A stretch of 64,000 nt of DNA from Ignavibacteriae bacterium HGW-Ignavibacteriae-1 (GTDB taxonomy: Bacteria; Bacteroidota; Ignavibacteria; Kapaibacteriales; UBA2268): positions 1,920 through 65,919 of the forward strand of contig PGYU01000013.1 of the NCBI GenBank assembly GCA_002839825.1, in the 5' to 3' direction. Each line of letters opens with the position of its first letter. Positions within the stretch are counted from its first letter, which is position 1. The position numbers and the translations under genes are program-made. The notes beneath the pieces were generated by a model, which did not search any database, was not told where the DNA came from, and saw only the letters and a program-made list of their open reading frames with translations. Shown in pieces: positions 1 through 64,000 of the stretch.

Positions 1-1
1 T

Positions 2-292
2 GTAATCGCCGGTTTTCCTGCCGGTGGTACACTTGATGTCGGTGACCAATCTTATGATATTAATTCTGATGGTTTGGCAACTTTGTTCTCGCTTGCACTT
101 GGTGGGCATTTTAACCTTTTAAAAACTGACATGGGGCGAATGATTCTAAAAATTCAGGGGACTTATGCTGTTACAGGGCAATTAGCGTCAGATTACAATG
201 CGGACAACACAAGCTTCAACTACCATCCCGCATCTTTGATGTTTGGATTGGGTTGGATATTTGATTTAGAAAACAAGAAAGGTCCAAGATAA
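2..292 (+). CDS. C-terminal part of a probable outer-membrane beta-barrel protein (truncated by window start)
   Basis: The frame is open from position 2 (VIAGFPAGGTLDVGDQSYDINSDGLATLFSLALGGHF...). Alternating amphipathic strands end in SLMFGLGWIF. Confidence 0.55.
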   Translation, partial: VIAGFPAGGTLDVGDQSYDINSDGLATLFSLALGGHFNLLKTDMGRMILKIQGTYAVTGQLASDYNADNTSFNYHPASLMFGLGWIFDLENKKGPR

Positions 293-307
293 TTGAAGAG
301 AGCTTAA

Positions 308-934
308 ATGGAAAATTTATTCGAGGGTGCACTTAAATTCAGGAGCGAAGACTTTGAATCTCATCGCTCATTGTTCGAATCCTTAGGGAAGTTGCAGCAG
401 CCGCACACCTTGTTCATAGGTTGTTCGGATTCTCGCTTAGTACCAAATTTGATTACACGTTCCCAGCCCGGTGAACTATTCATCGTGCGGAATATCGCCA
501 ATATAGTGCCGATGTACAGGCAATCGGAAGAATATTTAGCTACTACATCGGCAATTGAATTTGCTATTCAAGCATTGGAAATCAAAAAAATTGTAGTTTG
601 TGGTCATTCCAATTGTGGTGGTTGCGCTGCACTTTACTATCCTGTCGAAAAATTAGCTAAGACACCACATACAGCCAAATGGCTCGAACTTGCTCATCCG
701 GTAAAAACTGAAGTTTTGGCTTTGATGGGAGACAGTGTGGATGAATCAGCGCGTGAATGGATGACCGAGCAACTCAATATAGTGCTTCAACTCAAGCACT
801 TAATGACATACCCATTTGTCGAGTCGGGTGTCAAATCCGGCGAAATCACAATACACGGTTGGCATTATATCATCCAAACAGGAGAGGTTTTTAATTATAA
901 TTTCGACCAGAAAGTTTTTGAACTCATAGCTTGA
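308..934 (+). CDS. can: Beta-class carbonic anhydrase
   Basis: Zinc-ligand motifs GCSDSR and GHSNCGG, plus RNIANIV. Confidence 0.95.
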   Translation: MENLFEGALKFRSEDFESHRSLFESLGKLQQPHTLFIGCSDSRLVPNLITRSQPGELFIVRNIANIVPMYRQSEEYLATTSAIEFAIQALEIKKIVVCGHSNCGGCAALYYPVEKLAKTPHTAKWLELAHPVKTEVLALMGDSVDESAREWMTEQLNIVLQLKHLMTYPFVESGVKSGEITIHGWHYIIQTGEVFNYNFDQKVFELIA

Positions 935-1005
935 GGGACTTTTAAGTTTCACTGCGAATTACTAATTACAAAATGCTTTTGATGTTTAATAAAATTGAGG
1001 TGAAT

Positions 1006-1383
1006 ATGGATACTCCGAACTCTGTAACTGATGCAACATTTTTATTCAGACGTGATATTATCAAGAAGATGAATTCCGACATGCGTTTTGTAGGAATCTT
1101 TTACATAATTTATGGTGCCATCACCTGCATAGGAATTATCACAGCTGTAATTGGTGTGCCTTATATCAAAATGGGAATGAGGCTCAGGGAATCTGCCGAC
1201 AGTTTTGACAGATATACAGCGTTAGGCGATGACATGGATTTGAATATGGCTTTGGAGAAGCAACAGCGTTTTTATTTCATCAATAAAATCATGATTATTA
1301 TCGCCCTTGCTTTCGTAGCCTTATATATAATATTTATTATCGTCCTTCTCAGCTTTATGGATTTCTCAAGTCTTATGGCTTAA
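1006..1383 (+). CDS. DUF5362-like small membrane protein
   Basis: MRFVGIFYIIYGAITCIGIITAVIGVP..MGMRLRESADSF pattern with hydrophobic helices. A GAGGTG RBS before ATG 1006 favours this start over 973. Confidence 0.7.
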   Translation: MDTPNSVTDATFLFRRDIIKKMNSDMRFVGIFYIIYGAITCIGIITAVIGVPYIKMGMRLRESADSFDRYTALGDDMDLNMALEKQQRFYFINKIMIIIALAFVALYIIFIIVLLSFMDFSSLMA

Positions 1384-1403
1384 AATACGAATTTGTAAAT
1401 ACG

Positions 1404-1439
1404 AAAAAGGCTGACTTGAGTTATCAAGTCAGCCTTTTT
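1404..1439. terminator. Bidirectional intrinsic terminator (copy 1)
   Basis: Perfect inverted repeat AAAAAGGCTGACTTGA-gtta-TCAAGTCAGCCTTTTT with A/T tails. Confidence 0.9.
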
Positions 1440-1519
1440 GTATGTCTTAAGTCGAAGTGATTATTTCAAAATCATCAATGGCATACGAGTTACTTTGCCG
1501 TTGATTTTTCCAATTACAT
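1405..1519 (+). repeat. Direct repeat, left copy (terminator plus orphan copy of the last 19 codons of the 5316..7481 gene)
   Basis: Aligns without gaps to 5260..5374 with 9 mismatches in 115 nt (manual count). The minus strand reads VIGKINGKVTRMPLMILK-stop. Confidence 0.95.
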
Positions 1520-1647
1520 TTGTAAATTTAGAATGAATTTTGTTATCAAAATTGTCAAACGAGATACTTAGAAATTTGTTAAAAAAAAAATTATGAAAAT
1601 AGTTATACATATAAATAAATTATGTGTACTACATGAGAATTATTTAT

Positions 1648-1655
1648 TATCTTTG
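1648..1655 (+). promoter_or_regulatory. Bacteroidota-type -7 promoter element (TAnnTTTG) upstream of mtrA
   Basis: TATCTTTG about 80 nt upstream of ATG 1734. Confidence 0.5.
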
Positions 1656-1733
1656 CTTTTAAAATTGTTAAAAATCGTTAGGGTTTTCGTTCTTATTATT
1701 AAATTATTATAAATTAATGTGAGGTAACTGCAT

Positions 1734-2660
1734 ATGAAAAAAATGTTGATTACAGTATTTATATTACTTTTATTAGGAATAACGGTACTAATCAGTACTT
1801 CTAATAAAAGTAAATTCGGCACTTCTGCAAAAGAAGTGAATTGGGTTGAACTCAATAGTGGGTTCAAAGAGGCGACCTTTGTTAAGGATAAGAATGTTTG
1901 TTTGTCATGCCATGAAGAATCCGCAAACAAATATAAACATACATCACATAGTCGCGCTTTTGAATTTAGTAAGGAAGGAACTCTGGAGTCAAAAGACTGC
2001 GAATCCTGCCATGGTCCTAGAAGTAAACATATAGAAGACCCGGATGGAAGCCTTACTTTTACTGAAGAACAGTATTCAAAAGTTTGTATGCAGTGCCATC
2101 AGGATAACAGTCGAATGTACTGGAGCGGAAGTATTCATAAGTCATCTGATGTAAATTGCGTAACCTGCCATTCGGTTATGGAACAAAAGAGTGATGAATT
2201 TTTACTCAGCAAGAACAGTCAGACTGAAGTATGCTCTGAATGTCATACCGATGTTAAAGCAAAAATGAACAAGACTTCTCATCATCCGGTAAAAGAAGGA
2301 CTGATGGATTGTTCTTCTTGTCATAATGCTCATGGAGCTCCCGGGACAGGTATGTTAGTTAAAGGTACTATAAATGAAACCTGTTATACTTGTCATCAAG
2401 ACAAAAGAGGACCTTTCACATGGGAACATGCCCCTGTACGCGAAGATTGTTCAAATTGCCACGAGCCACATGGTTCGAATAACAGAAATCTATTAACAAC
2501 ACAAAATGCATCATTATGTGTTAGTTGTCATCAGTATGGCGGTCATATCAATCAGTATCGATACAATCGCGTAAGCACTCCTTACGGAAATGGTTGTGTG
2601 AACTGCCATATGACTGTTCATGGTTCAAATCATCCATCAGGTGCTAAATTTACAAGATAA
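1734..2660 (+). CDS. mtrA: Periplasmic decaheme c-type cytochrome, DmsE/MtrA/MtoA/PioA family
   Basis: Ten CxxCH motifs (CLSCH, CESCH, CMQCH, CVTCH, CSECH, CSSCH, CYTCH, CSNCH, CVSCH, CVNCH), GPFTWEHAPV, C-terminal HGSNHPSG signature and an N-terminal hydrophobic signal. Confidence 0.95.
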   Translation: MKKMLITVFILLLLGITVLISTSNKSKFGTSAKEVNWVELNSGFKEATFVKDKNVCLSCHEESANKYKHTSHSRAFEFSKEGTLESKDCESCHGPRSKHIEDPDGSLTFTEEQYSKVCMQCHQDNSRMYWSGSIHKSSDVNCVTCHSVMEQKSDEFLLSKNSQTEVCSECHTDVKAKMNKTSHHPVKEGLMDCSSCHNAHGAPGTGMLVKGTINETCYTCHQDKRGPFTWEHAPVREDCSNCHEPHGSNNRNLLTTQNASLCVSCHQYGGHINQYRYNRVSTPYGNGCVNCHMTVHGSNHPSGAKFTR

Positions 2661-2673
2661 TAAGGAATAAAAA

Positions 2674-5217
2674 ATGAATACAAATAACACTTGTATATTA
2701 ATAATAATTATTTTATTAATATCATTAGTTTCTGCTAAAAGTCAGGAATCGCTTCAATTTAACGGTCAAATAACTCCGGGAATAGGTTGGATAGACCTAA
2801 ATACAAATTCCAGTAAATTTTATGAATACAGAGATATGAAAGAAGGGTTTTATATACCCGGCGTTCAACTGAATGCTATTCAGCCGAACAGTGGTTTTTA
2901 TCTTCAGTTTGGTGGCAAAAGATTACTTTGGGACGACCAGGTAATCCGTCTTAATCTTGGTGATTACACAAGTTTCTGGAATATATCCATTGACCATAAA
3001 AAGACACCAAACCGCTTAAGTAACAAGGCTATGACACCATATTCTTATCGTGGAGACGGTGTTTTTAATTCTGCAGGATATGTTGGCATCATCAAAGATA
3101 CCATTGATGCAAATGGAACCGTATCATTAGTACCTACGAAAGCACAAATGCATGTTAATGATTCGCTCGTAGCACAATTTCTTGAGAAAAACTTATTGCC
3201 TATAGATTTGGGAACTCAACGTAATAATACTTCTGTTACATTAAATTTGATGCAAACTGAAGAATTAAAATATAGTCTGACTTATATGCACGAAACAAAA
3301 ACAGGTAAAAGAAATAATTATGGCACACTCGGAGACAGACCGCCGAGAACATTAAACGTTCAATTACCTGAACCGGTTGATTACACAGTAAGTGAAGTTC
3401 TCGCTAATGCTGAATATCAGACGAATGGATTTCAGGCAAGATTCAACTACACTTTGTCCAGTTTTTCAAATCAGTTGGATTTTCTGAGATGGGATAATAT
3501 ATTCTTTACTCCGGATACTCCAAACGACTATATTACAACTGTTGCAGGCACACCGCGTAATGCTTCACTTGTTGGTCAGAGAGCTTTGGCACCGGATAAT
3601 ATTTCGCATTATTTTACCCTTGCTACATCAATTATTTTGCCCTTTGAAAGCCGACTTACTGCTACAGGTTCTATTGGAATGATGAGTCAAAATGAAAACT
3701 TACTTCCTTATAGTTATAGCGATCTTGGAGGCGATAGAAATGCTGCTAATGGTGATTCACTTAATTGGAATGACCCGAATAAATTGCCAATTAACACTGC
3801 TAGTGCTAAAATTAATACAATGAGGCTTGATTTCGAGTATTTGATTAATCCTTTTAATGCTCTGAATCTCAAAGCTTATGCACGTTATTATAAATTAGAT
3901 AATCAAACACCTATAAATCAGTGGCGATATGTTACTCAGGACGTTGCGACCACCGACGGCGATGTTTCTTATGTAAATTACAGAAGAAATTTAGCTCATG
4001 GTTTTGATAATATGAAATTCGGTATAGACTTGAGATATTATCTTAATTTTTGGAGAACCTCTATTGGTCTTGGTGCTGTTAGGGAGAATATTAACAGGGA
4101 ATATCGTGAAGCCAATACAGGCGAGAATATAATCAATGCATCTTTGAGAACACGCCCCATGAAGTGGCTTTCATTATCTGCAGGATACTTAATGGGTGAC
4201 CGCCAGATTGACGAATATAATTATATGGTTACTAGTCAGAGCTATTGGTATTCATTTGAAAGAGGAGCTAATCAGGTTGATAACCCACAGTTCCTATTTG
4301 CGAACCATCCTGATTTAAGAAAATATGATGTTTCGGATAGAAAAAGAAATAAAATGAATGTTTCTGCAAATCTGAATTTATTGGATGACTTGGATTTATC
4401 GGCTTCATTTACTAACAAATCAGACGATTTCGATTCGCAGGTTACTCCGGTTGCACCATTTGCAAATACGCTTGTGCCGCTCCCGAACCCTGAAGATAAA
4501 AATGCTATGACACCCGGTAAACAACTTGGACTACTTAAAGACAACCGTCAAAATATATCAATTAATTTACAATATGTAGCGTCAGAGTGGCTTACTTTAT
4601 CTATGTATGCTGACCAAGAAAATGCAAAATATGATATTCGCGGTATGGTTTATAATGAAAACTTAAGAAATCAACCTAGTAGCCAATCAAGTTCGCAACC
4701 AACACAATTAGGACCGTGGAACGATCCAAACAGATTATATATGTCGAACACAGAAGAAATCACAAATTCTATCGGACTTGGTGTTATGATTGAAGTCATT
4801 CCCGGAAAATTAAGATTCTCTACAGATGCTAATGTTTCTATGGCAACTGTTGATATGATATATTCCGGTTATGGCTCTGATCCTTCATATTTGGGTAGAG
4901 ATTGGGAGACTTTTGATTTCGGTTTCAACAGCCCGGGGAAAGCAGAATTTAATCAATACGTTGTAAATGCATCTGTTGAATATAAAGTATTCAACAATTT
5001 AACCTGTGGTTTGCATTTTATGTTCAATCAATATGAAATTACAGACTGGATTCAGGAACCTTCCGGAGCATGGGTAGAATTTGTCGAAAGTGAGAATTTC
5101 CTGCGTGATACATCACGAGATAATCGTTGGGGTAATCGCTTGGTTTCTTTGGGTAGTTACCTTGCACCAGGTTATACCGCTAATGCAGTATTTTTAAATA
5201 TTACCTATATGTTCTAA
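2674..5217 (+). CDS. mtrB: MtrB/PioB-family decaheme-associated outer-membrane beta-barrel
   Basis: Starts 13 nt downstream of the decaheme gene. Has a signal peptide, SSKFYEYRD, LPEPVDY, ALAPDN and LRKYDVSDRKR motifs, and a terminal Phe (NITYMF). Confidence 0.9.
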   Translation: MNTNNTCILIIIILLISLVSAKSQESLQFNGQITPGIGWIDLNTNSSKFYEYRDMKEGFYIPGVQLNAIQPNSGFYLQFGGKRLLWDDQVIRLNLGDYTSFWNISIDHKKTPNRLSNKAMTPYSYRGDGVFNSAGYVGIIKDTIDANGTVSLVPTKAQMHVNDSLVAQFLEKNLLPIDLGTQRNNTSVTLNLMQTEELKYSLTYMHETKTGKRNNYGTLGDRPPRTLNVQLPEPVDYTVSEVLANAEYQTNGFQARFNYTLSSFSNQLDFLRWDNIFFTPDTPNDYITTVAGTPRNASLVGQRALAPDNISHYFTLATSIILPFESRLTATGSIGMMSQNENLLPYSYSDLGGDRNAANGDSLNWNDPNKLPINTASAKINTMRLDFEYLINPFNALNLKAYARYYKLDNQTPINQWRYVTQDVATTDGDVSYVNYRRNLAHGFDNMKFGIDLRYYLNFWRTSIGLGAVRENINREYREANTGENIINASLRTRPMKWLSLSAGYLMGDRQIDEYNYMVTSQSYWYSFERGANQVDNPQFLFANHPDLRKYDVSDRKRNKMNVSANLNLLDDLDLSASFTNKSDDFDSQVTPVAPFANTLVPLPNPEDKNAMTPGKQLGLLKDNRQNISINLQYVASEWLTLSMYADQENAKYDIRGMVYNENLRNQPSSQSSSQPTQLGPWNDPNRLYMSNTEEITNSIGLGVMIEVIPGKLRFSTDANVSMATVDMIYSGYGSDPSYLGRDWETFDFGFNSPGKAEFNQYVVNASVEYKVFNNLTCGLHFMFNQYEITDWIQEPSGAWVEFVESENFLRDTSRDNRWGNRLVSLGSYLAPGYTANAVFLNITYMF

Positions 5218-5259
5218 TCTTACAGATTTGAGATAATTGCAAATAGGAATTTTTCAAAG

Positions 5260-5294
5260 AAAAGGCTGACTCGATTACTCAAGTCAGCCTTTTT
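5260..5294. terminator. Bidirectional intrinsic terminator (copy 2) between convergent mtrB and the T9SS gene
   Basis: AAAAGGCTGACTCGA-ttac-TCAAGTCAGCCTTTTT. Confidence 0.88.
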
Positions 5295-5374
5295 GTATGT
5301 TTAAAGTCGATGTGATTATTTCAAAATCATCAATGGCATACGTGTTACTTTTCCGTTGATTTTTCCAATTACAT
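5260..5374 (+). repeat. Direct repeat, right copy (terminator plus the functional 3' end of 5316..7481)
   Basis: About 92% identical to 1405..1519, offset 3855 nt. Confidence 0.95.
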
Positions 5375-7481
5375 AATAAATACCTGAAGCAACTTCAGCG
5401 CCTTCAAATGAAGCATGGAATTCACCTTCATTCACGAAACCTTGGAATAATTGCTTAACAATCTTACCTTGCGAATCTATAACCATCAAATCAAGCCAAC
5501 CGGCTTTGCCAACATTATAGGTCAAGCGTGTGTTTCCTTCTACCGGATTCGGCGAAGCTTTGATTGATAGTTCAGCATTCCCGGAAGCGCCGGGCTCTAC
5601 GGTTGCCGGGTCGTAACCTGCTCCCATAAATGGAATAGTTGCGTTGCCGTTTACCGGGTCGTTAGATACAATCTTCAAACTAGCAATGTAATTCTTTGCA
5701 AGCAGTGGTGTAAATCTGATTTTCATTTCATGTACATTACCCGGTTCCAAAGTCGGAACAACTTCTGAACCGTCAATAATTTTGAATTGAGCTTTGTTTT
5801 CTGGGTCACCATCCCATTTAGTCTGGAAAATATTTAAATTGTTTTGACCTGAATTTGTGATGTACAATGATTCATCTGCATCAGAACCCATTGCAACGGG
5901 ACCGAAATCAAATTCATCTGTTGAAAATGAAATACCGGAAGTTGCATCTCTCGGGGCGCCCTTCGCTTTGACAATGATAGTTGCCTTTCCTTGGTTATTC
6001 AAACCATTTGAAGTGACTTCTATTCTGCCTTCGTAAGATCCGCCTAATTCATTTGAAGGTGTAAATTTAACCTTTATATATTGAGTGGTGCCGGCTTGGA
6101 CTGTTATCGGTACTTTTACGGTTTCCGTCCATGTAAAATGTCCGTCACCGTCATCCTCGATTTTAAGGGTTTCTATTACCAAAGCAATATTGCCGGTATT
6201 GGTAATAGCTAAATTTCTCGAAAGTGACGAGCCGTATGGTATTGTACCGTAGTCAACAGGTAAGTCGGAAACTTGAATTTTGGGCCCATGAAAGACTTGG
6301 TCGCCACCTTCGCCATATAGGTCAATAGTGATATTGCCATTGATAGCATCAGAAAAGATGTCAAGACTTTCACTATAAGCGCGAGGTTCGGTAGGTGAGA
6401 ATTTCAAGTTGATATAATGAACGTCAAGTGGTTCCAATATTACTTGTCCGCCACCTTCTGTAATAAAGAATGCATCTGGGTCAACAAAATTCGCAATTTC
6501 AGATTTTGTAATAGTAAGTTTTTGGCGTCCATAATTTTGGACAGCTGCGGCAAGAAAGCCGTGTTGGTTTGGTTCGATTTTGCCGAAATCATAGCTGGCA
6601 TTTTCTGCAACGATTTTTTGTTCGGGATGTGGTTGGTCTTGAACGCACCAATAAATTCCGTTAATCAAAGCAACGTTGAAGTGCCATGTGTGCCATGTAT
6701 TTGCAATGTCAAAATTAACAGACCACAAAGCGCAACGTGCTTTTCCATTTTCACGTCTGACACCTGTAAAAACTGAATCTTCCACGGGGTTACCCGCAAA
6801 TTCAGTAACTCTGTCGAATTGTCTTGCCTCAGATCCTTCTTTAATATTGAAAACGTCCACACTTGGGTACCATCTCATCGGGTCTCTGAAACCGCCATTG
6901 TTATGATTATAGCTCATATTGCAGGCTTTATCGAATCCGGCTGAGACCGGGTCGCCTTCGTAGCCCCAAATTTTAAATCCGTGGAATGTGCCGCTTTGAA
7001 GTAATTGTAGTCTTCCGAGATAGTTAATTCCCAAAAAATCTTCTAAGAATTTACGTGATTGAATATCACCACCGGATTTGAATGCTTCGTATAATACAGC
7101 ATTACCGATGATAAGAACTCCTTTTTGAGCGTCGAGCATTTGTTTGATTTTTGTCAATACCTTGATTCCGTCAACCGATGCATCAAGCCCTTTGGTAACT
7201 CCCATTGGGAAAACTGCCACATCGTATTCTGTGATGTCTTTTTCTGCAAAAGTCGCTGCACCGAAGGGACGCTTAACAATATACTTACGCAAGCCGACAT
7301 CTTCAGTCAACTTATCCCAATAGCAAAGGTCAAATAGGTTAGTAATCTCAACATCTCCAGCCATTTGGTCTTCGAAATTGGTGAAAACGATGTAATACTT
7401 TTCGTCAGCTGATTGTGAATAGCCGACAGAGACAGAAAAAATCAGCGACAAAAAAACGAAAATTCTAAAAAAACGTGTCAT
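5316..7481 (-). CDS. Secreted T9SS cargo protein: uncharacterised alpha/beta domain, three choice-of-anchor D (Ig-like) repeats and a C-terminal sorting domain
   Basis: Signal peptide, three repeats starting (Y/V/F)D(F/Y)G with I.N.G...L.I and F(S/T)P, and a CTD of the form ASPNPV...SGIYYV. Confidence 0.8.
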   Translation of the reverse strand: MTRFFRIFVFLSLIFSVSVGYSQSADEKYYIVFTNFEDQMAGDVEITNLFDLCYWDKLTEDVGLRKYIVKRPFGAATFAEKDITEYDVAVFPMGVTKGLDASVDGIKVLTKIKQMLDAQKGVLIIGNAVLYEAFKSGGDIQSRKFLEDFLGINYLGRLQLLQSGTFHGFKIWGYEGDPVSAGFDKACNMSYNHNNGGFRDPMRWYPSVDVFNIKEGSEARQFDRVTEFAGNPVEDSVFTGVRRENGKARCALWSVNFDIANTWHTWHFNVALINGIYWCVQDQPHPEQKIVAENASYDFGKIEPNQHGFLAAAVQNYGRQKLTITKSEIANFVDPDAFFITEGGGQVILEPLDVHYINLKFSPTEPRAYSESLDIFSDAINGNITIDLYGEGGDQVFHGPKIQVSDLPVDYGTIPYGSSLSRNLAITNTGNIALVIETLKIEDDGDGHFTWTETVKVPITVQAGTTQYIKVKFTPSNELGGSYEGRIEVTSNGLNNQGKATIIVKAKGAPRDATSGISFSTDEFDFGPVAMGSDADESLYITNSGQNNLNIFQTKWDGDPENKAQFKIIDGSEVVPTLEPGNVHEMKIRFTPLLAKNYIASLKIVSNDPVNGNATIPFMGAGYDPATVEPGASGNAELSIKASPNPVEGNTRLTYNVGKAGWLDLMVIDSQGKIVKQLFQGFVNEGEFHASFEGAEVASGIYYVIGKINGKVTRMPLMILK

Positions 7482-7523
7482 TTTAGATAACTCCTTAAAT
7501 TATTTAAAGTAAATTTCATATTT

Positions 7524-7556
7524 AAAAACAGCCGAAAGTTCAACACTTCCGGCTGT
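7524..7556 (-). terminator. Intrinsic terminator after the Omp28-like gene
   Basis: Minus strand reads ACAGCCGGAAG-loop-CTTTCGGCTGT-TTTT. Confidence 0.7.
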
Positions 7557-7581
7557 AAAAATAAGCAAAAAAGAACAAAAA

Positions 7582-10137
7582 TTACTTAACGACAACAACG
7601 GACATTTGTGTTGTAACGCCGTTGATTTCAGCCATAATATAATATGTTCCGGAAGTTAGGTTACCTGCATTAATCTCGGCATTGAAAGTGCCGGGTGCGA
7701 GGCTTTCTTTTACTATTTGTTGGATTGTTCTGCCACTTGCATCAATCATTTTGATATTGATGAATTGAGCAGCCGCTCCGTTGATTGTATAATTAAACGT
7801 TGAAACAGTATTGACAGGATTTGGTTCTACGCTCATCGAGAAAAGTCCGTCAACTGACACAACTTCGTCAACTGAAGAAGGATTGAAACCAACACCTTCC
7901 AAAGTAATTGTTGCATTTGGAGTATTCGGGTCATTTGATTGTATTTTCAAATTTGCTGTGTAATTTGCAGTAGTTTCAACATTGTCAGGAGAGAATTTAA
8001 CTTCGATAATACGTGTTCCGCCTTCACCTAAAGATGCTAAACTGCCACCTTCGGTAATAGTGAAAGTGCCTTCAGCATTATTCTCTAATTCAATTTTTGT
8101 GAAAGTCAATGGAGCATTACCTACATTTCTGAGTGTAAATGATTTAGTTTCGAATTCGCCCTTGTTCACAGTACCAAAATCAAGTTCTTGAGTGCTCAAA
8201 GTCATAGCAGGTGCTGTACCAGATGGTTCGCCAAACAACCAATCCATGATTTCGGTTGCAAGTTTTGATTTAATTTGGTCATCCGCAGCTTCGAAGTTGA
8301 AACTTAGATAAACAATACGCGAACTACCGACTTGTGATTTAACGCCGGCAATTCCGCCGGTCTGAGTATAATTCAAGATTGGGGTAGCAGATCCGCTTGC
8401 TGTTAAATTTTCCGCAAAATATAATCTTTTGTTTGCAGCAGTTCCGGCACTTTTGTTAACTGAGAAATTCAAGCCATCACCGATTGGGTCACCACTAACA
8501 CCTTGTACATCAGCATATAAATAACCTGTGATTTGACCTTGTGAGTTTGTTTGAACTAATTGCAAAGGATTTCCTGCATAGCCAATACCAAGAGTATTGC
8601 CAAAAAATGCTTTTGCATCTGCGGAACCATCAGTTGTATTGAAAGTAATATGCATATCAAGTTCGGAAGAAAGTAAGATTTTCTTACCGGCATTTACTGC
8701 ACTTTTCAAATAGTTACGAATCAATGTTGCTTCTGCCCAATTTGTAGAGAAAAGTCCGCGAGTATTATAAGAAGACGTAATATGAATAAACTCAAAATTT
8801 CCGGCTTGGTATGCATTCAAAGCAGCATCAATTTTGCTGGTTGGCAATGGCATATAAACAATCTTTTGTCCATAATCCGCATTCATCGCCAATGCTGATT
8901 TGAATAACTCTGAGTTTGGATTCAATCCAAATATAATATGCTTTGTATTATCAGTTAAAATATTGAATTCTGTATTTGTAGCCATTACTTTTAAGCCGTT
9001 CTTAGATACAGGCATTGCTTTTACATTAAAAGTAGCAAAATCAGGTTTGCCTGCAGGAGCATTAAGATTTACCAAAACTTCAGTATTACCTTTTGCAGGA
9101 AGAATAACCTTTGTCTTGCTTAAAGTTGGAGCCCAATTGCTTGGATAATTTGATTCAGTTGCATCTATAGAAAGGTCAACTTCAATTTCAAAATCTTGTG
9201 GATTGCTTACCACAATAGTGTGTGAAAAATCTTGACCTAATGTCATCATTGTGTATTCAAGGTCTGTTTCAAGTTTTGCAAAAGCAGGCATAACTTTGCC
9301 GACTTCGATTGCATTTACAATTGAACCATCAGTCAAAGATGTACCATTTACAACAAATGCTTGCACTAAACCAACAACATACAAATCTTGTGGTTTCCAA
9401 TCAGCAGCTTTTTTGAAACTAAATGTTTGAGAGTATGTTTCACCGGCTTTGACGCTCTTTTGAAATTTTTGTATATCACCATAAGCACCGCCAAAAGCAT
9501 GACGAACGACAGACATGTGTTCGTAGCCAACTATAACTGAGGGTTGTTTGTAGTATGGATTGTTTTCAAATCCCGGACGGTTTGATAAATAATTTTGTTG
9601 ATTCCACTGATTGTTGTTAGGACCGGAGACTCTATCTTCCATTATATATACATTGAAAGCAAATTGACGTGGGTCATTTGTTAGCACTTCAGCTGTAATA
9701 GTAGCTGTAATCATTTCTGTAGTTGCATTGTAAGAATATTCTACATCCAACTCAAATATTGGAGGAGCGTTAAGTCTTGCTATTGCTGCGCCTCTCCAAG
9801 CACCACGGTCTAAAGCCATTGCACCGCTATAAACTGTACGGTCAACGAGACCTTGCGGGTAACCGGTAATACCGAAAGATTGAGCTAATTGTCCTTGCAA
9901 TGGCGATAAAGTCATAGCATCACCATTATGCCATTTCACTCCGATGATTTGGTCAGGGAATTCTTTCAAAACTTCGGAAACTCTGTATGAACCATCCGGA
10001 CACCAACCGCACCAAGCACCTGTATGTTGTTCGATAAGGACTCTTTTTTGTGCCTCGAGAGGCGTAGTAGCCGCAAACAATACGACTAAGCTGAGAATTG
10101 ATAGCATTCTCAATACTTTTGTAAAACGTGTACTCAT
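7582..10137 (-). CDS. Omp28-related thioredoxin-fold protein with a choice-of-anchor D repeat and T9SS sorting domain
   Basis: VLIEQHTGAWCGWCPDG, GYPQGLVDR and YEHMSVVR (Omp28 signatures), LDFGTV repeat, and EPNPV...SGTYYI CTD. Confidence 0.85.
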   Translation of the reverse strand: MSTRFTKVLRMLSILSLVVLFAATTPLEAQKRVLIEQHTGAWCGWCPDGSYRVSEVLKEFPDQIIGVKWHNGDAMTLSPLQGQLAQSFGITGYPQGLVDRTVYSGAMALDRGAWRGAAIARLNAPPIFELDVEYSYNATTEMITATITAEVLTNDPRQFAFNVYIMEDRVSGPNNNQWNQQNYLSNRPGFENNPYYKQPSVIVGYEHMSVVRHAFGGAYGDIQKFQKSVKAGETYSQTFSFKKAADWKPQDLYVVGLVQAFVVNGTSLTDGSIVNAIEVGKVMPAFAKLETDLEYTMMTLGQDFSHTIVVSNPQDFEIEVDLSIDATESNYPSNWAPTLSKTKVILPAKGNTEVLVNLNAPAGKPDFATFNVKAMPVSKNGLKVMATNTEFNILTDNTKHIIFGLNPNSELFKSALAMNADYGQKIVYMPLPTSKIDAALNAYQAGNFEFIHITSSYNTRGLFSTNWAEATLIRNYLKSAVNAGKKILLSSELDMHITFNTTDGSADAKAFFGNTLGIGYAGNPLQLVQTNSQGQITGYLYADVQGVSGDPIGDGLNFSVNKSAGTAANKRLYFAENLTASGSATPILNYTQTGGIAGVKSQVGSSRIVYLSFNFEAADDQIKSKLATEIMDWLFGEPSGTAPAMTLSTQELDFGTVNKGEFETKSFTLRNVGNAPLTFTKIELENNAEGTFTITEGGSLASLGEGGTRIIEVKFSPDNVETTANYTANLKIQSNDPNTPNATITLEGVGFNPSSVDEVVSVDGLFSMSVEPNPVNTVSTFNYTINGAAAQFINIKMIDASGRTIQQIVKESLAPGTFNAEINAGNLTSGTYYIMAEINGVTTQMSVVVVK

Positions 10138-10451
10138 AATATCTCCTAAAAATTTATTTTTATTATAACACTTTATTGTGTACTAACTTGCTTAGTAATA
10201 CTATAACAATTTCAAATACTAAAAAGTTACAAATACTTTGAAAAATGTCTAAAAAATTAACAATTCTTTAAAACTTCCAATCCTAATTTATAAAATTAAA
10301 AAAAAAATCAATATCAACAATATAAATTTCAAAAAAAGATAAACTATTTTGAAAATATTTCTTATATAGACTTCGCCTACTTAGAAAACTAACACTTAAG
10401 TTCACAAAAAGTTTCAATTTGATACACTTTTTTTCTCCAAAATTATTTATC

Positions 10452-10482
10452 TTGCAAGTTAGCAAAAATTTGTGTATTTTTG
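10452..10482 (+). promoter_or_regulatory. Bacteroidota-type promoter of tRNA-His
   Basis: TTG at 10452 and TATTTTTG at 10475-10482, about 10 nt before the tRNA. Confidence 0.6.
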
Positions 10483-10491
10483 TAATTCTAT

Positions 10492-10565
10492 GGCGGCTGT
10501 AGCTCAGCAGGTAGAGTGCCAGATTGTGGCTCTGGTTGTCGCGGGTTCGAGCCCCGTCAGTCGCC
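10492..10565 (+). tRNA. tRNA-His (GTG); CCA not encoded
   Basis: Cloverleaf with G-1, acceptor GCGGCTG/CAGTCGC, D arm AGCTCAGCAGGTAGAGT, anticodon arm CCAGA-TTGTGGC-TCTGG, T loop GGTTCGAGCC and C73 discriminator. Confidence 0.95.
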
Positions 10566-10676
10566 CTTCAACTGCTTTAATTTACGGGTCTGTCTCATAA
10601 AGCAGTGTAGTTTTCTTAAATATTGTACCCCAGCTATATATTTACTAATTGCTACCAGAAAAAAATAAATCTCAAC

Positions 10677-10767
10677 ACCCCCTAACCCCCTCTTACAAGA
10701 GGGGGAACGGCTTTTGGGGGATTTCGTTGCTTTTCTCCCTCTCCTTTGGAGAGGGTCAGGGTGAGGT
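10677..10767. repeat. Pair of inverted C-rich REP-like palindromic elements
   Basis: CCCCCTAA-CCCCCTCTT-ac-AAGAGGGGG and, in opposite orientation, CCTCACCCTGA-CCCTCTCC-aaa-GGAGAGGG. Confidence 0.7.
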
Positions 10768-10865
10768 GAATTTGTCTTAAAATATCGAATATACTGAAAC
10801 GACTTTTGATAAGTTAATTTTCAATTATTGATAATTTTATTCTTATCGGGCAATATGGTAAACTT

Positions 10866-12002
10866 ATGAGACAAAGGATATTCAATGTTCTGGGCTTTTT
10901 GGGAATTATAATCATAGCATTTATAGCGTTCAAAGTCATGACCACAAAAAAGCCTAAGACGCCTGATGTCAAAGCTTTTTCGACCACCAAATACGCCACA
11001 GCTATCAAAGCCGAATACGCTGACCACACACCAATTCTTGAAGCATACGGAAGACTTCGTTCGATGAATTCGATTGAAGTTTTTTCCGAAGTTGGCGGCA
11101 AGATGACACTCGCATCGTCAAGATTCAAAGTGGGCAATTCATTTCCAAAGGGAAGTGTTATGCTCGAAATCGAATCCGACGAAGCCGAAATAAATCTCTT
11201 TTCGTTGCGAAGCGAATTCCTGAATTTGCTTACCGGCATTATGGCAGATATCAAATCGGATTACCCGAACGAATACGGCAAATGGTCAGGATACCTCGAG
11301 CGATACGAACTGAAAAAAAATATTGACGAATTGCCGCAATACTCAAGCTCCAAAGAAAAATATTTCTTAGCATCGCGAAAAGTTTTTCAATCATTTTATA
11401 ATGTCAAAAATGCTGAATTGCGAATGCAGAAGCATATCTTGCGAGCTCCATTTGATGGCATCGTAACTGAAAGCATGGTAGAAGCCGGTTCATTGGTAAG
11501 AATCGGGCAAAAACTCGGCAAATTATCCGGCACCGGGCAATTTGAACTTGAACTTACCTTCACGTCGGATAATGCAAAATTGCTAATTGATGGCTCTACA
11601 GTCGAAATCAGTTCACCTGATAATGATATGAAGTGGCAAGGAAAAATCGCCAGAATAGCGCGTAATATTGACCCGGGAACTCAATCAGTAAAGGTATTTG
11701 TGTATCTCACGGGGCAGGGTTTGAAAGAAGGGATGTACCTAAAAGCGAACACACAAGGCATCAAAATCGCCGAAAGCATCGAAATACCTCGTGCTGCTTT
11801 AATAAATAATCGCTTTGTTTATGTTTCTTATGAGGGCAAATTAGCTAAAATTGAAGTTGAGGTAATCCAAATTGGCGACGATATAGTATATATCAAAGGT
11901 GTCAACCCCGACACTGTCATCATAACCGAACCGCTTGCAAATGCTGAAATTGGGATGAGCATCGAACCATTATTCAACAATGGCGAAAAAGGTGACCAAT
12001 GA
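10866..12002 (+). CDS. RND efflux periplasmic adaptor (membrane fusion protein)
   Basis: N-terminal TM helix, lipoyl-like EVFSEVGGK and LRAPFDGIV halves, IDPGTQSV; overlaps the permease start. Confidence 0.9.
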   Translation: MRQRIFNVLGFLGIIIIAFIAFKVMTTKKPKTPDVKAFSTTKYATAIKAEYADHTPILEAYGRLRSMNSIEVFSEVGGKMTLASSRFKVGNSFPKGSVMLEIESDEAEINLFSLRSEFLNLLTGIMADIKSDYPNEYGKWSGYLERYELKKNIDELPQYSSSKEKYFLASRKVFQSFYNVKNAELRMQKHILRAPFDGIVTESMVEAGSLVRIGQKLGKLSGTGQFELELTFTSDNAKLLIDGSTVEISSPDNDMKWQGKIARIARNIDPGTQSVKVFVYLTGQGLKEGMYLKANTQGIKIAESIEIPRAALINNRFVYVSYEGKLAKIEVEVIQIGDDIVYIKGVNPDTVIITEPLANAEIGMSIEPLFNNGEKGDQ

Positions 12003-15000
12003 GAGGGTTGCTAACGTGGTTTATTAAATATCCGGCTTGGGCAAATGTAATCAAAATTCTTATTATGATTTTTGGTCTTTTGGCTTTGCTCAACATGAAA
12101 ACTTCCTTCTTTACCGAGCTTGATTCGAACATGATTTCCATTACGGTTGTCTATCCGGGTGCTTCGCCTGAGGAAATTGAGCAAGGCGTTGTCCAGAAAA
12201 TCGAGGACAATCTGAAGGGAATCCAAGGAATTGACAGATATACATCTAAATCTCAGGAAAATTTCGCAAGTATAATGGTTGAAGTATTTCGCAGTTATGA
12301 CATTGGCGAAGTTCTAATGGATGTCAAAAATGCTGTCGAGCGAATAAATTCATTTCCGCAAGGAATCGAACCGCCCGTAGTAGCCAAAACACCGGCTTCG
12401 GAATTTGCCATCAGTTTCGGCATCACCGGACCCGATGATTTGAACTCACTCAAAGCCACCGCAAAAATGATTGAATATGATTTGAGGGCTATCTCGGGAA
12501 TCTCGCAAATTGCAATCAGTGGATATCCGGAAGAGGAAATTGTAGCATATGTCCGAGACAATGACTTGCGTGCATTCGGCATCACAATTGACGATGTAAC
12601 GCGAGCATTACGGATGTCCAATGTCGAACTTACAGCCGGAACCATCAAAACTGAAAACGAAGAAATTATCATCAGGCTCAATCAAAAGCATTATTTTGCA
12701 GAAAGTTTGACCGATATTCCGGTGCTTGCAATGCCTGACGGCAGAGTTGTAAGGCTTCGTGACATTGCCGAAATCAAAAACACTTGGGAAGACGACCCTC
12801 AACGAACATACATTAATGGCAAAAGAGCGGTTGTATTTACAATCAACAAAATCGTTGGCGAAAATATCTTAGAAATCACTGATAATGTAAAGCTCTATGT
12901 TGAGGAATTCGATGCTAAAAATCCGAATTTTGAGGCAATGATTTTGAATGACTTCACCGAATCGCTCCGCAAAAGAATTGATACTTTGATGAGAAATGGT
13001 ACTCAAGGTGCCATGTTGGTGTTGCTTGCCCTCGCATTATTTTTGAATTTCAGATTAGCCTTTTGGGTCTCGCTTGCGATACCATTATCATTTCTGGGTA
13101 TGTTTTTGGTAGGATATATTTTCGGGATGACAATCAATGCGATATCATTGTTTGGTTGCATTGTTGTCGTCGGGATTCTGGTAGATGATGGGATTGTAAT
13201 TGCCGAGCAGATTTATCAATATTACGAGCAGGGCAAAAAACCATTTGCAGCTGCAATCGAAGGGGCACTCACAGTGTTGCCGTCTGTGGTATTTGCTGTA
13301 CTAACGACAGTCGTGATGTTCATGCCATTCTTGTTTTTAGATGGTCGTTCTGGTGCAGCAATGCGAGATATGGGATTTGTTGTGATTTTTGCACTGATAT
13401 TTTCCCTAATCGAAGCTGCCATTATATTGCCATCACATTTGGCACATTCAAAAGCATTGCAAGGCGTCAAATCTGTTAATAAAATCAGACTATTCCTTGA
13501 TAATATGTTGGCATATCCGCGTGATGTCTTTTATCGAAAATCCTTAGATTTTTTCCTCCGCTTCAGACTTATTGCCATTGGTATCCTGATATTAATAACT
13601 TTGGTTACATTTGGTGGAATCAGAGGCGGTCATATCAAATTCACCTTCTTTCCGTATATTGATACCGACGCTTTCGATATAACTTTGGCGATGCCTTCCG
13701 GCACCAGAGATAATTTGACCGAAGAAGTCATGAACAGAATAGAGAAAGCAGCTTGGGAAGTCAATGATGAGTTTAAATCCGAACGCAAAGACGGCAAAAA
13801 TGTAATCAAATATGTAATCAAAAAAGTCGCAGCTGGTGCTAGTTTTTCAGGTGGAATGGGACTTGCGTTTTCATCAGTCGCCACCGGAAGTGACGGCGTA
13901 ATCCAAATTGTGCTGATGAATGGTGAGGAACGAAATCTCGAAAGTTTCAAAATAGCAAATGCTATCCGCGATAAAGTCGGACCTGTTTACGAGGCTGATA
14001 AATTGCTTTTTGCAGGTGGCTCCATTTTCGGAAAGCCAATTTCATTTTCGCTCGTGTCGCCCAATCTCGAACATATCGAAAAAGCTAAAGAAGAGCTCAA
14101 AGCAGCCATGCAAAATATGTCCGAAATTGATGACGTTTCGGATAATGACCCGCAAGGATTGCGTGAGGTAAGAGTAACGCTCAAGGAAAAGGCTTTCTTG
14201 CTTGGATTGACTAATGCTGACATTGCTCGCAGGATTCGACAAGGCTTCTTTGGTGATGAAGTTCAAAGATTGCAACGTGGCGATGACGAAATCAAAGTCT
14301 GGGTTCGCTACTCCGAATCAGATAGGTCGAATTTGGGGAAATTTGAAAATATCAGAATTCGTTTGCCAAACGGCAACGAGTACCCTTTGGGCGAATTGAT
14401 AGATTATGAAATCGTTCGCGGCAAGACTGTGATTAATCATATTGACGGGAAACGAGAAGTAACGGTTAGTGCAGATATTGTGGACCAAAATGCAGAAGTT
14501 CCTCCAATTTTGGAACGAATCACAAAAGAAGTATTAGAGCCGATTTTCGAGAAATATCCCGGCGTTACAACCGTAGAATCCGGGCAGCGTCGCGAAGTTC
14601 TCAAAATGGCAAACACAGGCAGAACAGGGCTTTCGATAGCTTTCGTTATCATGTATTTTCTCGTTGTGCTTAGTTTCCGTTCATTCACCCAAGCCGCTGT
14701 TGTTTTTGCATTATTGCCTTTTGGGCTAATCGGAGCATTTTGGGGGCACTTTGCTCAAGCAACTCCAGTAAATATTATGTCTGTATATGGTTTGATTGCC
14801 TTGGTCGGGATTTTGGTCAATAACTCTATTGTTTACACCAACACGTTCAACGGCTACCTCAAGGACGGGATGAATGTCCACGATGCACTTTTATCTGCCG
14901 GAGTCAACAGATTTCGCCCGATTTTACTCACGACAGCCACAACTGTTTTAGGGCTATTTCCACTGCTCGCTGAACGGAGCTTGCAGGCTAAGTTTTTAAT

Positions 15001-15196
15001 CCCAATGGCAATTTCAGTTGCCTATGGCTTACTTGTAGGTTCAGTCTTTGTTTTGATTTATCTGCCGGTGTTTTTGAGCCTTTTGAACGATGCACGCAGA
15101 ATTGTTCGCCGAATTGTAACAGGTAATAAAGTCAGCCCCGAAGAAGTCGAACCTTCAATAATCGAGGAAAAGAAAATCAAATTGTACATGAACTAA
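11999..15196 (+). CDS. RND efflux permease, AcrB/AcrD/AcrF family
   Basis: YPGASPEEIE, GILVDDGIV and RFRPILLT motifs; 1065 aa with two TM bundles. Confidence 0.95.
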   Translation: MRGLLTWFIKYPAWANVIKILIMIFGLLALLNMKTSFFTELDSNMISITVVYPGASPEEIEQGVVQKIEDNLKGIQGIDRYTSKSQENFASIMVEVFRSYDIGEVLMDVKNAVERINSFPQGIEPPVVAKTPASEFAISFGITGPDDLNSLKATAKMIEYDLRAISGISQIAISGYPEEEIVAYVRDNDLRAFGITIDDVTRALRMSNVELTAGTIKTENEEIIIRLNQKHYFAESLTDIPVLAMPDGRVVRLRDIAEIKNTWEDDPQRTYINGKRAVVFTINKIVGENILEITDNVKLYVEEFDAKNPNFEAMILNDFTESLRKRIDTLMRNGTQGAMLVLLALALFLNFRLAFWVSLAIPLSFLGMFLVGYIFGMTINAISLFGCIVVVGILVDDGIVIAEQIYQYYEQGKKPFAAAIEGALTVLPSVVFAVLTTVVMFMPFLFLDGRSGAAMRDMGFVVIFALIFSLIEAAIILPSHLAHSKALQGVKSVNKIRLFLDNMLAYPRDVFYRKSLDFFLRFRLIAIGILILITLVTFGGIRGGHIKFTFFPYIDTDAFDITLAMPSGTRDNLTEEVMNRIEKAAWEVNDEFKSERKDGKNVIKYVIKKVAAGASFSGGMGLAFSSVATGSDGVIQIVLMNGEERNLESFKIANAIRDKVGPVYEADKLLFAGGSIFGKPISFSLVSPNLEHIEKAKEELKAAMQNMSEIDDVSDNDPQGLREVRVTLKEKAFLLGLTNADIARRIRQGFFGDEVQRLQRGDDEIKVWVRYSESDRSNLGKFENIRIRLPNGNEYPLGELIDYEIVRGKTVINHIDGKREVTVSADIVDQNAEVPPILERITKEVLEPIFEKYPGVTTVESGQRREVLKMANTGRTGLSIAFVIMYFLVVLSFRSFTQAAVVFALLPFGLIGAFWGHFAQATPVNIMSVYGLIALVGILVNNSIVYTNTFNGYLKDGMNVHDALLSAGVNRFRPILLTTATTVLGLFPLLAERSLQAKFLIPMAISVAYGLLVGSVFVLIYLPVFLSLLNDARRIVRRIVTGNKVSPEEVEPSIIEEKKIKLYMN

Positions 15197-15209
15197 AAAA
15201 TATGTTGAT

Positions 15210-16514
15210 ATGAAAAGAATCATTTTTGCTATAATATTATTGCTCCCTATCATAGTTCATTCGCAGCAAATGTACACGCTCGAAGATTTGGTTCGTGAAT
15301 CACTTTTGAACAATTATTCGATAAAAATCGGGAAAGTTAGCGAGCAAATCGCAGAGAAAAACGTTAATATCGGCAATGCCGGAATGTTACCACGCATTGA
15401 TATTACTCGTTCGTTCCAATATTCTATGACCGACCTCGAGCTACAATTAGCAACAGGACAGCGAATCGGCAGTGTGGATAATATCACAACAACCAACAAC
15501 GCCGGGTTGCAAGTAGGCTTGACTTTGTTTGACGGGCTTGCGATGTTTGCAAATTTTGACAAATTGAAAGATTTACGCGAAAGGAGCAAAATCGAACTAA
15601 AGATAATGATTGAAACCATGACTCGCGAACTTGCTTTGAATTATTTCAATGCCTTGAAGCAAGAATCAAATATGAAGATTTTGTCCTCAAGTCTTGAATT
15701 GCACGATAGGCGAATCGAAAGAATTAGGAATCGAATGGAATTCGGTGCTGCGTTGAATTTGGAATTGCTGCACGTTCAAGTTGACAAAAACACGGACAGT
15801 TCATCATTCATGCAAACCGAATTGGCGTTTACCAATTTCTTGCGAGCATTGAATTATCTAAGCGGAGCAAACATAATCCGCCAAATTCAACCGGATAGCA
15901 TTGTAAATTTTGCAAATTTACAAAATATTGAAGCGTTGCGAGAATCAATGTATGAAAACAATGCTACGCTAATGCGCGCCGTGATTAATAAGGAGATTTC
16001 CGAAAAGGATAGAAAGCTCGTTTTGGCGCAATTTTACCCGCGAATTACTGCAACTGCAGGGTATAATTATTCTCGCTCGGAATCGGACGCCGGATTTTTC
16101 CTTGTCAATCAATCTGAAGGTTTGGCGGCAGGAATCAATCTGCAATGGAATGTGATGGATGGTTCGAGACATATTATCAATGCACAAAATTCGAAGTTGA
16201 TGATTGAAATTCAGGAAATCAATATCGAAATGGTCCGAGCAAATTTAGACATGTTGCTCCATAACATGTATGAAAATTATTCACGGCGATTGGCTATTTA
16301 CGAACTCGAACAATCGAACATCGCTATTGCCCAAAGCAACTTCGATCGCACAAGCGAGGAATATGATTTGGGGCGTGCGACTTACATTGAGTTTCGCGAA
16401 GCACAGCTAAATCTTATGCGAAGTCAGGAGCGAATCAACAACGCCAAATACGATGCAAAATATGCAGAAATAGAATTGCAAATCCTTACGGGCACATTTC
16501 AAATAGCCGAATAA
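15210..16514 (+). CDS. TolC-family outer-membrane efflux channel
   Basis: Signal peptide, two OEP-like repeats (MLPRIDI, FYPRITA), LFDG motif, and operon position. Confidence 0.9.
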   Translation: MKRIIFAIILLLPIIVHSQQMYTLEDLVRESLLNNYSIKIGKVSEQIAEKNVNIGNAGMLPRIDITRSFQYSMTDLELQLATGQRIGSVDNITTTNNAGLQVGLTLFDGLAMFANFDKLKDLRERSKIELKIMIETMTRELALNYFNALKQESNMKILSSSLELHDRRIERIRNRMEFGAALNLELLHVQVDKNTDSSSFMQTELAFTNFLRALNYLSGANIIRQIQPDSIVNFANLQNIEALRESMYENNATLMRAVINKEISEKDRKLVLAQFYPRITATAGYNYSRSESDAGFFLVNQSEGLAAGINLQWNVMDGSRHIINAQNSKLMIEIQEINIEMVRANLDMLLHNMYENYSRRLAIYELEQSNIAIAQSNFDRTSEEYDLGRATYIEFREAQLNLMRSQERINNAKYDAKYAEIELQILTGTFQIAE

Positions 16515-17238
16515 GATTAACACGGAAAATGAGTTATTAAGTCTGAACAACACAACTTGTTCCGAAATTGAATCTGTTGTTGATGAAATTGCCGAAGCTG
16601 CATTATCAAAAGAAGAAAAATCAAACCACCAAACTAAAAAAAAAGCCCTTCGACGAGAGAAAATCAAAGCGATATTTCGGAAATAAGTGAAATATATAAC
16701 AGAATTTCGCCATCTGTTCAAAAATCAAACAACATGTTGGTTAAAAATCAAACGCTTACGGATATTCTAAAACACCAATACAAGAATTTGCACGTGTTAA
16801 AATTAAGCGCTATTCCACGTAGGATAATGCAGTTAGCCACGACTCAGGCTTCAGAGGGGAATTCATCAGCCAAATTGGTGATGCATCCTAAATCGCTCGG
16901 CACGAAAGTTGTACAAATGAAATAGTGATGAATGTTGTCAAGTTGCAATTGACCGGTGAAAAAAGGGGAGCTCGTAGGCGGTAGAATCAACGATTGGAAT
17001 GGTGGAAGTGAGATTACATAGCAAGGGACCGGAACTCGACAACGTGGAATACAAATTGAAATATATGAATGAGCAAGCTAATTCGGGCAGACACAATCAA
17101 ACGGAAAAGGTCAAAAACAGATTTAACGTACTTACAATAATGGAAAATCATCAGAAAGCAGCGGCAGAAACGACAAATTGGGATGATAACAAGATTTTAC
17201 GACACGATAACGGTACAATAGTTGAAACATATATCTAA
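16515..17238 (+). pseudogene. fliK: Frameshifted, 5'-truncated flagellar hook-length control gene remnant
   Basis: Joining frames across shifts near 16922 and 16978 gives AKLVMHPKSLGTKVVQMK-IVMNVVKLQLTGEKRGARR-AVESTIGMVEVRLHSKGPELDNVEY, which fits the FliK C-terminal domain. It lies directly upstream of flgD, the canonical order. Confidence 0.75.
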
Positions 17239-17259
17239 AAAAGTCATCAGGAGGATGCG

Positions 17260-17949
17260 ATGATTAATGAAATATCCGGTGCAAGCACCGGTTCGAATTC
17301 GGTAAAGAAGACGATTAGGAAAAAGCAATCTGCATTAGGACGCGATGAGTATATGAAGTTGCTCACATTTCAAATGCAAGCGAAAAACCCATTGAAAGCA
17401 TATGACAATCAGGAATTTGCAGCACAATTGGTGCAATTTTCTCAACTCGAACAATTAATAGACATACGCTCATTACTCGAAGAACAAATGCTAAGCAATG
17501 CGATTTTGACACAAACGATGTCTAATTCTGCATTGCCCGGTATGCTCGGTAAAACAGCTAAAGCTTTTACAAATCAAGTTCAAGTGAGTGGTGTCAATGA
17601 CAACATTCTTGGCTTTGAAACACCTTTCAATGTGTCTTACGGCAAGATGACGATTACCGATTCACAAGGTGTCATCGTTAAAGTTATCAAATTGACCGGC
17701 AATATGTTGAATAAAGGCTCACGAATAATTAATTGGGACGGCACAAATTTTAACGGTGATAAAGTGCCGGACGCAGACTATAAATTTACAGTAGAACTCT
17801 TTGAATCAAACGGTAATGGTTTTTCTGCCGAGACATTCACTAAAGGTAAGATTGACGCCGTAAAATTCAAGAGCGACGGTACTAAACTTGTTATCAATGG
17901 AATGGAATTGCCTTTGAATGCTATTTCGGATATCACAACAGACAATTAA
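17260..17949 (+). CDS. flgD: Flagellar hook capping protein FlgD (degenerate, orphan)
   Basis: LGRDEYMKLLTFQMQAKNPL..DNQEFAAQLVQFSQLEQL N-terminus, WDGTNFNGDKVPDADYKF Ig domain, GGAGG RBS. Confidence 0.85.
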   Translation: MINEISGASTGSNSVKKTIRKKQSALGRDEYMKLLTFQMQAKNPLKAYDNQEFAAQLVQFSQLEQLIDIRSLLEEQMLSNAILTQTMSNSALPGMLGKTAKAFTNQVQVSGVNDNILGFETPFNVSYGKMTITDSQGVIVKVIKLTGNMLNKGSRIINWDGTNFNGDKVPDADYKFTVELFESNGNGFSAETFTKGKIDAVKFKSDGTKLVINGMELPLNAISDITTDN

Positions 17950-17971
17950 ATTTGCCAAAATTTCTTAAAAC

Positions 17972-18031
17972 AAAATCCCCCTTAATCCCCCTTTGAAAGG
18001 GGGAAAGCGAGCTTGCGAGCAGGGGGATTTT
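17972..18031. repeat. Nested C/G-rich palindromic REP-like element, probably also a terminator between convergent genes
   Basis: Outer IR AAAATCCCCCT...AGGGGGATTTT encloses TCCCCCTTT-g-AAAGGGGGA. Confidence 0.7.
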
Positions 18032-18056
18032 CATAAATATTTTTAAATCTCTTACA

Positions 18057-18572
18057 TTACCAAGCATATCCCAAAACTACACCCAATCCGAATGGACGAT
18101 ATGTGAGACCGCTAATATCGAGAACATTAAAAGTAAGACTTACATAAGGTTCGACTACAAAACCGCCTTCAAAGACCCATTTGTAAGCAGCTTCTCCGCC
18201 AATACTTAATGAAGTACCACCGCTAAATGTAGAATGCTCAAAACTCCAAAAGCCTAAAGATACAGCCGGTCCAAAGCCGAAACCTCTCAAAGCTTTATCT
18301 TCTTCTTGGAATAAATACCATCTGTATGAACCACCTACACCAAAAGCTGACCAACCCGCAAAACCCCAGTAAAGAGCATCAACTGTGAAAGAATTTTCAG
18401 CAGTCACTTGTTGCTCGTATTTTGCATTGAAAAATCCAAAAGCTAAACCAATCGGGTTAACACCAATGGATTGGTTGTAATTTTTCACAACACGTTGCGC
18501 GAACATATCTTGAACGCTTGCCGTCATCAAGATTATCGCAATTGCAAATATTAAAACGTACAATTTCTTCAT
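18057..18572 (-). CDS. Small outer-membrane beta-barrel, DUF3575-like
   Basis: Signal peptide, GVNPIGL, AKYEQQV, YRWY, GFVVEPY and terminal LGYAW. Confidence 0.7.
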   Translation of the reverse strand: MKKLYVLIFAIAIILMTASVQDMFAQRVVKNYNQSIGVNPIGLAFGFFNAKYEQQVTAENSFTVDALYWGFAGWSAFGVGGSYRWYLFQEEDKALRGFGFGPAVSLGFWSFEHSTFSGGTSLSIGGEAAYKWVFEGGFVVEPYVSLTFNVLDISGLTYRPFGLGVVLGYAW

Positions 18573-18767
18573 AGAATCTCCCCAAAATTATTTTAACAAC
18601 ATTCATTCTATCAAATACAAATTAAAGTTAAACTTTTGATATATCCAAGTTCTATTTGAAAATTTGTTAAGATTTTTCCAGCTTAGTCAAAAGAATTTGT
18701 TATTCTTTAATATTTTCTTATTTTTACTTTATGAAATTCATTAACATTGTAATTTTAGCAACATTTT

Positions 18768-19313
18768 ATGAAGAAACATTTCGTAATTATCGTATTATTG
18801 GCAATCACATTTATTTCAATCAATGATGCAAATGCCCAAAACAGTTTATTTGGTGTAGATTTGGGTTTGGCTCTTCCTGCCGGAGGTTTAAACGCCGGAA
18901 CGGGTTTTGGCATCGAAGCAAAAGGAATTATTCCGATGAAAAAACATCCGTACATCGCTTTCGGAATAGGTGTGGGTTATTATTGGTGGGGTGAGAAAAA
19001 AATCTCCGGATATGACAACAGTCGAAGCAATATACCAATATCGGCAACCTTGATGTTGTTTGTTTCACAGAACCCAATCCGGTTATATTTTGGTTCAGAC
19101 TTTTCGATGAACTTCATGTCTATTACATCTGAATCATGGTTTAGTGGTGTCAAAGGATCCAGAACTGACCAACACTTTGGCTTTGCTCCACTTTTTGGTA
19201 TAATTGCACCTATCGGTGACAACACTAATATCATAGGCACTATGAAGTACAATCTTATCTTAATAGACGAAACTTTTAACTTCCTTTCTTTGCGCGTTGG
19301 CTTAACGTTTTAG
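18768..19313 (+). CDS. Small outer-membrane beta-barrel protein (OmpA-TM/PorT-like)
   Basis: Signal peptide, LGLALPAG, NIPISA and terminal LRVGLTF. Confidence 0.7.
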   Translation: MKKHFVIIVLLAITFISINDANAQNSLFGVDLGLALPAGGLNAGTGFGIEAKGIIPMKKHPYIAFGIGVGYYWWGEKKISGYDNSRSNIPISATLMLFVSQNPIRLYFGSDFSMNFMSITSESWFSGVKGSRTDQHFGFAPLFGIIAPIGDNTNIIGTMKYNLILIDETFNFLSLRVGLTF

Positions 19314-19386
19314 TTAGATGGAATCTCGCGGTGGGTGTAGATATTAATAATTGTGAATAATTTAACCATTTAGATATAGGTGTAAT

Positions 19387-20157
19387 ATGCTTAGAGTTTT
19401 AAAAAATCTTTTAAAGTTTTTATTAGCCACATTGATTTTGATTAGTTGTTCTTCATCAAATTTTTATTACCAACTTTACGAAATTGACTCAAATGACCTG
19501 AAAATTTCACAAGAAAAAGTAGAGTATGAAAATTCTGATGTCATGTTAACATTTGATTTTTGGGCGCAGAATGGTAAATCTAACATACAGATTTACAACA
19601 AGACTGATTATGATGTCATAATTGACTTAGAGCATTCACATCTCATTGTTAATAATTTAGCTGTACCTTATTATGAGGAACGTGTGCATTCTTATAGTGA
19701 TACAAAATCAGAAGAAAAAACAGAAAATACTTCTAAAGGTTCTGCTGTTTCTTCCGAGTATATGTCAACATCTACAGTAGAAATACCTGCAACCAAAAAG
19801 ATTATTATTCCCCCAAAGTCATTTAAGATGATAAATGGCTTAGAACTTAATAATCAGCTTAACATGAATTGCAATTTAATTAGGTATCCAAGTCGAAGGG
19901 AGATTAATACTCAATATTTCCAAGAGGCACATTCGCCATATGTTTATCGTAATATTTTAACATATAGTCTTATGGAATCAGTGCCTGTCACAAAAAAAGT
20001 TGAAAATAGGTTTTGGGTCTCATCTATAACGAATTATCCGATAAATGAATTTATTGGTTGGAGAAAATCAATCATTTGCGAAACAGAATATTCATCATTA
20101 GTTTTCAAGCATCACCTTTCAAGAAGATTTTATATTGAGTATTTAAGAACATACTAA
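19387..20157 (+). CDS. Hypothetical lipoprotein
   Basis: Lipobox LILISC after a hydrophobic stretch; 256-aa ORF. Confidence 0.65.
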   Translation: MLRVLKNLLKFLLATLILISCSSSNFYYQLYEIDSNDLKISQEKVEYENSDVMLTFDFWAQNGKSNIQIYNKTDYDVIIDLEHSHLIVNNLAVPYYEERVHSYSDTKSEEKTENTSKGSAVSSEYMSTSTVEIPATKKIIIPPKSFKMINGLELNNQLNMNCNLIRYPSRREINTQYFQEAHSPYVYRNILTYSLMESVPVTKKVENRFWVSSITNYPINEFIGWRKSIICETEYSSLVFKHHLSRRFYIEYLRTY

Positions 20158-20172
20158 GTTTATACAAAAAAT

Positions 20173-20997
20173 CTAATCATTTACGGCTTTCTTCAAATGC
20201 AAATCCATCTGCGGAAACGGAATAGTCAGCCCTTTCTTAGGGAAAGTGTTGTAAACTTTCTCGTGCATATCGAAATAAATATTCCAATAATCTTCACTTT
20301 TGCACCACACTCTTACAGTGAAATCAACTGAACTATTATTGAGCTTCGATAAAGCAATCAATGGTTCGGGTTCAGGCAGAACTCGGTCATCTTCGGCAAT
20401 TAGGCTCTGAAGAGTCTCGCGTGCTACTTCGGCGCTATCACCGTACGAAATCGAAAAGAGCATATCCACTCTGCGTTCAGTCTCGTGAGTGAAATTTATC
20501 AGTGATGAATTAGCCAAATTTCCGTTCGGCAAAAAGACTACGCGATTATCGAATGTTTTTAATAATGTGTTGAAAATCTGGATTTCGTAAACTGTACCGA
20601 TATATCCCTGAGTTTCGATTACATCGCCTACCCTGAATGGTTTGAACATGAGTATCATTACACCACCGGAAAAATTCTGCAATGTGCCGGATAGCGACAT
20701 CCCAATAGCCAAACCCGCTGCACCCAACAATGCTATAAACGAGGTCATCTCAAATCCGAGCATGGATGCAACTGAAATAATCAACAAGACTCTGAGCAAG
20801 ATATTTAATAATGTTCGCAGAAATGGACGCAAAGACGGGTCAATATGCTTTGCTTCTAAAATTCTGCCTAATGCTTTGCCCACAAATTTTATGAGCCACA
20901 ATCCAATAATTAAAGTCGGAATAGCGACGAGTAATTTCAACCCGTAGATTACTGCAATTTCTGATAAATAATTGACTAAACTGTTAATGTTGTCCAT
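20173..20997 (-). CDS. mscS: Small-conductance mechanosensitive channel MscS
   Basis: GAAGLAIGMSLSGTLQNFSGG, KPFRVGDVI, LPNG and TIPFPQ. Confidence 0.95.
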   Translation of the reverse strand: MDNINSLVNYLSEIAVIYGLKLLVAIPTLIIGLWLIKFVGKALGRILEAKHIDPSLRPFLRTLLNILLRVLLIISVASMLGFEMTSFIALLGAAGLAIGMSLSGTLQNFSGGVMILMFKPFRVGDVIETQGYIGTVYEIQIFNTLLKTFDNRVVFLPNGNLANSSLINFTHETERRVDMLFSISYGDSAEVARETLQSLIAEDDRVLPEPEPLIALSKLNNSSVDFTVRVWCKSEDYWNIYFDMHEKVYNTFPKKGLTIPFPQMDLHLKKAVND

Positions 20998-21177
20998 TTA
21001 CTTCCCGTGATATTTCAAAATATTTTTTATTAAACGATACCTATACAATGTTGCAATATATAGTTTGTGAGGCGAAATGTCAAATCAAAGGTGGACAGTC
21101 TGATAATCTCGGTGGTATCTCAAATCGTTTGACTTCGCAAGAAGAATTAATCACAAAAATGCTCTTCCTCCGAATTT

Positions 21178-23979
21178 TTAATGTGCTTCGAGCCAATTTG
21201 AGCCGATTCCTGTTTCCACAATTACAGGAACTTCGCCCAATGTTAGAGCCGAGCTCATTTTATCAATCACAAGTGATTTGATTTCGTCAATTTCACTTTT
21301 CTGCACTTCGAAGACAAGTTCGTCATGGACTTGGAGCAACATCTTAGAATTATATTTATTTTTGGCAAATTCATTGTGAATCGTAATCATTGCGATTTTG
21401 AGCATATCACTTGCTGTGCCTTGAATTGGCAAATTGATTGCGGCACGTTCGGCAGCATTTCGCAAATTGAAATTCTTGTTGTCAATATCCGGGAAATACC
21501 GTCGGCGACCGCACAAAGTCTCTGCGTAGCCGTGTTTGCGAGTGAATTCTACAGTTAAATCCATATATTTTTTAATTCCTGCATATTTTGTGAAATAATT
21601 ATCAATTATTTCCTTTGCTTCGGAGCGGGATAAGCTCAATCGCTGAGCCAAACCAAAACTTCCAAGCCCGTACATAATCCCGAAATTTACCGTTTTTGCA
21701 ATTCGACGCATATCCTGATTCACTTCCGATATTGGCTTGCCGAACAGCACTGAAGCCGTTGCGGAGTGAATATCATGATTTTGGCGGAAGCTATCAATCA
21801 TTTGCTCGTCGCCACAAATGTGAGCCATAATCCTCAACTCAATTTGTGAATAATCCGCAGACAATATCACGTAATCATCATTTTTAGCTATAAAAGCCTT
21901 ACGGATTTCCTTACCTTTGTCCGTTCTGATGGGAATATTCTGCAAATTCGGGTCAGTTGACGAAAGTCGCCCGGTGCTCGCCACAGTTTGGTTGTAAGTA
22001 GTGTGAATTCTGCCCGTAGTCTTGTTTATCAATCTTGGGAGCGAGTCCACATAAGTTGATTTCAATTTCTGGATTTGACGATATTCGACGATATACGATG
22101 CAATCGGATATGATAAGGAAAGTTCGTTCAGCACCTGAACGTCTGTGCTATAGCCGGTTTTATTTTTTTTGATTGGCGGAATTTGCATTTTTTCAAATAA
22201 AATTTCAGCTAATTGTTTGGGCGAATCAATATTGAATTCGATTCCTGCTTCTGCAAAAATCAACCTTTGCAAATCTGCGGCTTCAATTTCGATTTGTTTC
22301 GATACTTCAAGCAATGCACTTGTATCAATGCAAATGCCGTTCGCCTCCATTTGCGTCAGCACTTCAATCAGCGGAAATTCGATATTATGCGCCAAATCGA
22401 ACAGCTTTTTGTCCTTTGCTAATGCTTCGTCCAATTTTGCATAAAGTCGTAGCGCCAAATCGGCATCTTCTGAAGCATAATCCTTGATGATTTCAGGGTC
22501 CACATCGCTCATGGAAATTTGCTCAGATTTTTTCTCACCAATTAACGAACTGATTGGAATCGGTTCGTAATTCAACCATTTTTTAGACAAATCATTCAGA
22601 TTGTGCTTTTGGTCAGGGTCTAAAACGTAGGATGCCACCATGGAATCGAACGCAATAGGTGATAAATCAACACCGTGACGTTTCATGATACTCATGTCAA
22701 ATTTGATGTTTTGACCACACTTTTTGATATTCGGATTTGTCAAAATCGGAGCAAGTTTGGAAATTGCGAGGTTTACGGGGATTTGATTGTCGCGTCGTGG
22801 TGCGGGCTTTTTCTCGGAGAAGAGATTTGAACTGTATTCAGGCAAATTATCCTCATCATAATAAACCGGAATATAGCATCCGGTAAATTCGGCAATGGAA
22901 ATCGCGATGCCTACGATGTTGCAAGTCGCACGGTCTAATCCTGTGGTTTCGAGGTCGAAAGAGAGTGTATTTGCGCGTGATAATTCCGCAATCAAAGCAT
23001 CTAATTTTTCGATTGAATCAATCAAGCGGTAATCCTTGTCAATACTGCCAAAGTTATCATGCTGCTTTTGCTCAATCTCATGAGTGACATTGAGCCAAAT
23101 TTCGGGATTGCTTTTTCTCCGCCATTTCTCGCGAATAGTATTGAAACCTGCTTCCGCGAATAATTTGTCCAATTCGATAAATTGCGTTTCGCCCTTTTTC
23201 AAATCTTCCAAACTCGGCTCGAGTTGCATATTTGTATCAATAGTAACAAGCTCTTTAGAAAGCATTGCCATTTCTCTTTCACCTTCGAGTTTTGTTCGGA
23301 CGGATAGTTTCTCGATTTTATCCAAATTTTCGTATATTGCTTCAACGCTGCCGAACTCGACTACAAGAGGAATCGCCGTTTTTTCACCAATCCCTTTCAC
23401 ACCCGGCACATTATCGGAAGCATCTCCAATCAATGCCAGCACGTCAATCACTTGGTCGGGACGGACACCGAATTTTTCTTTAACTTCATTAATCCCGACG
23501 TATTCAAAGTCTTCGCCTTTGCGTCCGGGTTTCATTAGCGTTACTTTCTCGTCCACGAGTTGGTAATAGTCCTTGTCCGACGTTACGCAGACAGCTTGCC
23601 AATCATTTGCAGATGCATTTTTGGCGATTGTCCCGATTATATCATCGGCTTCAAATCGAGCGATTTCGATGCATTTGATGCCAACGAATTCCAAGAATTG
23701 TTTGATTCGTGGCAATTGTGGGATTAATTCTTCGGGAAATTCTGCACGATTTGCTTTATATGCTTCGTAACGTTCGTGCCGAAAGGTTGGTTCTGCACGG
23801 TCGAAAGCTACGGAAATGTATTCGGGGTTTTCTCGCTCCAAAAGCGACGAAATCATGTTTGTAAAGCCAAAGAGCGCCCCCGTGGGTTCGCCCGATGGTG
23901 ATTTCAAACCGGATTTTATCATTGCATGATGCGCCCTAAAGACCAAGGACATGCCGTCTATTAAAAATAATTTATTCAA
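21178..23979 (-). CDS. polA: DNA polymerase I
   Basis: 5'-exonuclease LIDGMSLVFRA and EADDIIGT, 3'-exonuclease FDLETTG, polymerase motifs ADYSQIELR, KTVNFGIMYG and LQVHDELVFE. Confidence 0.98.
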   Translation of the reverse strand: MNKLFLIDGMSLVFRAHHAMIKSGLKSPSGEPTGALFGFTNMISSLLERENPEYISVAFDRAEPTFRHERYEAYKANRAEFPEELIPQLPRIKQFLEFVGIKCIEIARFEADDIIGTIAKNASANDWQAVCVTSDKDYYQLVDEKVTLMKPGRKGEDFEYVGINEVKEKFGVRPDQVIDVLALIGDASDNVPGVKGIGEKTAIPLVVEFGSVEAIYENLDKIEKLSVRTKLEGEREMAMLSKELVTIDTNMQLEPSLEDLKKGETQFIELDKLFAEAGFNTIREKWRRKSNPEIWLNVTHEIEQKQHDNFGSIDKDYRLIDSIEKLDALIAELSRANTLSFDLETTGLDRATCNIVGIAISIAEFTGCYIPVYYDEDNLPEYSSNLFSEKKPAPRRDNQIPVNLAISKLAPILTNPNIKKCGQNIKFDMSIMKRHGVDLSPIAFDSMVASYVLDPDQKHNLNDLSKKWLNYEPIPISSLIGEKKSEQISMSDVDPEIIKDYASEDADLALRLYAKLDEALAKDKKLFDLAHNIEFPLIEVLTQMEANGICIDTSALLEVSKQIEIEAADLQRLIFAEAGIEFNIDSPKQLAEILFEKMQIPPIKKNKTGYSTDVQVLNELSLSYPIASYIVEYRQIQKLKSTYVDSLPRLINKTTGRIHTTYNQTVASTGRLSSTDPNLQNIPIRTDKGKEIRKAFIAKNDDYVILSADYSQIELRIMAHICGDEQMIDSFRQNHDIHSATASVLFGKPISEVNQDMRRIAKTVNFGIMYGLGSFGLAQRLSLSRSEAKEIIDNYFTKYAGIKKYMDLTVEFTRKHGYAETLCGRRRYFPDIDNKNFNLRNAAERAAINLPIQGTASDMLKIAMITIHNEFAKNKYNSKMLLQVHDELVFEVQKSEIDEIKSLVIDKMSSALTLGEVPVIVETGIGSNWLEAH

Positions 23980-24037
23980 TTTCGTGTTTACTCGCTTTAT
24001 TCAAAATTCGATAGAAAGAAATTTCAAAATATTATTG

Positions 24038-24045
24038 TAATTTTG
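24038..24045 (+). promoter_or_regulatory. Putative TAnnTTTG -7 element for purN
   Basis: TAATTTTG 35 nt upstream of the ATG. Confidence 0.4.
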
Positions 24046-24079
24046 GGATATATTAGATTAACAATTTACGCAAATAAAA

Positions 24080-24676
24080 ATGAGTTTAAGAATAGCGTTT
24101 TTTGCATCACATGGCGGAAGCAATATGCAAGCAATTATTGATGCCATAAAATCAGGCGAAACTGATGCAGTTGCCGCATTAGTGATTTCGAATAATTCTG
24201 AAAGCGGAGCGATTGAAAGAGCCAAAAAAGAAGGAATTCCTTTCAGTCACATCAGTTCCAAAACGCATCCTGACGAAAACGAGCGAATCTCGACAATGAT
24301 TGAAAAATTAGATGAGTGCAATATTGATTTGATAATTTTAGCCGGATATATGAAAAAAATCCCAAGTCAAATTATCGAGCACGTCGGTGGGCGAGTTTTG
24401 AATATTCACCCGGCATTACTGCCCAAATTTGGTGGCGAAGGAATGTACGGAATGAACGTTCACAAGGCTGTCATCGAATCCGGCGAGACTGTTTCGGGGG
24501 CAACGGTTCATCTTGTGGATTCGGAATATGACCGCGGCAGAATTTTGATGCAAAAGGAAGTGCCCGTTCTTGCCGATGACACGCCTGAAACACTTGCTGC
24601 AAGGGTGCTTGTAGCAGAGCATTTACTATATAAAGAGACATTGAAAAAAATAATTTCAGGTGATATAATTATCTGA
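24080..24676 (+). CDS. purN: Phosphoribosylglycinamide formyltransferase
   Basis: GSNMQAI, LAGYMK, NIHPALLPKFGG and SGATVHLVDSEYDRG. Confidence 0.96.
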   Translation: MSLRIAFFASHGGSNMQAIIDAIKSGETDAVAALVISNNSESGAIERAKKEGIPFSHISSKTHPDENERISTMIEKLDECNIDLIILAGYMKKIPSQIIEHVGGRVLNIHPALLPKFGGEGMYGMNVHKAVIESGETVSGATVHLVDSEYDRGRILMQKEVPVLADDTPETLAARVLVAEHLLYKETLKKIISGDIII

Positions 24677-27600
24677 CGATGATAATTTTCCGCTTGTAAA
24701 TTTTATCATTGTTTGTAATCACTAACAAATATACTCCGGTTGAATACAAATTGTGGTCAATTCCATGCTCGATATATGAACCATTTGAGTGCAAAGAAGC
24801 TTTTTCGATGGAATTGCCGTTCATGTCGAAAAATTCTAATTTCGGGCTTACAAACTGAATTTTTCCGCTTGTCAGAATCATCTTGTTATTATCGAATTTT
24901 ATGGTAAAATCCTCGTCCGAATCTACAGAATGCACACTTGCAGGGTCATAAGCATTGCCTCGAATATAAAATGTGTTATCACCTGCGAGAGTGCTGATGG
25001 TTAATTTCATTGATTTTTCACCTGAAGTTTTAGGTTCAAACCGCACTTCAGCACTTTCCAATTTGTCCGGAGCAAATGACGTTGTGAAATCAACCTTGAG
25101 GTAAATCTCGTCCGCTGATGTTCCTCCGTCATATTGTAATGACTGTGACATCTTTTCCAGTCGCATGTTTCCGTCATTTATCAAGAAAATATGAGCAGCT
25201 TTGGAAGCTTGAATTGCTGTTGTATCGAAATCTAAAGTATCAGGGCTCGCAAGCGAAAGTGAATATTTGGCATTAATCGGAATGATGTCGAATTCGAGAA
25301 ATCCAATATCATATGCTTGATTCCAAAGTCGCGATTTGCCGCCGCTTGTAAATCCGGCGCCTGTGTTCACTTTGCCGAAGCGATAATCTAAAGTCAATTC
25401 ATGTCGCCAAGTATAGCCCAAATCTTCCGATGAAGTTACTTCGCCATTGCTATGTAGCACCACGACAGATTTTGACGAATCAGGACAATATGAAAATACA
25501 GGAACCCGTTCGATAGTATTGAAATCGAATACATTTTCAGTCCAAGTTTGCCCACCATTGACAGTGTTGTAAACTTTCCCTATGTTGGCTGCTGTTCCGG
25601 CGCCCGGTCCGAATGCAACAGCCGAATCTTGATTTACCAAAGTGATATACTTAATCAAACCGTCCGAAGCCACATCGGAGATTTCCCACGTTTTCCCTCG
25701 GTCATCGGAATATATGATTCTGCCCGCACTTGTGCCTGCCATGACTTTATCGCCATAAGATGCAAATGCACCACGAACTAATGCTTCGCCGCTTTGCAAT
25801 GTGAATGTATTGGCGATTTCAGCCCATTTCCCGGCTTCTTTGCGAGCGATTCCAAAAGACTGGTTAGCTTTCAGCTTTTCGCCAAATGCGATAGTGGTCT
25901 CATCTTCATAAACGATAATTCCATGAATCTTCTTCACGAAACTCGAAATGTCTTCGCTCTGCCATGTTTTGCCCGTATCTTTGGTCGAAACTACTCTCGA
26001 TTTCAAATTGCCGCCCGATACAGCTCCAAATGCTCGTGCAACCGAAAAAGCCTGAACAGATTGGACAGTATCATTCTGGAAAAATCCCAAAGTTCTGCCC
26101 CAATGATAAATCATACCACCGTCCATATCATAGTTATAGCCGCCCACCCAAAAGTCAAATCTTCCGGCTGATGATGCCGAATTCCAAACTATTGCATCGT
26201 ATTCGGGCGATGTTTCTGCCACTAAATATGTGTTATAAGTTGGTATTTCAATCGGCATTTTGACGGTTTCGATATTGAAATATCCTTCGTCATTTCGATA
26301 TTCGATTATTAAATCAATATTGCCGCTAAACCAAGGGTTCAGTTGATTCAATTGGAAACCTAATGTTTTTTCAAAACTGGAATTTCCTTCGAAATTATCA
26401 ATTGTGAATTCAATTTCTTTTTGATTTACATAGTTTCCTTTGGCAATTATTTTCACGTCCAAATCATTGGTAGAGGAAAGGAAATTTCGAAATGTAAATT
26501 TTAAATTTGTTGGGTTGTACGATGTAATTGCATCTGAATTTTCAATTAAAATGTGTTCTATCGCTATTCCGGGAGAACTTTCGCCATCGGGGAAATTCAT
26601 TGTGAGTGCTTTCCCTGCATTGAGCGAGCCGTAGAAGAAGCGTTCATACAAATGAAGCGATGGGTTGAAAAGATTAGCTGCGGCGCGGATTCTGTGCTTT
26701 ATTTCATGTGTGCTGATTTCGGGCTTAACAGTCTTCAGCAAAGCGACGATTCCGCTCACAAAAGGTGCAGCCATCGAAGTGCCCGATTTTGTTTTGTATG
26801 TATTTAGAGGCATAGTGGACATAATGCCATCGCCCGGGGCGAAAATATCCACATTAATACCATAATGCGTAAAGCCCGATGGTGAGCCACCTTTGGTAAT
26901 CGAACCAACTGAAATTATGCCGGGCAAAGATGCAGGATAAAATGGAAATTCATCATTATTAAGTATGAAATTTCCCGCTGCGGCAACGATTACTATGTTT
27001 TGTTCTAAGAGCGAATTTACAACGTCATTCATCAGTGGGTCGTGATATTCGCTGCTCCAACTGCAATTGATGATGTCTGCTCCCCGCATCGCAGCATATA
27101 GCATCCCTTCGTAAGGGCGGTAAATATTTCTTGAACCTGTTTGCGATGATAGATTATCGGTGGCGCATTTGACAGCTATAATTTTTGCTCCCCAACTTGC
27201 TGAAGCAATGCCGATTTCGTTATCAGTCGTCGCAGCAGCAACTCCGCTCACATGAGTGCCGTGGTCATTATTGGAAAGAGTTGGTTTAGGATTATTATTC
27301 GCTTCCCACTGATGATTTTTTGCCTCGCTTTCGGAAATATCGCCTACAAAATCCCACCCAAAAACGTCGTCAATAAATCCGTTGCCGTCGTCATCAATTC
27401 CGTTGCCCGGAATTTCTGCCGTATTTATCAAAATCTGACTTTTCAAATCATTGTGGTCAATGTCAATTCCCGAGTCAACAATTCCAATGCGAATATTTTC
27501 AGAGCTTTTCGATTTGTCCCACGCTGCCGAAGCCATTATTTGGTTCAATCCTGTTTGGTCTTTTAGTAGAGGGTCGTTAGGTGTTTCGTCCAATTGATAA

Positions 27601-28031
27601 TATGCTTCGGGAACGCAATATTCTATGTCTTCGTGGGCATTGAGCAATTTAGCAAGTTTGAGCGAATTTTCGTAATCGGAGTGAATTCTGTAAATCATTC
27701 CCAAGCGATTTTTGCTCAAAAGCATATCGTTTTTGAAAAATTTTTGGAAAGGAGTTTCGATTGCTTCAATATTTATTTCATCGCCAACAACAGTCTTGAC
27801 AATTTTCAATATTTGCTCTTTACTCATATATTGATGCGGCTTGATATATATAGAACCACTGACAAATCCACCGTATTTTGGTGTTTTGATATGAAAGACC
27901 TTCCTTGGAGTGTAAAACCCGGAATGAACTTCTTTGCCTTTGATTACTATCTTGTAGGAGTAATCCTCCTGAGATGCATTTAATTGAATTGATATAAGAA
28001 TAAGTAAAGTTAAAGATAACAACTTAAACAT
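24669..28031 (-). CDS. S8 (subtilisin-like) serine peptidase with BNR/Asp-box propeller, Ig-like domain and T9SS sorting domain
   Basis: Catalytic triad in IVDSG, HGTHVSG and SGTSMAAP; SxDxGxTW Asp-boxes; STGVYLL CTD. The start at 28031 overlaps the upstream stop (TGATG) and gives a signal peptide. Confidence 0.9.
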   Translation of the reverse strand: MFKLLSLTLLILISIQLNASQEDYSYKIVIKGKEVHSGFYTPRKVFHIKTPKYGGFVSGSIYIKPHQYMSKEQILKIVKTVVGDEINIEAIETPFQKFFKNDMLLSKNRLGMIYRIHSDYENSLKLAKLLNAHEDIEYCVPEAYYQLDETPNDPLLKDQTGLNQIMASAAWDKSKSSENIRIGIVDSGIDIDHNDLKSQILINTAEIPGNGIDDDGNGFIDDVFGWDFVGDISESEAKNHQWEANNNPKPTLSNNDHGTHVSGVAAATTDNEIGIASASWGAKIIAVKCATDNLSSQTGSRNIYRPYEGMLYAAMRGADIINCSWSSEYHDPLMNDVVNSLLEQNIVIVAAAGNFILNNDEFPFYPASLPGIISVGSITKGGSPSGFTHYGINVDIFAPGDGIMSTMPLNTYKTKSGTSMAAPFVSGIVALLKTVKPEISTHEIKHRIRAAANLFNPSLHLYERFFYGSLNAGKALTMNFPDGESSPGIAIEHILIENSDAITSYNPTNLKFTFRNFLSSTNDLDVKIIAKGNYVNQKEIEFTIDNFEGNSSFEKTLGFQLNQLNPWFSGNIDLIIEYRNDEGYFNIETVKMPIEIPTYNTYLVAETSPEYDAIVWNSASSAGRFDFWVGGYNYDMDGGMIYHWGRTLGFFQNDTVQSVQAFSVARAFGAVSGGNLKSRVVSTKDTGKTWQSEDISSFVKKIHGIIVYEDETTIAFGEKLKANQSFGIARKEAGKWAEIANTFTLQSGEALVRGAFASYGDKVMAGTSAGRIIYSDDRGKTWEISDVASDGLIKYITLVNQDSAVAFGPGAGTAANIGKVYNTVNGGQTWTENVFDFNTIERVPVFSYCPDSSKSVVVLHSNGEVTSSEDLGYTWRHELTLDYRFGKVNTGAGFTSGGKSRLWNQAYDIGFLEFDIIPINAKYSLSLASPDTLDFDTTAIQASKAAHIFLINDGNMRLEKMSQSLQYDGGTSADEIYLKVDFTTSFAPDKLESAEVRFEPKTSGEKSMKLTISTLAGDNTFYIRGNAYDPASVHSVDSDEDFTIKFDNNKMILTSGKIQFVSPKLEFFDMNGNSIEKASLHSNGSYIEHGIDHNLYSTGVYLLVITNNDKIYKRKIIIVR

Positions 28032-30070
28032 CAAAACTCCTGTTGTATTATTACGAAATAGCAATCGGGTTCTTCCCAAGGTTTTTTAGGGTCTATTCTA
28101 TTCCGACAGCCCGGTTCTGCTTTTCCGGCGATAATCACCGAATAACTTTTACCCAATGTAAAAAGCACGTCGCTAAGGCGATTGACATAGTTGTCGCTTT
28201 TTTCATCATAAAAGAAGAAAGTTACTTTCTGCTCTCGGATTTCAGTCGTATATGAAGAAAAAGTAAATTGTTCGACACTTTCCGAATAAGATTCGTCCGA
28301 TTCCAATTTTTTGATAAATGTAATGGGAATATCATCTGTTGCATTTACAAAACGATACCTGAAAATAGAATTATCACTTATACCAAGTGGTTGGAATTTA
28401 TTTGCAAAGATTTTGATATCATTGCTGTTACCTGAAGCTACAAACATAATTCTTTCATTTTCGGTTGATTCGATTTGGTGAGAGACACCGTTTACTCTGA
28501 CTTCTATTGCGCCTTTGTCCACCACGGTGGCGATGGAATTTGAAGCGGATACTCGTGCGTCAACGACTAAATTTTGGATTGATTTTGAGGATATTATATC
28601 AATATTTACAAAATCTGCATCACGAACAGCATTGACAACTTGCACAAATAAGCCTTCTTCGAGAAACGATACTGTTGTGTTGACAACATCATCTTCTACA
28701 ACTGAAATCTTAGTTTTGCCGTCAGTATCTTCAGAAAGTATAAGCAAATAACTGCTACCGGCTTTGAATTCGCCTTTTGCTGAATAGAGCAATTTTGCAG
28801 GTTGCGAAGCCGTGAAAATACTCAGCGGAGCGACGCCTTCATAAAGTGCTAAAGACGATGATAATTCACCTTGAGAAATTTCAGATGCAAGTATTGTCCC
28901 CGACGAGTAACCATTTGGGAATAAAGCAGCATTTGGCTCGGCTCTTGCTCCAAGAGATACAGTTATTGCTTCGTAATTTTTGGAAGCGTGAAGAACTCTG
29001 ACGATTGCCTTTCCGGTTACATCCTCTTGCAAACTGACGGGTTCGACCAAAAGCATTTCACCTGCAATTGTATTGCCTGAATCGAGTATCACAAGTGAAT
29101 AATTTTGCAAAACTTCTATTGATGATTTAAGATGGATTGTCTCATTACCGCCAACTGTCGCAGAAATGGAATCCCTGAAAACTGTGTTGCAAACGCTAAT
29201 CTGATTGTAATCGGTGATTTGGTCGGGTAGAACAGATGATGCAATTGAATTCCCGTTGAAGTTGATGTCAATTTCGTTTGACGAAAGATTGATAATTCGG
29301 ATATTTGCATTTCTATCCTCAACAACTCTTGGCGATGTAAGAGCCGCGCCGCTCATCTCATCTTCATCCAAAAGTTTCAAAGTCGGGTTGCCTTCACCGT
29401 CCTCTGTCACAATGAGTACGTATTGTTTGCGTGCTTCTAAATTTACTTCAAAGGTTTTGATGATTGATTCAATTCCACTTTTATTTCTAATTAAGGAAAT
29501 TCCCATTGTCTCAGCAATCAAATTCAAGGGACTTACAGATGAATTCATGTAATTCACATTGCTGAACATGATTTCGCCGTTAGGGCAACCGCTCCTAACA
29601 GCAAATGATGAATTTGTATCGGGGAATAGATTTATGATTTTGAGCAAACTTTCGTAGTTGTTGTCGGGCAAAGCTGTCGTAGTTCTCAAGAATAGTAAAG
29701 TGTCCACGCTGCATCCGGGATTTGCCAAACATTCACGGCTTGGTACTGCAAAGTACGTATAGCGAGTGTTGCGCAAGAACTTTTGCAACATATCTAACTC
29801 ATACTCTTTGTTGCTCCCCGAATAAACATTGAAAAAAGCCGAGTCAGCCGGAGGTTGAACAGAACTTGAGCTCGTGCCCCACGGAGTTACATCCGTTTTG
29901 GTGATTCCGGACATATCCAAGGTTCTGGGGCTTTTGTCCTTGCTGAGATTAATAAAACGAACTCTGACGCTTTCGGCTTTCTCCGGAGGATTGACCAAAG
30001 CCGGGTTCTCTTCGATACAGGCGCTAAGAATTAACGCTAGAACAATTAGTAGTATGATTCTTTTTAACAT
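28031..30070 (-). CDS. Lipoprotein with multiple DUF4397-like repeats
   Basis: Lipobox LILSAC. Repeated (V/I)R(F/I/V)(I/L/V)(N/H)(L/A) strands (VRFINLS, LKIINLF, IRIINLS, VRVLHAS, VQVVNAV, YRFVNAT) each followed by Y(S/T)-hydrophobic strands. Confidence 0.75.
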   Translation of the reverse strand: MLKRIILLIVLALILSACIEENPALVNPPEKAESVRVRFINLSKDKSPRTLDMSGITKTDVTPWGTSSSSVQPPADSAFFNVYSGSNKEYELDMLQKFLRNTRYTYFAVPSRECLANPGCSVDTLLFLRTTTALPDNNYESLLKIINLFPDTNSSFAVRSGCPNGEIMFSNVNYMNSSVSPLNLIAETMGISLIRNKSGIESIIKTFEVNLEARKQYVLIVTEDGEGNPTLKLLDEDEMSGAALTSPRVVEDRNANIRIINLSSNEIDINFNGNSIASSVLPDQITDYNQISVCNTVFRDSISATVGGNETIHLKSSIEVLQNYSLVILDSGNTIAGEMLLVEPVSLQEDVTGKAIVRVLHASKNYEAITVSLGARAEPNAALFPNGYSSGTILASEISQGELSSSLALYEGVAPLSIFTASQPAKLLYSAKGEFKAGSSYLLILSEDTDGKTKISVVEDDVVNTTVSFLEEGLFVQVVNAVRDADFVNIDIISSKSIQNLVVDARVSASNSIATVVDKGAIEVRVNGVSHQIESTENERIMFVASGNSNDIKIFANKFQPLGISDNSIFRYRFVNATDDIPITFIKKLESDESYSESVEQFTFSSYTTEIREQKVTFFFYDEKSDNYVNRLSDVLFTLGKSYSVIIAGKAEPGCRNRIDPKKPWEEPDCYFVIIQQEF

Positions 30071-30221
30071 AGATAAAAGTCGTTTTTGTACAAAGATTAT
30101 TTATAACAGACAAACAAGTTGCAATAAAGTTACAATTTACGAAAAAATTTAATTTGCTGTTAATATTAAGACGATTAAAATTTATTTTTTTCGTTTAGTG
30201 ATAAATTATTATCTTAGTATA

Positions 30222-30243
30222 TATTTTTGGCACAATTTTTTCT
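30222..30243 (+). promoter_or_regulatory. TAnnTTTG element overlapped by a near-consensus sigma-54 -24/-12 site
   Basis: TATTTTTG (30222-30229) overlaps TGGCAC-N5-TTTCT (30228-30243). Confidence 0.4.
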
Positions 30244-30258
30244 GGATATATAGATTCG

Positions 30259-30816
30259 ATGATTTTAATAGATAATATATTAGTTGACGAGCGGATTGGG
30301 ACGAGTGATTTCGAGTGCGATTTGACGAAATGCAAAGGTGCTTGTTGTACCTTTCCGGGCGAATACGGCGCCCCCGTTCTCGATGACGAGATACCCAAAA
30401 TCATGGAAGCCATGCCTCATGCTCTCGAGCATCTATCCCAAAAATCTATCAAAGTTATCGAAGAACAAGGCTTTGTTTCCGGAATTCCGGGCAACATGAC
30501 CACAGTTTGTATTGAAAAAAAGGATTGTGTGTTTGTCTTTTATGAGGGCGATATTGCATTGTGTGCCCTCGAAAAGGCTTACTTAGAAGGCAAAACCGAC
30601 TTCAAAAAGCCGGTATCATGCCACCTGTTTCCTATCAGAGTCGGTGATTACGGGGGGAAATCGCTATATTATGAGAAAATCTCAGAATGCGATCCGGCAA
30701 TTACCAACGGAAGGAGAACGGGAAAAAAAATATACACTTCTGTCAAAGAAGCTATCATCAGAGAGCTCGGCGAGAGTTGGTATAATAATTATCTTAATGT
30801 AATTAACGGTAAATAA
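30259..30816 (+). CDS. DUF3109 family Cys-rich protein
   Basis: FECDLTKCKGACC, GAP, CVF, CALEKAY and KPVSCHLFPIR. Confidence 0.88.
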   Translation: MILIDNILVDERIGTSDFECDLTKCKGACCTFPGEYGAPVLDDEIPKIMEAMPHALEHLSQKSIKVIEEQGFVSGIPGNMTTVCIEKKDCVFVFYEGDIALCALEKAYLEGKTDFKKPVSCHLFPIRVGDYGGKSLYYEKISECDPAITNGRRTGKKIYTSVKEAIIRELGESWYNNYLNVINGK

Positions 30817-30824
30817 AGAGGAAT

Positions 30825-32564
30825 ATGAATATAACACTTGACCTTCGGACGTCTTTATCGCAAAGACTTACACCTCAGCAAATTCAATATCTGAAATTGC
30901 TCCAGTTGCCGCTGGTGCAATTTGAGCAATATATAACCGAAGAACTCGAACAAAATCCGATGTTGGAAGACCCCAACAGTGCTATAGATGATGTCTTTTC
31001 CGACGACGAAGATGATTTTATTCCGAGTTTGCCCACGGCTCAAGACGCACAGTCCACTGTTTCAGAGCCTGATGTAGTTGATGACCATTCTGAAACTGTA
31101 TATACAGAGTCTCCTACTGAAGATTTTATCGTAAGCGAAGATGAAAAAGACCCATTCGAGATTTATGATATGGTCTGGCAAGATGATGTTGGTAACGAAT
31201 CCCATTCGTCGGACAATTTCGATGATGACGAACGTACGCCATTTCAAATAAAAGATAATGTCACTTTTGAAGAGGATTTGATAAGTCAACTGAATTTACT
31301 CGAATTGACAGAAGAAGAGTTGATGATTGGCGAAAGAATTATTGGCGATTTGGATAGCGATGGATATTTCAGACGCGAACTTCAAGATGTGATTGATGAA
31401 TTGAATTCCGAAATTGCCCGAATTAATACATTGGCTCAAGGCAAGCATTATATCGAAATGCACCAGCAAAATGGGCAATCGCATTCAAATCCTGCAAAAT
31501 ATTACGAACTGACTTCCGAAAGCCGCCGTTTGCTCGAATCAGCTTTGCATCTGACTAATAACGAAGGTCAACCGACAAGTATTCAAAATCATCAAAAAGC
31601 TGATGAATTAAAATTTTTCAAAAATATTGACATTGAAACAGGCGAAAGAGTGCTTTCGATTATTCAAGGACTTGAACCTCCGGGCGTAGCATCGCGAAAT
31701 ATACAAGAATGTCTGATTGCCCAAACTAAACATAAGGAAGCCGCTCCCGATAGAGATTTAGCGCTGGATGTATTGTCAAAATGCTACGAACCCTTCATAC
31801 GCAAGCATTACAAGCAAATCATCAAGGATTTGAATATTTCGGAAGATGAACTTCGGAATGCAATTGAATTTATCAAAAGATTGAACCCGAAGCCCGGCGG
31901 CGGAGACAATCAACCCGAGATGAATTCTGTGATTCCCGATTTTATGATTAACCGCGATGAGGAATCGGACGAATTGATGATTGGGCTGAACGACAGTCGC
32001 ATCCCGCAAATCAAGCTCAATAACTTATATGATAAGCTTAAGAAAACTGCGAAACTTAAAAAATTCAACAAAGACACAAAAAAGTGGCTCAAAGATAAGC
32101 ACGAAGATGCGAAATTCTTGATGCAGGCAATTGTACAGCGTAAAAATACTATGCTGAAGGTGATGACTGCCATTGCCCATAAACAGAAAGCTTTCTTTTA
32201 CGAAGGTTCATCGGCGATGAAACCGCTCCGGTATAAAGACGTTGCCGAAGAATCGGGAATGGATATTTCAACTGTGTGCCGTATCGTCAATGGCAAATAC
32301 GTTCAGACCGAATATGGAACCTACGAGCTAAAGCATTTTTTCAGCGAGGCATTGCCCACTGAAGACGGCGAAGATGTTTCAAACAAAGTCATCAAAGATG
32401 AATTGAAAGATATTATTGAAGCGGAAAACAAGAGCAAACCGTACAGCGACGAAGAATTGAGCAAATTGCTCGGTGATAGAGGCTATCAAGTTGCTCGACG
32501 TACAGTCGCAAAATATCGCGAGCAAATGCGAATTCCGGTGGCTCGATTACGCGTTGAGATTTGA
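30825..32564 (+). CDS. rpoN: RNA polymerase sigma-54 factor
   Basis: LTPQQIQYLKLLQL region I, ELEQNPMLE, ISTVCR HTH and RpoN box ARRTVAKYRE. Confidence 0.97.
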   Translation: MNITLDLRTSLSQRLTPQQIQYLKLLQLPLVQFEQYITEELEQNPMLEDPNSAIDDVFSDDEDDFIPSLPTAQDAQSTVSEPDVVDDHSETVYTESPTEDFIVSEDEKDPFEIYDMVWQDDVGNESHSSDNFDDDERTPFQIKDNVTFEEDLISQLNLLELTEEELMIGERIIGDLDSDGYFRRELQDVIDELNSEIARINTLAQGKHYIEMHQQNGQSHSNPAKYYELTSESRRLLESALHLTNNEGQPTSIQNHQKADELKFFKNIDIETGERVLSIIQGLEPPGVASRNIQECLIAQTKHKEAAPDRDLALDVLSKCYEPFIRKHYKQIIKDLNISEDELRNAIEFIKRLNPKPGGGDNQPEMNSVIPDFMINRDEESDELMIGLNDSRIPQIKLNNLYDKLKKTAKLKKFNKDTKKWLKDKHEDAKFLMQAIVQRKNTMLKVMTAIAHKQKAFFYEGSSAMKPLRYKDVAEESGMDISTVCRIVNGKYVQTEYGTYELKHFFSEALPTEDGEDVSNKVIKDELKDIIEAENKSKPYSDEELSKLLGDRGYQVARRTVAKYREQMRIPVARLRVEI

Positions 32565-33038
32565 TTTTAATGCGTTTAGTGATTTTTTCATATTGCCGAT
32601 AAATATCAACCACGCGATTACTATCGTTGCCGTCGTGGCGTAAAAACCTGCATCGAAAGGTAATTTCGCCATTTTCATTTCGAATAGATAGGCTCTGACG
32701 GCAGTGAACAAAAGCAACAGAATGGCTGCTATCAAAGATGACTTGAATAATGAAGGCACAGACAGAATTGCGATATACCTGATTGCCGATTTGCCCAAAA
32801 TTAGCAAATATGACTTGAGAATGAAATAACTTGCAATCGGTATCAGCACCAAAAGCGCCAATGATACCAAATATATGATTGATGGCAGTTTGGGACTGAT
32901 ATCAGCCAATCCGCCGGAAATCATAAATGCAAGAAAAAATGCTATCAATATCAAAATTGCAAAATATTTGCTATCGCAACTGATCTTTGTTTCGTCATTT
33001 AAGAGGTATGTTAATGTTTTCTTTGTATTTAGATACAT
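32547..33038 (-). CDS. Hypothetical membrane protein (about 4 TM helices)
   Basis: Strongly hydrophobic 163-aa ORF filling the gap between rpoN and the STAS gene. Confidence 0.55.
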   Translation of the reverse strand: MYLNTKKTLTYLLNDETKISCDSKYFAILILIAFFLAFMISGGLADISPKLPSIIYLVSLALLVLIPIASYFILKSYLLILGKSAIRYIAILSVPSLFKSSLIAAILLLLFTAVRAYLFEMKMAKLPFDAGFYATTATIVIAWLIFIGNMKKSLNALKSNLNA

Positions 33039-33138
33039 TTTTTTTGTTCAATATAATTAGAAATAATTTTTTTTTGTTAATTTACTTTTTTAAAATAACA
33101 AAAACGAAAATATAAATTACAAACAAAATTAGGATTAC

Positions 33139-33513
33139 GTGATGTCAGACCAAATAAAAATTCATAACCACCAAACTTACTCTATAATTGAGTTGAACGG
33201 AAGATTTTTACCGGGTGGCGACCCTGATGTATCGGACTTGATTAGAGACCATATCCGCGAACAAGCCGATTTGGGTGTCAAAGGTATTGTGCTTGATTTG
33301 CGCAATGTTGACTTCTTCGCATCTAATGCAATTGGTGCTTTGATGTCGGGTTACAATCTACTCATGGATAAGGGTGCAAAGTTGATTCTCTGGAGACCAA
33401 AATCATATCTTAGAGATAGCTTGAGACTTGTAAGAGTGGACAAGCTATTGTCAATAGTTGACGATATAGATGAAGCAATGGACATGATGGGATTACCTCC
33501 TGTAAATGAGTAA
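33139..33513 (+). CDS. STAS-domain anti-sigma-factor antagonist
   Basis: IIELNGRF, IVLDLRNVDFFASNAIGAL and L.LVRVDKLL..VDDIDEA pattern. Confidence 0.85.
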   Translation: MMSDQIKIHNHQTYSIIELNGRFLPGGDPDVSDLIRDHIREQADLGVKGIVLDLRNVDFFASNAIGALMSGYNLLMDKGAKLILWRPKSYLRDSLRLVRVDKLLSIVDDIDEAMDMMGLPPVNE

Positions 33514-33591
33514 TCGCTGAGCTAATTTTCCTAATACCGCAAAATTGCCATTTGACCGGCATTTGTGGTTAATTGTAATGATATATATAAC

Positions 33592-33620
33592 AGTCCGTTT
33601 TTATACGGACTTATTTTTTT
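33592..33620 (+). terminator. Intrinsic terminator
   Basis: AGTCCGT-ttttat-ACGGACT followed by TATTTTTTT. Confidence 0.6.
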
Positions 33621-33770
33621 AGAAAATTACTTGATTTTCAAACTAAATGAGATTGTCGTTAAGATTAAAACCTGATGATTTAACGTCTTTTATATAGATA
33701 TGGTATCTACCTCATTTGCTTCAAAGGTAAAAAGTAAATGACGCCAAAAATGAAAATAGGAAATTGAAAA

Positions 33771-35033
33771 ATGTTGATGGGGATTATAGATGCAGTAGTT
33801 TTCATGTTTGTCGAAATGGCACCCTACATAGTGCTGGGGCTGATATTCGTGGGGCTGTTGAATCTGTTCATAAATAAAGACCTTATCGCTCGCCAGATAG
33901 GGGAAAAAAGTTTTATGTCGAATCTGAAAGCTGCACTAATCGGAATCCCTTTGCCGCTCTGTTCCTGCGGCGTTATTCCGGGAGCGGTTTATATGTCCAA
34001 AAGCGGAGCTTCGAAAGGAGCGACAATTTCATTTTTGATTTCGACACCACAAACAGGCGTGGATAGTATAATAGCTACTTACGGCATGATGGGACCTGTT
34101 TTTGCGATTTTCCGTCCATTAGCGGCTCTAATTATGGGTATTTTGGGGGGTACATTCATCAATACAATTGATAAAGATGAGCCCGAAAAGAAAAAATTCA
34201 TCAATCTTGCTCAATTTCAACCTGCTACCAAGCCGGATTTAAGAACAAGAATCAATAGTACAGCCAAATATGCGTTTGTAGAATTTTTAGATGATATTTC
34301 AGCACAATTTGTTTTGGGTGTTATCATTGCAGGGCTGATTGCCTTTTTCATTCCTGATGATTTCTTTGCTGATTCGGCAATTAATTCGGGAATTCTCGGC
34401 ATGTTGATTATGATTGCAATCGGAATCCCGATGTATATTTGTGCTACGGCATCAATTCCTATTGCTTTGAGCTTGATGATGAAAGGTTTTTCTCCGGGCG
34501 TAGCATTTGTGTTTCTGGCAGCAGGACCCGCAACAAATGTAGCAAGTTTTGCCATTATATCGAAAACTCTTGGCAAGAAAATTGCATTTTATTACGTCGG
34601 GACAATTGCTGTTCTCGCTATAGTAATGGGATATTTGCTCGAATGGATTTTTTCTGTCATTGGTACGTCTTCAATATTACATGTTCACGAGCATGACCAT
34701 GGAACATTTCTTATTCCACATAATTTTGCAATTATTATCAGTATAATTTTTGCTGTCATGCTTGGGTTCAGTTTTTATAGAAAGTATTTTGCAAAATTTT
34801 TTAGGAAAAGTGAGGGTAATATAATGGAATCAGGTACAGCACAAAGCGTAGTAGAAATTGAAGGAATGACTTGCAATCATTGTGTGGCAAATGTCAAAAG
34901 GGCTATAGAAAAAGTGCCGGGCGTACAATCTGTAGATGTCAGATTGGACGAGAATAAGGCATACATTCAAGGTGATTTTGATATGAACAAAGTAAAAGCA
35001 GCAGTAGATGAAATCGGCTATAAAATTGTCTGA
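33771..35033 (+). CDS. DUF318/ArsP-type (SO_0444-like) metal permease with C-terminal HMA domain
   Basis: PLPLCSCGVIP, ISTPQTGVDS, PMYICATASIP, His-rich HVHEHDHG and GMTCNHC metal-binding motif. Confidence 0.9.
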   Translation: MLMGIIDAVVFMFVEMAPYIVLGLIFVGLLNLFINKDLIARQIGEKSFMSNLKAALIGIPLPLCSCGVIPGAVYMSKSGASKGATISFLISTPQTGVDSIIATYGMMGPVFAIFRPLAALIMGILGGTFINTIDKDEPEKKKFINLAQFQPATKPDLRTRINSTAKYAFVEFLDDISAQFVLGVIIAGLIAFFIPDDFFADSAINSGILGMLIMIAIGIPMYICATASIPIALSLMMKGFSPGVAFVFLAAGPATNVASFAIISKTLGKKIAFYYVGTIAVLAIVMGYLLEWIFSVIGTSSILHVHEHDHGTFLIPHNFAIIISIIFAVMLGFSFYRKYFAKFFRKSEGNIMESGTAQSVVEIEGMTCNHCVANVKRAIEKVPGVQSVDVRLDENKAYIQGDFDMNKVKAAVDEIGYKIV

Positions 35034-35059
35034 TGTATCACCGAAAATTGAAAATATGC

Positions 35060-35067
35060 TATATTTG
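35060..35067 (+). promoter_or_regulatory. Putative TAnnTTTG -7 element for coaD
   Basis: TATATTTG shortly before the start codon. Confidence 0.45.
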
Positions 35068-35079
35068 CATTTTTAAATA

Positions 35080-35577
35080 ATGATTGATATGAACAAAACA
35101 GCAATTTACCCGGGTACATTCGACCCAATTACTAACGGGCACGTAGATGTTATCGAACGAGCGTGTGAGATGTTTGACCATGTGCATGTTGTGATAGCAG
35201 TGAATTCTAAGAAACAGACGCTCTTTTCTGAAGAGGAAAGATTAGTCATGATTAGAGAATCGCTCAAACATTTGGAAAATGTCTCCGTGATTGCACATCA
35301 CCAACTTACTGTGGATATTGCTCGCGACACAGGAGCAGTTGCAATCGTTCGCGGCATTAGAGCCGTTTCGGATTTTGAATATGAATTCCAAATTGCTCTC
35401 ATGAATCGCAAACTTGAGCCAAACATTTATACTGTTTTCCTGACACCTCATGAAAAATATACTTATCTGAATTCGAGCATTGTTCGGGAAATGGCAAGTT
35501 ATGGCAAATTTGCTGAAGATTTTGTTCCGCCAATTGTAGTAGAAGCTTTGAAAAAGAAATTTGAATCAAAATCTTAA
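35080..35577 (+). CDS. coaD: Pantetheine-phosphate adenylyltransferase
   Basis: YPGTFDPITNGH, RGIRAVSDFEYE and SSIVRE. Confidence 0.97.
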   Translation: MIDMNKTAIYPGTFDPITNGHVDVIERACEMFDHVHVVIAVNSKKQTLFSEEERLVMIRESLKHLENVSVIAHHQLTVDIARDTGAVAIVRGIRAVSDFEYEFQIALMNRKLEPNIYTVFLTPHEKYTYLNSSIVREMASYGKFAEDFVPPIVVEALKKKFESKS

Positions 35578-35595
35578 AATATACGGAGAAAATGA

Positions 35596-35844
35596 ATGAA
35601 ATTAACTGTTGATATTAGTCTTTATCCACTTAGCGAAGATTTTATTCCTTTTATTAAGGAATTCATAATTCGGCTCAAATCATACGAAAATCTGACGATT
35701 GCTACGAACAAGCTCAGTACTCAAGTTTCTGGCGAGTTTGACGAAGTAATGAAAATTATCAGCACCGAAATGAAAGCAACTTTGGAAGAGCAGCGTTCAG
35801 TGCTTGTGATGAAATTCTTGTTGGGCGATAAATTGAATGACTGA
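35596..35844 (+). CDS. YkoF/MTH1187-like thiamine-binding fold protein
   Basis: VDISLYPL...STQVSGEFDEV pattern. Confidence 0.75.
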   Translation: MKLTVDISLYPLSEDFIPFIKEFIIRLKSYENLTIATNKLSTQVSGEFDEVMKIISTEMKATLEEQRSVLVMKFLLGDKLND

Positions 35845-35898
35845 TTTTAGGCATATAACTGCCTATGTAATTAAAAAAAATGATGAACAAAGAACAAA

Positions 35899-36966
35899 TT
35901 GACCGATAAAGATAAAATATTGAATAATGATGACCAACGCGAGTTATCCGAAAGAGAAAGGCAAATCCTGCACAAAATAGTGCATTTGTACATTTTGAAG
36001 GCTTCGCCTGTGGGTTCGCGTTTCCTATCCAAATATATCGAGAATGATATGAAATTATCGCCTGCAACAATGCGAAACGTGATGTCCGACCTCGAAGAAT
36101 TGGAATATATCAGCCATCCTCACACCTCTGCGGGTAGAATTCCGACCGATAAGGGTTATAGATTTTATGTCAATTCGCTCCAAAGCTTTGAAAAGCTAAA
36201 TAGTGCCGAACTTTCAGCCGTTAAGAAAACTTTATCACAAGGTGATTCGGATAATTTGCTCAAAAATGCCTCAAAAATACTTGGACTACTTTCCAAATAT
36301 CTGGGCATCGTCAAATTTCCGCACCTACGCGATTTGATTATCCAAAAAATTGAGCTTATTCAACTAAGTTCGACCAGATTACTTGTGGTGCTTGCATTGG
36401 AATCGAAACAAATCCGAACTGTGACGCTCGAAGCCGATTGCGAGATTGATTCGGCTGATTTGGATTCGCTTTCAATTTATATCAACGAGCGACTTACTGC
36501 AAAACCTTTGAAGTTCATTCGCGATAATTTCGCCGATATTATTAGGGATTCCGACATGGGGAACACGCCTTTAGTTAGGCTATTCACCGAATCTATTGAT
36601 AGAATTTTTGCCTCATATCAATCAAGCGAACGGGTGCATATTGCCGGAACACCGAATTTGCTTGATTATCCCGAATTTGAAACTCCCGAAAGATTCAAAG
36701 GCGTAATTGAATTAATCGAAGACGAAGATGTAATCGTCCATTTGCTCGATAATATTGAAAATAAAGATGGCGTAATTATCAGCATTGGCGCCGAGCACGA
36801 AAATCTTATAATGTCGGATTACAGCCTTATCAAATCTACTTACAAAATGGGTTCTGCAACCGGAACGATTGGATTAATCGGTCCGAAACGCATGAATTAC
36901 GGCAAAATGATTACAATCGTCAAATATATTTCCGATTATCTATCCAAGCATAACGACTACAATTAG
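35899..36966 (+). CDS. hrcA: Heat-inducible transcription repressor HrcA
   Basis: PVGSRFL, SPATMRNVMSDLEE, PHTSAGRIPTDKGYRFYV and IGPKRMNY. Confidence 0.96.
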   Translation: MTDKDKILNNDDQRELSERERQILHKIVHLYILKASPVGSRFLSKYIENDMKLSPATMRNVMSDLEELEYISHPHTSAGRIPTDKGYRFYVNSLQSFEKLNSAELSAVKKTLSQGDSDNLLKNASKILGLLSKYLGIVKFPHLRDLIIQKIELIQLSSTRLLVVLALESKQIRTVTLEADCEIDSADLDSLSIYINERLTAKPLKFIRDNFADIIRDSDMGNTPLVRLFTESIDRIFASYQSSERVHIAGTPNLLDYPEFETPERFKGVIELIEDEDVIVHLLDNIENKDGVIISIGAEHENLIMSDYSLIKSTYKMGSATGTIGLIGPKRMNYGKMITIVKYISDYLSKHNDYN

Positions 36967-36968
36967 GC

Positions 36969-38060
36969 TTACAACAGGTGATTCATGTGCTTGCGACGCA
37001 GAAAATCAACTAATTCCTGAACGTCTTCGGTTTCGCCTTTTTTGCAAATCAAAATAGCATCATCGCTATCAACTACTACTAAATCATCGCATCCGACTAT
37101 ACCAATCATTTTTCCTTGCGACATTACAAAACAATTCTTATTATTTAGCGAAATGACATCGCCTTTGATAACGTTGTTGCTCGCATCTTTCATCGAAATT
37201 CTGTAGAGTTCGTCCCAATTGCCCAAATCGCTCCAATTAAAGGATGCTTTGACACAACGGACGTTTTCGGCTTTTTCGAGAATACCATAGTCAATCGAAA
37301 TCGAAGGTATTTGACCATATATGTTTTGCAAGAATTCTACATAGTTATCCCGACCAAACAAAGGCACTAAATCTATAAATCTCTCGTTTATTTCGGTCAA
37401 ATATTTCCTGAATGCCGCCATCACAGTGCTTATTTTCCAAACGAAAATACCGCTATTCCACAAAAAATCTCCCGATTCGATAAATCTGCGAGCGGTGCCG
37501 ATATCCGGTTTTTCGGCAAAAGTCAAACATTGCTTAAGCCCTGATTCGTAGTATGGGTTGATTCCCGGATTGCCATTTTTGAATTGAATATATCCGAATT
37601 TGGTTTCCGGTCTCATTGGGTGAATGCCGATTGTGATGATATCATCCGCAAAATCGGCACAGTCGCCGGCGATATCCAAGCTATGGTAAAATTCGCCGAG
37701 ATTAGAGATATTATGGTCAGAAGGAAACACAAACATTATCGTATCATCATCGTAATTTTTTTGCCTTATATAATGCGAAGACAAAGCAATCGCCGGTGCA
37801 GTATTTTTGCCGAAAGGTTCATAAATTATATTTTCTTCGGGTAAATTCGGGAGTTGTTCATGAGTTATAATTCTATGTTCGTAGCCGGTTACGACAAAAA
37901 TATCATCTTTTCCGAAATAGTTCTCAAGTCGCTCGTAAGTATTCTGTAGTAAGGTTCCTTCGCCAATCATATGAGTGTATTGTTTGGGATTTTTTTCTGT
38001 GCTTCGGGGCCAAAATTTAGCTCCCAATCCACCTGCTAATATCAATGCAACTTTTTTCAT
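36969..38060 (-). CDS. manC: Mannose-1-phosphate guanylyltransferase
   Basis: ILAGGLGAKFWPRS, PKQY, NTAPAI, FAEKP, WNSGIF, SIDYGILEK and WSDLGNW. Confidence 0.93.
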   Translation of the reverse strand: MKKVALILAGGLGAKFWPRSTEKNPKQYTHMIGEGTLLQNTYERLENYFGKDDIFVVTGYEHRIITHEQLPNLPEENIIYEPFGKNTAPAIALSSHYIRQKNYDDDTIMFVFPSDHNISNLGEFYHSLDIAGDCADFADDIITIGIHPMRPETKFGYIQFKNGNPGINPYYESGLKQCLTFAEKPDIGTARRFIESGDFLWNSGIFVWKISTVMAAFRKYLTEINERFIDLVPLFGRDNYVEFLQNIYGQIPSISIDYGILEKAENVRCVKASFNWSDLGNWDELYRISMKDASNNVIKGDVISLNNKNCFVMSQGKMIGIVGCDDLVVVDSDDAILICKKGETEDVQELVDFLRRKHMNHLL

Positions 38061-38335
38061 GCCGTTATTCTCATTCTTATCTTCAATACTATATGTAAAA
38101 TTATGAAATAAACTTGCAATAATAAAATCAATTTTTGAAATTTTATCAAAATTTTCATTTCAAAAAAGTTTTTGTAGGCTCAACATTAGTCCATTCCTGA
38201 CAAAAAGCATAATATACCTTAACAAATATAATGAAAATAAAATAATTTGTTGTGATGTTAATATTTCTTAAATTGGTATAAGCAAATTCTGCAAAAAGTT
38301 TTTACTTGAAGATTTATTAAATTATACTATCAATT

Positions 38336-40078
38336 ATGATGAAAGATAGAAAAATTGATACATTCCAAGTTAATTGTTTGAGCCATCAAACTTTTGTTTA
38401 TGCTATCCTTTTGCTTATGCTGATACTTATGTCATCATATTCAAAAGCAGAAACAGACACGCTCAACTGGGTTTTTACAGGAAATGCAAGTGTATCTTCA
38501 GACTTTTATTCAATCAATTCATCTCCCGAAAACAGTATCAATCGTCGCCGCCCTACAGATTTGCACAGATTACTCTACAATTCTAATTTGAAATACGGAA
38601 TTTTCGAGTTGCCAATAACAATAGTACTATCTTCCAATCAGACAAACTTTACAACTCAAGCTCCCGGGGCACAGACATTTATGCAATATTTGCAGAACCC
38701 GATGAATATAATAAGAATTGCCCCTCGAATTGGCGACCTGAGCCTTCAGTTTGGGTCATTTGTCCCTCGATATTCCGAGCTTTCCACCGGCAATGCCAAT
38801 GTATTCGGGCTTGGTGCTGAATATACTCCCGATAATCTTGCAATCTCGGTTTTTTACGGAATTTCGCAACGCGGAGTCGAATCCGATACTTTGCGCGGAA
38901 TTCGTGGGGCATATGAGCGACGGAGTTTGACCGCACGAGTGCATTATGGAAGCAAACGCACAGGGCTTATCGGTATAAACGTGGTCGCTGCCGAAGATGT
39001 CGAAAGTTCGGTGAAATCTCCAAGTTTGGAACTTTTTCCCGAAAGAGGCTTTTTGACTACGATTAATTTTCTCGTTCCATTCACTGAAAGAATTTTTCTG
39101 GAGGGCGAAGCAGGTGGTTCACTTTTCACTCGCAACACGCGAGACAATGAAATCGAGAGCAGTAGTTTAGAATTTTTGTCAGTTTTGACACCTATTAAGA
39201 CATCTACTCGAGCTGATGGTGCCGGAAGATTGAAATTCGGGATAGAATATGACACTTGGGGAATCGCAGCAAATGCGCTTTACGTAGGAGACGGCTACGT
39301 CCCATTGGGGTACAGGTTTTTCATGTCGGACAGATTAGAGCTGACTTTGATGCCGAAATTACGTTTGTTCGACGGCACTATTTTCGTTTCAGGCTCGATT
39401 GGCACACGCATTAACAATCTATCAAACACAAAATCCCAAACAAGCGAACAATTGTTGGCATCTTTAAATTCTGCAATTCGATTTACAGATTATCTCAGTC
39501 TCAATGCGGGATATTCAAACTTTGGATTCAGAAACAGGACAGATAATGACACGCTGAAAATTGATGTCATTTCATCATCGTTTAATATTTCGCCCAATCT
39601 GATTTTACGTGGACAAAAGCTGATACATTCGATTACGCTTAGTTTTGCATTCGATGATTACAAAGACTACAACACATTTACAACTGTAATCAACGAAAAT
39701 TCTACTCGCAGCATAACCGGTGTTCACGTAATCAACTTCACCGAAATGCCTTTGACGACAGATTTGACGCTTATGCAACTCACAAACGACATCAAGCCGT
39801 TCGAACTTAGCATCTATTCGATAATTGCAGGTGTGTCATACCGTTTTTTCGACAATACGCTCAATCCATCATTAAAAATTTCATACAATAACACAAGTTA
39901 CTCGGGAGCCGGTTCGGATAATTCAATCGGGTTCAGGGCAAAAGTGGCTTATATTTACAACAAGAGTTTGACATTTACTGCCGAGGCATCATCCAACCAA
40001 TATTCATACGGCGAATTGCGGAGTAATGCTTCCTTTGGCGAGACTTTCGTGCGACTTATGGTCGCATCAAGATTTTAG
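38336..40078 (+). CDS. Large outer-membrane beta-barrel protein of unknown function
   Basis: Signal peptide, continuous alternating amphipathic strands, YVGDGYVPLG motif and terminal Phe (VRLMVASRF). Confidence 0.75.
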   Translation: MMKDRKIDTFQVNCLSHQTFVYAILLLMLILMSSYSKAETDTLNWVFTGNASVSSDFYSINSSPENSINRRRPTDLHRLLYNSNLKYGIFELPITIVLSSNQTNFTTQAPGAQTFMQYLQNPMNIIRIAPRIGDLSLQFGSFVPRYSELSTGNANVFGLGAEYTPDNLAISVFYGISQRGVESDTLRGIRGAYERRSLTARVHYGSKRTGLIGINVVAAEDVESSVKSPSLELFPERGFLTTINFLVPFTERIFLEGEAGGSLFTRNTRDNEIESSSLEFLSVLTPIKTSTRADGAGRLKFGIEYDTWGIAANALYVGDGYVPLGYRFFMSDRLELTLMPKLRLFDGTIFVSGSIGTRINNLSNTKSQTSEQLLASLNSAIRFTDYLSLNAGYSNFGFRNRTDNDTLKIDVISSSFNISPNLILRGQKLIHSITLSFAFDDYKDYNTFTTVINENSTRSITGVHVINFTEMPLTTDLTLMQLTNDIKPFELSIYSIIAGVSYRFFDNTLNPSLKISYNNTSYSGAGSDNSIGFRAKVAYIYNKSLTFTAEASSNQYSYGELRSNASFGETFVRLMVASRF

Positions 40079-40105
40079 TGCTAATTTTCTAAGGGAGTTT
40101 GAATT

Positions 40106-43100
40106 ATGAGGAAAATATTACCAATTTCCTTGCTTTTATTAGCAAGCATTTTTACAAGTTCGTTCGGACAATTGAACGTCCAGTTGGCTATTTCTCCCAA
40201 TCCGTCGCCATATCTGTCGGATTGGCAGGAAAGGAGAGAAACAGCAACGATGATAATAACAAACTCATCTTCAGACCAATTTTTTGTAAAGTTGCATACT
40301 CGAATATATCAGGGTGGATTCTCGGACGGCGAAATTCAAGCCCAGACGATTACCGAGAGAATGCCTGTGATGTTTATTGAACCAGGCGTCACAGTTTTGG
40401 ATGCTACGGAGTTGATTCCATACGAATCAATGGAATTTTACGGACATGTAAATGAAGTTGTGATACGAACAGGAAAATTACCTGCAAATAATTATACGAT
40501 TTGTGTTCAACTTTTGGATGCTGAATTAAACGAACCCTTGACGCAAGACCAATGTCGGCAGTTCTTTATAACCGATTATCAAGGTCCTATGTTGCTTTTG
40601 CCGGAAAATTTGAGCGAATTAAAACCGGAATCTGTGAGTAATATAATTTTCCGTTGGACTCCTGTAGTTCCGCAGCCATTCGAGCCGGTTACTTATACTG
40701 TCGCAGTATTTGAAGTATTGCCCGGACAATCGCCCGATATGGCATTTCAGGCAAATTTCCCGATTCTGACTAAAGAGGCGATGAATACGAATTTTACTCT
40801 TTGGACTCCGGATTTCGATTATCCTCAAACGGGAATGCAGTATATTTGGAGCGTTCGGGCTCTTGATTCGCGTGGAAATCCCTTGGGGCAAAATGACGGT
40901 TGGGCAGAGCCATTTATATTCAACGTCATAGAACGTAGCAGCGGATTTGGCGGTAATTGTTCGTGCGAGGATGTAAAGAAAACGATTGAAACTCGAGATT
41001 GCAAATCATGCTATTCGATTGAAGTAGCAGGATTGCCGATTGATATTAATTGCGGTGTCCCGATTTATCTTTCTGAGGTCAATTCACTTGTTACAGTCAA
41101 AAGTGATTTTCCGGTTGATTGCGGCGAGCATAGTTGGCTGTTGACGGGTACCGTATTTAAACCCAATCCTGAATATTTGACAACTGATGCCAATGCTTCA
41201 AAATATATTACTGAACAAATTGAAATTCCGCTATCAAATACAAATACTGCTAACTTCGAGAGTTTTGGTTGGGGCAAATTCGAGCTTATTCATTCTATTA
41301 ATGGTCTGACTATTTCAAGATTTCCATTTTTCTCGGACGAGCCACCAAGCGACGAGGTGCCAATCGCCAAAGGCGGTCATTTTATTAAAATTGTCAGCCC
41401 GCAAGATGCTTGTGTCGGCTCGGTAATTAGCGAAGTGGTTGACGGAATGGTAACTATCACATGGGAATCAACCGGAGAATTCGTTGATTTCGAGGTGGTA
41501 ATTTTGGAAAATCCCTGCGGTAGATACCGTTATCCGGTTCCAAGCAAAGTGCCCGCAATTAAAGTGCCTGCAATGTCGCGAGTGCCATACGAAGGCGAAA
41601 TTGAAGGTGAAGGCGAAGGTGGCGGTGGCGTTGTTCGTGAAGTACATAAAGAAAAAGTTACAGGTCGCGAAACTCGTTCAGATTGGAGTACGACAAATTC
41701 TGTAGTTGTGCCACTGGCTGAATTTCTTGATGGAGGTGATGCATTTATCGTACAAATTGAGGGAAATGCCACATCAACAAATGGCGAATTTTTTATGGTT
41801 TACTCCGAGCCAATTTGCTCCAGATATCGCCCGCTTGATTCTGATGGCGTACCAGTTGAGACTACGCCATGCTATCCACCAAGTCACCCCGAAAATGCCT
41901 GTATGCCCAATGTTAAAACCTTGCCCGGAAGCGAAATCTCACTTGGCGTATATTCAGAAGACTTAAAGTTGTTCGAATATCCGCGAGCTGTAGCTATGAC
42001 TGCCGATGCTGTGGATTGGGACATGGTTGAAGTTCAGTGTAATCCAAACGAAGATTGCCCCGAAACTCGGAGTATGGAACAATTCGCGGTTCGCGATTTT
42101 GTTAGCCCAACTCAATATAAATGGGAGCTCATCGGCAAGGGTTCACTCAATGACCCATTCGATGTCGGCAATATTTCGCAACTTACAAATGACATTAATG
42201 ATATTGTCAAAAAAATCGCTGAATTGAAAGAAAGAATTGATTCACTCAATCGTGCAAAAGATTTAAGAGTAAGCACACTTAAAACTCAGCAAGAAAATGC
42301 TGAAAAGCAAATCACAATCACAGACAGCACTATCAAAATATTAAGAGATTCGTTGATAACAATCACTCGAACTTTGACTGAAAAACGAGACAGCTTGACA
42401 ATCATCATAAACGAGCGGATTGTTTTGAGTGATAGGATTATTTCAAAGCGTGATTCGGTTGACGGTGTGATTTTGGATTCCATTTCATATTATGACGAAC
42501 TGCTGTTAAACAAGCCCAGCAGCTACGAACTCGGATTATACGATGAAATTGCGGACGCTCGTGATGAAGTTGATGACGCGAATAAAGACTTGCGGCAATC
42601 TCAGACAGACCTCGCCGACGAAGCCAAACGATTGCAAGATGAAATTATTCAAGCGTCCGATGCCGTTAAAACCCAACAAGATGTAGTTAATAATATCAAC
42701 AATCAGATTGAGGGAAATCAGCAAAGGGTAATATTTTTCGAGCGGCAGGCATATAAACTATTCGGTCAATTCGCTACTGTTGCTCGGAATTACATGCGCG
42801 AACGCGACCAATATCGTCGTTCAATGAGCAATTTCATCATTCAAAATTTTGATTTTGGTAGCGATATTCACGACACATTAACTAATATTTTCCAATTTGC
42901 CGATAATGTAGCCGAAGACATTATCGGCTCGACAAATCAACAATATCGAATGACGCGCCTTGCAATTTTCGATTCGCTTAATGTATCGTTTGCAAATGTA
43001 GCCGATGATAGTTGCAGAGCGAAATCTGATTCATTGCGTCGTGCTTTGTGCTCATCATCGCTTACATTTGTTTCGAGCTCATATACACTTTATCGTCAAG

Positions 43101-46100
43101 CGTTGAGTTCCGCAATTGTTCAGAATTTTGTTGTGGATACATCTGCGATTGACAGCATTAAAAAGTACAGAAATATAGTTCGTTCTTTAGAGCCACAACT
43201 CCAAACAGCCAAAATTCAGTTGGAACAAACTTATGATGCTTATAATCAAGCTTTGGAAAATGATTCGACAACAATAGCACAGATTTTACAAGCACAAAAA
43301 GACCTCAAGGACTCGATTACAGCTCGAGAACAACGCTTGGCAAAGGTGGAAACCGAATTACGCGATACCGTAAGCAACCGAGAAGAGAAATTCACCAATA
43401 AACGCGTCGAATTTGTTGACCGGAAAGCCTTCCATGAGGAATTTCGCCAAATGACTATAATTGATATATCACGCCTGAGTGATACTGTCCAAGTGAAAAT
43501 ATCGGATTCGACTGTGTGCATTACGGAGATAATCAAAATCCAAAGTGATAGCACTATAATCGAGAGCGATATTAAAATTCAAGAAGAATTGCTCAAAACG
43601 CTTCAAGATATTCTTGCACTCGATTCGAATGACATCAAAAAAGAAATTGATGATATGATAAGCAAACTCGAAGACGAAATCAAAGCCTTAGAAGACAAAC
43701 TTAAAGCACTGAAAGACAGTTTAAATGTGAGTTTTGCAGGTACGAAAACTGCAACCGGTCCTAAAGTCTATTATATCCCGCCACCCTTGGAAGATATAAT
43801 GAAAGATAAAGCGAGATTTGAAGAACTAAAAGATTCAGTTGCCAAAGCCGAAACAGACTTATTATTGGCAAAAGCCGAAAAAGAAGCAGGGCAAAAACAA
43901 TTAGCGAGAATGTTAGAGAGAATTGGGCGCTCATTAATTCAATATGTTAATGCTGAGGAAAAAATCAGCGAGCTGGAAGATGCGAAAAATGAGGCAGAGG
44001 ATAAACTCGGCGAAGAAGACGAAGAATCCAAAGAATATGGCGAAAGATTAGACGGAATCCGCCAAACTGCCGAATCTGCTAAAAATACATCCGAGCAAAG
44101 ACTAAATGATTTGGACCCTGACAAAATCAAGAGTGAGCTTGTTGTTATCAATCAGGACATCGTGACCAAGAAAGTTGACGTTGCCGACGCACTCAATGAT
44201 TTCAATGATTCATACCTTGATTTAATAGACAAATCCTCCAATCTCGGTCAGTATAGAAAACAATTACAAGCACTGACAAAACAATATGAGTCTACGCTTG
44301 ACCGTGCAAATGAATTAAAAACAGCACTCACTCAATCACAAAACGAAGTTGCCCGTATGCGAGCTTTGAATGATTATGCAAGGACTCAATGGGCGAATGC
44401 TGATTTGGATAAAAATGAACAAGCATATCAAAACCAACAAGACAAAATTCAGCTTTTGGTAACGGCAATTCAAGTATTGCTCCAAAATCATAACAGCACT
44501 ACTAATCAACAATCAGACGCCGAAGATGAGTTTATGGAGAAAATCGGCAAAGTAGCCGAAAAAATGGAAGAATTAAGTGATTTATTTGATAATTATTTCG
44601 AAAAATGGAATGAATATCAGGCAGAAAAGCTGCAAGTCGCACATTGGAAAGTAACTAAAGTCAAAGCTGAAGACCTCGAAGGCAAAGTAGATGATGCCGA
44701 AACCAAACTCAACCAAATGATAAAAACTGATAGCCTTGATAAGCAATTCGACGTCACAAAAGTAGATGATGAACTGAGGAAATATCAAGACGCAAAATCA
44801 AATGCTGATTCGGCTATTGCCGAAATCGTAAGAAAAGGCAAGGATTTGCTCGATGAATTAGATAAGAAAATTGAAGAAGCCGAAGATAAAGTTGTTGAGA
44901 AAAAGGAGGATTTACGCAAATTTTTATTAAATGAATTTAACACCGTTGACCTCGTCGTTCAGCTCAAAGTAACTGTAGATGATGATGTAGTTGACGGATT
45001 TCGTTATGACGACAGCCAAAAAATCAAGTCAAAAGAACTTAGATATATGTCCAAGCGTGTGCCGGAATTCGCCAATGAATACCCCGAAGTATCGCCTCCG
45101 CCTATTGACTTAATGGCGGGAGAATGTATGGTGAAATATAATTTCGATAAAGACCCCCCAATCACAGCTACCGACCCGAGCTTCTACAGAAAAGAACCTC
45201 GCACAATTGCACTTGTTTACAAAAATGGCGAGCCGCTTTGGCCCGAATGGCCCGTAATTGAAAACTCTGCTCCTACATTGTCTAAAGATATTGTGATTAT
45301 GGCAGGGAATGCCCAAGATACTGATGATTTCTCTATTACCTGCGGCACTGATTGCGATACAAAACCCCTCAAAAGCGGAATTATTGAATTGCCGCAATAC
45401 ATTTGGCGAGGTAATGGCAAATATTATCAGATTAACACGGCAAATTTAGAACATCAAGTCCTTGCTTTTTGGGAGCCGCCGGATGTGCCTCAACCATTTT
45501 GTGAAAAAGATTTCGAGGTAGTCAATGACTTCCGGGCAGCTCGGAAGGGACCCGATGACGATGTCTTGGACAAAAAGACTAAACCCCTGATTGTTCCCGG
45601 TGTGTTGATTGAAGTACCCGAAAAGATGATTGGTTGGTCCGAAAAGAAAGATTCAATCAAGGCAAGAGTTGTTAAAGGTGACCACACCGGGCTTGCGGGA
45701 GAAAAAATCGAATACTCTGTCAAACTGCTCGTGGGTCGCTCAGAAGATTACGGATTTCCAACTGATTCTGTCAAAGTCGTTACAACTGATGGTGACGGAT
45801 ACGCACCAATTGAATTCAACTTCGGCAAAGGATTTGCAAAATTTGAAATCAAAGTGAAATGGTTCCGAAAAGATACTTGCGAAATTAAAACAATTGAAGT
45901 CGAATCCCCACTCAAGATTCAAATGCTCCGATTTGCTTCGGGATTGAGCAAAGAAGCTTTAGATGGCGCCATGAAAATATGGGATGGCGCATCTGTTCAA
46001 GACATTGCCGGCACGATGAGCACTGATGACGAAAAGAGAATTTACGGAATTGCAGGTTTGTTCGATAATTATCCGAATTTTATCAACGAAGAGTATATAA

Positions 46101-48586
46101 ATTACGAACTTGATGACCCGAAACTCGCTGTTGACCCTGATTCTGTCGAAACCTCATTATTCGGCATTGCCGTCACCTATATAGATGGCGATGTCCCCGA
46201 AAATGCAAAATTGGAGTTGACTGCACGTTGCGAAGAAGTTTTCGAACCCATTGCTGACCCATATGAAGATTCGATGGAGCTAAATACCACAAAAGAAGAC
46301 AGATTCAAAATCGGCATTGATAAGTCAATTTTTACCGTTGTGATGGATGAACCATTCACAGTTGGCGAATTGATAAGCGGAACGGGAAAACTTGAAATCG
46401 CTCCGGGCGGGCTTAATCCGGCATTTTTGACTCAACTTCTGAACATTGTTTTAGTCGCTGACGATATTTTCGTCGAAAATGAAGGGCAAGACATTGTAGC
46501 TCAATCCGGCAGAGTAATTTGGGAAGCCCCTGACGGCTTATCGGCGGATTTGCCGGGCTTCACATTTACATTAGATTCGCTGTCTTTGCGGGCGAAGCAA
46601 GCTGCTCAAATGGGTGGAAAAATTTCCAGTTCCAGCGACAAATTGCCTCACCCTGTTGGATTTGACGCTGAATTATATTCTGACGGTGAATTTTTCGGCA
46701 ATGTTTATAATTTACCGGAAATAAATATTTCATCTTTCCGGCTAAACCAAGGAACTTCACTCGCAATTGATTGGTCGAGCACTCGTTCTGTTGCCGGATT
46801 TAACAACAGCTTCAAGGGTATCGTAATCCGAACTGCAACTCTCGAGTTTCCCAATGTTTTCTCTCGAGAAAATTCACCCGATAAAATGGCTCTTATTGTT
46901 GACAATTTTGGAATTTCAAGAGAGGGTGTTCAAGGCACAATTGCACTAAAAGGTGAGGTGACGGGCGGATTTGCAGGTTTTGAAATGACTTTGGAGCAAA
47001 TCGCACTCGAATTCGAAATGGGTAAATTAAATCCCAAAACAATCACGCTCGAAGGTAATCTCACACCACCCTCAAACATTGTAGATGGTACAATTGCATT
47101 CAAAATCACCAAATCCGGCGATGATTGGATTGGCGAGATGACTACTAAGGGTGAAATTCTCGTCCCTTCAATCGGATTGACGATTGCCTTAAATGACGGC
47201 ACTAAGGCTGAATGGAATACTGCCAAAGAAGAAGGCTCATTGCTCGTCAACGGCATGTTTAAGTCCCGATTTACAGGGGAAATTAATTTAGAAAATCTGA
47301 AAATCACGTCCGGTGGAGAGATAGATGCTGATGCTGTCCGTGTGAAAACTGACGCTGCTCTTGTTATTCGCGGATTCAATCTCAATCTCGATGAAGTAGC
47401 TTTAGTTCGAGTTTCCGGGGAAGGCTCTACATCTCAGTATGCTATCGAAGTGTCCGGTGGATTTGGCTTCCCGAGCATTCCGGTCAAGAAAATCGAAGGC
47501 AAATTAATCGTCAGCCCGGGATTGAAAATCGCAGTCGAAGTTTCTGATGCGGAAATTTCATTCGAGTACGGTCCCGTCGAATTTAGCGGCAAAGTACAAT
47601 TTGGAAATAATTATTTCAAGGGTGATTTTGATGTCGGGCTTAAGCAACCCAAATTTGGGCTAAAATGTTCTTTCATAATTGGTACTCAGGAAATCGATTC
47701 CGTTAATTATTACACTTATTGGTATGCAGAAATGCAACTTGCGCTCGGTCCAACAGGTATTCCACTTGGTAGCACAGGGCTTGCTATCACAAGGATTGGC
47801 GGTGGAGTGGGTTGGAATTACGACCCGCCAGTTGGTTCGCAGGAAGGTGCGCCGCGCAATACTGACGGATTCGCATTCAAGGCTCTGATTGGCATCGGTA
47901 CTGTGCCCGGAGGTAAATTCCTGAATAGTCTCTTCACGATGGTCTATACTCCATCTAAGTTTTCGCTCGGTGGCAAATTATGGTTACTCGAACAAGAGGA
48001 TAATATATATGGCGAAGGTGTTTTGAATCTTTATTTTGACACTCAATCACCAAATGCTATTGATGGTTTCGTAAAAAGCTTTGTGGGAATTCCCGACGCA
48101 GAAGGAAAAATTATTCGTTTAGACGTCAAAATTAATTATAAAATAACTCGCGGCGGCAGTATTAGCGTAGAAAGCGAAACACTCAATGGTGCTGTTTTGG
48201 ATTTACTGAAAGCCGAAGGAACTGTTGTAATTAACGAAAATATTATTGATTTGAACGGACGAATATTTCTCGAATTCTACAATGATGATATTAGCGTTGC
48301 CGGAGTTTTGACCTTAATTGTTGATTTCAAAGCCGAAGCATCAGGCTCATTCAAATATTTAGTGAAACAAACGCGGCTATTCGCAGGCGTGAAATTTGAA
48401 GGACATATTGACATCAATCTCGATACTCCATTTGGTGTTGCCGATATATTATCAGCTCAAGCGGAAGTGAATATGCAATTAGACGCTCGCCCAAGTCGAA
48501 TCGAAGCGCGCGGTTTTGCATTTTTCTCCTATAGTGCATGGATTTATAGCGGCAATGCAAAAGTAGATTTTGGTTTTACAATTTAA
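40106..48586 (+). CDS. Giant 2826-aa exported protein: TANFOR-like N-terminus, Ig/FN3-like domains, about 900 aa of coiled coil, invasin Big_1-like domain and beta-rich C-terminus
   Basis: Signal peptide, SPYLSDW, GKLPANNYTICV, FRWTP...YIWSVRA, heptad E/K/Q/L-rich segments, VTTDGDGYA, and a Gly/aromatic strand-rich tail with YWYAEM...IGGGVGWN. Confidence 0.8.
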   Translation: MRKILPISLLLLASIFTSSFGQLNVQLAISPNPSPYLSDWQERRETATMIITNSSSDQFFVKLHTRIYQGGFSDGEIQAQTITERMPVMFIEPGVTVLDATELIPYESMEFYGHVNEVVIRTGKLPANNYTICVQLLDAELNEPLTQDQCRQFFITDYQGPMLLLPENLSELKPESVSNIIFRWTPVVPQPFEPVTYTVAVFEVLPGQSPDMAFQANFPILTKEAMNTNFTLWTPDFDYPQTGMQYIWSVRALDSRGNPLGQNDGWAEPFIFNVIERSSGFGGNCSCEDVKKTIETRDCKSCYSIEVAGLPIDINCGVPIYLSEVNSLVTVKSDFPVDCGEHSWLLTGTVFKPNPEYLTTDANASKYITEQIEIPLSNTNTANFESFGWGKFELIHSINGLTISRFPFFSDEPPSDEVPIAKGGHFIKIVSPQDACVGSVISEVVDGMVTITWESTGEFVDFEVVILENPCGRYRYPVPSKVPAIKVPAMSRVPYEGEIEGEGEGGGGVVREVHKEKVTGRETRSDWSTTNSVVVPLAEFLDGGDAFIVQIEGNATSTNGEFFMVYSEPICSRYRPLDSDGVPVETTPCYPPSHPENACMPNVKTLPGSEISLGVYSEDLKLFEYPRAVAMTADAVDWDMVEVQCNPNEDCPETRSMEQFAVRDFVSPTQYKWELIGKGSLNDPFDVGNISQLTNDINDIVKKIAELKERIDSLNRAKDLRVSTLKTQQENAEKQITITDSTIKILRDSLITITRTLTEKRDSLTIIINERIVLSDRIISKRDSVDGVILDSISYYDELLLNKPSSYELGLYDEIADARDEVDDANKDLRQSQTDLADEAKRLQDEIIQASDAVKTQQDVVNNINNQIEGNQQRVIFFERQAYKLFGQFATVARNYMRERDQYRRSMSNFIIQNFDFGSDIHDTLTNIFQFADNVAEDIIGSTNQQYRMTRLAIFDSLNVSFANVADDSCRAKSDSLRRALCSSSLTFVSSSYTLYRQALSSAIVQNFVVDTSAIDSIKKYRNIVRSLEPQLQTAKIQLEQTYDAYNQALENDSTTIAQILQAQKDLKDSITAREQRLAKVETELRDTVSNREEKFTNKRVEFVDRKAFHEEFRQMTIIDISRLSDTVQVKISDSTVCITEIIKIQSDSTIIESDIKIQEELLKTLQDILALDSNDIKKEIDDMISKLEDEIKALEDKLKALKDSLNVSFAGTKTATGPKVYYIPPPLEDIMKDKARFEELKDSVAKAETDLLLAKAEKEAGQKQLARMLERIGRSLIQYVNAEEKISELEDAKNEAEDKLGEEDEESKEYGERLDGIRQTAESAKNTSEQRLNDLDPDKIKSELVVINQDIVTKKVDVADALNDFNDSYLDLIDKSSNLGQYRKQLQALTKQYESTLDRANELKTALTQSQNEVARMRALNDYARTQWANADLDKNEQAYQNQQDKIQLLVTAIQVLLQNHNSTTNQQSDAEDEFMEKIGKVAEKMEELSDLFDNYFEKWNEYQAEKLQVAHWKVTKVKAEDLEGKVDDAETKLNQMIKTDSLDKQFDVTKVDDELRKYQDAKSNADSAIAEIVRKGKDLLDELDKKIEEAEDKVVEKKEDLRKFLLNEFNTVDLVVQLKVTVDDDVVDGFRYDDSQKIKSKELRYMSKRVPEFANEYPEVSPPPIDLMAGECMVKYNFDKDPPITATDPSFYRKEPRTIALVYKNGEPLWPEWPVIENSAPTLSKDIVIMAGNAQDTDDFSITCGTDCDTKPLKSGIIELPQYIWRGNGKYYQINTANLEHQVLAFWEPPDVPQPFCEKDFEVVNDFRAARKGPDDDVLDKKTKPLIVPGVLIEVPEKMIGWSEKKDSIKARVVKGDHTGLAGEKIEYSVKLLVGRSEDYGFPTDSVKVVTTDGDGYAPIEFNFGKGFAKFEIKVKWFRKDTCEIKTIEVESPLKIQMLRFASGLSKEALDGAMKIWDGASVQDIAGTMSTDDEKRIYGIAGLFDNYPNFINEEYINYELDDPKLAVDPDSVETSLFGIAVTYIDGDVPENAKLELTARCEEVFEPIADPYEDSMELNTTKEDRFKIGIDKSIFTVVMDEPFTVGELISGTGKLEIAPGGLNPAFLTQLLNIVLVADDIFVENEGQDIVAQSGRVIWEAPDGLSADLPGFTFTLDSLSLRAKQAAQMGGKISSSSDKLPHPVGFDAELYSDGEFFGNVYNLPEINISSFRLNQGTSLAIDWSSTRSVAGFNNSFKGIVIRTATLEFPNVFSRENSPDKMALIVDNFGISREGVQGTIALKGEVTGGFAGFEMTLEQIALEFEMGKLNPKTITLEGNLTPPSNIVDGTIAFKITKSGDDWIGEMTTKGEILVPSIGLTIALNDGTKAEWNTAKEEGSLLVNGMFKSRFTGEINLENLKITSGGEIDADAVRVKTDAALVIRGFNLNLDEVALVRVSGEGSTSQYAIEVSGGFGFPSIPVKKIEGKLIVSPGLKIAVEVSDAEISFEYGPVEFSGKVQFGNNYFKGDFDVGLKQPKFGLKCSFIIGTQEIDSVNYYTYWYAEMQLALGPTGIPLGSTGLAITRIGGGVGWNYDPPVGSQEGAPRNTDGFAFKALIGIGTVPGGKFLNSLFTMVYTPSKFSLGGKLWLLEQEDNIYGEGVLNLYFDTQSPNAIDGFVKSFVGIPDAEGKIIRLDVKINYKITRGGSISVESETLNGAVLDLLKAEGTVVINENIIDLNGRIFLEFYNDDISVAGVLTLIVDFKAEASGSFKYLVKQTRLFAGVKFEGHIDINLDTPFGVADILSAQAEVNMQLDARPSRIEARGFAFFSYSAWIYSGNAKVDFGFTI

Positions 48587-48604
48587 TTAATTCGGATAAA
48601 AATA

Positions 48605-50626
48605 ATGAAAAAAATAATTTTTATATTTCTATTTTATTCAATTGCAATTTATTCGCAAGACCCTGCGTATTTAATTTTTCGAAATTCAGGAAATGTTTAT
48701 TTAAAATGGGAATATTTGCGAGATAATAATCATGAGCATTTCAATATTTATCGTCAATATGAAAATAGCGACACATGGGAACAAATAAATCAAAAACCAC
48801 TTAAATTAATTACGGATATTGACGAAATTGTTTATATTGGCGGCGAATATTACGGCTCTATTTATTTATCTTTAATGGGCGTCAAACGCGAAAAACGAGA
48901 TATTACGAAAGCTGATATCATCGCTTGGCAAAATAATGCTGAAGCGTATTCCATGTTGAACGCATTGTCAGTCACTCAGCCGCTGATTTCCGAGCTAACC
49001 GGAACTTCATTTCTCGACGTGCCCCAATCCGGTGCACGAGTGCGATATAAAATTAATTCCATGAGAGCGGCAGATGAATTGCATTATATCACAAGCGAAT
49101 TTATTGACCCGAAAATTGATGATATTGTGCCCACGCCGGACGATATTTCAATCAATCCGTTAAATAATTCCGCAAATATTATATGGTCACGAAATTTAGA
49201 CGTATTGCAATCGGGGCGTGCTGTTAATTTTAATATTTATCGTGCTGATAATATTACCGGTCCATATTTAATTGTAAATTTTGCTGATATGTTCCAAGGG
49301 ATTTTAACAAGCGAAGAAGTCGAAATTGATACTAATTATTTTAATTTTTTAGATGCAAATTTAATTAACGGAAAAACTTATTATTATTATTTAACGGGAG
49401 TTAATACTTTTGGATTTGAAAGCCAACGCAGTTCAGTTTATGAAGTAGTTCCGTCGGATAATCGCGTACCTATGTCGCCCGGCGATATTACAATTAATGA
49501 ATTCGGTGGCAGACTTAAATTATCATGGAGAAATATATCTCGTGTCAGACCAATAGGTTACGAAATATTCAAATCAATTGGCGATACTGACAATTTCGTA
49601 AAAGTATTTCCGACTTTGGACGTTCAATATGATCCCGAAATTACAACTTGGACTGATGCTGATGTTCGTGAAGGCGAATTCTACAGTTATTATCTCGTAG
49701 CAATTGGTCAAACCGGGGTTCGAAGCGAGACTTCAGATACTCTCACTTTTATCATTGATGATTATATTCCACCTTCTGCACCGGTAGGCGTTGTGGCAGT
49801 CGGAGATACGGGTGCTATCAAGCTGAGTTGGGAGGCTAATACCGAACATGATTTGCTCGGCTATCAAATTGAACGCTCATCAGATTCGAGATTTGCTACA
49901 CGCTTTTTGGTAAACGAAAAGCCAATTACGGGAACTGAATTTATTGACACCGTGCGCCGCGAATCCCAAAGCGATATTGCATATTTTGTTTACGCGCTCG
50001 ACAAAAGCTACAACCGTTCACTTCCATCAGAGCGAGTCATAGTGCGGGTGATAGATGTCGTGCCGCCCTTGACACCCGAAATGACAAGCATTTACGAAGA
50101 GGGCGATAGTTATTTCGTCAATTGGACAAAATCCCCCGATAGTGACTTGAAAGCCTATCGTTTGTATCTTTCAATCGGCGATTCGAGCAATTTCATACTC
50201 AAGACCGAAACTAATTCTCTTACATTTTCTGACCGAATCAGCGAACGCAAAGAGCATTATTTCAAAGTCTCCGCCGTTGATTTGTCCGGCAATGAATCTC
50301 CTTTTTCACGAATCAGACGGCTCGAAATTGAGGACGAAGCTCCCCGACCACCGGATTCAGTACAAGTAGTTCAAGAAGAAAAATATGTCAATATCGAATG
50401 GAAAGCGCCCGAAGACGAGCGTGTAGTGGGCTTCTTCATTCAGCGAAATTATGTCGAAAAAGGTAGCCCGATGGTTGATTTGGCTGTCTTGAAAGCTGAT
50501 AAGAGCAGATTTATGGATTGGGATGTCGATATTAATCGCGAATGTACCTATTATATCTACTCTCGCGACGAAAAATGGCGTTTGAGCAAACCGGTGGTGA
50601 TAAATTATGTACCCAATTCAAAATAA
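48605..50626 (+). CDS. Exported fibronectin type III repeat protein
   Basis: Signal peptide and five to six FN3 units (LxW...FNIYR/YEIFK/YQIER...YYYxLxAV..G.ES); no T9SS CTD. Confidence 0.85.
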   Translation: MKKIIFIFLFYSIAIYSQDPAYLIFRNSGNVYLKWEYLRDNNHEHFNIYRQYENSDTWEQINQKPLKLITDIDEIVYIGGEYYGSIYLSLMGVKREKRDITKADIIAWQNNAEAYSMLNALSVTQPLISELTGTSFLDVPQSGARVRYKINSMRAADELHYITSEFIDPKIDDIVPTPDDISINPLNNSANIIWSRNLDVLQSGRAVNFNIYRADNITGPYLIVNFADMFQGILTSEEVEIDTNYFNFLDANLINGKTYYYYLTGVNTFGFESQRSSVYEVVPSDNRVPMSPGDITINEFGGRLKLSWRNISRVRPIGYEIFKSIGDTDNFVKVFPTLDVQYDPEITTWTDADVREGEFYSYYLVAIGQTGVRSETSDTLTFIIDDYIPPSAPVGVVAVGDTGAIKLSWEANTEHDLLGYQIERSSDSRFATRFLVNEKPITGTEFIDTVRRESQSDIAYFVYALDKSYNRSLPSERVIVRVIDVVPPLTPEMTSIYEEGDSYFVNWTKSPDSDLKAYRLYLSIGDSSNFILKTETNSLTFSDRISERKEHYFKVSAVDLSGNESPFSRIRRLEIEDEAPRPPDSVQVVQEEKYVNIEWKAPEDERVVGFFIQRNYVEKGSPMVDLAVLKADKSRFMDWDVDINRECTYYIYSRDEKWRLSKPVVINYVPNSK

Positions 50627-50715
50627 TTCACAATAAATTGCTATTATATGGGAAATCTTTCATATATTGTGATTTGAATAACAATATTATTTGAAAAATA
50701 AAATTGAGAATGTAA

Positions 50716-52773
50716 ATGATAGTAAATGAATTGATTGCTCCTAAGAGCATAGTGATAATTGGGGCTTCGAACGATGTTGAAAAGCCGGGTGGTAAGATAC
50801 TGAAAAATATTATTGATGGCGGCTTCCGAGGGAAATTGTCCGCTGTCAATCCAAAAGAGGAAATCGTGCAAGGTGTGCGGTGCTTCAAGGATGTCGCTGA
50901 AATTGACAATGTCGAATTGGCTATTTTGGCTATCCCTGCGAAATTTTGCCTCCCAACCATAGAAACCCTTGCCAAATCCAAGGGTACGAAGGCTTTCATA
51001 ATTTTGTCAGCAGGATTTAGCGAGTTTGGCGAATCGGGCAAAAAGCTCGAACAACAAATCGTCAAAGTGGTTGAAAGCGTGGGTGGAACTCTAATCGGAC
51101 CGAATTGTATCGGTGTGATGACTCCTCATTACAAGGGCGTTTTCGCAGGATTAGTCCCGCAACTCAGCAACAGAGGTTGCGATTTGGTTTCGGCTTCGGG
51201 GGCTACGATTGCTTTCATACTCGAAATGGCAGTTCCACGCGGCTTGATGTACAATAGCATCCTCTCTGTCGGTAATAGCGCCCAAATCGGGGTAGAGGAG
51301 ATTCTCGAATATTGGGACGAAACATACGACGAAAAAACCAGTGCCAGAGTGAAGCTATTCTACCTTGAGCAAATCAAAAAGCCCGAAAAGCTATTGAAGC
51401 ACTGCCGCTCCTTGATTATGAAGGGTTGCAGAATTGCTGCTATCAAAGCAGGAACGACCGAAGCCGGCTCACGTGCCGTGTCCTCGCATACCGGTGCTTT
51501 GGCAGGTTCTGATGCAGCGGTTGATGCCTTGTTCCGCAAAGCCGGAGTGGTGCGTTGCTTCTCGCGTCAAGAGCTTTTCTATGTCGGCGGAGTATTGTTG
51601 CACAAGCAATTGGAAGGTCCCAACATTGCCGTTATTACCCATGCAGGAGGCTCCGGAGTGATGCTGACTGACTCTTTAGCTAAAGGTGGTTTGGACATCC
51701 CCAAGATTGAAGGTCCGGCAGCTGATGAACTTTTAGCCCAACTTTATCATGGCTCGTCGGTTTCAAATCCGATTGACTTCCTCGCAACCGGAACAGCCGA
51801 CCAACTCGGCACGATTCTGGAATACGTTGATAGAGAGTTTGATAATATTGATGGCTCTGTCGTGATATTCGGGACTACGGGAATGTTCGACGTAACGGGT
51901 GTTTACGATGTGCTTCACGAGAAAATGAAATGGTGCAAAAAGCCGATTTACCCTTGTTTGCCATCAGTTGTCCAAGCCGAAAAAGCGGTCAAGCACTTTT
52001 TGTCGCTCGGCAGAGTGGACTTTACCGATGAAGTCGCTATTGGCAATGCACTCACCAAAGTCTATCACACACCGAAACCTGCAAAAGAATTCGATTTGCC
52101 GACAATTGACGTCGCGACTATTCGCCAAATTATCGAATCAAGCGATTCCGGCTATCTTAGCCCCGATAAAATCCAAACTTTGCTCGATGCATCGGGGATT
52201 CCGCGCGTACCGGAAAAATTGGCAAATACTGCCGAATTAGCCGTGCAATACGCCGAAGAATTGGGCTATCCAATCGTGATGAAAGTTGTTGGACCCGTGC
52301 ACAAGACGGACGTCGGCGGAGTTGTGCTCAATATCCGTCACCCCGACATTATCCGCAAAGAATTTGACAGAATGATTGAAATCAAAGATTGCACAAGCGT
52401 CTTGCTCCAACCAATGTTCAACGGCACCGAGCTATTCGTAGGGGCAATGAAAGAACCCGACTTCGGGCATATCATTTTGCTTGGTCTCGGCGGAATATTC
52501 ATCGAAGTGCTGAAAGATGTCGCTTCGGGCTTGGCTCCAATCAGCAAAGAGGAAGCGCTGAAAATGATGAGCGAACTGAAATCATACAAACTCATCGAAG
52601 GTGTGCGGAAGCGCGAAGGTGTAAACAAGGAAATCTGGGCTGATATTATTGAGCGGCTCAGTGCTTTACTCGCAGCCGCACCCGAAATCATCGAGCTCGA
52701 CCTGAACCCACTATTAGGCAAATCCGACTCTGTAATCGCAGTTGACGGCAGAATCAGGATAGAACGGGAGTGA
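50716..52773 (+). CDS. ADP-forming acetate-CoA ligase (fused alpha/beta subunits)
   Basis: PKSIVIIGAS CoA-binding domain, GPNCIG, catalytic SHTGALAG, ATP-grasp HKTDVGGV and ELDLNP. Confidence 0.92.
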   Translation: MIVNELIAPKSIVIIGASNDVEKPGGKILKNIIDGGFRGKLSAVNPKEEIVQGVRCFKDVAEIDNVELAILAIPAKFCLPTIETLAKSKGTKAFIILSAGFSEFGESGKKLEQQIVKVVESVGGTLIGPNCIGVMTPHYKGVFAGLVPQLSNRGCDLVSASGATIAFILEMAVPRGLMYNSILSVGNSAQIGVEEILEYWDETYDEKTSARVKLFYLEQIKKPEKLLKHCRSLIMKGCRIAAIKAGTTEAGSRAVSSHTGALAGSDAAVDALFRKAGVVRCFSRQELFYVGGVLLHKQLEGPNIAVITHAGGSGVMLTDSLAKGGLDIPKIEGPAADELLAQLYHGSSVSNPIDFLATGTADQLGTILEYVDREFDNIDGSVVIFGTTGMFDVTGVYDVLHEKMKWCKKPIYPCLPSVVQAEKAVKHFLSLGRVDFTDEVAIGNALTKVYHTPKPAKEFDLPTIDVATIRQIIESSDSGYLSPDKIQTLLDASGIPRVPEKLANTAELAVQYAEELGYPIVMKVVGPVHKTDVGGVVLNIRHPDIIRKEFDRMIEIKDCTSVLLQPMFNGTELFVGAMKEPDFGHIILLGLGGIFIEVLKDVASGLAPISKEEALKMMSELKSYKLIEGVRKREGVNKEIWADIIERLSALLAAAPEIIELDLNPLLGKSDSVIAVDGRIRIERE

Positions 52774-52798
52774 GGGGTTTGTCAAGACATTGATTCGA

Positions 52799-53152
52799 AA
52801 CCTTCCGAAGGTTTCAAACCTTCGGAAGGTTAATAGATGAATATTGAACTTGTAAATCGTAGGGACAGAACAGCGTTCTGTCCAAAACATAGCCCACGGT
52901 TTTAACCGTGGGTAAAGATAAAACCAACCACCCCGTCAGCTAAAGCTGCCACCCCTCAAGAGGGGAATTAAAGTCTTAGGGACCATAACAGCGCTCTGTC
53001 CTTTCGTTTTTTACCCCGAAGGTTTATATATCGTTGTTCCGTCAGTTGTAACAACTGACGAGACGGAAAAGTCTGACAGATGAAGAAGACTTCCGAAGTC
53101 TAATTTTTAATCATCTTAATCACAATAATCATACAAATCATAGTTCAGACAA
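52799..53152. repeat. Cluster of heterogeneous short REP-like elements
   Basis: AACCTTCCGAAGGTTT-c-AAACCTTCGGAAGGTT; GTAG-GGACAGAAC-agc-GTTCTGTCC plus a degenerate copy; CCCACGGTT-tt-AACCGTGGG; CCACCCCGTCAGC..GCTGCCACCCCTCAAGAGGGG; CGTCAGTTGT-a-ACAACTGACG; AGACTTCCGAAGTCT; 9-nt periodic AATCA x4. Confidence 0.85.
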
Positions 53153-53163
53153 ATACTAATAAC

Positions 53164-53634
53164 CTACTCAATCACATCCAGCTCTTTTAACTTCAACTTT
53201 ATCGTTTCAGCTACGCTTTTGGGAGTATATTTCTTTGCAAATAAATCATCAAACATCAACAATACTTCTTTATCTTGGTATCTGATGATGATTGCAGGGC
53301 TCTTTGATATTTCAGTATCTCTAAATTTAATATTGGACATAAAGTTGCGAGGCGATGATTCAACAAAGAGGATTTCATTATATTTTAATTTTTTCTTTAG
53401 CTCAAACGCTGCTACCTGAGCACTTTTCTTTTTCTTCACTGATTTTGTTATGACTATTGTATTTAGCTTTTCTTTCCATAAGTATGATGACTTTTCAATA
53501 ATGTCTAAACAATCACTACAATAAGGTGAATTTAGTACAATAACAAGGCTATTATCAAAAAAACTTTCATCAACTTCTTTCAAATCTGATGTGAATAGAG
53601 CCTGAAAACCCAATATTAGAAATAATAATTTCAA
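53164..53634 (-). CDS. Hypothetical thioredoxin-fold-like protein (CxxC)
   Basis: LVIVLNSPYCSDCLD and SKSPAIII (cis-Pro-like); the TTG start overlaps the upstream TGA stop. Confidence 0.55.
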   Translation of the reverse strand: MKLLFLILGFQALFTSDLKEVDESFFDNSLVIVLNSPYCSDCLDIIEKSSYLWKEKLNTIVITKSVKKKKSAQVAAFELKKKLKYNEILFVESSPRNFMSNIKFRDTEISKSPAIIIRYQDKEVLLMFDDLFAKKYTPKSVAETIKLKLKELDVIE

Positions 53635-54704
53635 TTTGATTTCCTTAAAACCACTTTGTAAAATCCATCTGAGCCATTGCCAAAGTGATAAAGCATGTTA
53701 GATTGATTTTTATGTTGCAAAATATAGCTATTATGCATCTTGTCCTCGGATAAAGAAATATCTGATGACTCTAAGAACCAATGATTGTCTTTCTTAGCCC
53801 AAATATCATATTTGAAATTATAAAGTGAATGAGAACTATCTAAAAACAAATCATCATTGTCCGAATAACAAACAAGTAAGTGATTTGCATCAAGAAAATT
53901 CACTCTATGAATCAAATTTCTTGTGATGGTGTCGGATTGCAAGAATGAAATCACTGCCATTGGGTGCTTGCCATCAAATTTTTCAAGTTCATAAGTATTA
54001 GCTTTCCAATTATCGAATTTTCGGGTCAAAGTATCAAGGGTTTGGAAATTTTTATCTTTAATATAAATGCTGTAGTTGGTAATATCAGTTACGGCATATG
54101 ACCCTTGAAAATAATCAATTACATTTCTCGGTTGAAATAAGGTCCAATAAAAGCCTTTAGTATATTCAATATTTATAAAACGATGATTAGTATCAGAAAG
54201 GCTTAGTTGCCAACTAAATAAATCGTCCTTATTAGAGCTTTTTGGTCTGTATGTGTCAGATAACCCGACTAAAATACCTTTATCAAGAATAATTCTATTT
54301 GCATAGTAGAGTCTATCCTGTTTGAAAATTTCATCCAAGTCGTAAATTTTATCCAACTTCAACTCAGTTGACCCATCATATACATATTTTATTACTTTTT
54401 TTGCAACGCAAAATATCAATGTATCAGCGTCGCTACAAATATTTGTCATGAGGTATTTCTCGCAATTGTTTGTATACAGCCAATCAACTTCGATAATTAG
54501 ATTGATAATATCAGTTGAATCTTCGATGTTTACTAACGCGATTGAGCAATCTTGACTTAACATTCTATCGTAATAGTACATTTTGTTGTTTATCTCAACA
54601 ATATCAACCCAACTTATTCTCGATAAACCTTCGGCAGGAATTTCATATTCGGAAATATTTCCAAATAAACTCTTTAAAAAAAATAATATTATTAATGTGT
54701 TCAT
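53631..54704 (-). CDS. Hypothetical exported protein, possibly a beta-propeller
   Basis: 357-aa AT-rich ORF with a short signal-like N-terminus and short strand repeats such as YSIYIKDKNFQTLDTL. Confidence 0.55.
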   Translation of the reverse strand: MNTLIILFFLKSLFGNISEYEIPAEGLSRISWVDIVEINNKMYYYDRMLSQDCSIALVNIEDSTDIINLIIEVDWLYTNNCEKYLMTNICSDADTLIFCVAKKVIKYVYDGSTELKLDKIYDLDEIFKQDRLYYANRIILDKGILVGLSDTYRPKSSNKDDLFSWQLSLSDTNHRFINIEYTKGFYWTLFQPRNVIDYFQGSYAVTDITNYSIYIKDKNFQTLDTLTRKFDNWKANTYELEKFDGKHPMAVISFLQSDTITRNLIHRVNFLDANHLLVCYSDNDDLFLDSSHSLYNFKYDIWAKKDNHWFLESSDISLSEDKMHNSYILQHKNQSNMLYHFGNGSDGFYKVVLRKSN

Positions 54705-54808
54705 AAGCTTTTATATCAAAACTTTAAAAAATGAAAAATGTATTACCGTCTATGTAACAATTCCGTTTACAAATTAAACACAAAATTTATACTATCCAAG
54801 AAAAATCG

Positions 54809-54816
54809 TATCTTTG
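54809..54816 (+). promoter_or_regulatory. TAnnTTTG -7 element
   Basis: TATCTTTG 30 nt upstream of ATG 54846. Confidence 0.55.
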
Positions 54817-54845
54817 TACATGTTTTTCAAGAAAAAGGTGATGGA

Positions 54846-56333
54846 ATGAAAAATGTTACTTTGTGTGCTATGCTTCTGATGTTTGCAATGGCGAGCGTTT
54901 CGGTTGCGAGAACATTGAAAGTAGGCGCTTCGTATGAATTTGCGAGCTTTGCCCAAGCAGCAAATCAAGCTGCCGCGGGTGATACGATTTTGTTCTTTGA
55001 CAGCCCGATTACTCAATCGAGCTACATTTCCGACCTTCGCGGCACTGCGGATTTGCCAATCGTAATCTCGTCCGGTACGGGTGATTACATTTTGTTCAGC
55101 GGCGGTGGCAGTGCTTTTCAGTTGTCAAATCCGGCAAATTTGCACATTTCTCGCTTGGCATTCGAAGGGCAAACCCAAAATGGCGTCAATATTGATGATG
55201 GTGGCGACTTCAGCAATCCCGCTCTCAACATCACTTTTGATGATTGCAAGTGGCTTGGGATGAACGCCAGCGGGAATAATGATTGCTTGAAAATGTCGGG
55301 AGTGGTGAATTTCGCTATCACTAATTGCAGTTTTGCGGATGGTTCGGCAGGCGGGAGCATTATTGATATGGTCGGGTGCCACGATGGAATTATCGAAAAA
55401 AATGTTTTCAGAAACGGCGGCTCTAATTCTATCCAAGCCAAAGGCGGAACGAAAAATATTCAAATATCTCGTAACTTGTTTGTAAATGGAGGTTTGCGTG
55501 CATTGAATATTGGTGGTAGCACCGGAATGGAATATTTCCGTCCGCTTGATGCACCTGCCGAATCGGAAGAAATTATCGTTTTTTCCAATATATTTTTCGG
55601 TTCACAAGCTCCTTTTGCTTATGTCGGGACGCGTAATTCGAAAGTCATAAATAATACAATAATTAATCCCGATAAATGGGTAATCAGGATTTTAAGAGAA
55701 AATAATCATGCTCAGATGCAGTTCGATGCAGGGAATGAATTTTCAAATAATATTGTCTATTTGTCAAATGCTGCTGCGGCGCCTTCAATAAATATTGGTC
55801 CAAATACATTATCCGAGGCATATTCATTCAGGAATAATCTGTGGTACAATCATGAAAATTTTGATTGGATTTCACCAAATGTCCCGGTTTCCGAATTAAG
55901 CAGTATCCGTGGCATTGACCCATTATTCACAAATTTAGCAGATTCGAATTTAATTCCAGTGCAAAATTCTGTAATTAAAGGCTCAGCTTATGTAAATAAT
56001 TACGCTAAATATGATTATTATGGCAATAAATTCGGCAATCCTCCTTCGATAGGCGCAATCGAGATAGATGCAAGTAGTATCGAAGAAAATAATATTTCCC
56101 AAAATATAATAATTAGTCCAAATCCTGCTCAAAATTCAATTAATATTAATTATAATAATAATTCAAAATATTATATCGAAATAATTAATATTAACGGACA
56201 AATTGTAATCGAAAAAAGAGAAATAATCTCCAATGAAAATATTGATATTTCACATTTGGCTATCGGGACATATTTACTTTTAATCGAATCCGGTGGAAGA
56301 AAAATCCCCAAACTTTTTATAGTAAATCGTTAA
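54846..56333 (+). CDS. Right-handed parallel beta-helix protein with T9SS sorting domain
   Basis: Signal peptide from M at 54846, AAAGDTI, Asn-ladder repeats (IEKNVF, ISRNLF, VINNTI, FSNNIV), PSIGAIE, and ISPNPA...GTYLL CTD. Confidence 0.85.
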   Translation: MKNVTLCAMLLMFAMASVSVARTLKVGASYEFASFAQAANQAAAGDTILFFDSPITQSSYISDLRGTADLPIVISSGTGDYILFSGGGSAFQLSNPANLHISRLAFEGQTQNGVNIDDGGDFSNPALNITFDDCKWLGMNASGNNDCLKMSGVVNFAITNCSFADGSAGGSIIDMVGCHDGIIEKNVFRNGGSNSIQAKGGTKNIQISRNLFVNGGLRALNIGGSTGMEYFRPLDAPAESEEIIVFSNIFFGSQAPFAYVGTRNSKVINNTIINPDKWVIRILRENNHAQMQFDAGNEFSNNIVYLSNAAAAPSINIGPNTLSEAYSFRNNLWYNHENFDWISPNVPVSELSSIRGIDPLFTNLADSNLIPVQNSVIKGSAYVNNYAKYDYYGNKFGNPPSIGAIEIDASSIEENNISQNIIISPNPAQNSININYNNNSKYYIEIININGQIVIEKREIISNENIDISHLAIGTYLLLIESGGRKIPKLFIVNR

Positions 56334-56403
56334 AAAATATTTTCATTCCTGCAGAAAATTTCGTAAATTTATGATATGCTTAAAATGAAATTTAGGAAAG
56401 ACT

Positions 56404-58296
56404 ATGGGAGAAATTGAATTGACGGGCGATGTTTATTATCCGTCGCAGGAAACTATTGCCAATGCGAATTTGAAAGACAGAAGCGAGTTCGACAAACGTG
56501 CTGAGCAAGATTACGAAGGCTTTTGGGCAGATTTCGCCAATGAGTTGGATTGGTTCCAAAAGTGGGACAAAGTCATTGATGATTCCGAAAAGCCCTTCTA
56601 CAAGTGGTTTACAGGCGGACGTACCAACATTTCGTATAATTGCTTGGATAGGCACGTCAAGACTCACCGTCGCAACAAATTGGCGCTAATATGGGAAGGC
56701 GAAGACGGCGAACACCGCACTATGTCCTATTTCAGGTTGCACAATGACGTTTGCCGATTTGCCAATCTGCTCAAAAGTATGGCTGTCAAAAAAGGCGACC
56801 GCGTTACGATTTACATGGGCAGAACGCCTGAAATCATCATCGCAATGCTTGCATGTGCACGTATCGGTGCCGTGCACTCAGTTGTTTACGGTGGTTTTTC
56901 AGTCGAATCGCTGACCGAGAGAATCGAAGACAGCCAATCTCGTGTATTGATTGTAGCCGATGGTGCTTATCAACGCGGCAAAATCGTGAAACTCAAGGAC
57001 ATAGCCGACGAAGCTTTGCAGAGAGCAGGTACAGTTGAGCACGTCATCGTCGTGAAGCGTACAGGGCACGATGTTTACATGGAGCCCGGCAGAGATATGT
57101 GGTACCACGAATTAATCAAATTGCCGATTGCGAACCAACCAAGTGTTGTTGAAGAAACTTCGTCCGAAGACCCGCTTTTCATTTTATATACTTCCGGCAC
57201 AACCGGCAAACCCAAAGCGATTTTGCACACTCATGGCGGATATATGGTCGGGACTTATGTCACAACGAAATACTATCTAGATGTCCAAGATGCCGATAGA
57301 ATCTGGTGCACAGCTGACCCGGGCTGGATTACCGGTCACAGCTATATCGTTTACGGACCATTGCTTAATGGTGCGACTATTTTTATGTACGAAGGGGCGC
57401 CATACCATCCGTATCCTAATCGCTGGTGGCAAATGATAGAAAAATATGGAATTAATATCCTTTATACTGCCCCAACTGCGATTCGCGGATTTATGCGTTT
57501 CGGAGATTCGTGGGCTAACCGCCACGACTTGTCGTCACTTCGAATTCTTGGCTCTGTTGGCGAACCAATCAACCCCGAAGCTTGGAAATGGTATCACAGA
57601 GTAATCGGTCGTGAACGTTGCCCTGTAATAGATACATGGTGGCAAACTGAAACCGGAATGCACATGATTTCGCCCTTCCCGACGATGCCTTTGAAGCCCG
57701 GCTCAGGTTCATTGCCCTTCCCGGGAGTAAAAATGGAAGTCGTTGATGAGCAGGGAAATCCGGTCAAAGCAAATGAGGAAGGATATTTGATAATTAAAAC
57801 GCCGTGGCCCGCCATGGTTCGCACTATTTTCAACGACCCACAGCGAATGGTTGACCAATATTGGACTAAATATCCCGGGGCGTACATGACCGGCGACAGC
57901 GCCAAAATTGACGAAGATGGCTACATCTGGGTTATCGGTAGAGTGGACGATGTCATAAAAGTGTCCGGTTATAGGCTTGGCACCGCTGAAATCGAAAGTG
58001 CTTTCGTTAGCCATCATGCCGTAGCTGAAGCTGCTGCAATAGGTGTGCCACACGAAATCAAAGGAAATGTGATTTATGCATATATCATTTTGAAGCAAAA
58101 TCAACAGCCAAGTGATGAACTAATAGAGGAATTGCGCAAGCATATTGCTCATGAAGTTGGTCCGATTGCCAAGCCCGAGCATATCGAATTTGTAGATAAA
58201 TTACCCAAAACCCGAAGCGGCAAAATCATGCGACGAGTGCTCAAGGCACAAGCGATGGGAGAAGACCCGGGCAATATTTCGACACTTGAGGAGTAA
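56404..58296 (+). CDS. acs: Acetyl-CoA synthetase (AMP-forming)
   Basis: LYTSGTTGKPK, GSVGEPIN, DTWWQTETG and PKTRSGKIMRR. Confidence 0.97.
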   Translation: MGEIELTGDVYYPSQETIANANLKDRSEFDKRAEQDYEGFWADFANELDWFQKWDKVIDDSEKPFYKWFTGGRTNISYNCLDRHVKTHRRNKLALIWEGEDGEHRTMSYFRLHNDVCRFANLLKSMAVKKGDRVTIYMGRTPEIIIAMLACARIGAVHSVVYGGFSVESLTERIEDSQSRVLIVADGAYQRGKIVKLKDIADEALQRAGTVEHVIVVKRTGHDVYMEPGRDMWYHELIKLPIANQPSVVEETSSEDPLFILYTSGTTGKPKAILHTHGGYMVGTYVTTKYYLDVQDADRIWCTADPGWITGHSYIVYGPLLNGATIFMYEGAPYHPYPNRWWQMIEKYGINILYTAPTAIRGFMRFGDSWANRHDLSSLRILGSVGEPINPEAWKWYHRVIGRERCPVIDTWWQTETGMHMISPFPTMPLKPGSGSLPFPGVKMEVVDEQGNPVKANEEGYLIIKTPWPAMVRTIFNDPQRMVDQYWTKYPGAYMTGDSAKIDEDGYIWVIGRVDDVIKVSGYRLGTAEIESAFVSHHAVAEAAAIGVPHEIKGNVIYAYIILKQNQQPSDELIEELRKHIAHEVGPIAKPEHIEFVDKLPKTRSGKIMRRVLKAQAMGEDPGNISTLEE

Positions 58297-58411
58297 GGAG
58301 GATTAGTTTAAGAAGCCATTCATCAAGCATGACAAATGAAACTAAAATATTCATAAATCGTCTAATAAATTAGCGTCATAAATTATGGTGTTTAATTTTT
58401 TTGGAGGATTT

Positions 58412-59140
58412 ATGAAATGGATTTTATTTGCATTTATAGCCGCTTTTTTCGCGGTTTCTTGCTCGGATACTTCTAACAATCCGCAAGGCAACAGGGTTGT
58501 TTTAAGTTCTGCTATGACAGAGTCCAACGTAAGTTCGATGGTTCACAAGAGCTCTGACGCTGTTCAAAGCGCAGAGTATGCAGACTCACTCCTGATAACT
58601 GACTTTAAGATGTTGATTTCAAGAGTTAAGTTTCACGGAGGAAACACTACTTCTAACGACACAACTTTTGATGAAAGTAAAGGACTTCAATTTGTGACCG
58701 GAGCTTTTGTTGTTCGTTCGGATTCGAATAATTCTGGGGTTGTTTTCGCTGATGCCTCTTTAAAAGAAGGAACGTATAACAAGATTAAGATAGAAATGCA
58801 CAGATTATCCCCTTCAGACCTTGTGAATTATCTTACTAAGCCGTACTTCAGTGATTTTGCTACTTCGGACCGCCACACAATCGCTGTCAGAGGTAAGTAT
58901 TACCAAAATGGCGAAGCATTTGATTTCACGTACTTTTCTAATGTTGTGTTGAATTTCACATTCAATCTCGATCCACCGATTACAATTGATGATTCAGGGG
59001 AGTATAGATATGAATTCGCTTTCGACCCTGCAATTATGTTTACAGAATCTAACGGTAGTATTTTTGTACCGAGCATGTTAACTTATCGTGATAAAATCGA
59101 AAAGAATATAAAAGCCAGCTTCAAATTGAAAAAGAAATGA
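58412..59140 (+). CDS. Hypothetical lipoprotein (DUF4382-like)
   Basis: GGAGG RBS before ATG 58412, lipobox FAVSC and GTYNKIKIEM motif. Confidence 0.6.
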   Translation: MKWILFAFIAAFFAVSCSDTSNNPQGNRVVLSSAMTESNVSSMVHKSSDAVQSAEYADSLLITDFKMLISRVKFHGGNTTSNDTTFDESKGLQFVTGAFVVRSDSNNSGVVFADASLKEGTYNKIKIEMHRLSPSDLVNYLTKPYFSDFATSDRHTIAVRGKYYQNGEAFDFTYFSNVVLNFTFNLDPPITIDDSGEYRYEFAFDPAIMFTESNGSIFVPSMLTYRDKIEKNIKASFKLKKK

Positions 59141-59189
59141 TGCGATTAAAGATTGAAAAGAACAATCTGAAGGCTTTTTAAATATACAT

Positions 59190-59224
59190 AAATGTCCTAC
59201 GCTCCAAAGTGTAGGGCATTTTTT
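59190..59224 (+). terminator. Intrinsic terminator
   Basis: AATGTCCTACGCT-ccaa-AGTGTAGGGCATT followed by a T run. Confidence 0.75.
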
Positions 59225-59359
59225 GTATTAGGACTGAACTCTAGACTAATAATTGACTCTCATTTCGCATATTGTATAATGAAATTCATCTAAAAGCTAT
59301 CATTTTGCATTTAATTCGTACTTTCGTACAATGATGTAAAACGTTATTGTTAGGAAAAT

Positions 59360-60013
59360 ATGAAAACGTTTCTGTTACTATTATGCTTATTCTTCTCCTC
59401 CTTCGATGCTATTGCCCAACAGGATAGTACCAAAATCAGCTTCAGACTGGTCGAAGACGAGGATTTGTTAATGGCAAATGAATTGAATGGAATCCAGATG
59501 CTTGCAATTGTTTGCAATGATACCAATATGAAAGGCAAAAGATTTTTACTGACTTATGATGAGTATAAAGACGGCAAATTTAGCTATACTGATGATTTGG
59601 GCTTTGATTGTGTGGACCAGAAGTACACTTTTGTCGTTGAAAATGATACAATGATTTATTATATCAATTACTGTGACGAAGTAGCATATTCAGATGTTTC
59701 TAAAGAATATTCCATCAGAATTGGCGGTAAATTGGAAAATGACACATTCAATATGAGGATAAATTACCAAAGTATGAAAATGATGAAGGTTCTTGATGGC
59801 GGTGCACAATATTTGTTACGAGAATTGAAACATAAAGATGGTGGCAATCCGATAGCAATTGGCAAACGCACTCCGATTTTCACATATTCTCCGCCTTATG
59901 ATACCGGCTCAGGATTGAATCATTACTGCATTCTGAATCACGAACCTCCTGAAATATGGAGTGAGAAGTATAATTTGGAGCATTTTTATGTGTTTTATCT
60001 GGAAATCAAGTAG
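59360..60013 (+). CDS. Hypothetical exported protein
   Basis: Sec signal peptide ending AIA-Q; 217-aa ORF. Confidence 0.65.
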   Translation: MKTFLLLLCLFFSSFDAIAQQDSTKISFRLVEDEDLLMANELNGIQMLAIVCNDTNMKGKRFLLTYDEYKDGKFSYTDDLGFDCVDQKYTFVVENDTMIYYINYCDEVAYSDVSKEYSIRIGGKLENDTFNMRINYQSMKMMKVLDGGAQYLLRELKHKDGGNPIAIGKRTPIFTYSPPYDTGSGLNHYCILNHEPPEIWSEKYNLEHFYVFYLEIK

Positions 60014-60251
60014 CATTGTGATTGTTAAGTATATTCGTATTTGAAATATTTTTCGTTTCTTCATGATTTCTTCACAATAACATTTTGTTGGATTCGTAAG
60101 AGTAGCTATGTTGAAAGCAAAGCAAATAAATTTTTCTTTTTCTAAAGCCAATTTCCGATTGAGCTTGTTCCGGAAAGATATTGCAAACCTTTTTGGAGGG
60201 TATATCTGCTAAGGTAGTACCTTATTTTGTATATATTCGGGACATGGTTAT

Positions 60252-62603
60252 ATGTATGCTTATCTGAAAAATAGCTTATTGCTGTCTTTGATTTTCACTC
60301 TCTTTTTATCAATCTCCACATACTCTCAAGCTCTATTCATCAACGAAATGATGTCGTCAAATAGTGGTTTTTACTTTGATGAAGATGGTGACGATAGCGA
60401 TTGGATTGAGATTTATAATAATACATCATCACCAATCAATTTGTTGGGATATTGCCTTACGGACAAAAGCAAAGAACTCCAAAGATGGTGTTTCCCGGAT
60501 ACTACAATAGGGGCATACGCTTATCTTGTTGTATTTGCATCAAACAAAGACCGTGCAATAAAGGGAGCCGAATTACACACAAATTTTGCAATTTCAGCCG
60601 CTGGTGAGGACTTATTCTTGACTTTTAATGACGAAATCGTTCATATGCTGCCGGAAATTGAACTCCAATCAAATCATAGTTATGGATTGTTTCCCGACGC
60701 AAGTAGTGAATTACAAGTATTTTCAATCCCTACACCGGGCGAAACTAATTGGTATCAAGCACCGTTTGAAGAGCTAAGTTTCTCGCATCGCGGTGGCATT
60801 TACGATGAAACCTTCGTCTTAACTTTAGAAAACAAGCGTCAAGAGAATAAAATACATTATACAACTGATGGAAATGACCCTACTCCGGCTTCAATTTTGT
60901 ATGAGGCGCCATTGATTATGGACTCACGATTGCACTCGCAAAAAAACATCTCGCAAATTCTAATGTCACCGCCTGATTTATACAATCCGCCGCCTATAGA
61001 ATCCGTACCCAAAGCTATTATTATCAAAGCGGCGGTTTACAATTCTACAGGTGACAGAGTCAGCGATGTAATCACACACTCGTATTTCATTAAGGAACTT
61101 GGAATTAATCATAATAATTTACCAATCGTATCATTGAGTATTCAACATGAAGATTTGTTCGACTATGAAACAGGTATTATGGTTCCGGGTGTACATTGGG
61201 ATTCAACAAATATCTTATGGAGTGGCAATTATTGGGGTCGGGGAGACGAATGGGAACGTTCAGCATTTGTCGAATTATACGAACCGGATAATTCTGTAGG
61301 TTTTTCTCAAAATATTGGTTTGAGAATGCACGGTAATATAGTGAGAGTTTATCCTCAAAAAGGATTTAGAATGTATGCTCGAAGTTCGTATGGAAAAGAT
61401 ATAATTAGATATAAGTTATTCGACGAAAGAAAAACAACTGATTTTAAAAGGCTCATACTCAAACCTTTTTCATCTTCGGGAAGGGAGACAGGCATTGAGA
61501 ATTTCCTTGCCAATAAATTTGCAGAGCAATTAAATATTGATGTCGGGGCGTCAAGACCTGTAATATTGTATTTGAATGGCGAATATTGGGGGATTTACTA
61601 TATCTATGAAAGAGTTGATGAACATTTTATTTCAACCTACAATGATACTAATACTGATAGTGTAGATGTTATTAGCGATTATACAGGCTTTGCTGCTGAA
61701 GGAAGCGGTGAGGACTATTTGAAATTAAATAATTTTATTGAAAATCATGATTTGACTGTGTCCGATAACTATAATATCGTAAAGGATTGGATTGATATTA
61801 ATAGTTTCATTGATTATCTATTACTAAATATCTATCTTGCCAATAATGATTGGCCCGTTCAAAATATGAAATGTTGGCGTTCGCAAAGGGAAGGAAGCAA
61901 GTGGAGATGGGTGGTTTATGATAGCGACGCCGCTTTGATTTATCTGGATTACAATATGTTTCATCACTCATTAAACACAGATAGAGATATTTGGAGTGCA
62001 CCACCTGTTGCAACTTTGTTCTTTCGTAAATTGATGGACAATGAAGATTTTAGATCTCAATTTTTTCATAGGTTTGAATTTGTAATTAATAACTATTTAA
62101 ATTACAATAATACGGTTTTAAATTTTCGAGATGCCATTGATGCATTAAAATATGAAATTAAAGGACAAGGAGTGCGTTTTGGAAATCCAAAATCTTATGA
62201 AGATTGGGAAGTAAATATTGGCAATGTAAATCGCTTTCTTCAAAATAGAAGCTGTATTGTAAAAGCCCACGCACTTGATACTTTCAGTATCCACTTAAAT
62301 CTTATCGAATGTACTCCGGATAATGTTGAAGGTGATGTAGCCTATGGTCAGAATTTCGGCATTGCTCCCAATCCATCATCGGGTAGTTTTAGAATCGAGT
62401 TCACGCCTCAAAATTCCGGCAATTTTGAATTTTATCTTTTGAACATGTTAGGGCAGAAGATTCAGTTGGCAAATGAATACTTAAATGGCGGGATTTCGCA
62501 TAGTGCATTTCACAATATTGATGCACCGGCAGGAGTTTACCATTTGGTAATCCAAGGTGAGAATGAAAATCAAGTGGAAAAAATTGTTATAAGTAATGAA
62601 TAG
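60252..62603 (+). CDS. CotH-family kinase with lamin-tail domain, FN3-associated/chitobiase-like domain and T9SS sorting domain
   Basis: INEMMSSN..DWIEIYN (lamin tail), YTTDGNDP, WERSA, YLNGEYWGIY, NDWPVQN, WRWVVYDSD and APNPS CTD. Confidence 0.9.
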   Translation: MYAYLKNSLLLSLIFTLFLSISTYSQALFINEMMSSNSGFYFDEDGDDSDWIEIYNNTSSPINLLGYCLTDKSKELQRWCFPDTTIGAYAYLVVFASNKDRAIKGAELHTNFAISAAGEDLFLTFNDEIVHMLPEIELQSNHSYGLFPDASSELQVFSIPTPGETNWYQAPFEELSFSHRGGIYDETFVLTLENKRQENKIHYTTDGNDPTPASILYEAPLIMDSRLHSQKNISQILMSPPDLYNPPPIESVPKAIIIKAAVYNSTGDRVSDVITHSYFIKELGINHNNLPIVSLSIQHEDLFDYETGIMVPGVHWDSTNILWSGNYWGRGDEWERSAFVELYEPDNSVGFSQNIGLRMHGNIVRVYPQKGFRMYARSSYGKDIIRYKLFDERKTTDFKRLILKPFSSSGRETGIENFLANKFAEQLNIDVGASRPVILYLNGEYWGIYYIYERVDEHFISTYNDTNTDSVDVISDYTGFAAEGSGEDYLKLNNFIENHDLTVSDNYNIVKDWIDINSFIDYLLLNIYLANNDWPVQNMKCWRSQREGSKWRWVVYDSDAALIYLDYNMFHHSLNTDRDIWSAPPVATLFFRKLMDNEDFRSQFFHRFEFVINNYLNYNNTVLNFRDAIDALKYEIKGQGVRFGNPKSYEDWEVNIGNVNRFLQNRSCIVKAHALDTFSIHLNLIECTPDNVEGDVAYGQNFGIAPNPSSGSFRIEFTPQNSGNFEFYLLNMLGQKIQLANEYLNGGISHSAFHNIDAPAGVYHLVIQGENENQVEKIVISNE

Positions 62604-62605
62604 CT

Positions 62606-63151
62606 ATGATAAATTCGCATTTCATAAAGCAAATTGACGAAATCACTAATGAATATAAATCGAAATTCGCTCATCTATCTAAAGATGAATTGAATTGGAA
62701 ACCTGACAGTTCGGTTTGGAGCATCGCACAGAATATAGACCATTTGATTGTAATCAATAGTACATATTTCCCGATAATAGCTGAAATTCGGAATGGTAGC
62801 TACCAATTGCCTTTTGTTGCAAAGTTCGCTTTTCTTGTGAATATCTTTGGCAGAGCAATTTTGAAATCCGTCCAAGCTGACCGACGACGAAAAATGAAAA
62901 CTTTCACGATTTGGGAACCTTCAAAAAGCGAAATCGCCGACGATATCTTAATCCTATTTGAAACGCACCAGACGGAGTTGAAAAATATAATTAAAGAATC
63001 AACGGATTTAATCAAACGTGGTACTGTGATTTCATCGCCTGCTAATAAAATGGTTGTGTATAAATTGGATACAGCCTTCCAAATCATAATTACTCACGAA
63101 CGCCGCCATCTGGAGCAGGCAAAAGAATTACTCGAACTGATGCCTAAGTAA
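62606..63151 (+). CDS. DinB-family protein
   Basis: WKP..WSIAQNIDHL and HERRHLEQA. Confidence 0.88.
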   Translation: MINSHFIKQIDEITNEYKSKFAHLSKDELNWKPDSSVWSIAQNIDHLIVINSTYFPIIAEIRNGSYQLPFVAKFAFLVNIFGRAILKSVQADRRRKMKTFTIWEPSKSEIADDILILFETHQTELKNIIKESTDLIKRGTVISSPANKMVVYKLDTAFQIIITHERRHLEQAKELLELMPK

Positions 63152-63273
63152 AAAATATAAAAATATTTAAAAATTCGGTAACAAAACACATTTTCCTGTG
63201 TCTATTTATATATACAGATTGTGATTTTTAAAAAGGTTTTTAATTTTTTGTTGAATAATTCGAGTGCACTATA

Positions 63274-64000
63274 ATGAAGACAAAGATTGTTACAATGTTA
63301 GCGTATGTAGCCCTGCTGCTGGTCCCTTATTTACTCCATGGCACTGATGAGCCTTCATTATCCGCTCATGATTGTGTTGATATGGAGTCCATCTACAATA
63401 TGTCTGAAGAAGCTAGAGCATATAGCCTTCAGTTGGAGGAATTCACTGCATGGCATATAAAAAATAATAATTCTTTGCTCGAATCTAAAACCATCATCAT
63501 TCCGGTTGTAGTCCATGTCTTTGGGACTGATTTTATAGGTAAAATTGTCAACGACGACATTATCAAGTTAGCTCTCCAAAAAACTAATGAAGATTTCAAG
63601 GGCTTGAATGATGATTTCGATGATGTTGACACACTATATTTAGGAAGACGCGGAGTGTTGAATATCGAATTTCGTTTGGCACGTATAGCTCCGGATGGCG
63701 AATCCACCACAGGAGTATTATATTACGATGACAAAGCAGGACTTGCCAAAACAGATCCGGCTATACATGAATTTATTGAGAGCATTGCATGGGACAATTA
63801 TAAATACATGAATGTTTATATTTGCTCTGATTTAATGGATGATGGTGCTACAAATAATTCAGGCTATGCTTGGTACCCTAACAAATATATGTCCGACCTT
63901 GGTATTGCTCGAGTGGTTTATAATGGCAGATATCTCTACGGGAATATTGATAAGGAATTTTCTTCTGTATTGACCCATGAATTCGGACACTGGCTGAATT
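63274..64000 (+). CDS. M43 (ulilysin/pappalysin-like) zinc metalloprotease, truncated by window end
   Basis: Not in the ORF track; translated by hand. MKTKIVTML signal, IIIPVVVHV, IEFRLA..PDG, WDNYKYMNVY and LTHEFGHWLN zinc motif. Confidence 0.9.
   Translation, partial: MKTKIVTMLAYVALLLVPYLLHGTDEPSLSAHDCVDMESIYNMSEEARAYSLQLEEFTAWHIKNNNSLLESKTIIIPVVVHVFGTDFIGKIVNDDIIKLALQKTNEDFKGLNDDFDDVDTLYLGRRGVLNIEFRLARIAPDGESTTGVLYYDDKAGLAKTDPAIHEFIESIAWDNYKYMNVYICSDLMDDGATNNSGYAWYPNKYMSDLGIARVVYNGRYLYGNIDKEFSSVLTHEFGHWLN

Follow-up and report, generated by a model that had tools for sequence, protein, structure and literature searches.

In the 64,000-nucleotide stretch of DNA analysed here (the window), the genes mtrA and mtrB lie between two copies of a 115-nt sequence. 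We consider it probable that the pair was acquired horizontally after the split from the nearest congener in an event that duplicated this 115-nt stretch, likely a single crossover, and that the insertion is old and fixed. The case rests on the structure of the repeat, on empty sites in related genomes and on the divergence of the two copies.

The flanking repeat and the genes it encloses

A repeat search of the window identified a gapless pair of direct repeats that are 92% identical and offset by 3855 nt (Table 1). The nine mismatches in 115 positions described in an earlier note on this DNA were recovered by counting (106/115 identical), with 49/56 identical positions in the non-coding and 57/59 in the coding part. 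Minus-strand translation of the coding part gives VIGKINGKVTRMPLMILK* in both copies. Its two differences, at 1488 and 1497 (ACT/ACA, Thr, and GGC/GGA, Gly), are third-position changes and synonymous as had been claimed. Each copy also carries the terminator and T9SS-gene 3′ end described there, the latter in the form of the last 18 codons plus the stop. Hairpins are strong on both strands of both copies (-19.6 to -27.8 kcal/mol, z -5.1 to -9.5); a terminator pattern scan picked up the left copy only. The 3,227,209-base assembly contains exactly two full-length copies, the next-best match being 17 nt, and the longest blocks identical between the copies measure 31, 22 and 22 nt. In the MAFFT alignment similarity collapses sharply past 1519/5374, and the anchored-alignment test likewise gave a sharp right boundary (P=0.42). 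On the left side, gapped blastn extended the repeat to 1383-1519/5241-5374 (138 columns, 89.9%), an extension with P=0.029 in the anchored-alignment test. These 22 nt are far more diverged than the 115-nt core and may have arisen by chance.

Table 1. Features of the mtrAB insertion and its native flanks (positions in the window)
Feature	Position	Strand	Evidence
Beta-class carbonic anhydrase gene, native left flank	308..934	+	PF00484, 166 bits; 96.6% aa identity to G003 orthologue
DUF5362 gene, native neighbour on the left of the insertion	973..1383	+	PF17319, 91.7 bits; orthologue adjoins empty site in G003 and G002
Possible leftward extension of left repeat; spacer past DUF5362 stop	1383..1404		gapped blastn; P=0.029
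Left direct repeat: terminator, spacer, displaced T9SS-gene 3′ end	1405..1519		repeat search, MAFFT
Bidirectional intrinsic terminator hairpin, now ending DUF5362	1404..1439		16-pair stem with T run; -27.8 / -26.4 kcal/mol, one value per strand
T9SS cargo gene remnant, last 18 codons plus stop, no gene body	1461..1519	-	18 aa same as right copy; stops break frame upstream
Longest stretch without mismatch between the copies, 31 nt	1457..1487 (partner 5312-5342)		Logan k=31 contigs break at this block
AT-rich cassette leader, 214 nt, ~24-29% GC; presumed promoter region	1520..1733	+	composition; unique in genome; promoter function inferred
mtrA-like periplasmic decaheme c-type cytochrome, 308 aa	1734..2660	+	TIGR03508; 10 CXXCH; 6r2q_A
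mtrB/pioB-like outer-membrane beta-barrel porin, 847 aa	2674..5217	+	PF11854, 269.8 bits; 6r2q_B by profile; C-terminus ...TYMF
Right non-coding cassette end, 42 nt; 5241-5259 maybe repeat extension	5218..5259		unique in genome
Right direct repeat: terminator, spacer, working T9SS-gene 3′ end	5260..5374		repeat search, MAFFT
Bidirectional terminator hairpin, now ending both mtrB and the T9SS gene	5260..5294		-19.6 / -23.3 kcal/mol
Native neighbour on the right: T9SS cargo gene (choice-of-anchor D, Por_Secre_tail; 721 aa)	5316..7481	-	domains; 90.3% aa identity to 721-aa G003 orthologue

The interior between the repeats (1520-5259, 3740 nt) matches the content proposed by the earlier note, namely a leader with presumed promoter function followed by mtrA and mtrB as the only genes; it carries no recombinase gene of its own, also as proposed. 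Codon usage of the cassette was not unusual, and the suggested comparison of GC content and codon usage inside and outside the cassette did not discriminate between the two. No terminal inverted repeats of the cassette were found (P=0.82), and its ends are unique in the genome. A transposon, insertion sequence or MITE was rejected on the grounds of these unique ends, the lack of terminal inverted repeats and a duplication of 115 nt.

MtrA scored 244.6 bits against TIGR03508 (DmsE/MtrA family, cut-off 192.2), contains ten CXXCH motifs and a hydrophobic N-terminus and matches the solved chain 6r2q_A (E=1.6e-64). After a gap of 13 nt follows mtrB, whose product scored 269.8 bits against PF11854 (MtrB_PioB, cut-off 23). 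The MtrB family profile matched the solved chain 6r2q_B (E=5.3e-15); a single-sequence search among solved chains gave no match, and the score against the stricter TIGR03509 was 184.2, under the cut-off of 240.05. We take 6r2q to be the Shewanella MtrCAB complex. In the genome itself, no member of the MtrC/OmcA family (TIGR03507) exceeded the cut-off (best 21 bits, cut-off 209.3). Seventeen of its ORFs contain at least two CXXCH motifs, and a 19-haem fusion protein with cytochrome b has 95-96% identity to its counterparts in the congeners G003 and G002. By analogy with two-component MtoAB/PioAB, MtrAB probably transfers electrons across the outer membrane, and it would plug into the multihaem cytochrome network already resident in the genus.

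Empty sites in congeners and the age of the duplication

The DUF5362 gene, terminator and T9SS gene are contiguous in three genomes of the same genus (G001, G002 and G003). When the two flanks are placed on G003 and G002, they share 113 nt, the equivalent of one repeat copy; the site of G001 is empty too, with the flanks 155 nt apart. G003 and G002 therefore have the empty allele with a single repeat copy that the earlier note predicted, and their arrangement is exactly what recombination between the repeats would restore. The discrete insertion that had been postulated is lineage-specific, and the site is empty in 3/3 congeners. Synteny with G003 over ~30 kb is interrupted by five insertions/deletions, and only the one at mtrAB has flanking repeats, so that this is not the lineage's general mode. 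Elsewhere in the genome, at locus C18, one 197-nt repeat pair has different genes between its copies in this genome (G000) and in G003.

The MtrB protein was matched in 0/60 relatives, PF11854 in 0/250 other genomes of the order and MtrB in 1/400 other genomes of a phylum sample; MtrA was matched in 0/3 congeners. Among 5.8 billion proteins the closest MtrB homologue is 58% identical. The top named matches are MAGs of Bacteroidota or Ignavibacteriales, and in a quick tree MtrB groups with MAGs carrying these labels (SH-aLRT 96), its own branch being long (0.6, median 0.18). The recipient belongs to a groundwater lineage, and the NCBI label of its nearest congener is 'Candidatus Kapabacteria bacterium'.

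Identity of the repeat copies to G003 is 95 and 96/115. Since each copy has fewer differences from the other than from the nearest congener, the duplication is younger than that split. They differ by 8% overall and by 12.5% (7/56) in the non-coding part; dS between G000 and G003 is 0.34-0.67. Judged from sequence divergence, the duplication would date to roughly a quarter of the depth of the G003 split and would thus not be recent. Parsimony assigned three of the nine differences to the left and three to the right copy, three being ambiguous, and a Fisher test by hand for a mosaic around the 31-nt block gave P of about 0.17. Moreover, the copies have derived states in common relative to G003 and G002. 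Together with their mutual closeness, this implies that any imported allele came from a lineage nearer than the closest sampled congener. An imported related allele and a duplication of resident sequence would fit these data equally well.

In Logan contigs of four runs from one study, depth of the cassette was about that of the flanks, and neither deletion nor circle joints were found in these contigs, which drop rare variants. In each of two runs, four contig types connected every unique flank, with 0 mismatches, to the variants specific to its own copy. The two best runs are possibly the source of the assembly and hence not independent of it. MtrB lies on a contig of 66.6 kb here, and a record of the identical protein exists on a contig of 226,977 bases; the latter and the even depth argue for an integrated cassette and not a circle. 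We read the insertion as old and fixed.

Routes of insertion and competing explanations

We propose that the mtrA-mtrB unit, in which a periplasmic decaheme cytochrome is threaded through a porin of the outer membrane, would have been gained horizontally after the nearest-congener split and would have landed with the DUF5362 terminator on one side and the T9SS cargo gene's 3′ end on the other. In the process, the stretch of 115 nt (perhaps 137 nt) comprising the terminator and the last 18 codons plus stop would have been duplicated. Owing to this duplication, the T9SS gene is whole, DUF5362 retains a terminator and mtrAB acquires one. The likeliest route would be a non-replicating circle carrying the stretch beside mtrAB, which entered by one host RecA-type crossover. 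Such a crossover needs no integrase and duplicates the homology by construction, and both the duplicated homology around the insert and the uninterrupted single-copy site in relatives are traits of Campbell-type integration. It does require a donor with mtrAB beside the same stretch, and the sampled sequences contain none, the nearest MtrB being the 58% homologue.

A donor with the same locus is not required if a staggered break, or a fork stalled at the terminator hairpin, captured foreign DNA and the 115 nt of resident sequence were copied by fill-in or template switching, with no allele imported. The copies are each other's closest relatives with derived states in common, their derived changes split 3:3 as independent drift predicts, and the left edge of the repeat lies at the foot of a strong hairpin. 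Duplication during break repair is, as a route, nearly as likely as a single crossover. However, we know of no characterised bacterial mechanism that would surround a 3.7-kb insert with a target duplication of 115 nt, and the former coding part of the left copy has 0 polarised changes though it is now unconstrained; taken as a whole, we regard this account as possible but distinctly less convincing than horizontal entry by crossover. A decayed or cis-mobilisable integrative element, with an integrase that placed an island at the T9SS-gene 3′ end and was lost or acts from elsewhere, would explain the repeats as attL and attR. Integrase-borne islands, for example at ssrA of Dehalococcoides (PMC3146451), typically have direct repeats by which the target gene's 3′ end is restored, as is seen here. 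The cassette itself lacks the site-specific recombinase of such islands, though, and the genome has two tyrosine recombinases (PF00589), both on another contig (C38), and no serine recombinase (PF00239). With just 214 and 42 nt of non-coding DNA beside mtrAB, the deletion of an integrase would have to be near-exact. Furthermore, the repeats of the four repeat-flanked loci in this genome have no common core, and the sites of all three congeners are empty of any element, which makes such an origin improbable.

The earlier note had also envisaged a switchable module, in which recombination between the repeats continues, so that mtrAB is lost, circularised or amplified in cells and can return by re-integration. 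Precise loss of mtrAB through repeat recombination is possible in principle: the geometry permits it without a scar, the product equals the empty site of G003 and G002, and the three identical blocks persist. The differing genes between the C18 repeats of G000 and G003 point in the same direction. The other data lend no support to this idea or to any switching at present. No homogenisation is visible between the copies, which differ at 9/115 positions and share no identical block longer than 31 nt; in age, the duplication is put at about one quarter of the G003 split, and MtrB sits on contigs of 66.6 and 227 kb. The even depth and the absence of joints in contigs of four runs from one study add a weak argument, as contigs drop rare variants. 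A live switch is therefore quite improbable, slightly more so than a decayed element. It is also improbable, to the same degree as the latter, that the genus moves small gene sets around in recombinase-free cassettes addressed by homology, of which mtrAB and, given its differing cargo in G000 and G003, the C18 slot would be examples; such cassettes would be bracketed by 70-200-nt copies of resident gene 3′ ends, looped out as circles by RecA and returned to a relative's single-copy site by one crossover. If mtrAB were ancestral to the genus, precise loss in the other three species via the repeats would yield the single-copy site observed. This is very unlikely, given that three losses, or one gain plus losses, would be needed, that the copies are nearer to each other than to G003 and that 0/250 other genomes of the order contain the family. 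Finally, k=31 contigs break within the 31-nt block and by themselves cannot separate integration from the coexistence of a circle and an empty site. A mis-assembled left copy or join is nonetheless hardly credible in view of the copy-specific variants tied to each flank, the nine differences between the copies, the even depths and the two long contigs with MtrB.

Comparison with known systems

The locus offers a base-exact view, before and after, of an extracellular-electron-transfer conduit entering a genome. A leader of 214 nt and two genes sufficed, which defines a minimal portable unit for such conduits. The recipient was already rich in multihaem proteins, its 19-haem fusion being shared with two of the three sisters, all of which lack mtrAB. 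G000 and G003 form a natural near-isogenic pair for asking what the conduit adds. Like MtoAB/PioAB and the MtrAB core of Shewanella MtrCAB, the pair consists of an adjacent DmsE/MtrA-family decahaem cytochrome with ten CXXCH motifs and an MtrB/PioB barrel. The pair here differs in that an MtrC/OmcA-family gene over the cut-off is lacking from the genome, the barrel has 847 aa compared to 695 in the solved chain, and the host belongs to a Bacteroidota group that uses T9SS. A MtoAB/PioAB-like pair is thereby placed in a Kapabacteria-labelled lineage within an order in which 250 other genomes yielded none of the family.

Cis-mobilisable elements (CIMEs) are att-flanked DNA segments without recombination genes, which rely on a related element that carries an integrase and occupies the same att site. 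The mtrAB cassette resembles them as repeat-flanked cargo without its own recombinase; it differs in that 3/3 congeners have no integrase-bearing element at this site and the genome has few recombinases. The mtrCAB cluster has been proposed to move as one functional package (Baker et al. 2022, mBio, PMC8805035), based on transposases, tRNA genes and inversions. There as here, mtr genes break synteny relative to relatives without them, whereas our breakpoints are base-exact and neither mtrC nor a mobility gene is present. The main text of that article makes no mention of direct repeats or of Bacteroid- or Ignavibacteri- taxa. The ssrA islands of Dehalococcoides (McMurdie et al. 2011, PMC3146451) are likewise horizontally acquired respiratory modules, integrated where a resident gene has its 3′ end. 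They use an integration module and one conserved RNA gene as target, in contrast to the 3′ end of a protein gene plus terminator and no integrase in our case.

The recombinase-free repeat architecture is moderately relevant to island integration, and experimental precedent exists. In E. coli, circularised non-replicating DNA that had integrated by single crossover was flanked by duplications measuring 109-950 bp (Amarir-Bouhram et al. 2011, PLoS One, PMC3240628). That work used a laboratory plasmid, whereas the circle, its closing junction and the donor are all inferred for mtrAB. In both cases a direct duplication flanks the insert and a dedicated recombinase is not required, and the 115-137 nt found here fall within the reported range. 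The mtrAB insertion is a clean example of an already known type of event.

The repeat pair and the genes it encloses

A repeat search in the window detected two direct copies of 115 nt that are 92% identical and lie 3855 nt apart. The copies agreed at 106/115 positions, 49/56 in the non-coding part (1405-1460 in the left copy) and 57/59 in the coding part. Translation of the minus strand yielded VIGKINGKVTRMPLMILK-stop from each copy, and both coding differences were third-position synonymous changes, as the earlier note had claimed. The reading frame upstream of the left remnant was interrupted by stops. Each copy starts with a strong hairpin on both strands (-19.6 to -27.8 kcal/mol, z -5.1 to -9.5); a terminator pattern scan called the left hairpin only. 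The longest identical blocks shared by the copies comprised 31, 22 and 22 nt.

A MAFFT alignment of the surroundings showed that the likeness stops abruptly past 1519/5374, and gapped blastn extended it to the left. In an anchored-alignment test the left extension reached P=0.029 and any right-hand extension P=0.42, indicating that the left edge is soft and the right edge sharp. These two were the only full-length copies in the whole assembly (3,227,209 bases, 43 contigs), where the next match covered 17 nt; presence of the 115-mer only twice in the genome ruled out a dispersed repeat. On this assembly (G000) the window occupies positions 1920-65919 of contig C23. The exact 28-nt core of the repeat gave 0 matches in metagenome contigs. 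A stretch at 7619-7655, at the 3' terminus of the second T9SS gene, resembled the coding part of the repeat (73% over 37 nt); it is a conserved sorting-domain end and no third repeat copy.

Features of the mtrAB locus in window coordinates
Feature	Coordinates	Strand	Size	Remarks
Left flank, beta-carbonic anhydrase gene				
Left flank, DUF5362 gene	973-1383	+		
Left repeat	1405-1519		115 nt	
mtrA	1734-2660		308 aa	DmsE/MtrA-family decahaem cytochrome; TIGR03508 244.6 bits vs cut-off 192.2
mtrB	2674-5217		847 aa	MtrB/PioB barrel; PF11854 269.8 bits
Right repeat	5260-5374		115 nt	
Repeat pair with left extension (gapped blastn)	1383-1519 / 5241-5374		138 columns	89.9% identity
Right flank, T9SS cargo gene	5316-7481	-	721 aa	
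Right flank, second T9SS cargo gene	7582-10137			

MtrA carries ten CXXCH motifs and a hydrophobic N-terminus, and it matched PDB entry 6r2q chain A with E=1.6e-64. In the PDB copy used, this chain is labelled 'Cystathionine beta-synthase', an apparent naming slip. MtrB scored under the cut-off of TIGR03509, and as a single sequence it matched none of the solved chains; a family profile of 17 MtrB sequences matched 6r2q_B (E=5.3e-15). The whole genome contains no MtrC/OmcA-family gene over the cut-off and only one MtrB copy, which gives the pair a two-component layout like that of MtoAB/PioAB. The interior of the cassette (1520-5259) held no credible genes besides mtrA and mtrB, and its non-coding ends are unique within the genome. 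No terminal inverted repeats were found at the cassette ends (P=0.82); a transposon was ruled out by the lack of inverted ends together with the 115-nt duplication. In codon usage mtrA and mtrB did not stand out from the rest of the genome (percentiles 73 and 68), and their GC3 was lowish (percentiles 8 and 7). The native neighbouring T9SS gene is equally low in GC3 (percentile 5), so that GC and codon usage, proposed earlier as a check for foreign origin, did not discriminate.

An empty site in congeners and the age of the insertion

Three same-genus genomes without mtrAB were compared, namely G001, G002 and the nearest congener G003. In each of them the left-flank and right-flank queries fell on one contig. 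The flank matches overlapped by 113 nt, which corresponds to one repeat copy, in G003 (approx. 88% identity) and G002 (82-83%), and were 155 nt apart in G001 (approx. 70%). A five-way alignment displayed an unbroken order of DUF5362 stop, hairpin and T9SS 3' end in G003 and G002. The empty site with one repeat that the earlier note had expected in relatives thus exists in both genomes. The contiguous empty site in the three congeners also ruled out the left copy as remnant of a tandem paralogue. Three proteins of G003 bear the NCBI label 'Candidatus Kapabacteria bacterium'.

The left and right copies matched G003 at 95 and 96 and G002 at 95 and 94 of 115 positions, compared with 106/115 between each other, and the two have derived states in common within the coding part. 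The duplication is therefore younger than the split from G003. The nine differences between the copies fall into three equal groups: derived in the left copy (1417, 1420, 1446), derived in the right copy (1423, 1488, 1497), and ambiguous. By hand arithmetic, the non-coding divergence of 7/56 corresponds to a Jukes-Cantor distance of approx. 0.14. As dS between the source genome and G003 was 0.34-0.67 in four flanking genes, the event would lie about a quarter of the way back to the G003 split. Judged by this divergence, the insertion appears old, not recent. Within the T9SS gene, positions 5560-5710 were 67-77% identical to G003 and 75-85% to G002, which inverts the order seen in the flanks, and the patch may be a recombination mosaic.

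Source of mtrAB and its proposed role in the host

MtrB protein was detected in 0/60 relatives (36 belonging to the same family and 24 to different families within the order), its Pfam family in 0/250 other genomes of the order, and MtrA in 0/3 congeners. In a phylum sample, one of 400 other genomes (G084) encoded MtrB at 53% identity; it also has an mtrA-mtrB pair, in an unrelated gene context. A single-protein query revealed no close MtrB relatives in genome contigs, and the best homologues among 5.8 billion proteins were 58% identical. The named top matches listed were Bacteroidota or Ignavibacteriales MAGs, followed by Desulfuromonadales (approx. 40%) and Acidobacteriota (approx. 35%). In a quick IQ-TREE calculation with 49 of 120 listed matches, MtrB grouped with FCB-group labels (Bacteroidota/Ignavibacteriales; SH-aLRT 96) on a long terminal branch (0.6 vs a median of 0.18). 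mtrAB is a lineage-specific gain, and its donor lineage is unsampled.

Related mtrAB pairs with 25-59% identity were present in 23 metagenome loci, all keeping the mtrA-mtrB order. Seven of them (L027, L029-L033, L038) have mtrAB divergent from an AraC-family regulator gene. In most of the seven, this gene is followed by a one-haem 165-aa gene and genes for TauE, DoxX and a Fer4_5 membrane protein, and then by DUF302 and DsrE genes, a neighbourhood that looks like a sulfur-linked context by gene content. The cassette studied here lacks the AraC regulator, the TauE/DoxX/Fer4_5 set and that sulfur-like context. Locus L025 encodes the closest MtrB (58%). Directly upstream of its mtrA lies a gene (4212-5762) for a protein of 516 aa with one CXXCH. 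The C-terminus of this protein resembles the T9SS sorting domain of the 721-aa protein in the window (34% over 62 aa), and it could be a secreted partner. In two of these loci from other organisms, an mtrAB-bearing stretch is likewise enclosed by direct repeats. Part of the 5' end of the araC-like gene in L038 (5649-5736) recurs at 9678-9766 just past mtrB (81%, 89 nt), and in L031 two DUF302 paralogues (1209-1699 vs 9735-10223; 492 nt, 89.6%) flank 8.5 kb bearing mtrAB.

The host genome has 17 ORFs with at least two CXXCH motifs, and a multihaem cluster at G000:C8:71134-82434 (locus L048) contains large multihaem genes. A 943-aa protein joins 19 CXXCH to a formate-dehydrogenase-gamma-like (FdnI-like) cytochrome b domain, a 730-aa protein is a fusion of PhsC-like and NrfH-like parts, and several 13-haem proteins occur in the genome, two of them in the C8 cluster. 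G003 and G002 each encode a counterpart of the 19-haem protein at 95-96% identity; a search of G001 at E<=1e-20 gave no match for it. This multihaem set suggests that quinol-linked and periplasmic cytochromes were already in place before the insertion; the acquired MtrAB would then supply an added route across the outer membrane. Because bidirectional terminators stand on both sides after insertion, mtrAB would form a self-contained transcription unit.

Route of entry, present state and known cases

Overall, we consider it probable that mtrAB is an old, fixed, horizontally acquired insertion. How it entered can be read in three ways. If a circular DNA bearing the homologous stretch recombined once with the chromosome, exactly this repeat-insert-repeat architecture would result, and single-crossover integration in E. 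coli gave duplications of 109-950 bp, as described in PMC3240628. Two weak hints point in the same direction. The switch from left-derived to right-derived states brackets the 31-nt identical block, the expected place of a crossover (Fisher approx. 0.17, by hand), and the 22 nt added in front of the right copy differ much more than the core does, as would a fast-evolving spacer from a donor. However, this route requires a donor in which mtrAB already adjoined the same sequence. Sliding identity to G003 and G002 displayed no break at the repeat and hence no foreign-allele block beside the right copy. We regard the crossover as the likeliest of the three, though only tentatively. An in-place duplication of a resident stretch during repair, which we rate as rather unlikely, accounts equally well for the derived states common to both copies and for their 3:3 split. 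Entry as an integrase island that has since decayed seems improbable: no site-specific recombinase gene lies inside the cassette, and contig C38 carries the only two PF00589 genes of the assembly, which has none of PF00239. MAGs often miss mobile DNA, so this low count is no proof of absence. The repeats of the four repeat-flanked loci in this genome shared no common core motif above shuffles.

Of 29 repeat pairs examined in this genome, four combined a remnant with an intact gene 3' end. The repeat on contig C18 (G000:61547-61743 and 63408-63604; L056 2548-2744 / 4409-4605) is direct, 197 nt long and 93% identical, and duplicates the final 64 codons of a gene for a Na/Pi-cotransporter. It encloses two unknown genes of 256 and 169 aa; the same pair in G003:C12 (L062 2657-2852 / 6607-6802) encloses genes for a 413-aa protein, DUF6958 and a 626-aa T9SS beta-helix protein. 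By this comparison the slot appears fixed and its cargo changed. Sharply bounded 3'-end repeats also occur at G000:C43:136544-139632 (70 nt at 93%) and G000:C12:39000-40450 (approx. 185 nt at 91%). Both loci are complex, with several nested insertions relative to G003 and G002, and a 4.8-kb stretch of the C43 locus is missing from these two genomes. Over approx. 30 kb in which G000:C23 and G003:C11 are syntenic, five insertions or deletions were found, and flanking repeats at mtrAB only. The other four fall in window 16514-21146 (G000:C23:18433-23065): stretches of 9.6, 2.0 and 2.3 kb confined to G003 and one of 1.5 kb confined to the source genome. With one of five local indels flanked by repeats, a general mode of gene gain by repeats was rejected here.

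Scar-free loss by recombination between the repeats is possible on paper. Reads were checked as Logan contigs of four public runs of one study, two of them possibly the source of the assembly. These contained no deletion or circle joints, a result blind to rare forms, and taken alone they fit an integrated cassette as well as an empty site with a circle. Contigs broke only within the 31-nt identical block and joined every unique flank to the variants of its own copy, free of mismatches. Every part of the stretch was covered in runs X1 and X2, with depths of 6.2-9.7 (cassette) vs 9.0-9.3 (flanks) in X1 and 8.0-8.9 vs 8.6-8.9 in X2. No RNA run containing the stretch was listed. A loose end at 1575, seen in X3 and X4, raised the suspicion of a second setting for the cassette and was rejected as chance. 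All four genomes (G000-G003) lack its 30-nt consensus, which lies in an unrelated Bacteroidetes MAG; the only stretch that this MAG shares with the window is an A-rich segment of 31 nt (1575-1605, 93.5% identical), the origin of the loose ends. The switchable module suggested in the earlier note found no support: no joints were listed, the copies are 8% diverged, and the contigs bearing MtrB measure 66.6 and 227 kb.

Published work (PMC8805035) already describes mtr clusters that moved horizontally and interrupt synteny; its main text mentions neither direct repeats nor Bacteroidota. Kapabacteria are not named in the literature found on multiheme cytochromes and MtrB. A repeat-flanked insertion made free of a recombinase has its laboratory precedent in E. 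coli, as reported in PMC3240628. Beside these, the present locus is an unusually clean case of a horizontally acquired MtoAB/PioAB-like conduit bounded by a target-derived duplication.
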